A stretch of DNA of 64,000 bases from Schmidtea polychroa (taxonomy: Eukaryota), in contig CM097885.1 of NCBI GenBank assembly GCA_044892525.1, positions 10,976,001 to 11,040,000 on the forward strand, written 5' to 3'. The notes beneath the pieces were generated by a model. It worked only from the letters and a program-made list of their open reading frames with translations, made no database searches and had not been told where the DNA came from. Shown here piece by piece: positions 1-64,000 of this stretch; the first letter of the stretch is position 1, and each line of letters starts with the position of its first letter. The translations under genes and the position numbers were made by a program.

Positions 1-94
1 TCATAGGAAAAACTTCCTCAAATGCCCCAAATTCTATTACAGCCTGGGGCGATGGTCTATCAAATATACATAATTCAGATTTACCACAAATCAT
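1..94 (-). CDS. Polinton major capsid protein (double jelly-roll), N-terminal 31 codons; continues beyond window start
   Basis: Hand translation from ATG at 94: MICGKSELCIFDRPSPQAVIEFGAFEEVFPM, matching the CxKSELxxFxxPxxQ N-terminus of Polinton MCPs. ATG overlaps the TGA of the upstream ORF (ATGA, 91-94). Not in the ORF track. Confidence 0.8.
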   Translation of the reverse strand, partial: MICGKSELCIFDRPSPQAVIEFGAFEEVFPM

Positions 95-453
95 TTTGCA
101 AATATAGTTCCATGTCCTTTCATTCGTTTGTTTATACGTGATATTCCATGTCTTTTACGTTTTGGAGCTGGACCTGGAGGCGTATCTTTTTGAAACATAC
201 CTGCAACCCCTGGTAAAACTTTCCCTAATTCAGCTAAAGCATTTGTTTTTAGAGATGGTAATATTTTCTGTTCATTCATAATAACATCTTTTGCAGTTTT
301 CATACCAAAACTACCAATACGTTTAAGAATAGGCAATGCAAATCTACCAATTGTTCTCAACCATCCCGATCCGTACTGTTTACCAATAAAATATGGTAAT
401 TCACCGCCAGATTGGCTATCACTATACATACTAATAATATCAGAATTAGCCAT
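91..453 (-). CDS. Polinton small virion protein with QxGxG motifs and an amphipathic cationic helix (adenovirus pVI/core-like)
   Basis: QSGG and QYGSG motifs followed by WLRTIGRFALPILKRIGSFG; basic C-terminus; sits between the minor and major capsid genes as in other Polintons. Confidence 0.75.
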   Translation of the reverse strand: MANSDIISMYSDSQSGGELPYFIGKQYGSGWLRTIGRFALPILKRIGSFGMKTAKDVIMNEQKILPSLKTNALAELGKVLPGVAGMFQKDTPPGPAPKRKRHGISRINKRMKGHGTIFAK

Positions 454-1513
454 CTACTTTACGAAAATGTAATGTCAAATGAGTTTTTGAACCTTTTGGA
501 AAGTTTATAAGTTTTCCACTATCATCACGAATATTTATTTCTATATTGTTTATACATGAACTTGCTATTGGTAAATACATGGGATTATCGATATTTATAT
601 TGACAACTTCATCATGTTCATATTTTCCAATCCATACCGATTTCAAAAGAGGAACACTGGAATCACCAACAATTATGGGCTCGATAATGTTAGTATATAT
701 GAACATTTGTTGATGATGTTCTAGTATTCTTGGTTTGCGTATACCAGTCGATTTTTCTCTATATATTTGCTTATCTAATCCAAGTGAATTTGCCAAATTT
801 TTATCAAATGTAACTTCGCAAATATCCTCATTCAAACTGAAGGTAAACATCAAATCTTTCACAATTTCCAAATTTTTAAATATGTGTGAACAATTGAACT
901 TTAAATATTTAAGTAATACATCAAGTTTATCAAAATATAATTCATCAGCAAAGATGAATGATTCTTCAACTTCATCGTTATACGACACAGATATTTTGAT
1001 TTCTTCTTTCACTATACTGTTTGCTTCAAATAGATTAAAACGTAATAAATACTCGGTCTCCATAACAATATTTTTCAGCTTATTGCAACCCATTCGTTTG
1101 GCATCTTCAATAGTTTCGAATGTTATTGTAAATGGTTTAAAATCACAACTGATATTTAATCCATTCTTGTAAAATATATAGCAATGCGAATCTAATATTT
1201 GGTTCAGAATATGATATGTTTTATCATAATTACTAATAATAAAGATACCGCTACATGTTTTCACAATATTCCTTTTGAAATCAATCTTACATTGACTATA
1301 AAATGGGAATGTGTTGTACACGAATGTAAAATCTTGCAGTGCAACTTCCCAGTCACCATTTAAAGAAATCGGATTCTGGAGATTGACCATAAATTTACTG
1401 GCTTGATTGTCTGGATGAATTAATGGGCAACTATTGCTCGGTAAAATAGTATAAAAATTCACTTTACTAGGTCCTTTGCTGATATCCATGACGGGTTTTG
1501 ATAACCATGCCAT
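446..1513 (-). CDS. Polinton minor capsid (penton) protein; ancestral start probably at 1462
   Basis: N-terminal FYTILPSNS...PDN..SKF.V.L.NPI.L.GDWEVAL and C-terminal FIYTNII...IVGD...PLL...YLP...I.I.IRDD.G..INF...LHFRK motifs typical of Polinton mCP. The conserved part begins at GTG 1462, which overlaps the integrase TGA. Confidence 0.88.
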   Translation of the reverse strand: MAWLSKPVMDISKGPSKVNFYTILPSNSCPLIHPDNQASKFMVNLQNPISLNGDWEVALQDFTFVYNTFPFYSQCKIDFKRNIVKTCSGIFIISNYDKTYHILNQILDSHCYIFYKNGLNISCDFKPFTITFETIEDAKRMGCNKLKNIVMETEYLLRFNLFEANSIVKEEIKISVSYNDEVEESFIFADELYFDKLDVLLKYLKFNCSHIFKNLEIVKDLMFTFSLNEDICEVTFDKNLANSLGLDKQIYREKSTGIRKPRILEHHQQMFIYTNIIEPIIVGDSSVPLLKSVWIGKYEHDEVVNINIDNPMYLPIASSCINNIEINIRDDSGKLINFPKGSKTHLTLHFRKVDG

Positions 1514-2088
1514 TTGACATAGTATTGTTTATCCTTGCCGACCTTTTTAGTTTTCAATAATTTTTGAATTCTAAATACCTTTGGAGGAGGAATGACTTGT
1601 AATTCCTGCTCATAAAATTTCCCTTGTACAATATTATTATCACTGTCTTTGATGACATACATTACAGGATTCTGTTTAGTATTTATTTTTGAAATTACAA
1701 AGACTTCATCACTCCAATTTGTATCAAAATTTTTAATAAATGGTGATGCACTAATTTTACTAATTCTAACATGATCACCGACTTTATATTTAGGTTTTGC
1801 AATTTTTACAGATTTCTAAGAATAGAATGTTTTTGATGTAATATCAACCGGTCTTAATCCATTCAGTCCTCGGTGTGATGAATGATTATAACTTGTTATT
1901 ATTTTCGGTAAAGCATTTACCCATTTTTTATTACCTTGATACACGAACAATTTCTTTAATCTATCTCTCAATGTTCGATTAAATCTTTCAACATGGGCAG
2001 CTTTGTATTGAGAATGTACCGAGTAGTGATTTATTTTCAGTTTATCGAGGACTTGCTTAACTTTGCTATTGTAGAATTCTTTACCTAA

Positions 2089-2159
<71 letters not shown>

Positions 2160-2562
2160 TAATAATAATAATACCCAAATCTGTTTGCAAGTTATTAGGA
2201 TGTCCATCTTTAAATAAAATATTAATTGCCTTTGACATTTCATCTGCAGATTTTGCCTTGACTGGTATTGCTCGTGCAAACCTGCTGTATACATTAATAC
2301 ATGTTAAAATATATTTATTCCCATTGTTAATTTTCGAATACGGTATCATCTCCATCAAATCCATTTGCCATAAATCGTCAATACCAAATGTTTTATACGC
2401 TCTTGTTGGAAATCTTTTCCGCATTGGTTTGTTCAAACTGTACGCAAGCTGATCTGATAACCACTTCTGGGTTTCTTTTTTCGAATTCGGAACTCTTTTC
2501 TTTAATTTTGCCACTCCACCGAAACCGGCTTCGTCTTCTGGGTTCGTCCAAATCTTCTCCAT
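1459..2562 (-). pseudogene. Polinton retroviral-like (rve) integrase with C-terminal chromodomain; one 90-nt intron and one premature TAG
   Basis: DDE motifs WQMDL, QTDLG|KEF and VERFNRT. After the TAG at 1816-1818 the same frame continues (KPKYKVGDHVRISK...NWSDEVF) into ORF 1459..1662, which has the chromodomain motif QYYVKWHGY...SWI. Confidence 0.92.
2085..2174 (-). other. 90-nt phase-1 GT-AG intron filled by (ATT)n inside the integrase
   Basis: TTG G|GTATTATT...ATTTTAG|GT AAA GAA TTC. Removing it converts the poly-Ile tract back to the conserved QTDLGKEFYN motif. Confidence 0.8.
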
Positions 2563-2620
2563 TACAGCAAGAAGATTTAAAATTAAAATTTAAATTAGGT
2601 AATGAAGGATTAGCACCCAT
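2393..2620 (-). CDS. Putative small N-myristoylated (and possibly palmitoylated) protein overprinting the integrase 5' end
   Basis: Starts MGANPS (MGxxxS), contains SSCC and a basic RRRSRFRW patch. ATG is in strong context (ACAATGG), 3 nt after the stop of ORF 2624..3157. Confidence 0.5.
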   Translation of the reverse strand: MGANPSLPNLNFNFKSSCCNGEDLDEPRRRSRFRWSGKIKEKSSEFEKRNPEVVIRSACVQFEQTNAEKISNKSV

Positions 2621-2623
2621 TGT

Positions 2624-3157
2624 TTATGATTGATTTCCTACAACTCCACCTAATAATGATAATGCCAGAGGTATCAATGCACCAATAAATCCACCTTGTT
2701 GTTTATATATAATTTTCCTCATTTGCTTACGATTTTTATTATTTACTAATGATAACAAAGGTTTCCTATGTTTGCTCAATAAATGCTTTTTTGATTTACT
2801 GATTTTAATTTTGCCTTTGACTACTTTAAGTATAATATTGAGTAAATCATCGACAACAAAATTTGGGAATGATTGCAATATATTCATTCTTTTCATACTC
2901 GGGGCCTTTAACAATGCATTAAAAAATGGAAAACTGCGATGATTTTTAATTACTTTTTTACCGGCTTTACGGGTTTTACGGGTTTCACGTTTAGGTTTAG
3001 GATTTTTCGAAATAAGATTCATTGCAGAGAAATTTTCAGTTACAAGTTTTTTAGATGGTGTATAACTAGTTGTTGGTGGAACCTTTTGAACTTTAATACT
3101 CTTTTTAATACTTTTTCTTAATTTCCTAATATTTTTCACCCTTGCTTTTAGAAACAT
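2624..3157 (-). CDS. Polinton basic (K/R-rich) core-like protein with C-terminal QQGG-F hydrophobic tail
   Basis: Highly basic 177 aa ORF ending KQQGGFIGALIPLALSLLGG, a pattern seen in Polinton virion ORFs; lies between the ATPase and the integrase. Confidence 0.75.
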   Translation of the reverse strand: MFLKARVKNIRKLRKSIKKSIKVQKVPPTTSYTPSKKLVTENFSAMNLISKNPKPKRETRKTRKAGKKVIKNHRSFPFFNALLKAPSMKRMNILQSFPNFVVDDLLNIILKVVKGKIKISKSKKHLLSKHRKPLLSLVNNKNRKQMRKIIYKQQGGFIGALIPLALSLLGGVVGNQS

Positions 3158-3175
3158 TATTATTCATAGAGGTTT

Positions 3176-3802
3176 TCAACTTTGTTTATAAACCATGGCA
3201 CCTTTTGGGTTGAAAATATCTGTTTTTACTCGTAAATCATCGGGACATTGTTGTGTGAAATCAAGAAATATATATCCATGAGGTATTTTTGTAGCATCTT
3301 GAAATGCACTGATAAGAAAATTACGATTGTTAGGGTATGCTTGACGTGCAAGAAAATCAATCACTGTTGCATCTCTAGGATTCTTGAAAATAACTAAATA
3401 TTGTACATTTAAATTACGTGTTCGATGTGCACCACCTTGATGAAATAGATTTTGAGTTATAAAAATAACAGTTACACCAACGTGTCTACTGATTTTGGTA
3501 AATAAATTATTGAAATTCTTTTCTTTATTAGCTTCTTGATACAAGTCATCAATAATTATGAAATCCCCCTTCTTTAGTCTACTGGACCAATTTTTATCAA
3601 ATCCCTCTACTATTTTCATATTTTTCAATTTACAGAAACTTGATTGAGTCAATCCGTGTTCTTGATCAGCACCTCGATGCCAATACATTTTGTTAAATTT
3701 TGATTCAAATAAATGTGATTTTAGTAATTTGCAAACAAACAAAGTTTTGCAGCTACCACTTGGTCCGACTATTTGATATACAGCATCATTTCTTAGTTCC
3801 AT
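3176..3802 (-). CDS. A32/FtsK-like genome packaging ATPase (Walker A Gly mutated to Cys)
   Basis: GPSGSCKT (canonical GPSGSGKT), Walker B FIIIDD, SRH...VIFITQNLF, FKNPRD and PHGY.F.D motifs. Confidence 0.92.
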   Translation of the reverse strand: MELRNDAVYQIVGPSGSCKTLFVCKLLKSHLFESKFNKMYWHRGADQEHGLTQSSFCKLKNMKIVEGFDKNWSSRLKKGDFIIIDDLYQEANKEKNFNNLFTKISRHVGVTVIFITQNLFHQGGAHRTRNLNVQYLVIFKNPRDATVIDFLARQAYPNNRNFLISAFQDATKIPHGYIFLDFTQQCPDDLRVKTDIFNPKGAMVYKQS

Positions 3803-3871
3803 TTTTAATATTTATTTAAAAATTAATTTTGTTTATATCGTAAAGAATAAATTGATTTAATTACTCTATAA

Positions 3872-4565
3872 CAACGGTGGGCAAATGCGGCTCTTCGTTG
3901 AGTAAACTGCGGCTCATTGATAATTGAATTCTTGATAATCGAATTCGATTTTATAAATCTACATTTGCATTTTTTGTGAACCCATTTATTTGTGATATTA
4001 TTGAAGATGGATTTCCAATTTCTGAAGTAATACTTGTTAAAAAAGCGGTTGGGGAATTGGAGTTATTAGATATGAAAGAGGACCAGGCTTTGCAAATGCA
4101 CCATAAATCTACTTCTATAGTTGAATTTTGGAAACTCGTACCAGAGGCAAAATATCCACACTTAAAACAAGCTGCTTGCCGTCTAATTTCAATTTTTGGT
4201 ACAACATATTGTTGTGAATCTTTGTACTCCACAATGAAGTTCGTAAAGTCGAAATATTGTTCACAGTTGACCAATCAGCATCTTACAGAATTGCCGCGAA
4301 CAGCTTTAACAAAGTATACACCAAATTTCAAAGATTTGACCAAAAGTCTTCGTTAATTCAAGAAATTTTATTACTTTTTATTAATGGATTTTTATGTTTG
4401 TTACTTAATGTTTGAAATAATTATTTTGTTTTTTTTTTAATAGCGTTTAAGTCTCTTTAATCAAATTAATGAAATAAAAAAAAATATGTACTTTACTATG
4501 GTGGCTCTGTAAAAAATAAATTTTCGGAAAATGGCTCTTATTGAACCCATGCGTGCCCACCCTTG
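3872..4565 (+). mobile_element. Non-autonomous hAT (SPIN/Charlie, GTF2IRD2-like) element nested in the Polinton
   Basis: Perfect 8-bp TSD CTCTATAA (3864-3871 and 4566-4573); TIRs CAACGGTGGGCA / CAAGGGTGGGCA. ORF 3976..4356 encodes only the hAT dimerisation region (FW...YP.LK..A..LISIFGTTYCCE..YS.MK). Confidence 0.92.
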
Positions 4566-4576
4566 CTCTATAATAT

Positions 4577-4619
<43 letters not shown>

Positions 4620-4644
4620 TTGATTTTTTAAATATTCAGTAGAA

Positions 4645-5157
4645 ATGTTGACAAATATTAATTATAGAGGTCGTGTGTCTTTGGAAACTGTTGGTATGAT
4701 GAATTTCCCCAAGTGTAAACCACAACAATATGTTGACAAAACTGGAAAATATACTATTATATTTTTCAAAAATGGTAAATGTCGTATAATGGGTTGTAAG
4801 AAGCCTATCGAATTCGAGAATTTGCAATATAATATCAAAGATATTCAAGTTCAAAGTCTTACTATAGCTACCAAGGTTGAACAATCTATTAATTTGAATA
4901 ATTTAGCAAAGTTATTAGATGGAGATTGTATATATGAGCCTGAATTATTTCCCGCTCTGCGTTATACAAAATATAATCCACTATGTGTTAATATATTTTC
5001 GAGTGGTAAAATAGTTGTACTAGGTATTAAAAATTTAGATTTTCATACTATTGTTGAAGGAATTATAAACGATGTAAAGGATTTGATTGGATCTTTAACA
5101 ATTTCTTCAAATATAAGTAACGAGGATTTGCTTGAATATTTATTCAACAATGATTGA
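4645..5157 (+). CDS. Divergent TATA-binding-protein (TBP)-like protein encoded by the Polinton
   Basis: Two TBP repeats: NIN...IIFFKNGKCRIMGCK and IQVQS...INLNNLA...IYEPELFPALRY...VNIFSSGKIVVLGIK. Intact ORF with no N-terminal extension. Confidence 0.88.
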   Translation: MLTNINYRGRVSLETVGMMNFPKCKPQQYVDKTGKYTIIFFKNGKCRIMGCKKPIEFENLQYNIKDIQVQSLTIATKVEQSINLNNLAKLLDGDCIYEPELFPALRYTKYNPLCVNIFSSGKIVVLGIKNLDFHTIVEGIINDVKDLIGSLTISSNISNEDLLEYLFNND

Positions 5158-5518
5158 ACATGAAGGTAACTGTTTTTATTTTAAATTTACTGATTTTTGT
5201 TTAGAAACTATACTAAAAATTTTGATTGATAAAATTGAAGATTTTTATCCGAATTTGAACAATTCCTTAATGTATTGTGCTCCAGAAGTTGTGTTTTACA
5301 AAATTTATGAAATAACTGGAATAAATGTAATAGATTTAATTCATATGGATCATGCTACGATTACATGTTATACCGATGATGTTGAAAATTGTGATTTTTG
5401 TAAAAATAATATGCAGAATACTTGTGGGGATGATAGTTGTACATGTTTTGTAAATCTACAGAAACGAGAAATAATTCATGCATTACTTGTGGAATTGCGA
5501 AAAAATGTATTGTTGTAA
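5150..5518 (+). CDS. Uncharacterised Cys-rich Polinton protein
   Basis: ATG at 5150 overlaps the TBP stop (ATGATTGA). Contains a CDFC...TC...SCTC cluster. AATAAA overlaps its stop (5517-5522). Confidence 0.65.
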   Translation: MIEHEGNCFYFKFTDFCLETILKILIDKIEDFYPNLNNSLMYCAPEVVFYKIYEITGINVIDLIHMDHATITCYTDDVENCDFCKNNMQNTCGDDSCTCFVNLQKREIIHALLVELRKNVLL

Positions 5519-5678
5519 TAAAATATAATTATATTTGTTTTGTGATAACCTTAATTAACCTATAATATTTCTTTGTGTACAATAAATCATTTCAGACTTT
5601 GTTATTTAGCATAAAATGAACTAGTTGATCACGTTTTGATCATGCCTGTCACTTGAAACTTGTTTACAATGAAATTAG

Positions 5679-5685
5679 TATAAAA
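5679..5685 (+). promoter_or_regulatory. Candidate TATA box of the three-exon gene
   Basis: TATAAAA ending 35 nt upstream of ATG 5721; the AT-rich background lowers specificity. Confidence 0.35.
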
Positions 5686-5720
5686 TATCTGGTTCAAATT
5701 ATTAAATATTATAACTACAA

Positions 5721-6315
5721 ATGGATAATCAAATTACAGGTTTGTTGTCGTTTACACATATTCCATTTAGTAGTTTTTTAATCTAGGAGTTTTGAAGAGA
5801 AAAAATGCAGATGCCGCTCAGGAATTCGGAAAAAGGAAATTTAAAGAAGCGACATTATCCACGGAAACCTTGGTCAATGTTCGAGTGGATACAAAAAAGC
5901 CAGTCGAATTCATGCAATACAAACTAAATTATTTGTATTGTCCAATTTCCTATACATTTAAGGTAAGTTTCTATAAATTATTTTGGATTTTATTATTATT
6001 ATTATTTATTGTTAGGAACCAGTAACTCTGGAAAAATGTTTCTACAATGTGAGACTTTCCAAAATCAAGTTTCACGACAAGATGCTATTGGGACAATTAT
6101 TTCAGAGGATCAATGAAAATATTGAATTTGATGATGAAGATATGTTCATTAGAAACGATTTGGATATGATTCCCAATGGTGGTAAGATGAGCAAAATAAC
6201 CTGCATGGTTACCATATTAATTCAAGGGTATAATGTAAGCAGAGACCGAATCAAACCAATTTGGAAAATTATAAAAGCCGAAGATAAGTTTGAAGAGGAA
6301 CATTGTTCATGTTAA
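5721..6315 (+). CDS. Three-exon Polinton gene (exons 5721-5739, 5787-5962, 6016-6315; 164 aa), possibly an OB-fold ssDNA-binding protein
   Basis: Introns 5740-5786 (GTTTGT...TCTAG, 47 nt) and 5963-6015 (GTAAGT...GTTAG, 53 nt) join ATG 5721 and ORFs 5792.. and 6049.. in one frame with no stops. The product assignment is inference only. Confidence 0.75.
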
Positions 6316-6387
6316 ATTTATTTAATACATCTTTATTAGTGTTTTGGTGTTTTTAAATCATTGAAAATAACTAAAGTTTTAAATTTA

Positions 6388-6778
6388 TTAATCTTCAATA
6401 CAATCTCTTTTCATTATATTTTCAACAATATGATCAATACAATTAGTAAAAACAATAGATTCATCTTCTTGTTTAGATTCATTTGGTAATTTATCTGTTG
6501 TAGAATTCTCAATACATGACTTAAGTTCTTCACTAGGCAAATCAGTATATTCATCTTCTTGCTGGGAAATACTTTCAGATTCATATGACATATCATCTTC
6601 ATTAATTTCATCGTCTGAATACGGCCATTTTAATTTCTCTGGAACATTCATAAATTCTCTAATTTTTACATTAGATATTTCCTCTAATTTTTCAATCAAA
6701 AAATTGATTATATATGCTAAATAAAAAAAAAAAAAGAATTAATAAACATAAAATTCATATTTTACCTTTTTCCGACAT
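6388..6778 (-). CDS. Two-exon acidic Polinton protein (exons 6778-6766 and 6716-6388; 113 aa)
   Basis: ATG TCG GAA AAA G|GTAAAA...TTTTATTTAG|CA TAT ATA: a 49-nt intron (6765-6717) supplies an ATG in frame with ORF 6388..6699. Confidence 0.65.
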
Positions 6779-7132
6779 GGTTGAAAATAATTAAAATGAA
6801 AAAATAATTATGTTTATACTATTATTCAAAAGCAACAAGATGATCGATAGATAGATTATAAGAAAATTAGATATTTCAACACGATACATATAATAAAAAG
6901 ACAAGCAAACTTGCAATGATATTTAACGTTTCAGTTTTTACATTTTTTAAAATATTTATTTCAATTATTTCAACAACACAAAAGTGTCAATTTTTTTACT
7001 AATTAATTTTCAGCCTAACCTACAACTTTTCACAAAAATCCAAAAAAAAAAAAAAAAAAAAAAATGAGACCTTTTTAATGAACCATTATTCAATATAATC
7101 TATCGAAAGTAATCCTTAAAATTCAAATTTAA

Positions 7133-7656
7133 AATGTTCGCAAATGTAAAGCATGTTCAATGTATATTAATGAGTATCATACTATAAACATTTATTTCTT
7201 TACCTTTGTTATTAATACTTTGAATATTGTAAATAATAAAACTATGTATCAAATAATAATATTCAAACTAAACCAAATTTACAAACTACCGCGCCAGCCC
7301 CTTCGGGGCGGGCGGCGGACGGGCGGACGGGCGGCGGGCGGCGGGCGGCGGGCGAACGGCTGTTGTGTATGTTACATTTGTAAAGAAAATCAAGTATCGG
7401 TTTTGTTTTTACCTTGCGGACATGTAATTGTATGTTCTAAATGCCATGATTCAAATGTTCGCAAATGTAAAGCATGTTCAATGTATATTAATGAGTATCA
7501 TACTATATACATTTAATAAATATTTATTTCTTTACCTTTGTTATTAATACTCAAAATAATATTCAAACTAAACCAAATTTACAAACTACCGCGCCAGCCC
7601 CTTCGGGGCGGGCGGCGGCGGGCGGCGGGCGGGCGGGCGAACGGCTGTTGTGTATG
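7133..7656. repeat. Imperfect tandem duplication (about 300-320 bp period) containing the RING 3' end and a GC-rich island
   Basis: AATGTTCGCAAATGTAAAGCATG... occurs at about 7133 and 7454; CCGCGCCAGCCCCTTCGGGGCGGGCGG...GAACGGCTGTTGTGTATG occurs at about 7289 and 7589. Confidence 0.85.
7360..7516 (+). pseudogene. IAP/MDM2-type C3HC4 RING finger fragment; N-terminus lost by rearrangement
   Basis: CYICKENQVSVLFLPCGHVIVCSKC...CKAC...I; the in-frame upstream sequence is the GC-rich repeat rather than coding-like DNA. AATAAA lies at the stop. Confidence 0.7.
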
Positions 7657-7779
7657 TCGATGATTTTAATTTTTATTAAATTCATTTGTTTGATTTCAAA
7701 ATTAGATTTGTGTGACGAACCTTGTTAAATTTTTGGTTTGATGTATTCGAGGAAAAAAAAAAATTGTAAAACATTCTTT

Positions 7780-7975
7780 TACTATTTAGTTGGAAAATTT
7801 GGGAAAATAGTTTTGAAAACTTTTTAAAATTTGAAAAATTTTGAGTTGGGAAATTTGGGGAATTTCATTTTTGGGACTTTTTAATTTTTGAAAAAATTTG
7901 AGTTGGGAAAATTGTTTTTGGGAATTTTTAAAATTTGGGAAATTTTTGAGTTGGGAAATTTATTTTGGGGATTGA
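7780..7975. repeat. Polinton-internal tandem repeat, about 50-bp unit
   Basis: Three copies of TTTGAGTTGGGAAA with TTTTTAAAATTT-like spacers. Confidence 0.7.
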
Positions 7976-8019
7976 AAGATTTGTTGAAATGATCAATTTA
8001 CAGTTTGAATAAAAATCAA

Positions 8020-8360
8020 AGTTTTTGACACTTGAGGGTAAGGACTCACCATACATCTTTGAAGGTTTGACCATCACACTCTACTCTCAAATACCTTTTG
8101 AATGATGTATATATATTATAAAGTTTGAAAAAATTCGAAATTTTTTGACCCTTTGAAGGTGAAGGACTCACCATACACCTTTGATTGTATGACCATCATA
8201 CTCACATCTCAATTACCTTTTGAATGACATGTATTATAGAGTTTGAAAAAATTCGAGGGATTTGCACCTTTTGAAGGTTAGGGATTCACCATACACCTTT
8301 GAAGGTATGATCATTGTACTCTACTCTCAAATATCTTTTGAATGATGTATATATTATAGG
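8020..8360. repeat. Polinton-internal tandem repeat, about 120-bp unit x3
   Basis: GGA(C/T)TCACCATACA(C/T)CTTTGA...CTTTTGAATGA.GTAT.TATTATA recurs at about 8041, 8163 and 8281. Confidence 0.85.
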
Positions 8361-8369
8361 GATACATGT

Positions 8370-8590
8370 TAAAAATAACTTGACCTACATATTTTTATAA
8401 ACTATATAGTCGTGACCTACTTAATTTGACTTATTTATTTATATAGTGTCCTGGAGGTAACATATATTTAAAGTAACTTGACCTACATATTTTAATACCT
8501 ATATAGTCGTGACCTACATAATTTTAACTTGATCTACTTAATTTTAACTTGACCTACTTATATATATGTGTCCTGGAGGTGACACATCTT
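8370..8590. repeat. Short-motif array (TGACCTAC) running into the truncated PolB 3' end
   Basis: TGACCTAC at 8381, 8413, 8479, 8510 and 8550, plus TGATCTAC at 8530; GTGTCCTGGAGGT occurs twice. Confidence 0.8.
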
Positions 8591-11500
8591 ACTACTAAGG
8601 TTTTTGACACTGATTTTTGAATTCCTTTACTTTTATTTTCTTTATAGCTTTTCGGGTTTTCAGGGAATGAAGGATATTCAAATGTGTGATCTATTTCAAC
8701 AGATCCTTCTCCCTCCCCTATTATAAATTTTATTGTATGCTCTTTCATAATTGGTTTGTCTTTCATTTCAAGAGAATATTGTTTAGGTCTAATAAACACT
8801 CCTCCACTTATTGGAGTATTTGGTTTTTCATCTTTAAAAGTAAATAATTCTCCAGAGTTGTTTATTAATTTATTTAAGGTTTCGTTTTCACTTATTTCCT
8901 TTTTTAAATCTTTACTATGACCTTTTAAAAACATACTATCAGTGTCCATAGCATGCATGGATATTCGATCTCCAAAATGGGGTACTAGAACATCATAGTA
9001 GGTCTCATACATTTGAAGCTTTGAAAGTTCTAAAATTGAAAAGCCTATAAAGATTGGTTTATTATAAGTTTTTACAGAGTTTTTAATCTCTATAGCTATA
9101 AGGTTACTAGAGAATATCTCTGCATTTTTAAATGTAGGCTTTCCAATTATTCGATTATATTTATTAAGATCTTTTGTTGTATTGGTTAAGAGCTCTACAC
9201 GAGTATATTTATCAATATTCTCCATTGTCTTTCCAAAGACTGCATTGTTTAAAAGTTTATAAATCATATCAAGAAAAGCATTTCCAGCTCTCTTTGCTGC
9301 ATTTCGTTTTAAGATATTTCCCTCGATGAATTTTTTCATAAAAGGAGCTTGTCGGAATTTAATTATAGAATGTACTTTTTTTAAAACCATTCCATGTGAG
9401 AGATAAAACTGGAGGAGTCTATAATGACAAAGATAATCAGTTTTATCTGTTTGTCCACATAAAAGTTTTATACATGGTGTTCTATTCTGAGCAATCTGCC
9501 AATCTGATAGTTCTTCAGGAGAGATCTTTCTTCTTACAGGAGCAAATGGAAAATATCTAGTTCTGGATTTTATTTCATTGGGATATTCAAGATCACATTC
9601 TACAACATATCCAAATTGAGAATCTTTTGGTGTTTTTAGAATTTCTTGTATTAATTCCTCAGTGGGTTCTTTCCAGGTGAACTTGCCAATTGGAAGGTAT
9701 TGAGTCATTACTCCCGCATATAAAGCTGTTGCATCTATATACATTATTTCAGAAGGATTAGAAAGACCTTCCATTATTTCCTTACGATCTTCTGGGTTTG
9801 TTATTTCTACATATAGAGCATCAGGATCTTTGAAAAATTTAGGATAAAGAGTTGTAAAATTATTAGCATTTATTTCTCTATTCCCTTGTACTGAAGAAAT
9901 ACCTCCTCTAATATTATGTTTATATACATTAAACATATCAAGCTCAACTAATAATTCAATAGTTTTATTTCTTACTGCTACATCTTCATCAGTCCATATG
10001 GTATATAATAATATAATAATATAGCTAGAGAGGGAGCGGTTATATAATTATAAGGTTTTAATTCAAAAGCTTTTGAAAATGTCTCGAAGCAATCAGCTAA
10101 GATATAAACATCCAAGGAAAGATACATGTCAGTATATTCTCCAAGGTTTCTACAGTTGAATAGATTCCACATTTTAACTGCACGGGAATATTCCTGATCA
10201 GAAATCCCTGATTGTGTTAAAACAGAAAAGAAATCTTCTTGGGGTGGGAGTAATTCATTATATTTTTCAAAGGAGTCTATATAATCATATGGATAGATTC
10301 CTTTTGCTAGACAGGTATTATATTCCTCTAATGGAATATTATTTTTTAATAACACATGTTCTTTTGTATATTTAAAATCCTCAGGGTTCATAGTTTTAGC
10401 AATCCCATCCAAAGACATCCCTAAGAAATTTAACGAGTCCAAAAACTTAAAGCATCCATATTGAATGCTTTTATATTTTTCTTTTGTAAGTCCAATAACC
10501 TTGAAAGAGTTTTTAGCATTTGCGGCCAGATGCTTAATGAATAGGTGAATATCATAGCCAAAAAGATTGTGAAATATAAATGGTATGTGTGTTGGTTTTT
10601 TACAATTGAGATTACATTTTTTATGGGCTGCTCCTCTGTAATTATTTTCTCTTTTAAAATGATCATGGTCTGCAACCTTTGGCTCCTCATCCTCCTCCTC
10701 CTGAATATCAAACTCTTGTTTACACATCCAGCAGTGTGTTGCATTTTTATATTCTTCCTCTTGTTCTTCTGAAAAATTCATAGGAAAGTTGGATTTTAAT
10801 ATTATATATAATTCATGTTCTAGATTATTTAAAGTTTTAACAAAATGATCTAGAGTCTCTTTGTCAGAAGTTCCTCTAAATGAATATTCTCTAGATTCTA
10901 CAAGTTCTGGATAATTACTTTTAAAAAACATTTTATAAGCAGAGGGTAATTGTTTTGTTAGTTTTACAGTATTAGTTTTTGTTCGTCTTAGTTTTACATT
11001 TATAGCTTCAAAATCACAATAAACCACTCCCAATGCTTCTAATAGATTGGAATAGTTTTTAAACCTCATATTAGCATTTTTCTTGTGTGGCATTTTTATT
11101 AAAGCAGGTTGATTCTTACAACAGAGTCTCTCATGTTTAATGGCAGCAAGTTTTGAACTTGAATGATATAAACATCTTTTACAACATATGCCTCCACGAA
11201 TGAGTGTGTTTCCTTTCATAAAACTTTGAAAATTCTTTATTAAGATATAATGAAGTTTTTTATCTAACATAGTGCCTCCGGACGCAGTGCTTTCTGCTTC
11301 TGGTTCTAATGAAATGCCTTCTTCTGCTTCTCTCCTCGGGTGAACGCTTTGAACCTCTTCACCATATTCTTCTCCATCAAAGTCTTCATCTGGTTTACCT
11401 TCTTCTAATATTAAAAGATCTACTTCTCTCTTTTCATCTGAGATTTCCATGTTAGAAATGTAAATAGGAATAATGTGTTTATAATTTTTATTTTTTCTAG

Positions 11501-12527
11501 TTTTTGTAATTTTGGTTGGAATGAATTGATAAATATTAATTTTAAGATTATTTAATTTTTCAAATGCTGGAACATCTTCAATTTTCATTGGGTGGGAAAA
11601 ATCTTTTGGATAAATTAATTCAGATTCATATTCTTCATATTTTTGAACTCTCTGTGGGTTAGTTGCTTGAGGATGTAAGTGTGCAAGTATTGACCATTGA
11701 AAACATTTATTATCTTTATTCTGTACATTTATAACATGGTTGGAGGTGAATGGTGTGTGAATAAAAGATTTAGGATTTGGTGGTGCGCCTCTCCAGTATT
11801 CAATCTCTATATTTTGAAAAGAGTGGAATCTTAAATTAGATTCTCCTAGTTCTTGTTCCACCTGTTCTTGTTTTTCTTCCAATTCTTTAGCTATATCATT
11901 AACAAGTTTATTTCCTGCTTTTGTAGAAAATAAATATTTATATGAGGTTTCAATTTTTACATCTAGAGGCATTGCGATTGAATCATCTCCTCTCCAGTAT
12001 TTTGCATTTCCTGTAAATTTAACTTTTATAACATTAAATCTTGATATACCAAATTTTTTTATAGCATCATCCATTGATGATATTATTTTTTTTTTATTTT
12101 CTCTTATATATTGCATGATTGATCTGGGTCCTCGTTTTACTTCTACAATTACATCGGTGTGATTGAAGTTGTCCCAATTAAACTCTAGTTTTTCAGCTTT
12201 TTCAGTCATTGAGTTTGAATCAGAATCTTTTGCTTCAAGACCACAATCTTCTATGTGTCTTAAGTAAAAAGATTTTATCTTCATCTTTTTTCCACATGCT
12301 GAACATTCGAATATTTCTCTGTTTTTAGGAACTCCAATACAATTTTTGAAATGCTTCTTATAACCTGAAAATAAATATCTATCCTTACATTTAGTACAGA
12401 TTTTGGAATTAGTGTCATCTAGTGTGTTAGCTTTTATTAAATGGTCTTTTGATTTTTTATGAGATGTTAAAGCAGTTTTATTTTTAAAATTTTTTTCACA
12501 AATTTCACAATTGAAAATAGCTTCCAT
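8554..12527 (-). pseudogene. Protein-primed family B DNA polymerase (pPolB); frameshifted near 10000-10020 and apparently C-terminally truncated
   Basis: N-terminal zinc fingers; NKCFQW...HYILIK region; Exo I VYCDFEA; EndoVII-like DHDH...YRGAAH..CN; Exo II FHNLFGYD; KGIYPYDY; Exo III YLSLDV..LAD; polymerase motifs YIDATALY, KLLNNAVFGK and MDTDS. The second frame resumes as TIELLVELDMFN...IRGG. Confidence 0.95.
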
Positions 12528-12687
12528 TTTTAAAAAAATTTTTTGGTTGGATATGATGTTTTGGTTTTGATATTAATTTTTATTTTTTTTAAATCTAAAA
12601 GTGATCAGGCGACCTAGATCATTATGAATTAGGTAATCTGATATTCTTATAACATTAAATCCTTATAACATTAAATCCTTAAGACCA

Positions 12688-12934
12688 AGTAGTGAGGAAT
12701 CTATGCACCCCGTTACCTTTTCTCGGAATTACTAATCTATAAATACATCTATTCCGAACTTTTTTACTTTTAAGGGAAGAAATTAAGGGTTAATGGCAAT
12801 AGGGGACAAAGTTTAAAAGTTAAAAAAGGTGAAGAATATGGGGTAAAAAAGCATATAAATGTGGAAAATATGGGTCAATAGCGCTGTTTTTTTTTTAGGG
12901 TGGGGGTGCTGGGGTGCATAGATTCCTCACTACT
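12688..12934. repeat. Polinton right terminus (12911-12934) plus a perfect internal inverted copy (12688-12711)
   Basis: AGTAGTGAGGAATCTATGCACCCC versus GGGGTGCATAGATTCCTCACTACT, 24/24 reverse-complement identity. Confidence 0.9.
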
Positions 12935-15900
12935 CTTATACCTATCGAAAGCCCCGAACTTAAACCTTCAAATCTTAAAAATATGAAAGACACCTTCTGA
13001 TAAAGGGAAATCAATGTATGCAACTACATCCACCATAGAAATGACAAGAAATTCCAAAAAAGCCTAGAGGTTAAAGGTAAAACGTAAACCCTTAAGCCCC
13101 CTACCTTGGACCTCATAAAGACGAGAAAAACCAAAATATCGAAAGATACCATGTCCAAAGACTTAAATGATGAGATCTTATATTACTTTGACTTGCGAGG
13201 TAAAATACAGTGCCGTGGATGTCACTATACTTCCTTTTGTGGACAAATTTCTGCCACTGATATTGATAAGATTATATCGCACGCCAAAGAAATCCATAAC
13301 ATCACTATAACCTACAACTCTTTAATTGACTGCCACCAATGTAGACCCAAAGGGGAAGGAAGCAGATCTACTCTGAACACCATAACGCTTAGAAATCTCT
13401 ATAACCATATCGATCAATTCGAGCACCATTGTAGTGTGAGCAAAGACTTTCTTAAAATTATTACCCTAAAAATCGCTTCTTCTAATCGTTTTTTATGCCA
13501 CAACCTGAACAAAAACTGCAACAAATGTTTCCATTCCTTCGACATTGACACACCCTTAGACATAATAAATAGTCATATGGGAAAATACCATAAGAACCTA
13601 AAATTTGATACCAACTTAAAAATTTATTGTTTCTGTGGAAAGTGGATAAAATATCAAGACTCTAAAGATCATATCGAGAATAATCACCCCAACAAGGAGT
13701 ACTCTAATAGCCTCGTGGATAATGACCACAATAATAAAGTAAATATTAATAATAAAAATAACCTTTTTAATGATATTCTGGATACCCAAGAGGCAATCCT
13801 ATCACATCTAAATAACGAAATCATAAATAGAGATATACCTGACAATATCCTATTTACTAATAATATCGATAAGGAGGCTGCATGATGGTCACAGCATTCT
13901 ATCAAGGCCTTCATCTTTTCCTTTACCATCAGACCAACTACCATCTTTGTAGACCCCTATATAGGTAATGCTCTTATACAACACAACTTCAAAACCTTCT
14001 TTGAAACCTTTCCTTTCAAAGACTTTTCTGATTGGAATGAGATCATCATGCCAATGTGCCATGCTAAAGACAATTGGTTTTTCTTCTTTCTAGACAAACG
14101 TCGAAAGCTTGCAGTACTTATTGACCCTACAACTGATGAAAGCCCTTCTGTCCACCTCTCCCTGGCCAATAGCATTCTTGAAACCATCTTAGATCTACAG
14201 AAAATTGTCTCTTCTATTAATATCCATCTTCAATACCCTGAATATCCTAGATGCAGCACTCCTAATGAGTCAGCCTTTTTCGTATGCCACATGATTGAAT
14301 GCCTCATGAAAAATGATAGAATTACCTCTCCTAACATCCAGAATATGATTAATAGAATAAAATTTATCATTAACAAAATATTAAATAATAGAATGGCTAG
14401 TGATGATGTGCGAAAATATCGTCCATTATTCAATAGTCTTATAATTAATCTAAATAATGATACAACAGACTGTGAATCAGTCCTTTGTGAAATTAATAAA
14501 ATAAATGAAAACATTAATCCAAAAAAATACATTCATAAAATTCCTGCAGACATCACCCATAAAATGAGAAAAAATGCCAATGAACTACTAATTATTAAAA
14601 GAAATAGGTATAAGTTTAATCCAAAGGAGGAAATAACCAAAATACTAAATAATGAAACCAGTTTTCAAAAGCCTACTATGAAAAACCTTCTAAAACTCTT
14701 TGCAGGGACATAGCCAGCTGTCAAACTTTCTCTATAAACCTTCAATGCTCATATCCTGAAACTTACTCCTCCACTCCATTTGACCTTGATGATATTAAAT
14801 ACATCCTGTCCCAACTTGAAAACACTGCCCCTGGTCTTGACCTTATCACTCTTGCTAACTGGAAGAAAATATCGCCAGATCATGAACTAATCTTATCCAT
14901 ATGCAACAATATCCAACGGAACTCTGTATGCCCATCCTCTTGGAAAACCTTCCGTACTAAACTTATTCTTAAAGCTGGGAAAAATGAAATAAGCCATGAA
15001 GCCAGCTCATGGAGACCTATATCCATTATGAATACCATTTATCGTATCTTCTCTTCTCTCCTCAACAATAGGCTCCTGGGGTGGATCAAGGAAGGTAACC
15101 TTATCTCTAACAATCAAAAAGCGATTGGTGCCCCTGATGGCTGTGCAGAACACAACTTTATCCTTCAACTTATTAAAGATGCCTCTAATCGCAACAAGTC
15201 TGATCTACATATTATATGGCTAGACATCACGGATGCCTTTGGTTCCTTGCCGCATGACCTTATCTGGTACACATTATCTAAAATGGGTCTTCATCCAAAT
15301 TCCATCCAACTTATTAAAAACATGTACGACTAAGTTAACACTATCTTTGACTGTGAAGGGGAAACATCGCCATCTGTTCCAATTCTTAAAGGGGTAAAAC
15401 AAGGATGCCCCTTATCTATGACTCTCTTTTGTCTCTCAATAGACTTCATTATTAAAAACATCCTAATCTCTCATCCTTTTATACTAGGAGAAATGAATAT
15501 AGGTATCCTCGCATACGTTGACGACATAGTACTTATACCTGACTCTTACTCCTCAATCAACTCTGCTCTCCTTGAAACTATTCGCCTTGCTTCACTAGCT
15601 AACCTCAAATTTAAACCTTCTAAATCTGGCTACTTTCATCTTAACCATAACTCAAATTACCACCCCATAAAACTATATAACGAGATCATTCCTAAGGTAG
15701 ATGACTCAAACTTTTACAGATACTTAGGAGTTGACTTCTCCCTCAAAAAAAGACACAATATTGATGAAACACTTGAATGTGCTCTCAAGGATACTGAGAA
15801 AATCCTCAAATCACACCTTCACCCATCCCAGAAAATTAATGCCTTTAAAATCTTTATCCACTCGCGTCTTATCTTTCCTTTTCGCAATTGTGAAATACTC

Positions 15901-17150
15901 CACAACATTCTTGAATCCCATAAAAACAACATCATAAAAGATAAAGACCCACAAAAAGGCTTCGATAATAAGATTAGAAAAATAATAAAAATCGCTCTCG
16001 GAGATCGACTACTCCAAATAAATAATAACTTCCTTTATGCCTCGATAAAAATGGGCGGAATGGGTCTCACCTCAGCCATTGATGAATATATAATTCAAGG
16101 CATTGTACACCTCTCTCGTGCACTAAACTCCACCGATACATCCTTCCGCAATCTTATCCTCTCAGAACTTACGTTAGCAAGAGGCCAAGGCAATCTTGAA
16201 GCAGCTCTTTCCTGGATCAATGGCAATACTTCGAAACCATTCCAACACCGCTCAATATTCCTAAAATTTAAAAAATCTGCTGACCTACTTCGTCGGAAAT
16301 ATGGAATTCACGCTAAAATCCTCCTCCTAGACAACTTATATCAACTCGAAATCCGATACAAAGACAGAATAAATTACTTTCATAACGACAACGTTAACAC
16401 TATCTCCTCTGAAATTCATTCCATTATTGGCCTCATGCACGCTGAAAAATGGACTCGTCTAACGCACCAAGGCCATATTGCAAAATTAATTTGTAATAGC
16501 AGCACAGCTGGCTACCTCATAAAAACTGATATTCTTACTGATGCCCAATTCTTCTTCCTTATCAGGGCACGTAATAACCTCTTAGAACTAAACTTTACGC
16601 CCCATAGACTTAAAACCAAAAATCTATACAATGTAGACATTGTAATTCACACCCTGAAACCCAAGCGCATATCTTTAACCACTGTCCAGCAAAGATAAAC
16701 GCGCGTAGAAACAAACACTCTCGTGTCCTGGATGCCGTCTGTGAATTTCTCTTTAACCTTAACTTCTATTTAGATGTTGAAATAACACCTCTTGGTATAC
16801 CCACTCTGCTCAAACCTAACCTTATTAAAAGATCCGTAAGGAACAACAACAACCACATCCGGGATATTAAAGTCCCCTACGAACAGTGGGAAAACTTTAA
16901 AAGAGTGACCAATGATAACTATGCAAAATATGCTAATTTAGCTATCCAAATTGAAAAGGCACATAAAGTTAAAACCACCATCTCCGCACTTGTAATCGGC
17001 ACCCTTGGCTCCTGGGACTTTAACAATGACCAGATACTTAGCAAAATAGGACTTTCTAAATCTGAAATTAAAGGATTGTCACAGAAAGCCTGCACAGCCG
17101 CAGTAGTGAGTAGCTACCACATACTTAGAGAACATACTCTTAAGGATTAA
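12935..17150 (+). mobile_element. Degraded NeSL/Utopia-clade (RLE-type) non-LTR retrotransposon: Zn fingers, Ulp1-like domain, RT, CCHC, restriction-like endonuclease
   Basis: RT motifs APGLD, SSWRPISIMNTIYR, QKA..DGCAEH, WLDITDAFGSL, KGVKQGCPLS, AYVDD and YRYLG; CRHC...ETQAHIFNHC; KPNL...DIKVPYE and GTLGSW. Multiple stops and frameshifts. The 5' boundary is approximate. Confidence 0.85.
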
Positions 17151-17346
17151 TCTATTATTATTATATATATCTACCTACACAAAGCATTACCATATTATAT
17201 ATTGTCCACTATGGTTATATTATAAATAGCTACCTTACTTTCAAATTACTAAATAATACTAAATAATTATATTTCCAACTATAACACCCTAACCTCCCTT
17301 GGATTAATCTTACAAAAACCTTTATCTATGATATATACATTATCTA

Positions 17347-17583
17347 TACTGCCCTCCTTATCAAATAGACCGTAACTGCAAAAATACACTTAGGAGATAA
17401 ATAACAAAACGTGTTTTCAATTCTGCCAACCAGTTAACCTAAACCAATCATCCATTTATATATATAAGATACTGTCTTATCGCTAAGCAGAATGAAGGTT
17501 AATTGCAGCTGCATACAGTTGACGCCTCTAACTCGATTTTTGTAGTTTTGTCAGTTACGGTCTATTTGATAAGGAGGGCAGTA
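17347..17583. mobile_element. Tc1/mariner-type MITE
   Basis: Perfect inverted repeat TACTGCCCTCCTTATCAAATAGACCGTAACTG at both ends, flanked by TA. Confidence 0.85.
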
Positions 17584-17849
17584 TAATACATGTAAGCAAA
17601 GCATCCACCTACCTATATGTATATCATGTTCATACTACACTACCTATAACTAAATAACTACCAATAATTAAATAACTAACTTACTATAGCTAAATAATAA
17701 ATAAATAATTAACTACCTATCACTAAATAATTGCTCAATCAAACCACTCCATCTCAAACTGCCGATCTAATAAGTTTTAACTCTCCTTTATACCCACTAA
17801 CTAACTCAAATCTACTATTTTCTCTTTTCTCTTAATACTACCAATATTA

Positions 17850-18480
<631 letters not shown>

Positions 18481-18707
18481 CCAACCTTCACCAACTCCTT
18501 TTAATATATATTATAATAAGTAGCTATTATCGCTATAAACCTCGCAGGGGAGCCTTCCTGCTCCAACATTTACATTTATTTAAGACCAAAGAGAAACAAT
18601 CTCAACCAATAATGACGATCAACCTCCTGAACTCGCAACTCCAATCAAAGCTATTATCCTCTACGATCCTGTTTCCCCCGTAAATGGCCGACCTCCACAA
18701 TGCTCAA

Positions 18708-18910
18708 AGCATCATTCAACAACGACCTGCTAATATTCAACTAGTACCCTATATGATCTTGTTTCTCACCTCAAAGAAGATTGGCCATATCAAATAACAA
18801 CAAAGATTCAATGCATCATTCAACAACGACCTGCTAATATTCAACTAATACCCTATCTGACCCTGTTTCTCACCTCAAAGAAGATTGGCCATATCAAATA
18901 ACAACGACCT
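18708..18910. repeat. Tandem duplication, about 104-bp unit x2
   Basis: GCATCATTCAACAACGACCTGCTAATATTCAACTA...CTCACCTCAAAGAAGATTGGCCATATCAAATAACAAC repeated. Confidence 0.85.
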
Positions 18911-20449
18911 GAGAATCTCATCACAGCCAGGTCCAATCAGCCTATCCTATTGCACATCCTCTGCCACCACAAGAAGACCTACTACAAAATATCTATATCT
19001 ATATATAAGTACCTCAAAGCATAACCTTATCTATAATCAAACTATCTATACTACAACCCAACTATAATTCCAAGGATGGAGAACATATCTACCTGAGTGA
19101 CCTATCCTCCCAAATCCACATTTATGTGTTTGATGTTGGCATCCATATGCCAACATCCCAAGTATTCCAAATAGAAGCTGCAGAATTTGAAGGACGAGAT
19201 TCAATCTCTCCTTAGGCCAAGTGGTCAGATAAAAACTTTGAATAAAATAAAATTTGATTTTTTTTTAATGGGCAGTGTCAATGGGATTTAAAAATCAGAA
19301 TACCTATAAAACAAGATCTGAAGAAGAAAGGATGAAGCCCCCAGATTACAATAAATATAATTCTTTTAACCCTTCAAATAATTATTTTTATTCTAGAAAG
19401 GAAATGAAAGAAGCCATTGATAAACAACCTATGGGCCAAACAAAATCAACATACAGGTCTTATGCCAATATTGCCAAATAATATAAAGGATAATAAATCT
19501 AATAATTACCCTAATGTAGTAGATGAAAACTCTAGTGAATTAATTAAAACTCATTATTGTAATGTTTTCAATGAAAAATGTATTATTATTTCTAGCAATG
19601 TATAAATCAAAATACATCACTATTTCCTAAAATGCTAATTTTAAATTCAAAATCTTTCTAAAAAACACGTGGAAACTTTTATCTAAAAACTTAATAACTA
19701 TAAATTAATTAGTATTCATTTTAAACCTTTAGATAGCATTACAGACATACATTGTTACATAGAAAATTGTGAATTTAGATTCTAATGCAGAATTATTAAG
19801 TTATTATTATACAAGATGTTTACAATAACTAAATGAAAAATTTAATACTCATTCGTGGCTTAGAAAGACCTTTATTTTCAATTAAAATATTAGGAAACAG
19901 TTTGATTTCAGTCAGATGTGTACTAATGACTGTAATGATAAATTTGGTCAGTTCTTATATTCTAAACAAGAGCTTGGTAAAGAATGAGGTGAACCTCTGT
20001 TTACCAAAATGACAAATAAACATATCTTAAATTATCCGATATTCAAAGAAAATTCTGCATAAATAAACAAAAATCAGAAAAATTTATAATTTTACAAATT
20101 GAAAAATCTTATAAATTTATATTTTTAAATAAAAAAACATAAAATAATTCATTTTCGATTTTTAATTGTGATTCTATTTTTTTTTAATTTTTTTCTTCAC
20201 CTTAATTTAAAAAAAAATTGTAAAAAAAATTTGCAAAAATGTTTATTTCTACAAACTGATTAACGAAAGTTCTGTATTTATTTGTGCCATTTATACATAA
20301 AAGGTTTCATTTTAGTAAATAATCTCATTTTTTCTTTCACAAAAAATAACTAAAATTAAATTTTCAAATTATTATTTAAAATTTTTTTATTTTGATTTTA
20401 CCAATAAATATTACAAACGCTCAAAGTTGCAAGTCAAATACACTCAAAA

Positions 20450-20631
20450 TCATCGTCGGCCGAAGCGAATATATCTTTTTTCCAAGTTTTCATTCATATC
20501 ATTTAAAAATTCACTATCAAGAAGGTCGTTTCTTTTATCAAATGGAATATATTCTCTTTTGCCAAATCTGATGTACCTTTTATTTGGACTTAACTGTTGA
20601 TGACGTTTCCCAAATCTAATGTATCTTTTTT
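20450..20631 (-). CDS. spp-11: Last coding exon of a YIRFamide (FMRFamide-like) neuropeptide precursor, planarian spp-11-like
   Basis: After the acceptor TTATTAG: (x)KRYIRFGKRHQQLSPNKRYIRFGKREYIPFDKRNDLLDSEFLNDMNENLEKRYIRFGRR*. Three KR-YIRF-G-(K/R)R cassettes. The gene symbol is from memory of the planarian prohormone and is not verified. Confidence 0.9.
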
Positions 20632-20632
20632 C

Positions 20633-20687
<55 letters not shown>

Positions 20688-21157
20688 TGAATTTATTGAG
20701 GTGCCTCATAATCTTGATTGCCAAAATTTATATTTTAATTGTGATCTTTTAAAAACATTTGGAAATTTACTAAAAATTTACATCAATGGCTCAATCATTA
20801 TTTCAAATTCCCAGGATTCTCGAGTTATATATGACTATCATTTTCAACTGGCTTAAAATGTATTCTGTGCCGGTCAATTTAGATATACTAAAATTAGATT
20901 ATAAAATATTTTTAATATTAATTTTTTAATCTTAAACTTAAAATTTTTTTTTGGTTTTTATCAAAATAGAAATTTTAAAATTTAAATTTAAATAAAATTA
21001 GATTTTTAATTATGGTATGGTTTTTTTTATAAAAATGCGTTGTTTAAATATATATGATGTTTTTTGGTAATTAGCTTTGTAAGATTATTTTATAAGTTAA
21101 CCATTGTGCAATTAATATGTTTAATTGGAAATACAGTTCTTCTTTATATTATTATAC

Positions 21158-21350
21158 TTATTAAAAAGAGAGTTTGAAGACTATAAATCAGTAATATATC
21201 GATGTTTGTTGATACTCACGAATTTTCGGCACTGATATTCAGCAAAAATCGATATATTACTTATTTATAGTCTTCAAACTGTTTTTTAATAAATTCAATG
21301 GAAAAAATAATCAGTGGTGAAATTGGAAGAAAAAAAAGGTCTTATAATAT
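21158..21350. repeat. Foldback/MITE family copy (related copies near 25192-25335, 38326-38430, 46058-46200, 49178-49403, 60722-60840)
   Basis: Shared arm TATAAGAAC...TTTCACCACTGATT...GACTAT(G/A)AATCAGTAA(A)TATATCGATG and its reverse complement. Confidence 0.75.
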
Positions 21351-23259
21351 TATATTATTATGTTTATAAATTGAAATATGTTTAATTTGAAAAAGTATAT
21401 TATGAATAAAAGAAAAATATAACAAATAAAACGATGGAATAATTCAGAGATAAGCAAAGCCAAATCTAGTTTCCGATTCATAAAAGTTTAATTTGATTTA
21501 ATTACGAGATTTTAGAAGCTTTCGTCAAATTTTATAAAGATGAAATGAAGGAATCTGTCTCAGAATGTCAAACTTTAATTAATGCCCGTTTAAACTCAAA
21601 ATCGTATGGAACTATAACTATCGAAGAAAATGATGAAAGATTTAGTTCACTGAAAGATAATAGTATAGAATACCATCCTGCTTTTGATTATATTAACAAT
21701 GTCTGGAACGCGTTTGTGCAAACATACAGTTAGTTTGTCATTGGTCCAAGGTTTAACAGTAACAAATATCGGTGATATCGAGATGTCAGACGAAGACCAA
21801 AACCACTTTCCAATGTCTCAACTGAAATCTTGCCAAAACGATAATGCAAGGTGGAACTGAAGATGCAATACAAATTGGCTCAAAATTTCATAAATTAACC
21901 ATATTTGGGATCGAGTAAAACAATAATAATAATATTAAACAAGTAAATGATAAGACAAGCCTTTTGTTACAAAATGTATATTAAATGAAAAACGTTCACA
22001 AACTCTGCTTGGGTTTGACTTAAAATTTTAAAATCCTATGAAAAATGTGAAAAAAGAAAGCATTTTAGTTTTTATCATATTTGGAAAGAAAAATACAAAA
22101 TATCAGAATAATTTTGCAAGGTTTACTGTTTGATAGAAATATTTAAGTACCAGCATTCAACTGTTATAGAATTCCACCCGCCCTCCCTCGCTTTAAGAAA
22201 CCATTTGTTCCCAAAGAGTTGGACGTGACTTTTATATATATTTTATATGCAATAGCTAAAACAAAGAGAAAATGTATAATGCTATTTTTATACAAATAAA
22301 CAACATACACAATTAATATATAAAATATAAACAAAACATATCAAATATATCAAAATATGTATATATTTTTCTTTACATATCGAGATTAATTCTATAATCT
22401 AAGAACGCGGTTTAATTATTAAAATTGCGCTACAGGAAGATCTTGTAAACAACTATTTTTAACAACTTGCGCTGGAATGGCTTGCTATGGACGTTGATTG
22501 CTGTCTGTACGTAATATCGATATTACCTTATAAATGTGTTATGTTATGCGTTAGTGGATCGAGTCAAGTAGTATTTTCCTGATTTATTATCACACGTTTA
22601 AAAATTCCAATAAATGTAAAATAACTTTCTCTATGTTTCCATTACAAATTAAAATAGGTTTATGCAAAACGAGATTATCCAAATTTTGGTGCTTTTTTAC
22701 AAACAATTTACTTTTTACTCTCACTGATGTTTGTATTTTTGTATGCGCCACACAAATTTGCTGAGACCAAATTAACTAACTTTCCGTGATCGGATTGAGA
22801 TAAAGTTTGGCAAGAAGATTTGTTGTCTAGAACACTGCATGCTATCAAAATTTCACATCGATCCAATCACGGAAAGTAATTTAATTTAATAAATATTGAT
22901 ATGTCAAATCTAGTGTTATTTTATTTCAATATAAATTCTTATCTATTCATTAACTTCGGATTAAAGAGATAACGTAATTATATCTAATATATGTTGAAAT
23001 TAAGAGAGTGAAATATGGAGTCTCAAAAACCATGTTTTTATGGTTGATTTTTTTATTTCAAATAATTTTTCATAAAATATATTAAAAGTAATTTTAAAAA
23101 TACAAATTATTTAAAATATATAAAAATAATACAAATACTCGATAAACCAGGTTAAAATTAAATCTGGTTTGACTTACGGTGGAAATGTAACATTAGAGAA
23201 TTCAAGTAAAGAAACTTGGAAATAAAGACAATAACAATTTTTTATATACACTTTCTTCT

Positions 23260-23990
23260 TGCTTTATTTTTTGCAAATTTATCTATTAACTTATCTGTAT
23301 TAATATGATTAATCCGTCTCTATATACTTAGTATAAACATGTTTTGTTGTAAATTCATGGCCAACTTCTTCATTTTCATCAAAAAATAGTTTTTTCCTTT
23401 GACGTCTCCATAATTGGTCCTCTTCTACCTGATAATTCATTTGATTCGTTTTTACCTTTCTCTAAGACTTGCCTGAATTTATCAATAAATGCTTCCAAAT
23501 ATTTTAATAATATGGATCCTTTCATTAAATCACATTCTTTTGATTGTAATAATTTGTTCGTAGCATTAATCTTTTGTAAAATTGTGTTCCATACTTTTGT
23601 CGGTAGTACAATTTGATACTTGTCCATTTCTTTTCGAAGTGACCTCACTTCTAATGCAATGACTTTTTATTCTTCCTTTGAATTGCAAATTTCATTTGAA
23701 ACTTCTTTATGTTGATGTAACCAAGTTTCACAGCCAACGCAGCTTCTACCCTTTCTGACCATCTGGTATCTGAAATCATTCTTATTCCGCGAAATTTCTT
23801 ACTAAATGTAGAAAATTATTAGTACATGGAACGGAAACTGCCTTTGGGCTATCTTCTTTTATACGTGCTTGTAAACCTGAGTACTTTCCTGACATATTAG
23901 TAACATTATCCTTGACAGTTCTTAATATCCAATCCATATTTTATTAATGTTTCCAATACTTCTTCCTCCAAATATTTTAATTTTATTTCG
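23260..23990 (-). pseudogene. hAT (ZMYM1/Blackjack-like) transposase fragment
   Basis: Minus-strand DNVTNMSGKYSGLQARIK, SDTRWS and WNTILQKIN..NK.LQS motifs; frameshifted. Boundaries approximate. Confidence 0.7.
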
Positions 23991-25888
23991 TTATTTGAGG
24001 GTCAACAATAAAAATTTTCAAAAAAATATATAATAAAATAAACAGCGATAAATACAAAATGCAAAAAATGTTCGTTGTCGGCACGGATAAGAAACGCCAT
24101 GGAAAAACGTGTAGTTTGAAAGTAGTGCAACAGCAATAGTGTTATCTGGCGATGAACGCCACACATAGAAAATATAAATGAAAATGCGAGAAACAAATAT
24201 TTCAGATGTTATTAAAAACATTACTTGCTGAGAAAAAAATTACGTTTCTAGAATTGAATACAAGAGTTATAACAATTTTTAAGAAAATGCTTTAACCGTT
24301 AGACAGCGGAGAGTCAATAAATTCACGCGTAGTATGTCTCTTCAAAATGACTTCAGCAGCTCAACGGTTAATACAATAGACAATTTTTAGGGCTCGCCTC
24401 GATCGTTTAGTCCGCTTACCGTATAATCCTCTACTAATGTTATCATTGCTAAGTTGAAAGTTCTATCAACAACTTATATATTATATCGTTTTTGTTTTTT
24501 ATTTAATAAAATAAGTATTTAATTCATTTTTTGCAAGGTATTTGCCATTCAAAGAGTAAAATGGCTGATTCAGATGTTGACAATAATTATTTATATCAAA
24601 ACATACAAATGAACAAATCCAAATAATAATGTTAGTGACTCTGATAAAGTTCCATTATTCATATTATTATTTACATATTTATTAAGTTAAGAAATAACAT
24701 CTTTTGCAGAGTCTATGAAAAAGCGTCACATCATTCTGCTTCAAGAGTCCATGTTTATTTTATAGAATCTCTTGCTCATACAATAAAATTGATATTAATA
24801 AAGGAATCTTTAAAAACTCGGCAAAGATCGTATAGAAAATACAGTAAATACTATGAAAAATAAAAGAAATTCAAAAACTAAAATAAAATGTAAAACTATG
24901 GGGAAAATCAGAAGTAAGAGAAGATTAGGAGGTTTCGCTGATCTCAGTTGAAATGATATTACTCGTTACTTTCAATATCAGCGGAACCTTTGAATCTTCT
25001 CTTACCCTAGTAAAAAGAATTTTTTTGAATATTTCGAAGAGGAGAGGATAAACAATTTCCATATTTTGCATTGAGTTCATAGAAAGTAATTATTATAAAC
25101 AAATTGAAACAAGACTGTATCGAGAAGGCACGAAAATATAATAAATACAAGAATCCTAATTCTACGTAAACTATATTTACATAGTGAATATATTGTATTT
25201 ATTAAAAACGTCACTATGAATCAGTAAATATATCAAAAAACATCGATATATTTACTGATTCATAGTCAAGCTTTTTAGTAAATACAATGTCAATTGAAAA
25301 GAAATCAGTGGTGAAAATTGAAAAAAGTTCTTAAATAGCTTTATGTGTATATATATTGCTAAATCTAAAAATCATATAAATATAGCGATGCCCCATAGGC
25401 CTAGCTGTCATTAACATATATTTAAGGACATAATTAAATATAAAATCCTTACTTCTAGAAATTGCAGAAAAATATCAGAATTTTAATTATAATATTAAAT
25501 ATTTCTATATAAATTATAAACCAATAATAATTGGGAAAAAATTAATTATAATTTTTCATTACGTTCGCCCTTCTAACTGTGATATTAAGGCAATGAAATG
25601 ACAAAAATGTGAACAAACAATTTTCTGTCTGATGCTAAATTAGTTGCGTTTATCAAATACTTCAATTCATCTTTGAAGTTTATTTTAAATGATCAAACTT
25701 TTTCGTTTGACGAACTAATAATTCTGAAATCTCGCTCGAGAAATCGAGAAAATCGCTTAGAAAATCGTGAAATATTTTCAGAAATTTGTCAACATTCAAC
25801 ACAAACATCTGTTTTCATTAGTCCATAATTTTCCTAAAATTTTCTGTGTTATTTTCTCTGTACTAATAGCGTTTAATAGGAATAATAA

Positions 25889-26033
<145 letters not shown>

Positions 26034-26383
26034 TAACTACAATATATTTCAACAGAATCACTGTCATCGTCAGGTAGAATTGAAATTCAAACTAAATCAA
26101 TCTAAATTACTCTTTTTTTTTAAACAAACTAATTCATTAATTTTTTTAAATATAATTTTGGTAAAATATCATAAAATTTTGTTTTCTCAATTGAAGAATT
26201 TTAAAAATTCTAAAAGTTTTAAAATTTTAAATCTTACAAAATTCTCAAAAGTTGAAATCAAGCAACATCGTAAAAAATTATTAATAAATATTAATCAATT
26301 CCTTTAGTCGATAGTGATCAGGAGGGCAGTAGTAATATATATATATATATATATATATTATTTAGTGTTATAATAATGTTATA

Positions 26384-26614
<231 letters not shown>

Positions 26615-26649
26615 TAATAATAATATTAATAATAATAATAAAGATCTAC

Positions 26650-26710
26650 CTTCCAAGGCATAGACGTTCATAATCACAAGGAACAATGCAGCGACGAATA
26701 AAAGTTTCAT
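26650..26710 (-). CDS. Signal-peptide exon, probable first coding exon of the YIRFamide precursor
   Basis: MKLLFVAALFLVIMNVYALE-G|GTAGAT. The phase-1 donor is compatible with the phase-1 acceptor at 20632; a direct join gives an 80 aa precursor. Middle exons cannot be excluded. Confidence 0.6.
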
Positions 26711-28040
26711 TTCTAATAGTTATCTAAAATTTAATAAATGTCAATTTTCTAATTAATATTCTTGTTTGAATTTTCTCAAATTAATTATCATTTCGATGGC
26801 TTCGATTTGGTTAAATAAATTTATTGTCGATGAAATTTAAAATAATAAAAAAATCCGTTGGTAATTTCAAAACGATACAATGGAAAATTTTTATGCTAAA
26901 TTATATAGGACCCAAATTAAAAATATTAATCAAAAATATGCCTATAAATTATTAATTTATTCAATTATTAATTGAATCTAGCATTTAAACAAAAAATTAG
27001 TAAAAATTTTATTTTTATTTTAAATTTGAATTTAATTATTCAATTTATTAGTTTTCTGATTATAGAAAATATTTCTATCATAATAATAAATTTGTTTTAA
27101 TTATGTCATGAAAATAATTACATATTTTGTTATTGAAATTATTACGAAATTAAATGAAGTTATTCGAATTCCAACATATTCATCAATTGTTTCCTCAAGG
27201 CTTTACGTTTCATTAAATATATGTCAGCAAAAAGAGAAAAAAAGTCAATTTTAGATTTATTTTATTTGTTGATAAAATAATATCATTTTCAAATATAAGT
27301 AAAATCTTTTAGACTGGTGGTTATTGTTTTATTTATTTATATTGTTAATTTGTTTTATATATTTTTTTAAAACAAATAATTGGTGGATAAGCTCAAAATG
27401 ATGAAAAAAATGAAAATAAAAATAAATTAAAAAAATGACATGAAAATAGAAATAAAAAAAGTAATAATGGTAATCAAATGTTTCTGATGGAAATTTTTTG
27501 AGCAATTACTGGGAACGAGCAACGTGCGAGGCGTAAGAAATTTGATCTTTAAATCCTATAATTAATATTCAAAGTGCTCAGTATACAGGGATTTTATTTA
27601 AATAATTTAACATTGTAGGATGATGTTAATATTTGAATGAAATTTATTTAATTTATTTGAATGAAAACAATTTCTAAATTTTAAATTTAAAATGAACTTG
27701 ATTTTTTTATATTAATTTAAGAAAAACTCGTATGAAAATGATATTAATTATTAGCGTTTTTTTAAATAATAATTTTTATATGATTTTAAAAAAATGTTTT
27801 TTATTTTAAAAAAAAGACAAGTTTTTTAAAATGCTTTTTAATTTTATAAAATTCGATTAATATTTTTATTGATTAATTTGTTTCAATATTCTTATTTTCA
27901 TTTAGTTGTTATTAATTCAATTTCTAGAACGAAGAAGATTGTTAAACGGTCGAAATATATTGCAATGTGATATTTTAATATACTTAGCCTACGATTTTCA
28001 ATAATAATAATAATAATAATAATTATTATTATTATTATTA

Positions 28041-28119
<79 letters not shown>

Positions 28120-28128
28120 TACTATTAC

Positions 28129-28176
<48 letters not shown>

Positions 28177-28181
28177 TATTA

Positions 28182-28306
<125 letters not shown>

Positions 28307-29164
28307 GTTATTATTGCTATATTGTTTTTTCATACAATGTAATATTTTATTTTATATTTCAATTATTAGCTTTATTATTATTACTGATATTTATCCCAAA
28401 AATTTAGTATTTTCTAAAAGCGGCATATTCAAAGATTATGAATGTATCAAAACCTAAATTGTCATTACTTTTAGAAGGTGATATCGTTAATTCGTAGCGA
28501 TTTAAACAAAAAGTAATAAAATTGACTCGAAAGTAATTAATTTCACTTCTAAGAAATTTTTATTTATAACAATGTCAGAAAGATATTTTCTTCAGTTTAA
28601 ACGGCGCGTTTCAAAGTTTCTTTAAAATAAAATATATAATTTTAAATTAATATTTGATTTAAGAAATTTCATCTCGATTCAGAATCACTTTTCAATGCCA
28701 CTTTTTATTTTTTAGAGTTAATTTTTGTAACATTTCATTTGATTTCTTCAAAAATTTCAGAGAAATGGAAAATAAAATTAAAAAATCCCCAAATATTTTG
28801 TCAATTTTCAGAGATCTTTGGCACAATAATTGACATGAGTTTTTATCATTTCAGTTAATAGTAGTCAGGATTCAGGGCAATACTGATTTTTTCAGGCTTC
28901 TAGAGTTGACAATGCCCATTATGAATTATTATTTTTAAATATTATTATAATTTTTATAGAGTGTAACAAATAACTGATGAATTTTCTTTTCTTTGTAAAA
29001 ATATTATCACAAGCAGAAAATTGGAACAAAGCTTTGAAGATCAACGTTGAAATTTTAAAATTATAGAAAGAAAAAAACAAATGTTTAAAGTTTTAAATTA
29101 TACAGTTTTTATGAATGATTGAATTTTTATTGTCGATATTAAATAATTTGTAATATAAACATTT

Positions 29165-29587
29165 GAAGCTTTCTGAAACCCAGTGCAAATTCCAATAGTA
29201 GACTAGTTTTGAGTTTTTGGCTCTCATCAGAACTATGCAGGAGACGCAAAGATTTCTCTCCGCGCCAGGTAAGTATACAACATTGCTGATTCAACTCTAT
29301 TGCATACTTTACCTGCTACACTGGAAATCACATGACTTGCAAATTAGCTAAAACATAGAAAAGATATCTGCAAACTTGTAAACATGGCATATGAAAAATC
29401 ATATTCGCCTCTGGAGACACCGTCTACAGACAGAAACTGTTTTCAAGTGCATCCGTAAACCTTTAGCATTTTTAACTTGTAATGGTGTAAAATTTATTTT
29501 ACGGATGTCTAACATTAAAATAACATAAACATTACAAGCTTTGTGATAACCAGTGCAAATCCCAATAGTAGACTAGTGTCGAGCTTT
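29165..29587 (-). mobile_element. Hammerhead-containing tandem repeat (retrozyme or Penelope-type), about 1.1 units, 370 nt between cleavage sites
   Basis: Reverse-complement homologue of 31873-32365; GTC cleavage triplets end at 29571 and 29201. Confidence 0.8.
29195..29236 (-). ncRNA. Minimal type I hammerhead ribozyme, mutated (GAAA to AAAA)
   Basis: ATAGTT-CTGATGA-GAG.CCAAAAA.CTC-AAAA-CTAG-TC-TACTAT. Confidence 0.7.
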
Positions 29588-29841
29588 ATTATTTTATTTA
29601 CATCTTTGTATTGAAATAAATTTTGGAATTAAGAGTGAAGAATTAAATGCTATGCCTCTTCCAATTACTTATCTTTTGTGACAAAAAAAATCTAAACAGC
29701 TTTTATACCATCGGTAGAAACTCTTCTTCACTAATATTTTTCACTGGCATTTGAATTTAAATCATGAATTCTTTAATTTATTTTCATTGAAAAATCACCA
29801 AATAATTCAGTTCTCAACGAATCCAAATTATTAGATTTAAA

Positions 29842-30294
29842 TAGGCTTGCAAACTCTCCCGTTTTTACCGGGACTCTCCCGGAATCGACTTTAGTCTTTC
29901 GTCCCCCAGTTAACTATGACCAGGGAGATGGAAATCTCCCGTCTTTCCGTTTTTACAATATTTTAAAATTTTTCAAGAAAAAAGTGCAGATTTTGAAGTT
30001 TTAACTTTTATTTGATTTCTCTAAAATAATGATAGTCAAGATTTATTTTTGCTCACAGTCACCGGAAGTTTAATTTGTTTGTTCACGGCGAGCGATTTTA
30101 TGTTTTTCTTCTTACCACGTTATTAGTCTGTCACTGTCAGGTTTTTTTCACTTTTAACATTTTAATGTTTAAAAACTAGTAACATGTGTAAACCAAAAAA
30201 GTGAAAAAACACCTGTTATATTATCTCTTAAGTGTTATACTGTTGGCAATTTTATAATCTCCCTGGTTCAAGGTTGTGGGTATTGGCAACCCTA
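29842..30294. mobile_element. hAT-type MITE (TAGGGTTGCCA-like TIR)
   Basis: Ends TAGGCTTGCAA ... TTGGCAACCCTA; flanks GATTTAAA / GATTTAAC (7/8 TSD match). Confidence 0.7.
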
Positions 30295-31139
30295 GATTTA
30301 ACATAATTAAAATAATTCATCTTCCAAAAACATAAAACCATTAATCAATGTAAAATAAACTGTTTAAAAATCTCTTAATTTACAATTTTAAAACAAAATC
30401 TTTTTAAACAAAATTTTAGAAAGTTTTACAGAAAACCAAAAAATAAGTATGAATAAAGAACTTCATTTTTTAAAAATATATTTTGACAGTTAATCAGGTA
30501 CTAAATAAAATCAATTAAAACAATTTATAAAATTTAATAATCCAAACATATTTTATACTGAAAATATCAGCAATTTTAAAAGGTTTTGAAATAATTTAAA
30601 TATTGACACTTCAGAAACCATCAGAAAACGGTAAAGCTATAGCAGAACGAATCCAGCAGATAAATCAATTTCATTTATCGCTATCATCGCTATTCATTGG
30701 AGTTATCATCAATCATATCCATTGCAATACATTCCGTAACATTTTCAAGGGAATTAAACGGATGAACATCATGTAAAATTATGTCATCAATAAAAACTCG
30801 TTATAAGAAAGACTTTGAAAGTTAATTATTAGGAAGTAATTTAATCAATTTATATCAGTTTACGGTAATATCCTAGAACGATAAATCTCCTTATCATATT
30901 TCTTTTATATTCAAACTCAGACCTTTCTTGTGATGGATTCAGGATAGTATCTGCTGTTTTCCTAATAATCTCAGTTTCAAGTAACTAAAATTTAGAATTA
31001 ATTCCCTCTTCAAAATAAATTTTTCATACAATGTGAAAATGATTTAAATTTCATGTATTTAATATAATTATGTGATTACTAATAAATCTATAAGTATATG
31101 ATGCAAAATTAAATTTAAAAATAGTATTTTTGTTATTTA

Positions 31140-31205
<66 letters not shown>

Positions 31206-31879
31206 TATAATAATAATAACTAATAATTAATAATAATATTAATTAATAATAATATTAATTAATTAATGTTTAGCAAAACAAATCTCACAATGCCAATAAA
31301 AGCGCAAGATCATATTTCGGGCCTAAGCGTTATCAAAATTATGATTAGTTTAAGTAGCTGTTGTTTATTCATGAACAAGTCTTTGGGAGAGGGAAATTAT
31401 CGGTTTACCTATTTGCCTTAAGATTAATCTCGAACCCACTTTAATATTTCAATTTTATTTGGATATTGTCAAAACGATGGGCGATTGTCAATAATAATAA
31501 TAATAATATTTTGCTTCTCAATTACAAATATTTATGACTCAACTTAAATTTTGGTTTGTTTACCAACGAACGTGCACAATAAACAAATTTCACGGGAGTG
31601 GTGATCTAGATGTCTTTCTAGGACTATTTCCAAATGAACTTGATTTGTAAATTCGAAAAGATTTTAGTAAGAAATTAATGAAATGGTTGGGAAAAATACA
31701 GATTTGTCATTATTTTAAATATGAACTGCGTCTTAGTGATTCTTAAACTTTTTATAGTCACAGCCGCCTAATAACTATATATTTTTTGCGGACCGCAATC
31801 TTTTATTATGTATATTTTTTATAAAAATCGATTTTTAACAATTTACTTTTAAGAGACAAAGTATTTTATTTTCTCCTGC

Positions 31880-31921
31880 ATACTACTGACGAGAGCCAAA
31901 AGCTCGAAACTAGTCTACTAT
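31880..31921 (+). ncRNA. Minimal type I hammerhead ribozyme with intact catalytic core
   Basis: ATACTA-CTGACGA-GAGC.CAAAA.GCTC-GAAA-C.TA.G-TC^TACTAT; palindromic ACTAGT stem III; predicted cleavage after 31915; one mismatch in stem I. Confidence 0.85.
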
Positions 31922-32227
31922 TGAGATTTGCACTGGGTATTACAAAGCTTGTAATGTTCATCCGTAAAAAAAATTTACACCATTACAAGTTAAAAATGCT
32001 AAAGGTTTACGGGTGCACTTGTAAACAGTTTCTGTGTATGATGGTGTCTCCAGAAGTGAATATGATTTTCCATACGCCATGTTTACAAGTTTGCAGATAT
32101 TTTTTCTGTGATTTAGCTAATTTGCAAGTGATGTGATTTTCAGTGTACCGGGGAAAGTATGCAATAGAGTTGAATCAGCAATATTGTACACTTACCTGGC
32201 GCGGAGAGAAATCTTCGCGTCTCCTGC

Positions 32228-32269
32228 ATAGTACTGATGAATGCCAAAAACTCGAAACTAGTCTACTAT
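32228..32269 (+). ncRNA. Minimal type I hammerhead ribozyme, stem II degraded
   Basis: ATAGTA-CTGATGA-ATGCCAAAAACTC-GAAA-CTAG-TC^TACTAT; perfect 6-bp stem I; predicted cleavage after 32263. Confidence 0.75.
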
Positions 32270-35235
32270 TGGGATTTGCACTGGGTATCACAAAGCTGGT
32301 AATGTTTATATTATTTTAATTTTAGACATCCGTAAAAAAATTTTACACCATTACAAGTTAAAAAAGTTGAAATTGTTAAATTTGTTCTTATCTATATGTA
32401 TTTGTGAACTTCCGCCTAAATTTCTAACCCATCTGTTAAAAATCACTGTATCATGTGATATTTAATTTAAGGCTTGTGTATTTTTATATTTTATAATTTT
32501 TATAATTTTTATTTTATATTTTATAACAAATTTATTTGATCAAATTTAATGAAATTAAATTTATAATTTTATTTAGAATATTTAAACATACTTTTATTTC
32601 TTTCATGTTTTTAATTTAAAAAATTATTTTATTTCTCATATTTCATTTTTTATTGTTTAAATTTAAATTTAATTATTTTAATTAAAAGTTATAAATTTAC
32701 CGATTAATTTAAAATATCTATCTGACATTGAAGGAAATTTTAAGGTTTTTCTTGTGGTGAGGAATTTTCGTATACAAAAACTTTTTATAACATTAGTAAA
32801 TACATAAAATGATAGATGATTACCCTTCTTAAACCGGGTAAAATGTTTTTTATTTATCAATTCTTTGTTAAAATAATTTTTTGCAATTTTTTCTGGGCTG
32901 GTGGCAGAATTAGATTAGAACTGTATGGACGCAAAGTGTTAGGCAAAAGTGCTAAAATTTTAATTTAAAAAAATTCAGAATTTGATATATTTATATAATA
33001 TTTATTGAGATTCACATAAATTTCGAAAATTAAATAATTATTAGAATTTCTGCAAGAAATATTTAAACCAATGTATTTTTAAAATAGTGCATTTACAAAA
33101 TAAATTAATAATTAAAAAGAAATATTAAGTAAAAATTAATTGTAAAATTTTAATTTAATTAAATAAATCACAGAAAGACACACAGATCTTGTAAGTTTAA
33201 TATGTTATACCTATCAGTTGGTAATAAGAATAATAATAAGAAGTAGAATAATTGAATCTGCTGTAAGTAGACAATTTGTTCGTTAAACTCACGTGACAAG
33301 TTTTTGGTTGTATAAGAATTTATAACATCGTCAAAGCGCAATTAAGTAAAAAATGTATACTGAATTTTAATTTTATTGGATGTGAATAAATGTTGATGTA
33401 TTTTTCTTGTGGTTCTGACTGTATGAGACTAATAAGAATAGGTACATACATCAGCCAGTGTTCACGTTTTTCTGCTTATAGGAGATTTAATTTGGAAATT
33501 GTGTATCAGCAACATACACCACGTGACCATCTCCATTAAAAATGGCAGTGTGTGCATCCAAGAATATTAATAAGAATTCTATATCATCATTAAAAACTTT
33601 TCCCAGGTGTTGCATTCTCATATCCACAAGACAGTTTGGAAATTTTGAGGATCAAAATGTCAAATAGAGATTGGCTTTTTCCAAGTCATTCATTTCATAA
33701 ATAATTGAACTGTAAAAATTGGAGCGCAAATAACAGAAATTTGAATTTTGCCTTAATTAGCAGAATATAGATAAAGGAGACAAAAGAGGATTTACAAAAC
33801 GTAAAACGATTACAGAAAAAGAATTAAAACAAGAAGATACTCAACTAGATAAACAGCTTGTGATAGAAAAACTAATATTGTTTTCAAATTGATAAATTTT
33901 GGGTTCTGCCTGCAAAGTAACTGATGCCATTGATCATATTATGTAGGTTATTCTATTGAATAAAGAGAACGAAGAGTCAGTACTTGATTTACTATGGTTA
34001 TTCATTACAAATATCTAACAATACTTTTAGCTGCTTCAATTATTTTTAGCATGCTGAATTTAGTTTACACTTTACCTCTCCGTTGATTTATCAGAATAAA
34101 TAAGTTGCACAAACCTCTCATATACTCGAGCTACCTTCATTTCCTCAATTAGTTCAACTCCTCTCTAAAGTTGTCTTCTCAATTGTATTTTCTTTTCTCA
34201 TGTCATCAATTTCTTTTAAGATTGAAGATCCACATTCTTTCTTGTGGACATAAAACCTACGCAGGTAACAGTAATGACAATATATCTTTGTAAAGTCTTT
34301 TATCTTTTCCCCATTCATTGACTATTTTTAATTGATTCTCTCTTTAATTTTTTAAAACTATAGGTCAATTAATTCTAATTAAGTCTTATAAAAATTAAGA
34401 AAATTAAAACATCCTTAGTCTCACTTTATTATATAGGTTCAAATATCATAAATTTTAGTTTCCTAATTTTCTGTTTAGTTTTAGTTACTATTTCATTTTA
34501 CCTTTTACTTCCTTATCTTTTATCTGTTTTCATTTACCATTTCATTTTACTGACATTGGTGCCCACCTTATTATTGACATTAGTGCTATAATTAAAGTCA
34601 GTTATAATTATATATTTCTATAAGGATGTGATAAAACCGTATAAATTTACAATTTAACATTCACAAATTTTTGTATGAAATTAAAAATAATTTTTCTTAA
34701 TCAAACATTTGTCTGTAAAGAACTGTACAAAATCTATATTGTATGACCTTTATTTGACATACACAAGGATGACTCAAATTTTAAACAACACACATCAATA
34801 CGCCTGTTTAATATATGATTGTATTTAATGACAAAATAATATGACGTCTCAAATTTTATACAATGTACATTGTAAGATTAATGTAATATTGCATTTTTTA
34901 CTGATTTATTTAAAAGTTTCATTGTATAAAATATTATCTGTAATTCTATTTTTCATAAATTTATCCCTTTCATGCAACCATCCACTATTTACCAATAATT
35001 TATTTATTCCTCATATATATATATATATATATATGAATTTAATTACAATATAAATTTTATTTCAATTCATATACTAATAACATGAAATTATCAACAAATT
35101 TAACAGTAATTGATAAAATACTTTTGACAAATTTATTTATAAAATAATTTCTTTTAATAAAATATTTTTCGAAATTTTATTTCAGTTGAAACCTCACGCT
35201 ATAATTTTTTATATTAAATTTACAATAAAAAATTA

Positions 35236-35274
<39 letters not shown>

Positions 35275-36507
35275 TATTTATTTATTTATCATGAATTATT
35301 TCATTCGAACGAATTTTAAAATATAATCAAAGAAAAATGAAATTAATTTCTCCATTGTAAAATTTGTCTTAATATAATAATTATTTATATGGTTAAATCA
35401 ATAATTAAAAAAATGTATTATGATACTTTAATATAACATTTTAGTAATATAAAACTTCCTCTAAATATTTTGAAATGTAATTGAAGTTGCAAATAAAATT
35501 CACATTAAAATATTACAATACATTTTAATTAAAAAGATTTTAAAATAAGCTACAGCTACTATGGAAATAAAAAAGTCTGTGAAAACATATTTAAAATTAA
35601 TTATTTAAAATAAGAGAGATTTTTTAAAGATTTATATTTAAATTTTAATATTAATATTAGAGAAAAAACTATCAATTTAAACAATTATAATTAATAAAGT
35701 TATAATTGAAGATTTAGTAAATTATAATTAATTATTTTTCAAATTAAACTGTTTTCAAAAAAAATTTCAAAAAAATTTTAAAACACAATTTTAATTTTAA
35801 TAATAAATTAAAAAATAAAAAAAAATTTTTAATGTAATTTAATTTCTTTACAAATTTATATCCGTTTTTTCTTCCTCCTATGTAACTCTCGAATTTGCAA
35901 TATTTTCTTTTTCAATTGTTATTATATAATTTTTATAATTTATTGCCAATTCGGAAAGTTTTCTTTTCCTATCGATTTAAATTTTGAAGGGGTTGAAATC
36001 ATTTTCAATAAAGGTGACTAATTTTTATATTTTTATTATATTTTATATTATTATGTAAATTATTCATATAATTCAAAAATGGTAACACATAACGATTCTA
36101 TACCTTCGGTTTATTTATATTGCAATAATGATAATTCTTTCAATAAAACTAAAATGAAAAAGAAAGAAAAAGATGTCACCAATAATGGATAGCGAAACAT
36201 CCTAACAAGCTATTATTCAAAGTGTAATTTGAAACATTCAATGATCCTACTACGTATGTTGTTATCCTAGATTCCAGAGATGATGTACCATATACTAAGT
36301 TTATCAAATAAAAAAGATGCTAAAGTATCTTGACCAGGAAAATTTTGGAAAGTAAATATATGATAGTTTTTAAAAATGAAGGCCAGCGTGAATTTTTTAT
36401 AAAAATATATTATTTAAAACAATAACAATTAGTCAAGCTTATCTCGTATTGTAATAAATTAGAGATCTTTGAGAGCATTTATTTTATTTAAAAAATTATG
36501 ACATTAA

Positions 36508-36680
<173 letters not shown>

Positions 36681-38599
36681 TAACAATAATAATCATAACA
36701 ATAATAAAAAAATTTAACCCAAAATTTTTATAAGTTATTCAGCTAGTTCCATCAAAATGATAAATATTACATAATAAATCTTTTCGTAATTAAAACAAAA
36801 TAATAAAGACAACTAACTTTTACTTGGAAATTTTGCTCTGTTTCAGGTGGAATAGTGAATGAGTTACCGAAAGTAAAGAATTTATACCGTTCGGAATGGG
36901 GATTCCAGCCAATTAGAAATGATCTCTATTTGTTCATTTATGGCTTGTTTACATTAGTTTTTAAATAACTACTTAAAAAGCGGCTGCCGACGTGGAATTG
37001 AGGAATTAACGGACCAATACGGTGAAGCATCCTATCGTATTTCATGGATTTATTTACAAACGAATTGAAAATTATTTTTTGTTATAATTAATATTTTATG
37101 GGCTTCTCAGTCAAAGAAAACAAACTGCTGGCTGAATTTCGTTGAGGCATGCGTGCAATTCTGATTGGCTGTTTCATGGTGTACAAATGGCCTTTTATTC
37201 AGGTGCTGCTTTTGAAGGTCACATCAAAGGTTCTTTGGGAATTTTTACTTCCAACGATTTAAACAAATTAACACAAACATGTCAGGCTTGGGCAAACTTT
37301 GTGTTATAAAGGACCAGTTTATGAGTATGTTGAATGTAAATAAATGCGCAAAATATGGCGTTCAAAAAATATCTTATAACTAAATATATCTAATAGTTGA
37401 TATTTCGAGTATTGGAAGGTTACTTTTGACCCACAGGCCAAAGGTTGCCCGAACCTGATTGTTATGGTTTATTAGCTATGATTGTTTCAATTAATTGTCA
37501 GTACGTCATTAAATACAAATGTTTTCGGTATGCGTAAAATTTATAAAAATTGCATATTAATAGACATTTATTATCATAAAATTAAAGCGATTGTTGGATA
37601 GCAAAATAGTTCATTTATATCAGTTAAAAATTGCTATGTTTTGCTGTTAGAATCAGTCATTTACAAGAAGGATTGCAATGTAAGCACATCCAACAATATT
37701 ATCCATCGTGTGGACCTTATGGTCCACTAGCCTATTGTTAGGTTATTATTTTGCATGTTGGTTTTCTCTGACTCCTCGTGTTCTTATTTACACAAATAAT
37801 CGACACCCAGCACAGAATAACTTTATTAAACTTCAATCCCTATTACGATTCGTCACTAGATTTACATCTTTCTTTCCAATAAAATTGCATTCAATTACTT
37901 GTTTCTATTTGCTGATCGCTAACTGACGTATTCACTTTGTTTCTTTTTTGTTTCATCTACTAAATGGCGGCTCGTCTATTTTTTAGCTCTCTTTTTATAC
38001 TTTTTCTGAGAGGGCAATTATCTACAGAATTTAAGATTATTGCCAATAATTAGTGTTTAAGGAACCTTGAGTAAATATGTTTAGGGTTATCACATCATCC
38101 TAATTTGTTTACCCTGGATTAGCGCTCGGGAGAGTTCGCTTTTTTATCTAATCGGTTGGGTTTTAATGCGCTCCGGGCTTCCCATTACGGATTAATTAAC
38201 TTCAATTAATTTGTCAATTAAATATAACAAAATGTATTCATTCCTCATCAAATTATTTTTCTTCGAAATAATTTATAATTAATTTTTCTATTTGTACACG
38301 TTTTTAGATAAATACTAAAACTTTTAATATTATAAGAACTTTTTCCAAATTTCACACTGATTTCTTTTCAATTGACATTGTATTTATGATAAGGCTTGAC
38401 TATGAATCAGTAAATATATCGATGTTTTATCATTGTTTTCTTTTATCTCATCATTATTATTGAAATGAAGATGCCTTTTTTTCTAAATATATTTTATTAT
38501 TCGTAAATCAATGTCATCATCTTCTGACCAGTACATTTTTTTTGTGGTAAGGAATGATAGCACGTAAATATCAAAATACACAAGAATTTACGTATACAA

Positions 38600-39217
38600 C
38601 TAGGGTTGACAGAGTAATCATGTTAATTTTTTTGGTGTGCGTAGCGAATACTTTCTTCAGCTATTTTCTCAATCAGAGATTGGTCAAAGAAGGGTTCGAA
38701 AATTTCGTGAGAATCTAGATTTTAAAATTTCGTTTTCAAATTTGCTTTTAGCACCTCCTTTCTGTCACTATCACATAATGCCTTTGCATATTTTGCATCA
38801 TTTTTTATCCACATTAGATTGTGAACTACAAAGCTGTTTGTCGTGCGAGACTTTTTATTAGGAGGTGACATTTCTTCTGACAGTACTTCATTCTCGGTTT
38901 CTGTAGTGTACTGTAGTTCAACTTCACCTGTAATCTCTCTTGGTGACTCATGTTCTGCCAGTATATCGTATCAATATCCTCACAATCTGTCAACTCGTAA
39001 AGTCTGGGAGGTAGCTGGACAACATCGATTGGCTCGTCCTGCGATAAATCTTCAGAAAGAACTTCCTCTAAGTACTGTTAAAGTAGTTCCAAAGTAAGAA
39101 ATCTTCGCGAAGTCATAATACTGAGGTTAGCTAAAAATAAAATATTTTTTATTTTTAGAATATTCAAAAACAATTTTTAGTCTATCAGTCTGATGTTCCC
39201 ATTTGGGAACATATTTA
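38600..39217 (-). pseudogene. piggyBac transposase 5' remnant
   Basis: Minus-strand HEIFEPFFDQSLIEKIAEESIRYAHQKN, typical of the PGBD N-terminal region, after an acidic stretch. Palindromic ATGTTCCCA.TTGGGAACAT next to TTAA near 39214. Confidence 0.55.
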
Positions 39218-39655
39218 AAAAAGGCAAATTCAATAAGTACTGCAATCCATCGAATCACATTACTAGTTACAAGCTATTATTTAGATACTATTTCATATTA
39301 TTTTACAATAATTATAAAATACTTACATCGAAAATACCCCATCGCTCCTTCTCCCTATGGACCCGTTACTGCATTTATCACTTTTAAACTTGCAGAGTAT
39401 ACAGTAAAAAAATCAAATATTATTTTAATTAAAATATAGGCCCGTCGGGCGTAAGGGGAGATATTCTCGACCCTTCTGATTTCTGAAGCTGTTGAGTTGA
39501 TTCCTGTGAACGCTGTGCCAGGGTTCAAGCGTGAAACTTGTTATTTGAGAGAACATTGAGACATTGAATGAGGTTTGATATTGATGAGAATAGCTTCTAA
39601 GGACAATCGAAATTGGGATGTAGTAAGAATATAAAATATAAATACGATAATGCAT

Positions 39656-39783
<128 letters not shown>

Positions 39784-40646
39784 ATATTATCGATGAGTGA
39801 TATTGGTTGAAAGGTAGTTGTGATAGTAGTTAGAAGGTAGCAGTGGAGATGATTGAAATGTATTAGTAAGGGGGTTAAGTAAATTTTAATAATTAAATAG
39901 TGTAAGGACAAAAACAAATATAACGAGGCACTAAAATGAAAAAAAACGAAAAAACGCAGACAAAAACACAACAGGCTTGGATTGGATGATTTGTTTGAAT
40001 GATGTTTGGACAGTTTGCCATTCATATCTTGAATTGGTGCGTTGAGTTTGGATCATATAGGATTTCTGTTCAGTATGTTATTCCAAGTGAAAATTTCCAA
40101 GACAAAAACAAAAATAACGAGGCATAAAAGTGGAAAGAGACACAAAGACAAAAACACAAAAGGTTAGAGGGCGTATTGGTTGGATTGGTTGGATGATTTG
40201 TATGATTTGTTTGAATGATGTTTTGGGCTGTTTGTCAATCATATCTCGGAGGGTCTGTATTTGAATTGGTGCATTGAGTTTGGAACATTGAGGACTTCTT
40301 ATCAGAATGTGATTCTGAGTGTTGCCAAGTATTTGTTGTCAGCCATGTCAGGATTTGCGGATGAGTATGTTGAAATGAGGGTGTTTGAGGTTGACTCTGG
40401 GCGTCTGAGTGTAGGTTTTCAAACTTGTTGTTTGAGTAGAAGTGGTGCTTGGATGTTCGAGTGAGTATGGTTTGATGTTGGATAAAGTATGTGGATCAGA
40501 TGATAGAGCAGGCTGGTCCTTTCTAATAAATAAAATCGGTTGCCCGAAGAGTTGTATAAGTGCATGTTAATAATAAGATTATTCCTTTTCATATAAGATC
40601 CTAATTGAATCTTTAATACATTTTCCTTATAAATGAGATTATTATG

Positions 40647-40762
<116 letters not shown>

Positions 40763-40809
40763 TAATACTAAACGGGAAATTGAAAACAAAAAATAAATTT
40801 CTCATCATA

Positions 40810-41210
40810 TATATCGCCATTCGTACATCTTTCTCACTATATATTTCGATAGCGTCACTATCATCATCAGGTTACCTACATTCGCGACAGATGAATTCAC
40901 GACGGCGTGTTGAATGTTTTTAATTAAATTTTTGTATGTTGATGTATATTGAATAATAGTTATGTTAAATAATTAAAATAATAATTTTTAAATAATTTTA
41001 AAAGTTTAAATATTATTGATTATTGAAAATTATTTTAAAAAAAAAATTGTTAAAAACTTTTATTTATAATTTAAAATTTAAAGATTTTATAATTTGTTTA
41101 TATATTATCAATATAGTATAGTTATTCATCCGTCGGGAATGTAGGTAACCTGTTGATGATAGTGATGCTATCGAATTATATAGTGAAAAAGATGTACAGA
41201 TGGCGATTTC

Positions 41211-41212
<2 letters not shown>
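40810..41212. mobile_element. MITE with imperfect TIRs of about 85 bp
   Basis: ATCGCCAT..GTACATCTTT.TCACTATAT...CAGGTTACCTACATTC..GAC.GATGAA is mirrored at about 41125-41210. Confidence 0.75.
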
Positions 41213-41297
<85 letters not shown>

Positions 41298-41968
41298 CTG
41301 TTCCCAATTTGAGTCCGTTGGGAAGTCAACTTACCTATATTGATCAAATGACAAACTACTGATCCAATCATCTGAATCTGTCCTAAAATAGTCTACAAAA
41401 ATATTCATATGAAAAAGCTTTCCCTCTCATAAGCAATGGGCTGCAATTAGGCAATATTATAGTAGAAAGCTGTCTCCAATTTTAATCATAATATTAAAAC
41501 AAAATATAAATTTTATTATTAGTTTAAAAAAAAATACTTATTTTTTCAAAAGAATTTTCTACTCCAGAAAAAATCCCATTTCCTAAATATTAAAAATAAT
41601 GAAAAAATTTATATTAATAAATAAATAATTTTTATGATTTTGATTCCAATATTATTCCTCATAGACCTAGCGGGTCACTAATTTTACTGGGATGCAAATA
41701 ATTAAACTCAAAAGTAGTTTAGGTTTTAAGGGAAAATTAACCGTGACTGTTTGAAAATAGGGTCCAAATCTTTTAAATAACTTTTAATTTTCCAAATTAA
41801 TTTCACATTCCAGTAGTCGCACTTATTCTACGAAAATAGTCCTTATCCCTAAACCAGTACAAAGCTGAGGAGACCGGAAAAATTACAACTAGGATGGCTT
41901 AGTTTCGGCCTCTGACCGAAGCTCGTCCCGTATAAAGGACCCATCTGCCTCTTTGGAGCAGGTTTTTA

Positions 41969-42830
41969 TTAAATAAAATTTATTTTAAGTTGACGCCGAA
42001 ACAAGATTGAGAATGTGATTGCTGCAAGCCACATTGAATCCTGCGGGTTCATCTTTAGAAGTCGTACCTGAACACCGGAGGATTTTCCCTTCATGTTGCT
42101 GCCATTATCATAAGATTGATCTCTGCAATCCGTCATATCCAGTCCCAACTGAGTGAGCGTGTCAGGTATTTTCAGAAACCCCACAAAATACTCTTTAATC
42201 AAGGCCTTTTCCTTTTGAAGTTCCCCAAAACGAATGATCATGGTCATTTTCTCCTGATGGCTTATATCTGGCGTACAATAAATTATAATACTGTAGTTAT
42301 TTACAGCCTTCTCTTGATTTGTAATCTCTTTCAATATGCGGTCAGGAATGAGATTGATCAATTCATTTTGACTTTCATTTCAAAGATGGCCCCAGTATCA
42401 GCATTCTGAATGCGTTGCAAATGTTCTGCCATTATGGGATCAAACTTTACAAGTAATTGCACTTCGTCAAGAAAGTTTCCATTACTATGAACGTAGAGCC
42501 TATCGGAATACACACGAAAGGCCATATTCCCTGCTAAAACTGTACAACTGCTATAATGCGTTCTAACACGGTGCGATAATGAGCTGTCTTTTCCCACTAT
42601 AGATAGCGTCTGCTTGTCAAGAGTCGAACCGGTTTAAAGGCGTAATTCAAGTTCCTACTAGTTTCCCGTGTGCTCCTTGTGGTCCATTGACTTCTCATGC
42701 TTCTCTAAGGTTTTACTCAAGTATTGCCAACTGCAGAAACCTTGATATGTTAATTTCATTTTTATCTTACCAAACAACTTGCAGCAAAACAATATACCCT
42801 ATTCATGATTCCGGAACGACATTTTAGAAC
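41969..42830 (-). pseudogene. hAT (ZMYM1/DUF4371-like) transposase fragment
   Basis: NMAFR...NGNFL..V.LL.KFDP, TPDISHQE and QSYDNGSNMKG..SGVQ motifs; broken frames. Confidence 0.75.
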
Positions 42831-45800
42831 TGCAACAGTAACAATAAATAAAATATTTTAATTTGGATCCGTTCAAAACAGTACTCTTTTTGTTATAATC
42901 TTGTAACAAAGGTTTAGTTCACCAACAAATCTGAATTCAAATTGCAATTAACACATTTTTTACAAATAATAAATAATAATAAAATAATAATAAATAACAA
43001 AAAATTATAAAAAAAATATGACGTCAATCTTTATCTATGAGTCATATACTCGCACTTTGCTACGTCATAATTATAGTAAGTAAGAAACCCGTTACATCGC
43101 CAAGAGATCAACTCAATTGATTATAATACAGTGTGCCTAAAAACTACACCTAACTGCGAAATATAACATTATCTATAATCTAAAAAAAAAACAATAAATA
43201 TATATTGTAGGAACACACAAACTTACCTGTGTGTAAAAATTTAATGCTGCGAAATTTAACATATTTATTATAGGAATCTAAAAAGTGAGAGAAAATAATT
43301 AAGCATACAAGCACAGCACACATAATGAAAAATACATACAAAATTAAGTAAAGTGTTTTTATGCGAAATTAACATTGATTAACATATAATTAACATATCA
43401 ATATTTTCGAATTATTTAAAAAGTTATGTACAAAAAAACGTTTGAATCAGATTCTGACTGCTCTACCTTGAGCTTTAGGGAAAAAAAGAAAATACATCGT
43501 AAGATTTAATTATAAAATAATTTAGAATATAAAATTTCTTTAGATTTACAGATATTGAAGAAGGTCCTTCGACATCTTTGAATTTGCACGAAAAGATTCG
43601 CAAATCGTAAATTTTAATAAATTATTTTAACAAATTAATATTTTCATAGAATTACAGAAATAGACAAAATTCGAAAGAAGATTACAAAAACTTTAAAAAT
43701 ATTTTATCCATTCTTTACTAAATGTCTTTAAAAAATAAATGTTTCGTGATTACTTTACTTATTTATAATTATAAAAATATCTAACTTACATTTTTACGAA
43801 ATAAATCCAAATAAATCCAAATAAAATACCATAAAATTCCTAAAAAACACCTGAAATTTAATTAATAAATGCTGACTAACAGTAATATTTAAGAACTTGA
43901 ATAATGATCTCATAATTATATAAAATCAAAATTCAAGTCCTAAAAATTACTTCAATTCAAAAACTTACCTTAAAACGATTTTTGAAAAATTGAAAAAATG
44001 AAATTAATTTAACATTGTCATATAATTGGTTACTCACCTCAGGTGGTGTGCACACCAACGTATATTATAGACAATGTTAACTTTCGCAGTTAGGTGTATT
44101 TTATACAATAAATACACGGAATAGACGGAGTTACACAATATTTAGTACAACTTTAACACAATTAAGCTATGCGTTACTAAGATTTATTTATTTCTTCATT
44201 TTAATTATATTTTGGTACATATTTAACTTTTTACATTAAAATACTTTCTATCAAAACCGGGGGCATTTAAATAGCGACGGCCTTGGCTACAATTTATAGA
44301 AGAGAGACAAAATATTCTATCGAGAAAAAACGACAATAAACTAGTTGGTTGTATAATCAAATATTAGTGATCGAGCTAAAAGAAATTTGTTAACTACATC
44401 AAAACAGAAATCAGAGCCACGAAAATCAATTTTGATTTGGCTTCCTGCTGGAAATTTATATTGGAGTAAACGAATAGACCAATTATCTTTTGAGGAATCT
44501 CTTATTCAATTGGAAATATTTAGATTATCATTGTGTTACGCCTATTTCTTTAGCTTACTAACATAACGACGTATCAGTAATTAATTTTTGATACTGTTTT
44601 ACTTTAAGCATCAACTTAGTGTAGGGAATATTTGGTAATGCATTGACCAAATTCTGGGTCGATATTATCGCGCTTAAGCTATTTTGTAAGCTCACTCCTC
44701 TTTTACCTTATGTTGTTGGTGCAAATTAGGACCAGCCTTGATTTCTTTGTAATAAGTCTTTAGGACGGTTCGAATAACCGATTTTCTTTCCTTTAGAAAG
44801 CAACTAAAGTTTAGTTACCATTTTAGTTAATTGTACAATTTGAATTTATAATTAATAAAGTTTTTAAAACATATCGTTTATTTATTTATTTAACGACCTA
44901 ATCTAAATTGTCTTAGTCGTATCCCACTATACGAACCTAACATAGCTATCGGTTGATAGTGCAGTGGAGTTCCTTAAGAATTTTCTACGTGAAATAAAAG
45001 AACCGTAATAGTGCTGCTTTTTATTGAGCTCAACATCTAGAACTGTGCACCAGATTTCGTTATCGGAACGTTCAACACGAAAAAGATAAAACAATCTTAA
45101 AATCATAAAACTATAAATATGAAAAATGCGTATTTCGTAGATCTTCATTTAGTTAGAAATAGAACTTATAAAAGACAATGCCGAAAATAAATGTTTCATA
45201 GAAAGTATTGGTCTATAATCCTAAACGAAATAAAGATAAATGAAAATGAGAAAATAGTGGTTTAAGATTAATCAAAAAATGAATGATTTTACAGAAATAG
45301 TGTATACTAAATTGTATGACTGGATGCTGCACATTAATTGTCTCAGTGTCAAAGGTTACCCAGCCAAACCTCTATATTACAAAGTGGAAGGGACCATAAA
45401 ATTATTTCGTTAATTTCATTGTTTACTTGGCATCTTCATAGTGGGTTATTTGAATATTTATCAGGGTTGTTTTTGGTTTCGGTCAGTGCCTTTTGAGTCA
45501 CATTGATCATTTTAGGTTTTCCTCTTCTATTCCAAACGGTGTTCTGATGCTGCATTCTTGGTTTGGCTTGTTTGTTTATTTATCACAGTTTTATTTTATT
45601 TATTATTTTCTTATATAGTGGATTTAAGTAAGACGTTAAGACAATAAAAATATAAAAAGATAAAAAAAGCCATCACAATGCATAAAAAACCTATAAAAGA
45701 AGCCCAGGCAAGGCCAAGAAAAACAAGGCCATTACAAGGCATGTTAAACAGCCATAAAGGCAACAATAAGCAGTCATTTATAGAGTTCCAATATAAAAAT

Positions 45801-45911
45801 AAGTACGTTTGTTTTAGCTTTTAAGTAAACATTAACGATAAACCAATATAAACTTTGAATTTAAGGGCTACAATACCGACAGGGGCCTCCAAAAGTCACG
45901 CGACGCCTAAG

Positions 45912-46065
<154 letters not shown>

Positions 46066-46848
46066 TAAGAACTTTTATTTCTTCCAATTTCACCACTGAT
46101 TATTTTTTCCATTGAATTTATTGAAAAGAGAGCTTGAATACTATAAATCAGTAATATATCGATGTTTGTTGATACTCACGAATTTTCGGCACTGCCTTTT
46201 TCAAGTGGATATATACAATAAAATTATTAAAAATATACCTAGTTTTATTATTCTATAATTAGTAATATTAAATTACTATAAATACTTATTATTTATTTAA
46301 TTACAACAATGATAGTAAATTAATTATTTTATACTATAATATATTCTCATTCACACCCCTCGAACCTTATCAAGTACTAGATCATATTTCACTGAATTCA
46401 TTGTTACTGCGGCATCCCTGTGAGTAGAAGTAGTGAGGATATTGTATTTGATAGTTTTGAAATATTATTATTATTATTTATTTTTATTATTATTTATGTA
46501 TGTATTATTATTATTTATTAAATATTCCTGTTTTGCTCGATTGAAAGGTTTGATCTTTTGTTTAAATAAATAACATGCGAAATATGATCTCTAGGAAGAA
46601 ATAAAATTCAAACTTAATTTATTTTTGACACTGGTAGAAACGGCTTGTCTCATTTTATATCTTCTTTACAGACAAAAGTGACGTAAATTATTGGGTTATC
46701 TTATTATAATTCCAATAACCAAAATGATTTTGCTTTTATGAATTTTATGTACAATTTCTATAATGGGAAAGTTTTTAATCTGTTTTTTCATTGTTTTATT
46801 AAATTCTATTCCTATTAATCATTGGGTTTAAATGTTTTTTTTGTCATA

Positions 46849-46928
<80 letters not shown>

Positions 46929-49029
46929 GTAGTGAGCAATTTCATTTTACAAAATAAATAAAATTTAAAAAGAAAATAATTCAGAATAGTGGATTTGGGA
47001 ATGTGATCTGAAGGTCTTAAAAGGTTGAAAAATGAAGGATTGAAACCAACATGAAAGGATATTTGAAATAACTGTACAACCAGTTTGCGGTGATTTCATT
47101 ACTAATCATAAAACATTTTAATTTTTTTTATTTTTGAAGTGACATTAACGGAAAAAGAGTAAAAATATTGCCTTAATTGGTTTAAAAGGTTGACACCTAG
47201 GTCCCCTTTGGATTACCTAACAAAAAATGTCCCTACATGAGAACTATTGAATAATTAATTTACAGGATGACTGATAAATTCTCGGCATTATTGAATTGCG
47301 CTAAACTCACATCTCAATAAAATACTTACATAATATTTTAAAATTTTGAATCCTTTTAAAACTATACTTTATCAACATTTTTCATCATTTTCTTGCAAAT
47401 AAATTAAAATTTTATTTTCTTATAACAAACCTTCCTATAAGACGGTGTAGTGAGTGAGCCGTTTGATGGTATCATCGAGATCTACATAAATCTTATATGG
47501 TTTACTGGGAATCAATATGATCTCAATGGGCCTCAATGAATCCAGTAAGGCTCCAAATTTATCTTCACTATATAATTATATAAAAAGTCAATATAATAAA
47601 AATTCATAAAATTATAAAGAAGCATTCATAGATTTCTTAAATTTGCGAAAAACAACAGTTTCTGATTCAAAAAAAGTCAAACGTTATAATTCTCAATTAC
47701 AACTTATAAAAGCACTATTTCCTCTATCAAAATATGACGCTATTGCTGTTACATGGTTTTAGAAAGAATCAAAAGTTTTAAAGTTGTAAATAGTTTTAAA
47801 GTTGCATGTACACATCTTCAAATAAAAAGAATTAAAAAGAAAAGAAGTAACCAAAACACATGTTATATAAGACAAAAGTTCACCAATAATTAATGTTTCA
47901 GCCGATTGTGTTTGTTTGATCATTTGTGTGCGTGTATACACCTAATTCCGAAATTTAGTAACCTCTATAATCTTTAGAAAAATCAATAAATTTATAGTAT
48001 AGGAGCACACAAACTTACCTGTGTGTAAAAATTTATTGTTCCGAAATTTAATAACTTTATAACTTTAGTGAATACAGAGAAGATAAAATAGATATGAAGT
48101 ATGATATGAAACATACTTTTAGTGATTCAATCATTGACTCGTTGAATGAAAATAATATCAATCGGAATTCGCTGAGAAATAGAGAAGCGGTCGGCGAATT
48201 GGTTCGAATCTCAGTGGACAAGTTCAATCTAGTGAACACAAATCTAAGAATTTAATGAACTTTAAATGCATTTACATTCCAGTTGAAGATATAACTGGAA
48301 CAATTGCAATGAAATTTAAAATAAACACAGATCAAAAGTTAAAAAATATAAATGATTTTTCTTTATAGTGATTATTTTATCGGACCTCACTGATTGTCAG
48401 TGCATTTATTGAGAATCTTCTGGCATTGGTAAAGAAATAATAAAATATTAAAATTGAACTAAATTACATTAAAATGTGATATAAATTTGACAGATTACGT
48501 TGGCTGAGAATAAAATTTGGGAATAAAAAAACTAAATAATAACCAAACTTGCAAATATAGTCGAATATTCAAGCCGGCGTGAAAATTTAGGGGGAAAGGC
48601 GGCCATACTACTTATTAATATCGACAAGTTAAGTGATAACTCAATTAGATCAGGAAGCAATTAGAACTCAAGAAGATTTACTGATTAATTTTCCTCAAAG
48701 GAAAAATATTTGTGAAGATTATAATTTTTTTCATCCTCTAGTTGTTTACATTTTGCTAAAAAAACGATTGCAAACATTTGTTGTTTATCGATAAAAGTTT
48801 TCCGTAAAATTTCCCATCTCATCAGTTATAAGGATCTACCTGGGGATTTAATTAGTGACAGCGCCTAATTTGTTGCCACCAAAAACTTGTTGGTAATTAT
48901 ACAAGTATAGTACTTTATGATCCCTACCCATCTCAAGTCCTGACGGGTTAATTAGTAATGAAAATCTACTTCCGATTAATTTTTATTACAAATAAAATTT
49001 CAAAATAATTTATTTAAAGTAATAATAAC

Positions 49030-49168
<139 letters not shown>

Positions 49169-49400
49169 TTAATATTAATATTATAAGAACAGTTTTCAAA
49201 TTTCACCACTGATTTCTTTTCAACTGACATTGTATTTATTAAAAAGCTTGACTGTGAATCAGTAAATATATCGATGATTTTTTTGATACTCACAAAAATT
49301 GTCATCGAAGTCACTTGAAAAAGACAGTGTCGAAAATTTATGAATATCAATAAAATATCGATAAATTTTCTGATTCATAGTCAAGATTTTTAATAAATAC

Positions 49401-49571
<171 letters not shown>

Positions 49572-49853
49572 AAGAAGAAGAAGAAGAAGAAAAGTTTTCA
49601 TATTTAAGCCATTAATCAAATTTTATTAATTCATATACACATTAAATATAATTAATAATTAAATAAATATATAAATATTCCTCCAATAATACTACCATAG
49701 TAAATACAATTAGATTTAAATTTGTTAGAAGATGGGCGAACATTAAAGATTCATTGATTTAAGTGATTCATTGACTTATTTTTTTTGTGATACTAAATTG
49801 TAATTATATTTATTGGTTCATGGTGACATTATAATATACATGAACTTTATATT

Positions 49854-50085
49854 TATGAGGAAGTTTTATGATGAAGAAATTTTTAAATTGAAAATTTTAA
49901 AAATTAAATTATAGATTAATTTTTAAAAAAGAAATAAGAAGATATTTTAATTAAAAATATTTTTGTAGAAAATTTGTTTAAATAAGAAAGTTTAAAGAAG
50001 ATATAATTTGATACTGATATTTACTGAAATAAAATTATGGAAACAAAAACTGATTTTAATGTTTTACAGGATGAACCTCCTAATA
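49854..50085 (+). repeat. 5' LTR (232 bp, TA...TA ends)
   Basis: TATGAGGAAGTT...AACCTCCTAATA, direct repeat of 54191-54423. Confidence 0.9.
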
Positions 50086-51131
50086 TGGTGGCAGCGGTAA
50101 ACACTGACGCAATCACCGAAAGATTGCTACCAAAGGTATTCTGCCAAGGTGACGACTTGGAAAAGTTCATTAAAAGATGCGAAATTTATTTCGACGCCAA
50201 GGGAATCACGCAGAAGAAAGATCAGGAAAGATTAACATCTTGCATGATTGATGAGGATCTCCTGGAAGTGTACGCCAAAACACTGAAAAAAGCCGAAGGA
50301 TTTCAGGCTAGGTTGCGATTGGCATTCGATCGCGAAAGAGATGTTTTAAAGGATCTACAAAACTTGTTGAATTACAAGCGGAAGGGTGAAGAAATAGAAA
50401 CGTATTTTAAAAAGGCGGAGGACCTTGTTGATAGGTTGTTTGAAAATAAAGAATTTACCAAAGAGAAATTAACAGCAAGGGTGTTAATAGTATGTGCGGA
50501 GAATAAAGAAGTTGAGAAAGAAGTGATACTACGGAAGATAAAAAGCACAGAAGAAATAAAGGAAACACTAACTCTGATGGACAAAGTAGACAAGCAAAGA
50601 GATCAGATAAACAGTATGAAAAGTTACGCCAGAGTGGTCTATCAGGAACCACAGGGAAGAGTACAATACAAGAAGAAAGAACAGAGAGAAGAAAGTATCC
50701 GAAGAGAAATGCCAGAATGCTGGTTATGCCACAAAATAGGACAAACGAAAATTGATTGTCCAATAAAAGGTAAAATAGAATGCTGGACATGTCATAGAAG
50801 CGGACATATAAGTAGAAACTGTCCAGATAAAAAAGCTCCAAGATGTTTTGGGTGTGGGAAAGAAGGTCATATAAGAAGATTGTGTCAGGAAATACGTTGT
50901 GAAAGATGTAGCAGAAATGGTCATAGATCCGAGGAGTGTTATACAAAGATGAGGTACGGGAGAGCGACGGAGAGACAAAGATTCACGGGAAACAGATACA
51001 GTCGGATAAATTGTATCGAGGAAGAAGAAGAAAGGGAATCGTGTGTAGAGACAAATGAAAATAATTTTAGGAAGACGTACCCAAACAACAGGGATCCACC
51101 AGTAGAGGAGTTGGTTGGAGCCATATTCTAA
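50037..51131 (+). CDS. gag: Gag with four CCHC zinc knuckles (first one degenerate)
   Basis: CWLC...QTKIDC, CWTC...HISRNC, CFGC...HIRRLC and CERC...HRSEEC. The start is either ATG 50037 inside the LTR or ATG 50085 overlapping the PBS. Confidence 0.88.
   Translation: METKTDFNVLQDEPPNMVAAVNTDAITERLLPKVFCQGDDLEKFIKRCEIYFDAKGITQKKDQERLTSCMIDEDLLEVYAKTLKKAEGFQARLRLAFDRERDVLKDLQNLLNYKRKGEEIETYFKKAEDLVDRLFENKEFTKEKLTARVLIVCAENKEVEKEVILRKIKSTEEIKETLTLMDKVDKQRDQINSMKSYARVVYQEPQGRVQYKKKEQREESIRREMPECWLCHKIGQTKIDCPIKGKIECWTCHRSGHISRNCPDKKAPRCFGCGKEGHIRRLCQEIRCERCSRNGHRSEECYTKMRYGRATERQRFTGNRYSRINCIEEEEERESCVETNENNFRKTYPNNRDPPVEELVGAIF
50086..50098 (+). promoter_or_regulatory. Primer-binding site, tRNA-Leu-like
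   Basis: TGGTGGCAGCGGT directly after the LTR, complementary to the ...ACCGCUGCCACCA 3' end of tRNA-Leu(AAG)-type tRNAs. Confidence 0.75.
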
Positions 51132-51155
51132 CAGAAAATTTGATGGGATATCCTC
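51080..51155 (+). promoter_or_regulatory. Candidate -1 ribosomal frameshift signal (gag-pol)
   Basis: C CCA AAC heptamer in the gag frame; the -1 frame is open from just upstream into pol. Downstream stem GGATCCACCAG/TTGGTTGGAGCC; loop GAGGA is complementary to TCCTC at 51151-51155. Confidence 0.6.
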
Positions 51156-54100
51156 AAGGGGCAGAAAAGTGGGAGAATGTTGGAAGGATAAGCGAGAAAG
51201 TATACAGGTTCCTAAAGAGAGAAATGTTTGAAGAGGAAGTGGAAAGAATTGGAACCATTGAAACGGAGCAGGTTGTTGAAATTTTGTATAACAGAATGCA
51301 AGGAAGGCCTAGTATAACAGTAAGGATGAATGGGGAAAATTTCGACTGTTTATTAGACACTGGGGCAAGAATCAATGTAATGAGTGTGAACTGTTTCAAC
51401 AAGCTACGAGGACAACAATTGACGAAAAGTGACGATAAGTTATGATGCGCAAACGAGAGTACGATCGAGACAATAGGAAAAACGAAGGTGCAAGTAACCA
51501 TTGGAAATGTTTCGAAGGAAGTTATATTCATTGTGGCGGAGAAAGTGACACCAGACGTGATTGGAGGAATCGAATTACAAGAAACATTTGGATTTAGACT
51601 GTTAAAAATTAAAGATATCGAGGCTAGTGAAAAAGACAAGAACTATATTTGTAACATTGAAGCAAAATTTGGCAGAAAAATAAAGGATGAAGAACGATTG
51701 ATACGAGCGTTGGAACAGTTAAAGATCAATGAAGATAGCAAATTAAAGGAAATTATAACAAACAGTGGAAACGTGTTTATGGCAGATAAATGGGATGTGG
51801 GTCGCACACATTTGGTAAAACACAAGATAGTTACAAGAGGTGAGTCGATAAACATAAAACCATATCGCCAACCACTAAATTTGGAATCAAAACTTGAAGA
51901 AGCAATACAAAATTTGTACGAAAATGGAATTATACGGAAATGTAACTCTCCATGGAATACACCGCTAATATGTGTATGGAAAAAAGAGAAAAAGGATATT
52001 ATACTATGCTTGGACTTTAGACACCTGAACGCGGTAACAGAGAGGCAGCATTTCCAATGCCAAACATAGACGAGATGTTGGATTTGTTAGGAGGATCCGT
52101 CTTTTTCAGCTCAATCGATCTAGGTAATGCATATTACCAAGTGGAACTAGAAGAAGAATCACGGGAGAAAACAGCTTTCTCAACAAAGAACGGACAATAT
52201 TGTTTCAACAGAATGCCATTTGGAATTGCAGCAGCACCAGGTACGTTCCAAGAAATGATGACAAAAGTATTAGGCAAAATAAAGGGAGCAATGGTGTATT
52301 TGGACGACATCTTGATTTATTCAAGCAGTAAAGAGAAACACTATACAATACTCGGAGAAGTGTTAAAGGCGATTGAGGAAGCAGGCCTAAGGATTAATCC
52401 AGAAAAATGCCAAATAATAAAGGGAGAAATCAGATTCTTAGGACACATAATCAGCAAGGAAGGAGTACAGACAGATCCATCTAAAATTCAGGCCATACAG
52501 AACTTTGGGAAGCCTAATTGCGTAAAGAAACTCCGAAGCTTTTTAGGTATTTGCAATTATTATAGAAGATTCATCAGTGATTATGCAAAGAAGGCAAGGA
52601 TGTTATAACAATTATGTAGCGGACCAAGTAACAAAAAATTAGAATGGAGTGAAGGAACGAATAGCGTGTTTGAGGGATTGAAATTAGCACTCACGACGGC
52701 GCCAATCTTATGTTTTCCGGATCTGAAAAAGGAGTTCATTTTAGATACCGACGCTAGTTTCGATACCATTGGAGCAGTACTTTCACAAAGAGATAAAGAT
52801 GGAAAGGAAAAAGTAATTGCGTATGAATCACACTCGATGACGAGCCACGAGAAAGGATATTGTATTACAAGAAAGGAACTTTTGGCGGTATATTATTTTT
52901 GCATTCATTTTAAGCACTATCTCTACGGAAGAAGATTCACGCTCAGGACAGACCACAAGGCAATCACGTTTATGATGACAAACAAGAAGCCGATTACTTC
53001 ACAATTCCAAACATGGATCAATTATTTGAGCAGTTTAGATATAAGAGTAGAATACAGAAAGGGTATTAATCACCAAAATGCAGACATGGTATCGAGAACT
53101 AAATGTGACACGTGTGTTCAATGTCAAATGGCCCACGAAGAAGCTAAGAAAGGAAAGATAAAAACCAGATTACTAGACTCGATCAGAGAAGAAGGAAGAA
53201 GCAACATCCAACATGGAATTGTAGAAGTACGAAAGAAAACGATGATACCTGAAAATGAGTTACAAGAAACAATAAAGGAAATACATAAACTATTGTGTCA
53301 TGCTGGAGTCGAGAAGATAGCCGATTATATGAAAGATAGATATGTTGGAAAACACCTGTGGAGTCAGATTCAGGAAATTGTTCGAAGTTGTGAGATTTGT
53401 CAAAAAACCAAGGCTTTAACAATAACAACGAAAGAACCAGTAAAAAAACAAGATTCGAAGGAAATGTTCGAAATTATATTCGTGGATATATGTGGACCGT
53501 TGACAGAAACCAAAGGATGTAAGAAGTATATATTGGACATAATAGATCAGTATAGTAAGTATCAAGTCTTAACTGCGATAACAAAACAAAACGAAGAAAC
53601 AATAAAGAAAACGATTTTAGAAAAGTGGATTTTAAGATTTGGATGCCCAAAGGAGATAAGAGTTGATTGCGGAAAGGCGTTTGAATCAGGAATGATGAGA
53701 GAATTCACAAAGATGCTAGATATTAAATTATGTTTTTCGAGTCCATACTATCACCAAAAAAACGGTCAGATAGAAAGACAATTCAGGACAATACGGGATT
53801 TGATAAATGCTACTTTACAGGATAGAAAGAAGACGGATTGGGCAGAGATATTACCAGAAGTCGAATTCACTTTAAATGCAACCAAACAAAAAACGACAGG
53901 GAAAAGCCCGGCAGAGATAGTTTTTGGAAAAAAGATTAGCAGGGAAAAATGGTACGGGTCCAAAGAAATGCCGATAAAGGAAGAACTAGAAGAACAAACA
54001 AGGAGAAAATTCAATGTAGGAGAAGAAGTATTAGTAAAAGTAGAAACACGCCACAAAGGCCAGGACAGGTATGAAGGTCCGTACAAAGTGATAGATAAAG

Positions 54101-54195
54101 TGCATGACAGACAATACATCTTAAGAAATGAAGACGGAAAAAGGATCGAAAGAAATGTGGAAAAACTTTATAATTTCTTAAGAAGGGGGATATGA
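51087..54195 (+). pseudogene. pol: Gypsy pol (protease, RT, RNase H, integrase) with stops at 51443 and 52606 and a frameshift near 52045
   Basis: LLDTGA; YLDD; TDAS...ELLAV...TDH; H..LCH...CEIC; VDICGP, VDCG and IERQFR; GPY motif. Confidence 0.93.
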
Positions 54196-54423
54196 GGAAG
54201 TTTTATGATGAAGAAATTTTTAAATTGAAAATTTTAAAAATTAAATTTTTTATTAATTTTTAAAAAAGAAATAAGAAGATATTTTAATTAAAAATATTTT
54301 TGTAGAAAATTTGTTTAAATAAGAAAATTTAAAGAAGATATAATTTGATACTGATATTTACTGAAATAAAATTTATGGAAACAAAAACTGATTTTAATGT
54401 TTTACAGGATGAACCTCCTAATA
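54180..54423 (+). repeat. Polypurine tract (54180-54190) and 3' LTR (54191-54423)
   Basis: AAGAAGGGGGA immediately precedes TATGAGG; the LTR is followed by TSD ATATT. Confidence 0.9.
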
Positions 54424-54503
54424 ATATTTTTTAAATTTATTGATAATAAATAACAAGTAAAAACGATTATATTTATTGATGTATTATTATTATTGTTATT
54501 ATT

Positions 54504-54693
<190 letters not shown>

Positions 54694-55595
54694 GTTATTA
54701 TTATTATTTTGTGCATACTATTATTGGCATGATAGCAGTGCTAAGTGCACTATATTTATTCAGTGTACTGAATGCATTATGTTTATTTGGTGCACTAAGT
54801 GCACTATGTTAATTCAGTGCATTAGTTTATTTATAATTTAAATTTTTGTGATTCAATCAATAAATCAATAAATGAAAAAGAGCTAATTTTACAAATGCTG
54901 CAAAAACAATTTACAATGATACTTTCTAGTGCATATGCCAAATTGGAAAAATTAAGAATTTTAGTTAAAAGAACCCCTTATTTGATAATAAATTGCAAAA
55001 AAAAAGTTATGATATTTCTAAAAATGACTCATAAAATATAAGAAAATTGATTAGTTTTTAATTAAAAAGGAATAATAGAAATCATTTAAACCTTTTTATA
55101 TATGTAATTAAATATATTTCAAAAAAAATATGCAGTAATAGACGTCAATACACAAACACAAACACAAACACAAACACAAACACAAACACATACACAAACA
55201 AATTTATAATTAAATTCTATTTTTCTTAATGTAAAATATCTAAATACAAAATAATAGATTATACACAAAAGCAATTTCGAAAACATCGTAAATATTTTAC
55301 CGAACTTCATTTTCGGATTTAGTGTTCTATAAAATGATGAAAACAGACCCTGGGAATCCAAAAATAGAATTGTACTCTTAAATAACATGAAATTATCCCA
55401 CAATAACAATCATTGATGAATAAAAAATTTTAAAAGCAAACTCAACAAAAAAATTTAGTATATCATCAGACTGATTTCTCAGTAAAATCACCCAAAAATC
55501 AAAGCTTTCAAGAAGAATTGCAAATTCAGATATTGATATTACAATATAATTTAGAGCATACCTATTTATACATCCTAGCTCAGGAAGCTGCAAGC

Positions 55596-57379
55596 CAGGC
55601 CCGGTCTTAGGGCAAGGCGAACAAGACAACCGCCTTGGGCACCGCGCTTTGACTAAACACTTTTTACTAGTTTTTACAATTTTAATACTATTATGTAATA
55701 ATTGTCTTATATATAACAACAGTATCGTGAAAACTTTATACACCCCGTTTTACACGGAAGGTTGGTTCTTTATAAAACCGTGCAGCTCGAAAATCCATTT
55801 TTGTAAAGAAATTTTGTGTGTATTTATTTTTGAGGATTAATTAGAAAAATTAACTAAAATTAACTAACTGCGATCTGCCACTGACAATTATGACCTTTAT
55901 TTAGAAATATTACTATTGATATTAAGAATATAAGCTTGGGGCGTACTTGTATAGCACTTTATCCATACCGGGACTTATGTGGTCAATGATTATTGATTTC
56001 AAAGCTGTACATCGTTAATAATTAGACCGACAATAAGAAAGTTAACTCCGTTAATCGTTAATAAGTTACTTTTTTTAAAATGTAACATAAGTCAACGTTA
56101 AACCGTTGATTCGTTAATTTTTACTGTATAAGAAAAACGAAAAATTCACTTTTTTGTATAAAAACTGAACCATCTGAAAACACCTACAAAAAATTGCCAA
56201 ATGAATTGAAACTATAAAATCAGAATTTTGTTATCTTTTTAACAGCTCTAGAATTTTGGCAACACTTTGTCTGCTCTGGGATCCAACGGTATTTCTGACT
56301 GGAAAAATCCCAGTGTGAGACTCTCTTATCATGAAAAATCAAAAGGACATATGACATCTACTTTGAATTGTTTCAGCTGGAAAATAGGCTAACAAAACGA
56401 TGCACAATTGACAAACAGAGTCAAAAATTAATAAACAGTGAAAAGGCTCGTTGGCATAGTGTATTTCAACGCCTAATGCCCATTGTCCAATTTCTTTCTG
56501 TGCACAACATGGCATTTAGTAGTTCAGTCGATAAACTACATAAGGCAAACAATGGAAACATTTTGGGTCTCGTTGAATTGCTGGCAAAATTTGATCCAGT
56601 TTTTCAGGAACATATACGAAGAATACAAACTGATGAAATTCATGATCACTACTTGGGAAAGCGAATTCAAAACGAGCTTATTTAGTTGATGGGAAATAAG
56701 GAAGGGAAATTATTGTAGGAAGAGAAATACTTTTCATTAATATTTAATTGCACAACGGACCAAGGTGTAAAGTGTAAAGGCAGTGCGATATCAAGCAGTT
56801 GTAATCTATGATGCACTTTCCTAACACACACTTTGCACTTCAAATACTTCTAACTATTACTGTCACTGTTGGTTCCGGAGAAAGAAGCTTTTCGAAACTA
56901 AAAGTTATTAAAACATATATGCGATCAACAATGATTCAAGATCGACTCAGTAACTTAGATATTTTGTCAATTGAAAATGATGTTGCTAAGGATCTTGACA
57001 ATAATGAACTTATTGCAGATTTTGCAGCCACCAAAGATCGCAAGATTTGCTTGTAAGTTGTAAAAACAAGATGGAAGTAGAAGATTCAAACAAACCAATG
57101 CTATAGTGTATATAGCTTATAATGTAGAGTTATATATGAACTGTCAATTAGCATGCCAAAACAATACATTTTAATTATTAATTTTTTTTGAGTTTTATGA
57201 TTTTCAGTTAAATGAATAAAACTATAATTATTGATGTGTCAACGCTGTTATGGAGTAAAAATTTAAGTAATTTAATTTTTTATTTCCCATTATTTTAATA
57301 TATGTAGAAATGCAAATTTTTGCATGAGTCTCGCTCCTCGTCTGCTGGCTTGGGCCCGCATGCTCTTGGGCTGGCCCTG
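55596..57379 (+). mobile_element. Internally deleted hAT (Blackjack/ZMYM1-like) element
   Basis: Perfect 8-bp TSD CTGCAAGC; TIRs CAGGCCCGG / CTGGCCCTG; DUF4371-like ORF 56368..56685 and dimerisation-domain ORF 56808..57056 (GERSFSKLK.IK.Y.RSTM.QDRL). Confidence 0.92.
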
Positions 57380-57406
57380 CTGCAAGCAATCACATACACA
57401 TACACA

Positions 57407-57505
<99 letters not shown>

Positions 57506-58365
57506 CACAAATTGAAGTTATTTTGATGCGATTGTTATATTTTTTAAATTTGTAATTGTGATAAATAAATAAATTTGTTGAACCAGTATTTGTGTTCTTA
57601 TTTAGATAGGAACCATTAAGTTGAAATTTGAGAAACTCAATAAATTGACATTTGAACTTCTAAGTGAGCTCTAAATATTTTTGTCAAAGATAAAATTCAG
57701 TAAAATAACAAAATTGATAAACAATTGAGACCTAGAAAACAATATTGTTTTATTTTCAGTGCTTTTTTGAAATATTTGTTTAATTGAAATTACTTTCTAA
57801 TATTTTGTTAGAATGAAATAAAAAAATACCCAGAATTGAGTATGGCGATGTGGAAATTTAAAATTTTGTTTAAATTAAGTGGATTTTTATTTTTATTTTA
57901 ACTAAGTAAAAAAAGTGTCTAAAATTATAGATTGCAATAAGAAGATTTTGGAATTTTTAGAAAGAACTTGTTGCATAATAAATGACAGATAATAAATTTT
58001 TATGAAACTTAAGGGTGGATAACATAACAAAATTAACAAATTTTTACTTAATTTGATCTTTAACGTTTATCGTTTCGGTGGATAATTAAATTTCCATAAA
58101 TTATTAATAATCTTGTCCAAAAAAAAATCAAGCTCAAACTTCAAAGTCAACAAATAATGACGATTCTCAAAATCCGTTTGTATTTGGCAATATCAAAAAA
58201 AATTCCGAAACGTTACAATGGAGAAATAAATTTAGCGTTTTAATGCTGAGAAATATCATAAAATTTAATCATTTAATTTTTTGAATTTTTGCTTTTGTTT
58301 TAATGCTAGTTATCAATATAGCAAAAAATAATTAAATGACATTAAATTCATTTTATTATTGAATA

Positions 58366-58754
58366 CACCAATCCCTCGCTTTACGAAGTCTCTTTTTACC
58401 CAGTTTCGCTCTAACGTAATTTAGAAAAAACTCACAGTCTCTGTTTACGAAAAATATTCTATTTACGAATTTACTAAGTTAATTAAACGTTTAATGTTCC
58501 TTGAATTATTTATGTAATAGAAATATTTTTTTGTTATGAATAAATAAAATACATACATATTATTTTTGGTTTTGAATTATAAATGTTTTCTTCAATAATA
58601 TGAATTGATTCGATTTTTTAATTTATAAATTACCGCTTTTAATCAGAATTCTTGATTTGTATTACCGATAATTAAAATAAAATTTTGCTTAACAAAATTT
58701 TGATTTACGTTCAATTTTTTGGAACGAATTAATTCGTTAAGCGAGGGATTGGTT
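58366..58754. mobile_element. Tc1/pogo-type MITE
   Basis: TIRs CACCAATCCCTCGCTT.ACGAA / TTCGT.AAGCGAGGGATTGGTT, flanked by TA. Confidence 0.8.
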
Positions 58755-61209
58755 TATTTGTAAATGTTAAAAATTGCAATTTCGAAATGTAAGTTTTTTC
58801 ATATAGTTTCAGTTAGGACTATATATACCACCAAGGCCAAAAAGGACAAAGTGAACATCTATAATTTCAAAAATAGTCTGTAAGACAGTGTTTCTAATGG
58901 TAGGACATCACGCTTCAGAGGTGGGATACGTCAGCAATTATCAACTATTCCACATATATTTTTAATACAATGCTCATTCACGACTAAATATAACAAAGTG
59001 CATACAGCAAATTAATCGACCGTTATTTTTGCATACTGACAATACAGATTATCGAAGTTTGACAGTTACTTCAAAGGGGCCAGTGGGGCATGAGACACGG
59101 TGGAGACAGTGCTGTAAGAATTTTATTAAAACCAATTTGAAAACGAAAAATTTCATATTCTAATAGTTTGACTTTTCGAAAATAATGTCTAGCCAACTAA
59201 AATTTTATTTTTGTCAGATTTAAAAAAAATCCAAATAATCTGAGCCACATAAGACGTCGAAATATACGTTTATGTCGAAGAATATATCTTTTTGTTGTCG
59301 TCAACTGTTAGATCCTTTATGGGACACTTTGTTCATAATTTGCTAGTGAATTTTAATATTAACTAATGTCTTCGAAAAGAACATGGAGGTGAGCCACAAA
59401 AGATCTGTTAAGGGTTGAGTCTTGACCAGGCCTGATTATACAGCTATTTTTTTTGTAATTTAAATATTATTGTCATCAAACACTCAACTGCTCAGGATTG
59501 ACGACCTATATCTTCTTGTAATCGAATATGTTTTAAACATGTTACGGAGGGAAACTGTTTTATTTGTTTGTTTATTACATAATAATACTTTACAATATGA
59601 ATATTTCACAATATGAATATTATTATGAATATTACAATCTGCACTTCAAAAGTAGTTTTATTAGTTTTTGGAGGGTTAGGGTTAAGGTTAGTGCAGATAT
59701 TTACTGCTCATGTAATCAGGCTAATCCACTTATGAGGCCGTTTCTTCCCCCATTTTTAAGTTTGTAAGTTACATGATAGATAATAAAATACATCAACACT
59801 ATGATCTACATCAATATGTTAATGAAATGTGTTGTGATCAGCGTGTACGCAATCCTAAAAAAAAAATCTTTTCTATTAACATGTGTTTCATATTACCGAA
59901 CTAACACGAATTTAAACGAACGTCGGGATATCAATGAACCGTACGCGTTGATCTTAACTTATACATTTTTTATGTTCATTTATTAGTCATATGCGTATAA
60001 TTTCTCCTTATTTTCGTTTCAATCTTTCAGTATTCACTGTTTTTAGTATAGTGTAATTTTAATTTTGCTAAAAAATTTAATATAAGCCCCTCTTGATCTT
60101 GAGGCCCTTAGATTGAGAAGCTTAGATAGCCCATAGGAAACCCGACTTTGCATGTTATTAGAAGCTGCTAGAACATCTTCTAAATTTTCAGCCTTGAATA
60201 AAATATATTTTCGAAACAATTTATTAAAATTTTCGATATTTAAAATGTATTTATTTAAAAATTATTTACTATTAAAACTTATTTAAAATACTTATTTATT
60301 TAAAATTTATCTTTAATAAAATCTTTTTTTAATTTAAAAAATTATTTTAAAATTTATTTTAGATGTCCATTATTTATCATTTAAAATGATCTTAACTCTT
60401 AATTGCATGATTTTTTTTTATTTATTTTGAATAAAATAAAATAAAGTTCCTTTGACGGAATATATTATTATAAAAATAATTAAAAAATCTAATGTAAAAT
60501 TTAAAATCCACTAAACAGCTTTGTAGCTCACAAGCAACACTATGAAATGGTTAGTTCTTATTTATTTTAGGCTATCTAAACGTGAAATTCGGGTGTGTTG
60601 CAAATTTGCTACACAATGTTATTAAGGCTTTGTAAATCATTGAAATATTCAATTCTCAGCTGAAAACACTTCACAAATGTAATGCAATACTATTTATCTA
60701 TAGATTAGTATTTTTACAAAAAGAAGCTTCTTTCGATTTTCACCTCTGATTTCTTTTCAATTGACATTGTATATATTAAAAGCCTGACTATGAATCAAGA
60801 AAGATATCGATGATTTTTGTCATTCACGAATTTTCACGAATAATTCTTTGTTTAAATGTTTGCTTTTGTATTGGAAGTGGAACATTATCGTCCCTTTCTT
60901 ATAAAAAATAGTCAATAAATCTGATAATATAAAGTAAAGCCTTGAGATGGAGGATATATTACAAATATTGACGACCTACTGATAGAACAGTTACCAATAG
61001 ACTTCGACATTTCCTTCAAATCATACAACATGTTGTTGCAAACCGGTGTGAAAACTTAAGAAATTGAAAGAAATTGTTATAATGAACTGATTTGCATATT
61101 GACATTCAGTATGTTCGGTTCCTTGAAAGTAGACCTGTACCAATCTGTACGCAGGTGAAAGGAATTATTTTTACAAACTCAAATGCAGAAAAATATCAGC
61201 AAAATCAGA

Positions 61210-62004
61210 AAAATAAATTAAGGTGGGTCTCCTTGGTCCTGAGAATTTCAATACCAAAAAGGGTCTTCACTAAAAAAGCGTGGTAAATCTTTGAATTAAA
61301 GTAAATTATGGGCTTAGATTTTTGAATTATCTAAATTATAGGTCTAAAAAATGAATGATGGTCTAAAATTTTAAATTAAAGTAAATTATTGGTTCAGATT
61401 TTTGAATTACAGTAAATTATGGTCTAAAAAATTAAATTAAAGTAAATTATGGCTCATATTTTTAAATTAAAGTAAATTATGGTCTAACTAAGTTAATTAA
61501 AGTAATCAATGGGCTCAAATAAGTAAATTAAGGTTCAAATTTTACTGGCTTATCCTCGGCTTTTTGTATTGAAAATATCCTGAGACCTTAAATTACTATG
61601 CTTTTTTAGTGATAGTCGGATTTTGTATTGAAAATCCCAGGACCAAGGAGACCCACCTTAATTTATTTTGAAATTTCATGCTTTTTTTAATGATAGTCGG
61701 ATTTTGTATTGAAAATATCCTGAGACCTTAAATTACCATGCTTTTTTTAATGTAGACCCGCTTTTTTGTATTGAAAATCCCAGGACCATGGAGACCTCTC
61801 ACTATAGTCTGAATAATCCTTGGCTTTTTCTATTGAAAAAAATTTTTGTATTGAAAATCCCTGAAAAACAAATTTTGTATTAAAAATTCCTGAAAGCAAA
61901 AAAAAGTAAGTTGCCGCAATTGCGTAATCAAAATTTGCCGCAGACCCCCCCCTCTCCCCGGGGGGGGGGGGGCAATTGCGGCAGGGAGCTCCTAACTACC
62001 TACT
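61210..62004. repeat. Complex inverted and tandem repeat block ending in ...ACTACCTACT (possible orphan Polinton terminus)
   Basis: 32-bp perfect inverted repeat (61210-61241 and 61638-61669) around roughly 32-nt tandem units; repeated TTTTGTATTGAAAAT; C-run/G-run hairpin near 61945-61972. Confidence 0.5.
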
Positions 62005-62775
62005 GATGTATCCGTTGCACTTTTTTCATTTGAAAAACTTTAAAATGGTTAAGCGACTACAAAAATACTGGATTCGAACAGTAATTCTGGATTCGAGCAA
62101 CTACACTTGCAGAAGATTTGGAAATATCTACAGAATTTCGAAATAAAAGGCTTCGGATAAGAAAGAAACATTTCAATTATGAATGCGATGATGAAACTAT
62201 TGTAGATTTGATAAACCCATACAAGATATCCTTTTATAACTTTGTTTTAGGTAAAGCAACAGAATCACTAAAAGATCGTTTTGAACAATCAAAAACTCAT
62301 AATGACTTATTTAGGTTTCTGGGCAAATTTCAAAATATGGAAAAAGAAGCACTTCAGAAATATGCAGCTAAATTAGAAATTTCTCAAACAGATTCTAGGT
62401 TTACAGAAAATAATGCACCAATAGTGAAGGAAGCTGATATAGATGGAAATTTGTTGGTTGAAGAAATGGAAGCTTTAAAACCTATCCTTCTGTCAGAAAT
62501 CTTTGAAAATTCACTTATAATGTTCAAATTTCTACCAGAAAATGACAGAGCAACGACATTTCAAAACTTCTTTATTGCTTTCTGAATATATTTAACGATT
62601 CGAGTAAGCGTTGCTTATGTCTAAACCTAATAAAAAATGAGATCGACAATGACTCAGGATAGATTAAATAGTTGAGCAATTATGCCGATTGAAAATAAAG
62701 AAGCAAGGAAATTGGATTTTCAAACTATGTTAGAAGAATTTACAGAAAATAAAACTTTGAAATGTGTAAATTAAT
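62005..62775 (+). pseudogene. hAT transposase C-terminal fragment
   Basis: R.R.RKKHF.YE, L..RFEQ and RSTM.QDRL-like motifs; stops and frameshifts. Confidence 0.7.
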
Positions 62776-62865
62776 ATATTCATATTTATTGATGTCAATT
62801 TATATTCAATAAAATGTAATTGTTTTTTTATTTTGTGCATTTTTTATTTTTTAATGTATCTAGAA

Positions 62866-63114
62866 CAGGGGTGGGGAACCTGCGGCCTCCGGAGCCTTAT
62901 CAAAATAAATCTAAATTTATATAAAAACCATGAATTTTGAGGATTTACAAATAAAAATGCTTGTAACTACTGAATTGTATATATACCGTACTGTACAAGC
63001 ATCCCGCTGAGTACAAAGAACGAAATATAAACGAAATACTTTTTGACTGCGGCCTCATTTGAAGGCGACAAATTTCAATGTGGCCTAAGGAAATAAAAAG
63101 GTTCCCCACCCCTG
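62866..63114. mobile_element. hAT (Charlie-like) MITE
   Basis: Perfect TIR CAGGGGTGGGGAACCT and perfect 8-bp TSD ATCTAGAA. Confidence 0.93.
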
Positions 63115-63169
63115 ATCTAGAAGTTTGCCTATCTTATGATCCATGATATTTGATATGTATATATAATAT

Positions 63170-64000
<831 letters not shown>

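What the first reader, a model, noticed from the sequence alone, without database searches (positions are those of the whole stretch)
29165..32365. Tandem minimal hammerhead ribozymes: a retrozyme-like circular-RNA system
Seen: two loci in opposite orientation, each more than one unit long and with hammerhead sequence at both ends of a non-coding unit (348 and 370 nt between GUC sites). The consensus across copies is a complete type I hammerhead: stem I ATAGTA/TACTAT, CUGAUGA, stem II GAGC/GCUC, GAAA and palindromic ACTAGT stem III. Established: such minimal hammerheads are linked to Penelope-like elements, cleave as dimers, and tandem copies in animals give small circular RNAs (retrozymes). 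Inference: these are genomic copies from rolling reverse transcription of a circle of about 350-370 nt. Each copy here has at least one lesion.
Basis: partly seen in the sequence, partly recalled or inferred. Interest (0 to 1): 0.7.

Follow-up and report, generated by a model that had tools for sequence, protein, structure and literature searches.

The report
Flatworm hammerhead repeat with U1 start
Two worn-out copies of a small non-coding jumping repeat with a self-cutting RNA motif, a kind already known from many animals, sit in what looks like a planarian genome, and each carries just ahead of the motif the first 17 letters of the cell's U1 splicing RNA, a feature I did not find described.

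Summary
Two opposed loci (1.2 and about 1.4 units) have GUC sites 370 and 348 nt apart. The hammerhead is the ordinary metazoan type I form with a palindromic helix III. One of the four motifs is only a 3' half, and only one keeps an intact core and stem II, so neither locus should release a monomer. The unit is non-coding, 36-37% GC, and folds as a circle far better than shuffles on the ribozyme strand (z about -4.4; 0 of 32 control folds as low). No Penelope reading frame lies within about 10 kb. This fits a decayed non-LTR retrozyme family, probably in a planarian; cleavage, circles, copy number and the mobilising enzyme are not shown. New here: 75 nt upstream of the cleavage site both units carry the first 17 nt of a published planarian U1 snRNA (17/17 and 16/17), caged in two hairpins. 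It is probably a captured U1 5' end; whether the U1 promoter came with it is open. A masked splice donor of a Penelope-type intron is the main rival reading of that segment.

The parts
29151..29587 (-). Locus 1: 437 nt, 1.2 units; 5' end inside loop 2 of a hammerhead, 3' end 50 nt past the second cleavage site
29565..29587 (-). Hammerhead C: 3' half only; A14 changed to C (29578); C17 at 29571
29201..29570 (-). 370-nt monomer between cleavage sites; 36% GC; circular fold -105.7 kcal/mol, z -4.46
29298..29315 (-). 5' arm of a long hairpin; pairs with U1-like nt 1-11; holds a donor-like site CAG|GTAAAG (GT at 29312)
29260..29276 (-). U1-identical head ATACTTACCTGGCGCGG, 17 of 17 equal to the start of S. 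mediterranea U1A1; 75 nt upstream of C17
29244..29265 (-). GC-rich hairpin with GAAA loop; its 5' arm is U1-like nt 12-17 plus 3 nt
29233..29312 (-). Candidate 80-nt GT-AG interval ending inside hammerhead helix I (rival reading; no splicing evidence; GT absent in locus 2)
   Evidence: analogy
29195..29236 (-). Hammerhead D: G12 changed to A (29210), U-U at the base of helix I, C-A in stem II; predicted inactive; C17 at 29201
31872..32364 (+). Locus 2: 493 nt, about 1.4 units; 5' end at the foot of the GAAA hairpin, 3' end 101 nt past the second cleavage site
31880..31921 (+). Hammerhead A: intact core and 4-bp stem II, one C-C mismatch in helix I; the only plausibly active copy; C17 at 31915
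31916..32263 (+). 348-nt monomer (lacks 20 nt present in the next unit and in locus 1); 37% GC; circular fold -94.2 kcal/mol, z -4.32
32148..32160 (+). 5' arm pairing with the U1-like head; the GT of the donor-like site is lost here
32188..32204 (+). U1-like head, 16 of 17; 75 nt upstream of C17
32228..32269 (+). Hammerhead B: intact core and helix I, but 3 of 4 stem II pairs broken; C17 at 32263

Best explanation
Two decayed, 5'-truncated genomic copies of a roughly 370-nt non-coding retroposed repeat of the non-LTR retrozyme kind, in a probable planarian. SHOWN in the sequence: head-to-tail units longer than one monomer, a type I hammerhead at the unit junction, no coding frame, a strong fold on the ribozyme strand only, lesions in all four motifs, and a U1-identical 17-mer 75 nt ahead of the cut site. 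INFERRED from known families: an intact master copy elsewhere is transcribed as a multimer; hammerheads cut after GUC, probably as double hammerheads through the ACUAGU palindrome; a host RtcB-type ligase closes the monomer into a circle; a reverse transcriptase supplied in trans, most likely of a Penelope-like element, starts at variable points and runs more than once round (about 60:40 circle over uncleaved multimer), stalling at hairpins, which gives the 1.2- and 1.4-unit inserts without target-site duplication. The U1 segment is most likely a captured U1 5' end: about 0.5 by a template jump during reverse transcription (no promoter), 0.2 by DNA-level capture with its promoter, 0.2 a strand that masks a splice donor, 0.1 chance. 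The two copies here probably cannot make a monomer.
For: Spacing and motifs. Rfam Hammerhead_1 alignment. Unit size, low GC and no ORF match the definition in PMC7229834 (GC; 0 of 73 nearby frames reach a Pfam cut-off). Circular fold z -4.32 and -4.46, 0 of 60 shuffles each, against -0.91 and -2.35 on the other strand; 0 of 32 control folds reach -4, lowest -3.17. Helix I stays formed in the predicted circle (pair probability about 0.8 in locus 1, 0.4 in locus 2), as reported for animal retrozymes. The loci start and end at different points of the unit and keep intact junctions. U1: 13 of 13 with the Rfam U1 consensus, 17 of 17 with U1A1; composition-based chance about 1e-8 per unit, no other match within 4 mismatches in 64 kb. 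Host: mir-753 at 61.8 bits, cut-off 62.
Against: No RNA evidence of any kind, no copy number, only two loci seen. The best hammerhead is below the Rfam gathering score and the isolated motifs fold no better than shuffles (z 0.01, 0.20, -0.71). No array of two or more complete units, so the 'active' criterion of the 2026 preprint fails, and in that preprint only 1 of 9 predicted dimers cleaved. Only 1 of 104 consensus pairs shows a two-sided change, and it lies in a broken stem II. Both second hammerheads share one stem II variant that both first ones lack, and the two units of locus 2 differ by a 20-nt indel: not what copying one monomeric circle gives, although 0.56 such shared sites are expected by chance. 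The host's own U1 gene was not seen; the U1 match was noticed after the fact.
Confidence: 0.72

Rival explanations
1. The loci are 5'-truncated ends (solo pseudo-LTRs) of an autonomous Penelope-like element. The unit holds an 80-nt intron ending inside helix I, and the U1-like strand is the arm that base-pairs with and masks its donor, which would favour intron retention.
For: In D. virilis Penelope the intron ends at the 5' side of helix I and is 75 bp long; here a CAG|GTAAAG donor-like site and an AG in helix I are 80 nt apart. Opposed hammerhead pairs 100-700 bp apart occur among truncated PLEs of S. mansoni. Xenopus retrozymes are related to pLTRs.
Against: No PLE frame within about 10 kb. 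Downstream of the hammerhead comes the same non-coding unit again, not an ORF. The motif lacks the min-HHR traits (extra base between 9 and 10.1, long helix II). Locus 2 lacks the GT. The AG is forced by helix I. U1 nt 13-17 do not pair with donors, and their match has a chance of about 2e-4.
Confidence: 0.15
2. A hammerhead-bearing satellite or SINE-like repeat that spreads through linear multimeric RNA or by DNA duplication, with no circular stage; the two loci may be one old inverted duplication of a 1.4-unit insert.
For: One stem II variant shared by both second hammerheads, a second shared site in three-way comparison, and a 20-nt indel inside locus 2. The loci are only 2.3 kb apart.
Against: Homology stops at the unit ends, with different end points and unrelated flanks. 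The shared site is within chance. Pairwise identities are star-like, 85-93%, not higher across matching positions. Tested animal repeats of this build all gave circles.
Confidence: 0.12
3. The hammerhead resemblance is accidental or no longer relevant; the repeat is an unrelated non-coding element.
For: Below Rfam cut-off; isolated motifs do not fold better than shuffles.
Against: All core positions and three helices in register; 2 pattern matches against 0 in 100 shuffles; the lesions are private to single copies except one.
Confidence: 0.01

Closest known systems
Metazoan non-LTR retrozymes (Cervera and de la Pena 2020, PMC7229834; Li, Clavereau and Pollet 2026 preprint)
   Same: Type I hammerhead with short palindromic helix III, 150-450-nt non-coding unit, low GC, head-to-tail copies, self-paired circle; a 20-nt indel variant is also reported in coral; platyhelminths are named as hosts.
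   Different: Only 1.2-1.4 units and all motifs damaged here; carries a U1-identical head, whereas a review states that animal retrozymes seem to lack promoters (PMC7761336). Cleavage and circles untested.
Newt satellite 2 and schistosome SM-alpha hammerhead repeats
   Same: Hammerhead repeats with a captured small-RNA promoter: snRNA-type in newt, Pol III in schistosome (second-hand); promoter followed by hammerhead in SM-alpha. The U1-like start here also lies just ahead of the hammerhead.
   Different: No promoter is demonstrated here; what is seen is the transcribed 5' end of U1. The primary newt paper was not held.
Pseudo-LTRs of Penelope-like elements with min-HHRs (PMC4209133, PMC8557442)
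   Same: Type I hammerhead, partial tandems, 5' truncation, opposed copies, often no clear TSD; an intron ending in helix I is possible.
   Different: No ORF; canonical rather than min-HHR geometry; no 30-40-bp tail identified.
SINEU of crocodilians (Kojima 2015, PMC4494074)
   Same: U1- or U2-derived sequence added to a non-autonomous retroposon, by template switch; transcription unexplained.
   Different: SINEU has long snRNA heads at the 5' end, a poly(A) tail and no ribozyme in the passages read; here 17 nt lie inside a tandem hammerhead unit.
R2 elements with an HDV-like ribozyme (PMC3774820, abstract)
   Same: A ribozyme frees element RNA from a host-gene co-transcript and some host sequence stays attached.
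   Different: R2 is autonomous and site-specific in 28S; no U1 gene flanks these loci.

Membership tests
Type I hammerhead ribozyme | Core C3-A9, G12-A14, A15.1-U16.1, H17 with three helices, helix I open | tested here: met
   Copy A complete but for one helix I mismatch; B, C, D damaged
Type I hammerhead ribozyme | Rfam RF00163 gathering score (34 bits) | tested here: not met
   24.7 bits for the best copy
Type I hammerhead ribozyme | Self-cleavage after H17 | not testable with these tools
   needs in vitro assay
Non-LTR retrozyme | Head-to-tail unit of 150-450 bp with a type I hammerhead per unit | tested here: met
   348 and 370 nt; partial tandems only
Non-LTR retrozyme | Low GC, non-coding | tested here: met
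   36-37% GC; no Pfam match at cut-off in 73 frames
Non-LTR retrozyme | No LTR, PBS or PPT | not tested
   no LTR beyond the unit overlap is seen; PBS and PPT were not searched
Non-LTR retrozyme | Highly self-paired predicted circle | tested here: met
Non-LTR retrozyme | Many genomic copies | tested here: inconclusive
   2 loci in 64 kb; no genome held
Non-LTR retrozyme | Unit-length linear and circular RNA in vivo | not tested
   no read data were obtained
Non-LTR retrozyme | TSD, when present, longer than 4 bp | tested here: inconclusive
   no TSD abutting either locus; best repeats 5 and 7 nt, off the junctions
Active retrozyme locus (2026 preprint criterion) | [quoted passage not shown] | tested here: not met
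   this lowers the activity of these copies, not family membership
Penelope-like element (autonomous) | RT and GIY-YIG frame next to the repeat | tested here: not met
   short or heavily broken remnants could be missed
Penelope-like element (autonomous) | min-HHR geometry: long helix II, extra base between 9 and 10.1 | tested here: not met
   4-bp helix II directly after A9
Penelope-like element (autonomous) | Spliceosomal intron in the pseudo-LTR | tested here: inconclusive
   GT-AG candidate in locus 1 only
U1 snRNA gene or pseudogene | 5' end sequence | tested here: met
   17/17 and 16/17 with U1A1; 13/13 with Rfam consensus
U1 snRNA gene or pseudogene | Stem-loops I-IV and Sm site | tested here: not met
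   no U1 hit at E up to 10 on either whole locus
U1 snRNA gene or pseudogene | Upstream snRNA promoter (PSE about 60 bp upstream) | not testable with these tools
   no planarian U1 upstream sequence could be obtained

The most novel reading that the evidence does not exclude
The repeat unit captured the start of a U1 snRNA gene, promoter included, so each unit fires its own snRNA-type Pol II transcript that begins at the U1-like +1, 75 nt ahead of the hammerhead cut; the resulting circle carries the U1 splice-site-recognition sequence caged in a hairpin. This would give an animal retrozyme a defined internal promoter, repeat the newt satellite 2 solution independently in a flatworm, and put a releasable U1 mimic into a stable RNA.
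Probability: 0.2. Interest if true: 0.72.

Novelty: new variant of a known kind. Interest (0 to 1): 0.5.

Why it matters
The retrozyme kind is known and these copies are dead, so that part is ordinary. How animal retrozymes are transcribed so strongly is open: a review says they seem to lack promoters. A U1 start placed just ahead of the ribozyme gives a direct test in a tractable regeneration model: map the capped 5' ends and compare the upstream DNA with host U1 promoters. If the segment instead masks a donor, it bears on why Penelope-type elements retain introns, also stated as unexplained.

Tried and rejected
Whole-window Rfam scan: no hammerhead and no U1 listed at E up to 1. No whole genome is held, so copies were not counted. 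Sequencing runs: 23 listed, 20 hold part of locus 2, from 10 studies, best share 0.52; no RNA holder listed; none was laid, so this says nothing on expression or copy number. No read or contig pile-up was obtained, which leaves cleavage ends, circles, splicing and family variants open. Pattern scans for more copies: 1 hit in metagenomes (L001), a chance match inside a bacterial reading frame with only 16-25 nt of similarity, rejected; 0 in viral contigs; 0 in prokaryote genomes. Penelope remnants: 73 frames of 50 codons or more within about 10 kb each side (a 200-nt stretch not covered; low-complexity frames dropped), 5 weak Pfam matches at E 0.018-0.037, all below cut-off. TSD search negative. 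Whole-U1 ancestry of the unit rejected. A weak antisense U4 hit (12.2 bits, E 3.2) taken as chance. A longer, about 40-bp fold-back around the U1 head is not established (2 and 60 of 1000 shuffles reach the score). Octamer-like 7-of-8 words upstream were seen by eye only and not counted. Earlier-finding look-ups by sequence, place and relatives returned no other copy. Coats 1994 and Lunse 2017 were not held.
Full report
OBSERVATION. The two loci are real. Locus 1 spans 29151-29587 on the minus strand, locus 2 spans 31872-32364 on the plus strand; they point away from each other across 2.3 kb of unrelated DNA. Cleavage positions lie 370 and 348 nt apart. The core pattern has 2 matches in the window and none in 100 shuffles. 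A profile of the two monomers finds only these five pieces in 64 kb. The monomers are 92% identical outside gaps (28 of 348); the four hammerhead-side segments are 85-93% alike in a star-like pattern.

STATE OF THE MOTIFS. Copy A (31880-31921) has a full core and a 4-bp stem II, with one C-C mismatch in helix I; Rfam Hammerhead_1 gives it 24.7 bits against a cut-off of 34. Copy B has 3 of 4 stem II pairs broken. Copy D has G12 changed to A and two more mismatches. Copy C is only a 3' half with A14 changed. Releasing a monomer needs two cuts, so neither locus should do it (inference from the known core requirements; core mutants were inactive in PMC8490949). The geometry, 6-bp helix I, 4-bp helix II and a short palindromic helix III, is what PMC4209133 calls canonical for metazoans and expects to work as a dimer; the Penelope min-HHR traits are absent.

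THE UNIT AS RNA. GC is 36-37%. Folded as circles, the monomers reach -94.2 and -105.7 kcal/mol, z -4.32 and -4.46, with 0 of 60 shuffles as low; the opposite strand gives z -0.91 (10 of 60) and -2.35 (1 of 60). Of 77 control windows of similar GC, 16 were folded on both strands with 20 shuffles each: none of the 32 reached -4, the lowest was -3.17. This points to selection on the ribozyme-strand RNA. It does not prove a circle, and with two sequences covariation is nearly empty (1 of 104 pairs). The isolated hammerheads fold no better than shuffles.

SURROUNDINGS. No frame of 100 codons or more near the loci is protein-like, and none of 73 frames of 50 codons or more within about 10 kb reaches a Pfam cut-off. 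The reverse transcriptases elsewhere in the window belong to a non-LTR element at 13.1-17.2 kb and an LTR element at 50.0-54.2 kb (the clade labels are my reading). No TSD abuts either locus. The host is probably a planarian: mir-753 scores 61.8 bits at 43886-43946, and earlier unchecked notes on this genome say the same. The species is not known to me.

75 nt upstream of the cleavage site both units carry a copy of the U1 snRNA 5' end. On a 56-nt stretch chosen after the fact, Rfam aligns 13 of 13 bases to the U1 consensus (10.3 bits, E 0.41). The supplementary table of PMC6312358 shows that the most-read S. mediterranea variant, U1A1, starts with the same 17 bases as locus 1; locus 2 has 16 of 17; none of the other 10 listed variants matches that far (compared by eye). 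Chance from composition is about 1e-8 per unit, and nothing else in the window comes within 4 mismatches; allowing for the many motifs I might have noticed still leaves it small. The rest of U1 is absent. In the predicted circle, bases 1-11 pair with an upstream arm and 12-17 with a GAAA hairpin (17 of 17 with probability 0.95 or more in locus 1, 15 of 17 at 0.85 or more in locus 2). The upstream arm reads as a donor, CAG|GTAAAG, in locus 1, and an AG inside helix I lies 80 nt on, which recalls the 75-bp D. virilis Penelope intron that ends at helix I. But locus 2 lacks the GT, the AG is required by helix I, and a donor-masking strand would not need U1 bases 13-17 (chance about 2e-4). I therefore put capture of U1 at about 0.7: by template jump, as proposed for SINEU, at 0.5, and with the promoter at 0.2. 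Against promoter capture, the 40 nt upstream of +1 are taken up by the complementary arm. For it, the position matches the promoter-then-hammerhead layout of SM-alpha, and newt satellite 2 is reported to use an snRNA-type promoter (second-hand).

MECHANISM. Shown: anatomy, decay, fold, U1 match. Inferred from PMC7229834: multimeric transcript, cleavage, RtcB ligation, reverse transcription in trans by a Penelope-type enzyme. More-than-unit length, intact junctions and four different end points fit copying of a circle; the 5' end of locus 2 sits at the foot of the GC-rich hairpin and that of locus 1 in loop 2, plausible stall points (inference). An uncleaved multimer fits as well. Two details lean that way: a stem II variant shared by both second hammerheads and the 20-nt indel within locus 2. 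The first is within chance (0.10 expected for that pair, 0.56 for any pair); the second may have arisen after insertion.

WHAT IS KNOWN. Non-LTR retrozymes are described from many phyla, platyhelminths included, and are linked to Penelope pseudo-LTRs in frogs. Searches for hammerhead with Schmidtea and with Penelope and planarian listed no paper on a planarian family; searches for U1 snRNA with retrozyme, with hammerhead satellites and with SINEs and ribozymes listed none on a U1 head in a hammerhead repeat. The library lacks most subscription papers, and I did not see the supplements of PMC4209133, PMC7229834 or the 2026 preprint, nor Repbase; a planarian family may be listed there.

PAPERS SEEN. 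2026 preprint: parts 1-3 of 5. PMC4209133: parts 1-2 of 4. PMC7229834: passages, part 2 of 6, Discussion. PMC11167929: part 1 of 4. PMC6312358: passages, one section, part 2 of 3 of one supplement, searches of 13 of 14 or fewer supplement files as reported. PMC8557442, PMC2220036, PMC4494074, PMC8490949, PMC6765202, PMC7761336, PMC3706591, PMC2770079: passages. PMC3774820: abstract. Coats 1994 and Lunse 2017: titles in reference lists only. Hammerhead numbering and the role of G12 and A14 are recalled.

VERDICT. A real but decayed member of a known kind (confidence 0.72 for the retrozyme reading as stated, about 0.99 that the hammerhead repeat is real), with one unreported and testable twist, the caged U1 5' end. 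New variant of a known kind; interest 0.5.

Noticed in passing
window 29842-30294: A 453-bp non-coding element between the two loci with 12-bp imperfect terminal inverted repeats and an 8-bp target duplication (7 of 8 identical), as hAT-type MITEs leave (the hAT label is recalled).
   Followed up: partly
window 43886-43946 (-): mir-753 precursor match, 61.8 bits against a cut-off of 62; points to a planarian host.
   Followed up: partly
window 91-12572: Polinton/Maverick-type cassette: chromo, integrase, A32-like ATPase, a TBP-like gene head-to-head with it, RING finger, protein-primed-type polymerase B. Already noted elsewhere in this genome.
   Followed up: no
window 13088-17150 (+): Non-LTR retrotransposon with RT, broken by stops and frameshifts; an in-frame stop at 13883-13885 may be the conserved one reported in e1-7879953; codon not checked.
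   Followed up: no
window 50028-54195 (+): LTR retrotransposon interior: zinc knuckle, RT, RNase H, integrase, with frame breaks.
   Followed up: no
window 26650-26710 (-): ATG-started 20-codon hydrophobic stretch ending at a GT, like the signal-peptide first exon of a host gene, 2.4 kb beyond the 3' end of locus 1.
   Followed up: no
window about 43140-43280 and 47930-48070 (+): Two similar AT-rich copies 4.8 kb apart, each with an antisense donor-like 9-mer; unrelated to the hammerhead unit.
   Followed up: no
window 32205-32255 and 29260-29210: By eye, a few 6-7-nt words after the U1 head resemble words in the 3' half of U1A1, but spacing differs and Rfam finds no U1 hit on the whole loci.
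   Followed up: partly
window 3928-4356, 41969-42379, 56335-56685, 62085-62585: Fragments of hAT-type transposases (Pfam hits for the first two; the others by eye).
   Followed up: no

Follow-up and report, generated by a model that had tools for sequence, protein, structure and literature searches.

A Schmidtea polychroa retrozyme that carries U1 snRNA-derived sequence beside its hammerhead ribozyme

We found that an abundant short repeat in the genome of Schmidtea polychroa is almost certainly a retrozyme carrying sequence derived from U1 snRNA. The analysed window, a stretch of 64,000 nt, contains two insertions of this repeat, insertion A at 31872-32364 on the plus strand and insertion B at 29587-29151 on the minus strand. 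A U1-derived self-cleaving retroelement was one of the readings offered in a preliminary description of this DNA, and it is supported by a match that reaches nt 16-19 of host U1 and by the retrozyme nature of the unit. Our tentative best explanation is that the U1 piece and a promoter-like motif at -68 may be used together as an snRNA-type Pol II start cassette.

Anatomy and copies of the repeat

The units are 348-383 nt long, occur singly or in tandem (periods of 348 and 383 nt) and have no LTR or ORF. Insertion A comprises about 1.4 units, is 5'-truncated and bears two hammerheads 348 nt apart, with cores at 31886 and 32234. The first (31881-31920, plus strand, predicted cut after 31915) is of type I with a short palindromic helix III; it has one mismatch in stem I, and the U1 motif is missing from it through the 5' truncation. 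The second (32224-32280, plus strand, predicted cut after 32263) has an extended stem I, and its stem II is broken at 32241-32253 by private changes. In insertion B (29151-29587) the core carries the change GAAA>AAAA, so that both U1-bearing copies of the window have damaged hammerheads. Among 168 distinct copies sampled from the genome, the family-type core and stems are fully intact in 51. Behind the second cut follows the tail of insertion A (32264-32364), the region where the 3' ends of the family form two clusters.

The hammerhead has the canonical metazoan type I layout, and such ribozymes with a short palindromic helix III are described as working as dimers (accessible part of PMC4209133). 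The family hammerhead, including the first one of insertion A, matches RF00163 under the gathering score (27.4 bits, E 3e-4, gathering score 34), and Rfam at its gathering scores gave 0 matches across the window. The predicted monomer from cut to cut (31916-32263, 348 nt) is strongly self-paired as a circle, at -94.2 kcal/mol, and the circular fold of the monomer from locus L077 has a z of -9.6 against 60 shuffles. Three features of retrozymes are thus found here, namely the type I hammerhead with a short palindromic helix III, tandem and dispersed units of 150-450 bp that lack LTRs and ORFs, and, in the computed fold, a highly self-paired monomer. To judge from its sequence, the anatomy of the repeat fits that of non-LTR retrozymes (PMC7229834).

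The exact 16-mer of the U1 motif occurs 1081 times in the host genome, and reversed controls occur 0 times. The first 30 of these 1081 loci all belong to this repeat, including the copy in the window and three units of one array. Both orientations of the 16-mer are equally common genome-wide (543 vs 538). A hammerhead-anchored pattern gave at least 1428 core matches in the host genome, and the 100 listed form one family. A pattern for divergent U1-hammerhead families with another stem II start gave 3 matches in the host genome, two from the same family and one by chance. In a metagenome pattern scan with at least 116 matches, the 11 listed after the stem filter were without a hammerhead.

Other elements share the window. 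At 91-12572, mostly on the minus strand, lies a Polinton/Maverick-like element with a type B polymerase (PF03175), an integrase (PF00665), several broken frames and an A32-like ATPase (PF04665) that stays below the cut-off per stretch. A non-LTR retrotransposon at 13088-17150 (plus strand), which we take to be NeSL/Utopia-like, has RVT_1 matches interrupted by stops; by eye, and with no Pfam match, a cysteine-protease-like region lies upstream and a restriction-like endonuclease downstream. An LTR element at 49854-54386 (plus strand), Gypsy-like as judged by eye from its ORFs, is bounded by 196-nt direct repeats of 95% identity.

Identity of the U1 motif

The repeat family is identical to host U1 over 16 nt, and the two window copies match it over 17 positions. 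In insertion A the motif lies at 32188-32204 (plus strand) with a private T2>C change, and in insertion B U1 nt 1-17 are exact at 29276-29260. The 13-mer reported earlier was recovered accordingly, exact on the minus strand at 29276-29264 and with the same single change at 32188-32200. Alignment to host U1 beyond nt 13, a check proposed with it, showed that the match reaches nt 16-19, where it breaks off immediately before the ribozyme module. In 3000 dinucleotide shuffles of the monomer the longest U1 5' prefix was 9 nt, and the longest piece from any part of U1 in 1000 shuffles was 13 nt, compared with 16 nt observed. Since the match extends past the donor-pairing nt 1-11, we infer descent from U1 and not convergence on a donor; the piece likely originated when the start of a U1 gene, or a U1 5' end, was captured.

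The host genome (781 Mb) has 42 U1 matches over the Rfam cut-off. One host U1 class is identical to the motif of the repeat family over its first 16 nt, and one variant, of a tandemly arrayed class, agrees with the repeat at 18 of 19 nt. The repeat has no U1 sequence after nt 19, so that the stem-loop I and Sm regions are absent, and RF00003 found no match in the window. A U1 snRNA gene or variant was rejected as an identity for the repeat, as stem-loops I-IV and an Sm site were not found and the similarity ends at nt 16-19.

The host U1 genes deserve mention in their own right. The arrayed class, which agrees with the retrozyme at 18 of 19 nt, is a divergent U1 in about 30 tandem copies with a period of about 1.77 kb (L041-L050, C4, about 74.00-74.06 Mb); U2 and U4 of the host also stand in long tandem arrays. 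Further U1 variants over the Rfam cut-off have changed 5' ends (L034, L036, L038 and L039 on C1, 78.8-80.8 Mb; L035 and L040 on C2). One class has C9>T and another T6>A, both with T2>A, inside the donor-pairing region, and each of these variant genes has its own upstream region. From their sequences, these classes may read non-standard donors.

The preliminary description had also raised the possibility of an antisense reading, in which the motif serves as a used 5' splice donor. The antisense strand does read as a perfect donor, and Penelope-like elements (PLEs) are described as able to carry introns (PMC4209133, in part). Selection on a donor, however, covers nt 1-11 only and leaves nt 12-19 of the match unexplained, and no joint or loose end was found at the donor position among the 15 of 195 and 16 of 52 loose ends listed. 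The equal orientations of the 16-mer are uninformative on introns. A plain antisense donor is therefore unsupported, and we consider it extremely doubtful.

The U1 motif within the folded module

The length of 76 nt from the start of the motif to the cut (32188 to 32263) was borne out, as was a GAAA-capped stem of 9 bp, which becomes 10 bp once G11-C34 is counted. This hairpin (32198-32221, plus strand) overlaps U1 nt 11-17 and is a frequent site of 5' truncation. The C>T change of the other window copy is compatible with pairing, as a G-U pair is kept. The earlier view of a U1 match and a hairpin directly upstream of the hammerhead thus holds, although it missed a long hairpin upstream, of which the motif forms the 3' strand. 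This pairing takes up 10 of 11 positions of the motif in the predicted monomer fold, the partner being the 5' arm of the hairpin at 32148-32187 (plus strand), in which subfamilies differ at -40, -38 and -35. In the predicted fold of an RNA starting at U1 +1, nt 1-10 are free and a helix follows.

TTGCACT lies just past the cleavage site, at 32276-32282, as described. Its reading as a U1A-binding loop is not supported: it matches the U1A loop at six of seven positions, and the reading falls because the word is located beyond the cut and the predicted folds place it in a helix, TTGCAC being the distal 3' strand of stem I in the second hammerhead of insertion A.

Insertion ends and a possible Penelope-like partner

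Insertion ends were read from 83 hammerhead-bearing copies in 68 loci. The 3' ends fall into two clusters, at +119 to +131 (42/83) and +150 to +173 (31/83) counted from U1 +1, which together hold 73 of the 83. An AAT/AT run directly adjoins 34 of the 80 ends that fall inside the reference, compared with 19 of 272 background spots. The 5' ends are scattered and often inverted: 59 of the 83 copies extend upstream past the motif, 12 stop in the GAAA hairpin and a single one starts at U1 +1, which makes the U1 piece internal and not a SINE-type head. In the whole genome, differences at both -2 and -1 were seen in 8 copies, 3 of them being true edges, and a control at -5 gave 2 matches with 1 true edge. 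Neither the 83-copy sample nor this genome-wide test shows a pile-up of 5' ends at U1 +1. An snRNA-headed SINE of the SINEU type was rejected on the same counts of 5' ends, and also because the 3' ends abut microsatellites and not polyA.

PLE-mobilised insertions are marked by a pair of fixed 3' ends, by 5' ends that vary or are inverted, and by AT-rich or microsatellite targets. A PLE signature, according to the accessible text of PMC11167929, is RT initiation at two internal points that leaves a tail of 30-40 bp, and retrozymes have been proposed to be non-autonomous PLE derivatives (bioRxiv 10.64898/2026.07.22.740005, in part). As judged from sequence, the insertions of the repeat show Penelope-type ends, and their two 3'-end clusters fit this tail.

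The host genome has PLE-type ORFs of 776-856 aa. In 50 PLE loci, taken from 150 scored among 2572 GIY-YIG candidates, no pLTR sequence common to the repeat and a PLE was found. The retrozyme hammerhead pattern was not found in these 50 loci, one pLTR having a variant core by eye, and the similarity between the tail of the repeat and one PLE is not significant (P 0.27-0.56). Three of the 50 loci hold independent insertions of the retrozyme repeat. As a separate observation, three PLE loci (L334 on C2 at about 183.47 Mb, L333 and L335), with ORFs of this size, have a terminal repeat in which a hammerhead with a variant TTGACAA core can be seen by eye, along with two 3' ends and AAT-run junctions.

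A founder or autonomous partner could also have inserted 16-19 nt into a U1 gene, as R2- or Keno-like elements do, to be co-transcribed with it while the ribozyme trims the leader. The beginning of the match at exactly +1 and its abrupt stop before the ribozyme module would suit such a relic of a target site, and U1-headed Tx1 families and target co-transcription are described in PMC4494074 (in part). Present insertions, in contrast, abut AAT/AT runs at the frequency given above, host U1 upstream sequence is found in 0 of the 8 copies with foreign-looking -2/-1 positions, and the idea accounts for the origin of the piece and not for its retention. We regard it as very unlikely.

At one locus (L277:1085-1110) foreign sequence takes over from a retrozyme unit at U1 +2, and an 8-nt piece of the motif recurs in it 14 nt later. 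This single case is possibly an insertion at the candidate start site.

Conservation within the host and in a related species

The preliminary description had named conservation of the 13-mer as the test that could refute its claim, and the outcome is divided. Among genomic copies conservation is flat, with 0.962 for the 13-mer and 0.957 for the body in the 32 best copies (rank 203 of 343 windows); across subfamilies and species it favours the motif. The flat value is uninformative, as the copies are decaying insertions, for which it is expected.

Subfamily variants, defined as minor alleles of at least 10% among 168 copies, are absent from the 16 positions of the U1 motif and from the 70 of the ribozyme. 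The arm that pairs with the motif has them at 3 of its 16 positions, and the sequence further upstream at 50 of 255 (indels counted per column). The whole block from -29 to +104 is low in variants, and constancy of the motif within the species is therefore not special. Because of this quiet block, and because about 40 of the sampled loci had been chosen by the U1 motif, low variation within the species is weak evidence.

The comparison with a related species, organism B, appears to be the stronger one, as far as sequence can tell. Here 51 contigs of run X20 were aligned, 34 of them less than 90% alike; the evidence consists of short loose-end consensuses with an agreement of 0.61. These contigs align mainly from 32183-32190 to about 32290; 5 of the 8 pieces listed begin at 32183-32190, and the depth across U1 +1 climbs from 4 to 474. 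No change of at least 15% is seen in 32190-32203, and changes are seen at 32215, 32216, 32220, 32225, 32247 and 32248; one contig has a change at U1 nt 9. The upstream arm has other letters in organism B, and its loose ends, by eye, again form a hairpin that reaches the motif.

The letters of the GAAA hairpin also vary in organism B with the pairing kept. At two pairs (32203-32216) three states occur: G-C/A-U in the host, tandem G.A in most aligned contigs of organism B, and U-A/C-G, the reversed Watson-Crick form, in six loose ends. In these sequences this looks like compensatory change caught with its intermediate. Run X15, labelled organism B, carries both hairpin types, and the organism B type has 0 matches in the host genome at up to 1 mismatch. 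Contigs from presumed-RNA runs cover the unit and cross both the cut site and U1 +1.

These data bear on whether the piece is a passenger. A U1 5' fragment could have been captured once by RT template switching, could be kept only as part of the folded module and could be transcribed by read-through. The pairing of the motif in the predicted monomer, the flat conservation among 32 copies and the quiet of the entire -29 to +104 block all agree with this, and template-switch addition of U1 pieces has been proposed for SINEU (PMC4494074, in part). A structural helix, however, should drift on both strands, and what changes is the partner arm and the neighbouring helices, while the U1 strand mostly does not. 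The promoter-like site at -68 would moreover become a coincidence at P of about 0.01-0.02. We consider a mere passenger rather unlikely.

A promoter-like motif at -68

The U1, U2, U4 and U5 genes of the host have in common an ATGCAAA-like word about 70 nt upstream, most sites of this class lying at -69 to -71. A 9-nt model built solely from 14 upstream regions of host snRNA genes scored 94.8 in its own band and 58-74 in five shifted bands. When the whole unit was scanned on both strands, its top site in both subfamily representatives lay at -68 on the sense strand. In insertion A this candidate snRNA-type promoter motif, a post hoc one, is at 32120-32128 (plus strand), and in insertion B at 29344-29336 (minus strand). 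Its core, TTTGCAAG, has no subfamily variant of at least 10%; positions -70, -68 and -59 do vary.

The shuffle P of the site is 0.005-0.024, for a site noticed by eye before the model was fitted. Because of this, because an unanchored motif fit was noisy and did not rank -68, and because the 14 training promoters are not independent, the match to an snRNA-type promoter element is no more than suggestive. TGCA words are common in the unit, and no wider similarity of the unit to any host snRNA upstream region was found. The starts of host U1, U2, U4 and U5 share little past the first base or two, and initiation alone therefore does not explain why 16 nt were kept.

Proposed mechanism

We infer the start, cleavage, circularisation and PLE partner of the retrozyme as follows. 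Each unit would be a cassette of promoter, U1 start and ribozyme. Pol II would initiate at U1 +1 and continue across the array, and hammerheads would cut in pairs via the short palindromic helix III, yielding a 76-nt leader and unit-length monomers. The monomers would circularise and fold the U1 tip back into the hairpin. The RT of a Penelope-like element would begin at two internal points to copy monomers or multimers, and every full unit would thereby re-seed promoter, start and ribozyme.

As initiation does not obviously need 16 fixed letters, the passenger reading and one based on pairing in trans stay alive. In the latter, the tip would be kept for its pairing, and the 76-nt leader or an opened monomer would bind 5' splice sites or tether the RNA to nascent transcripts, which is compatible with a start cassette. 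The predicted RNA from +1, with nt 1-10 free and then a helix, resembles U1 in this respect, and the constraint on the U1 strand looks sequence-specific, which initiation alone leaves unexplained. Against this, there is no U1 sequence past nt 19, so that stem-loop I and the Sm region are lacking, the predicted monomer hides the motif in a helix, and the flanks show no enrichment of donor-like words. An insertion bias near donors, which the preliminary description had suggested looking for, was not seen: the flanks of 109 loci contain 0.22-0.40 donor-like 7-mers per kb and controls 0.40-0.43, in a crude count made without gene annotation. Overall, such U1 mimicry seems unlikely. A more elaborate form, in which the retrozyme poses as a U1 gene for transcription, the ribozyme frees a capped 76-nt mini-U1 that pairs with host donors, and the circle hides the tip, would amount to a switchable decoy produced from more than 1000 loci; this we hold to be decidedly improbable.

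Relation to known systems and significance

Metazoan non-LTR retrozymes (PMC7229834; bioRxiv 10.64898/2026.07.22.740005) resemble the repeat in their tandem and dispersed units of 150-450 bp, type I hammerhead, low GC, lack of LTR and ORF, self-paired predicted circle and the presence of PLEs in the genome. In contrast to the U1 retrozyme with its U1 piece and predicted promoter, the accessible parts of these papers, by term counts, mention no snRNA-derived piece and no promoter belonging to the element. The U1 retrozyme further differs in that no pLTR homologue was found among 50 PLE loci and in that its circle is a predicted one.

The newt satellite 2, a tandem repeat of about 330 bp with a hammerhead, is transcribed into RNAs of unit length (PMC2114352, in part), and an internal snRNA-type Pol II promoter has been reported for it (cited in PMC2220036, in part). 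It is alike in combining a hammerhead tandem repeat with an snRNA-type promoter, which in the U1 retrozyme is only predicted; in the latter, actual U1 coding sequence marks the candidate start.

SINEU and the U1/U2-headed Tx1 elements also have U1 5' sequence built into a mobile element. In these, according to the accessible text of PMC4494074, the U1 piece is a 5' head of a polyA-tailed, LINE-mobilised element in which no promoter was found, whereas in the U1 retrozyme it is 16-19 nt long, internal (59/83 copies run upstream of it) and placed beside a hammerhead. The pLTRs of PLEs likewise have their hammerhead close to the 3' end and two 3' ends some 40 nt from each other; AT-rich targets and inverted, 5'-truncated partners are further common traits (PMC4209133 and PMC11167929, in part). 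The U1 retrozyme differs from them in having no ORF and in that its hammerhead is of the canonical metazoan type and not a min-HHR. The preliminary description knew of no U1-hammerhead chimera, and none was found in the literature by title or start of abstract, in a search with most subscription journals outside its coverage.

The animal retrozyme papers cited above, in their accessible parts, do not say which promoter drives these elements, and the newt satellite 2 is the one precedent found. For the U1 retrozyme the prediction is exact to the base: transcripts should begin at U1 +1, the promoter element should lie at -68, and the leader should measure 76 nt. The related species gives a comparative control for the predicted start. 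Should pairing prove to be the reason why the U1 tip is kept, there would be a direct link between splice-site recognition and a repeat of very high copy number.
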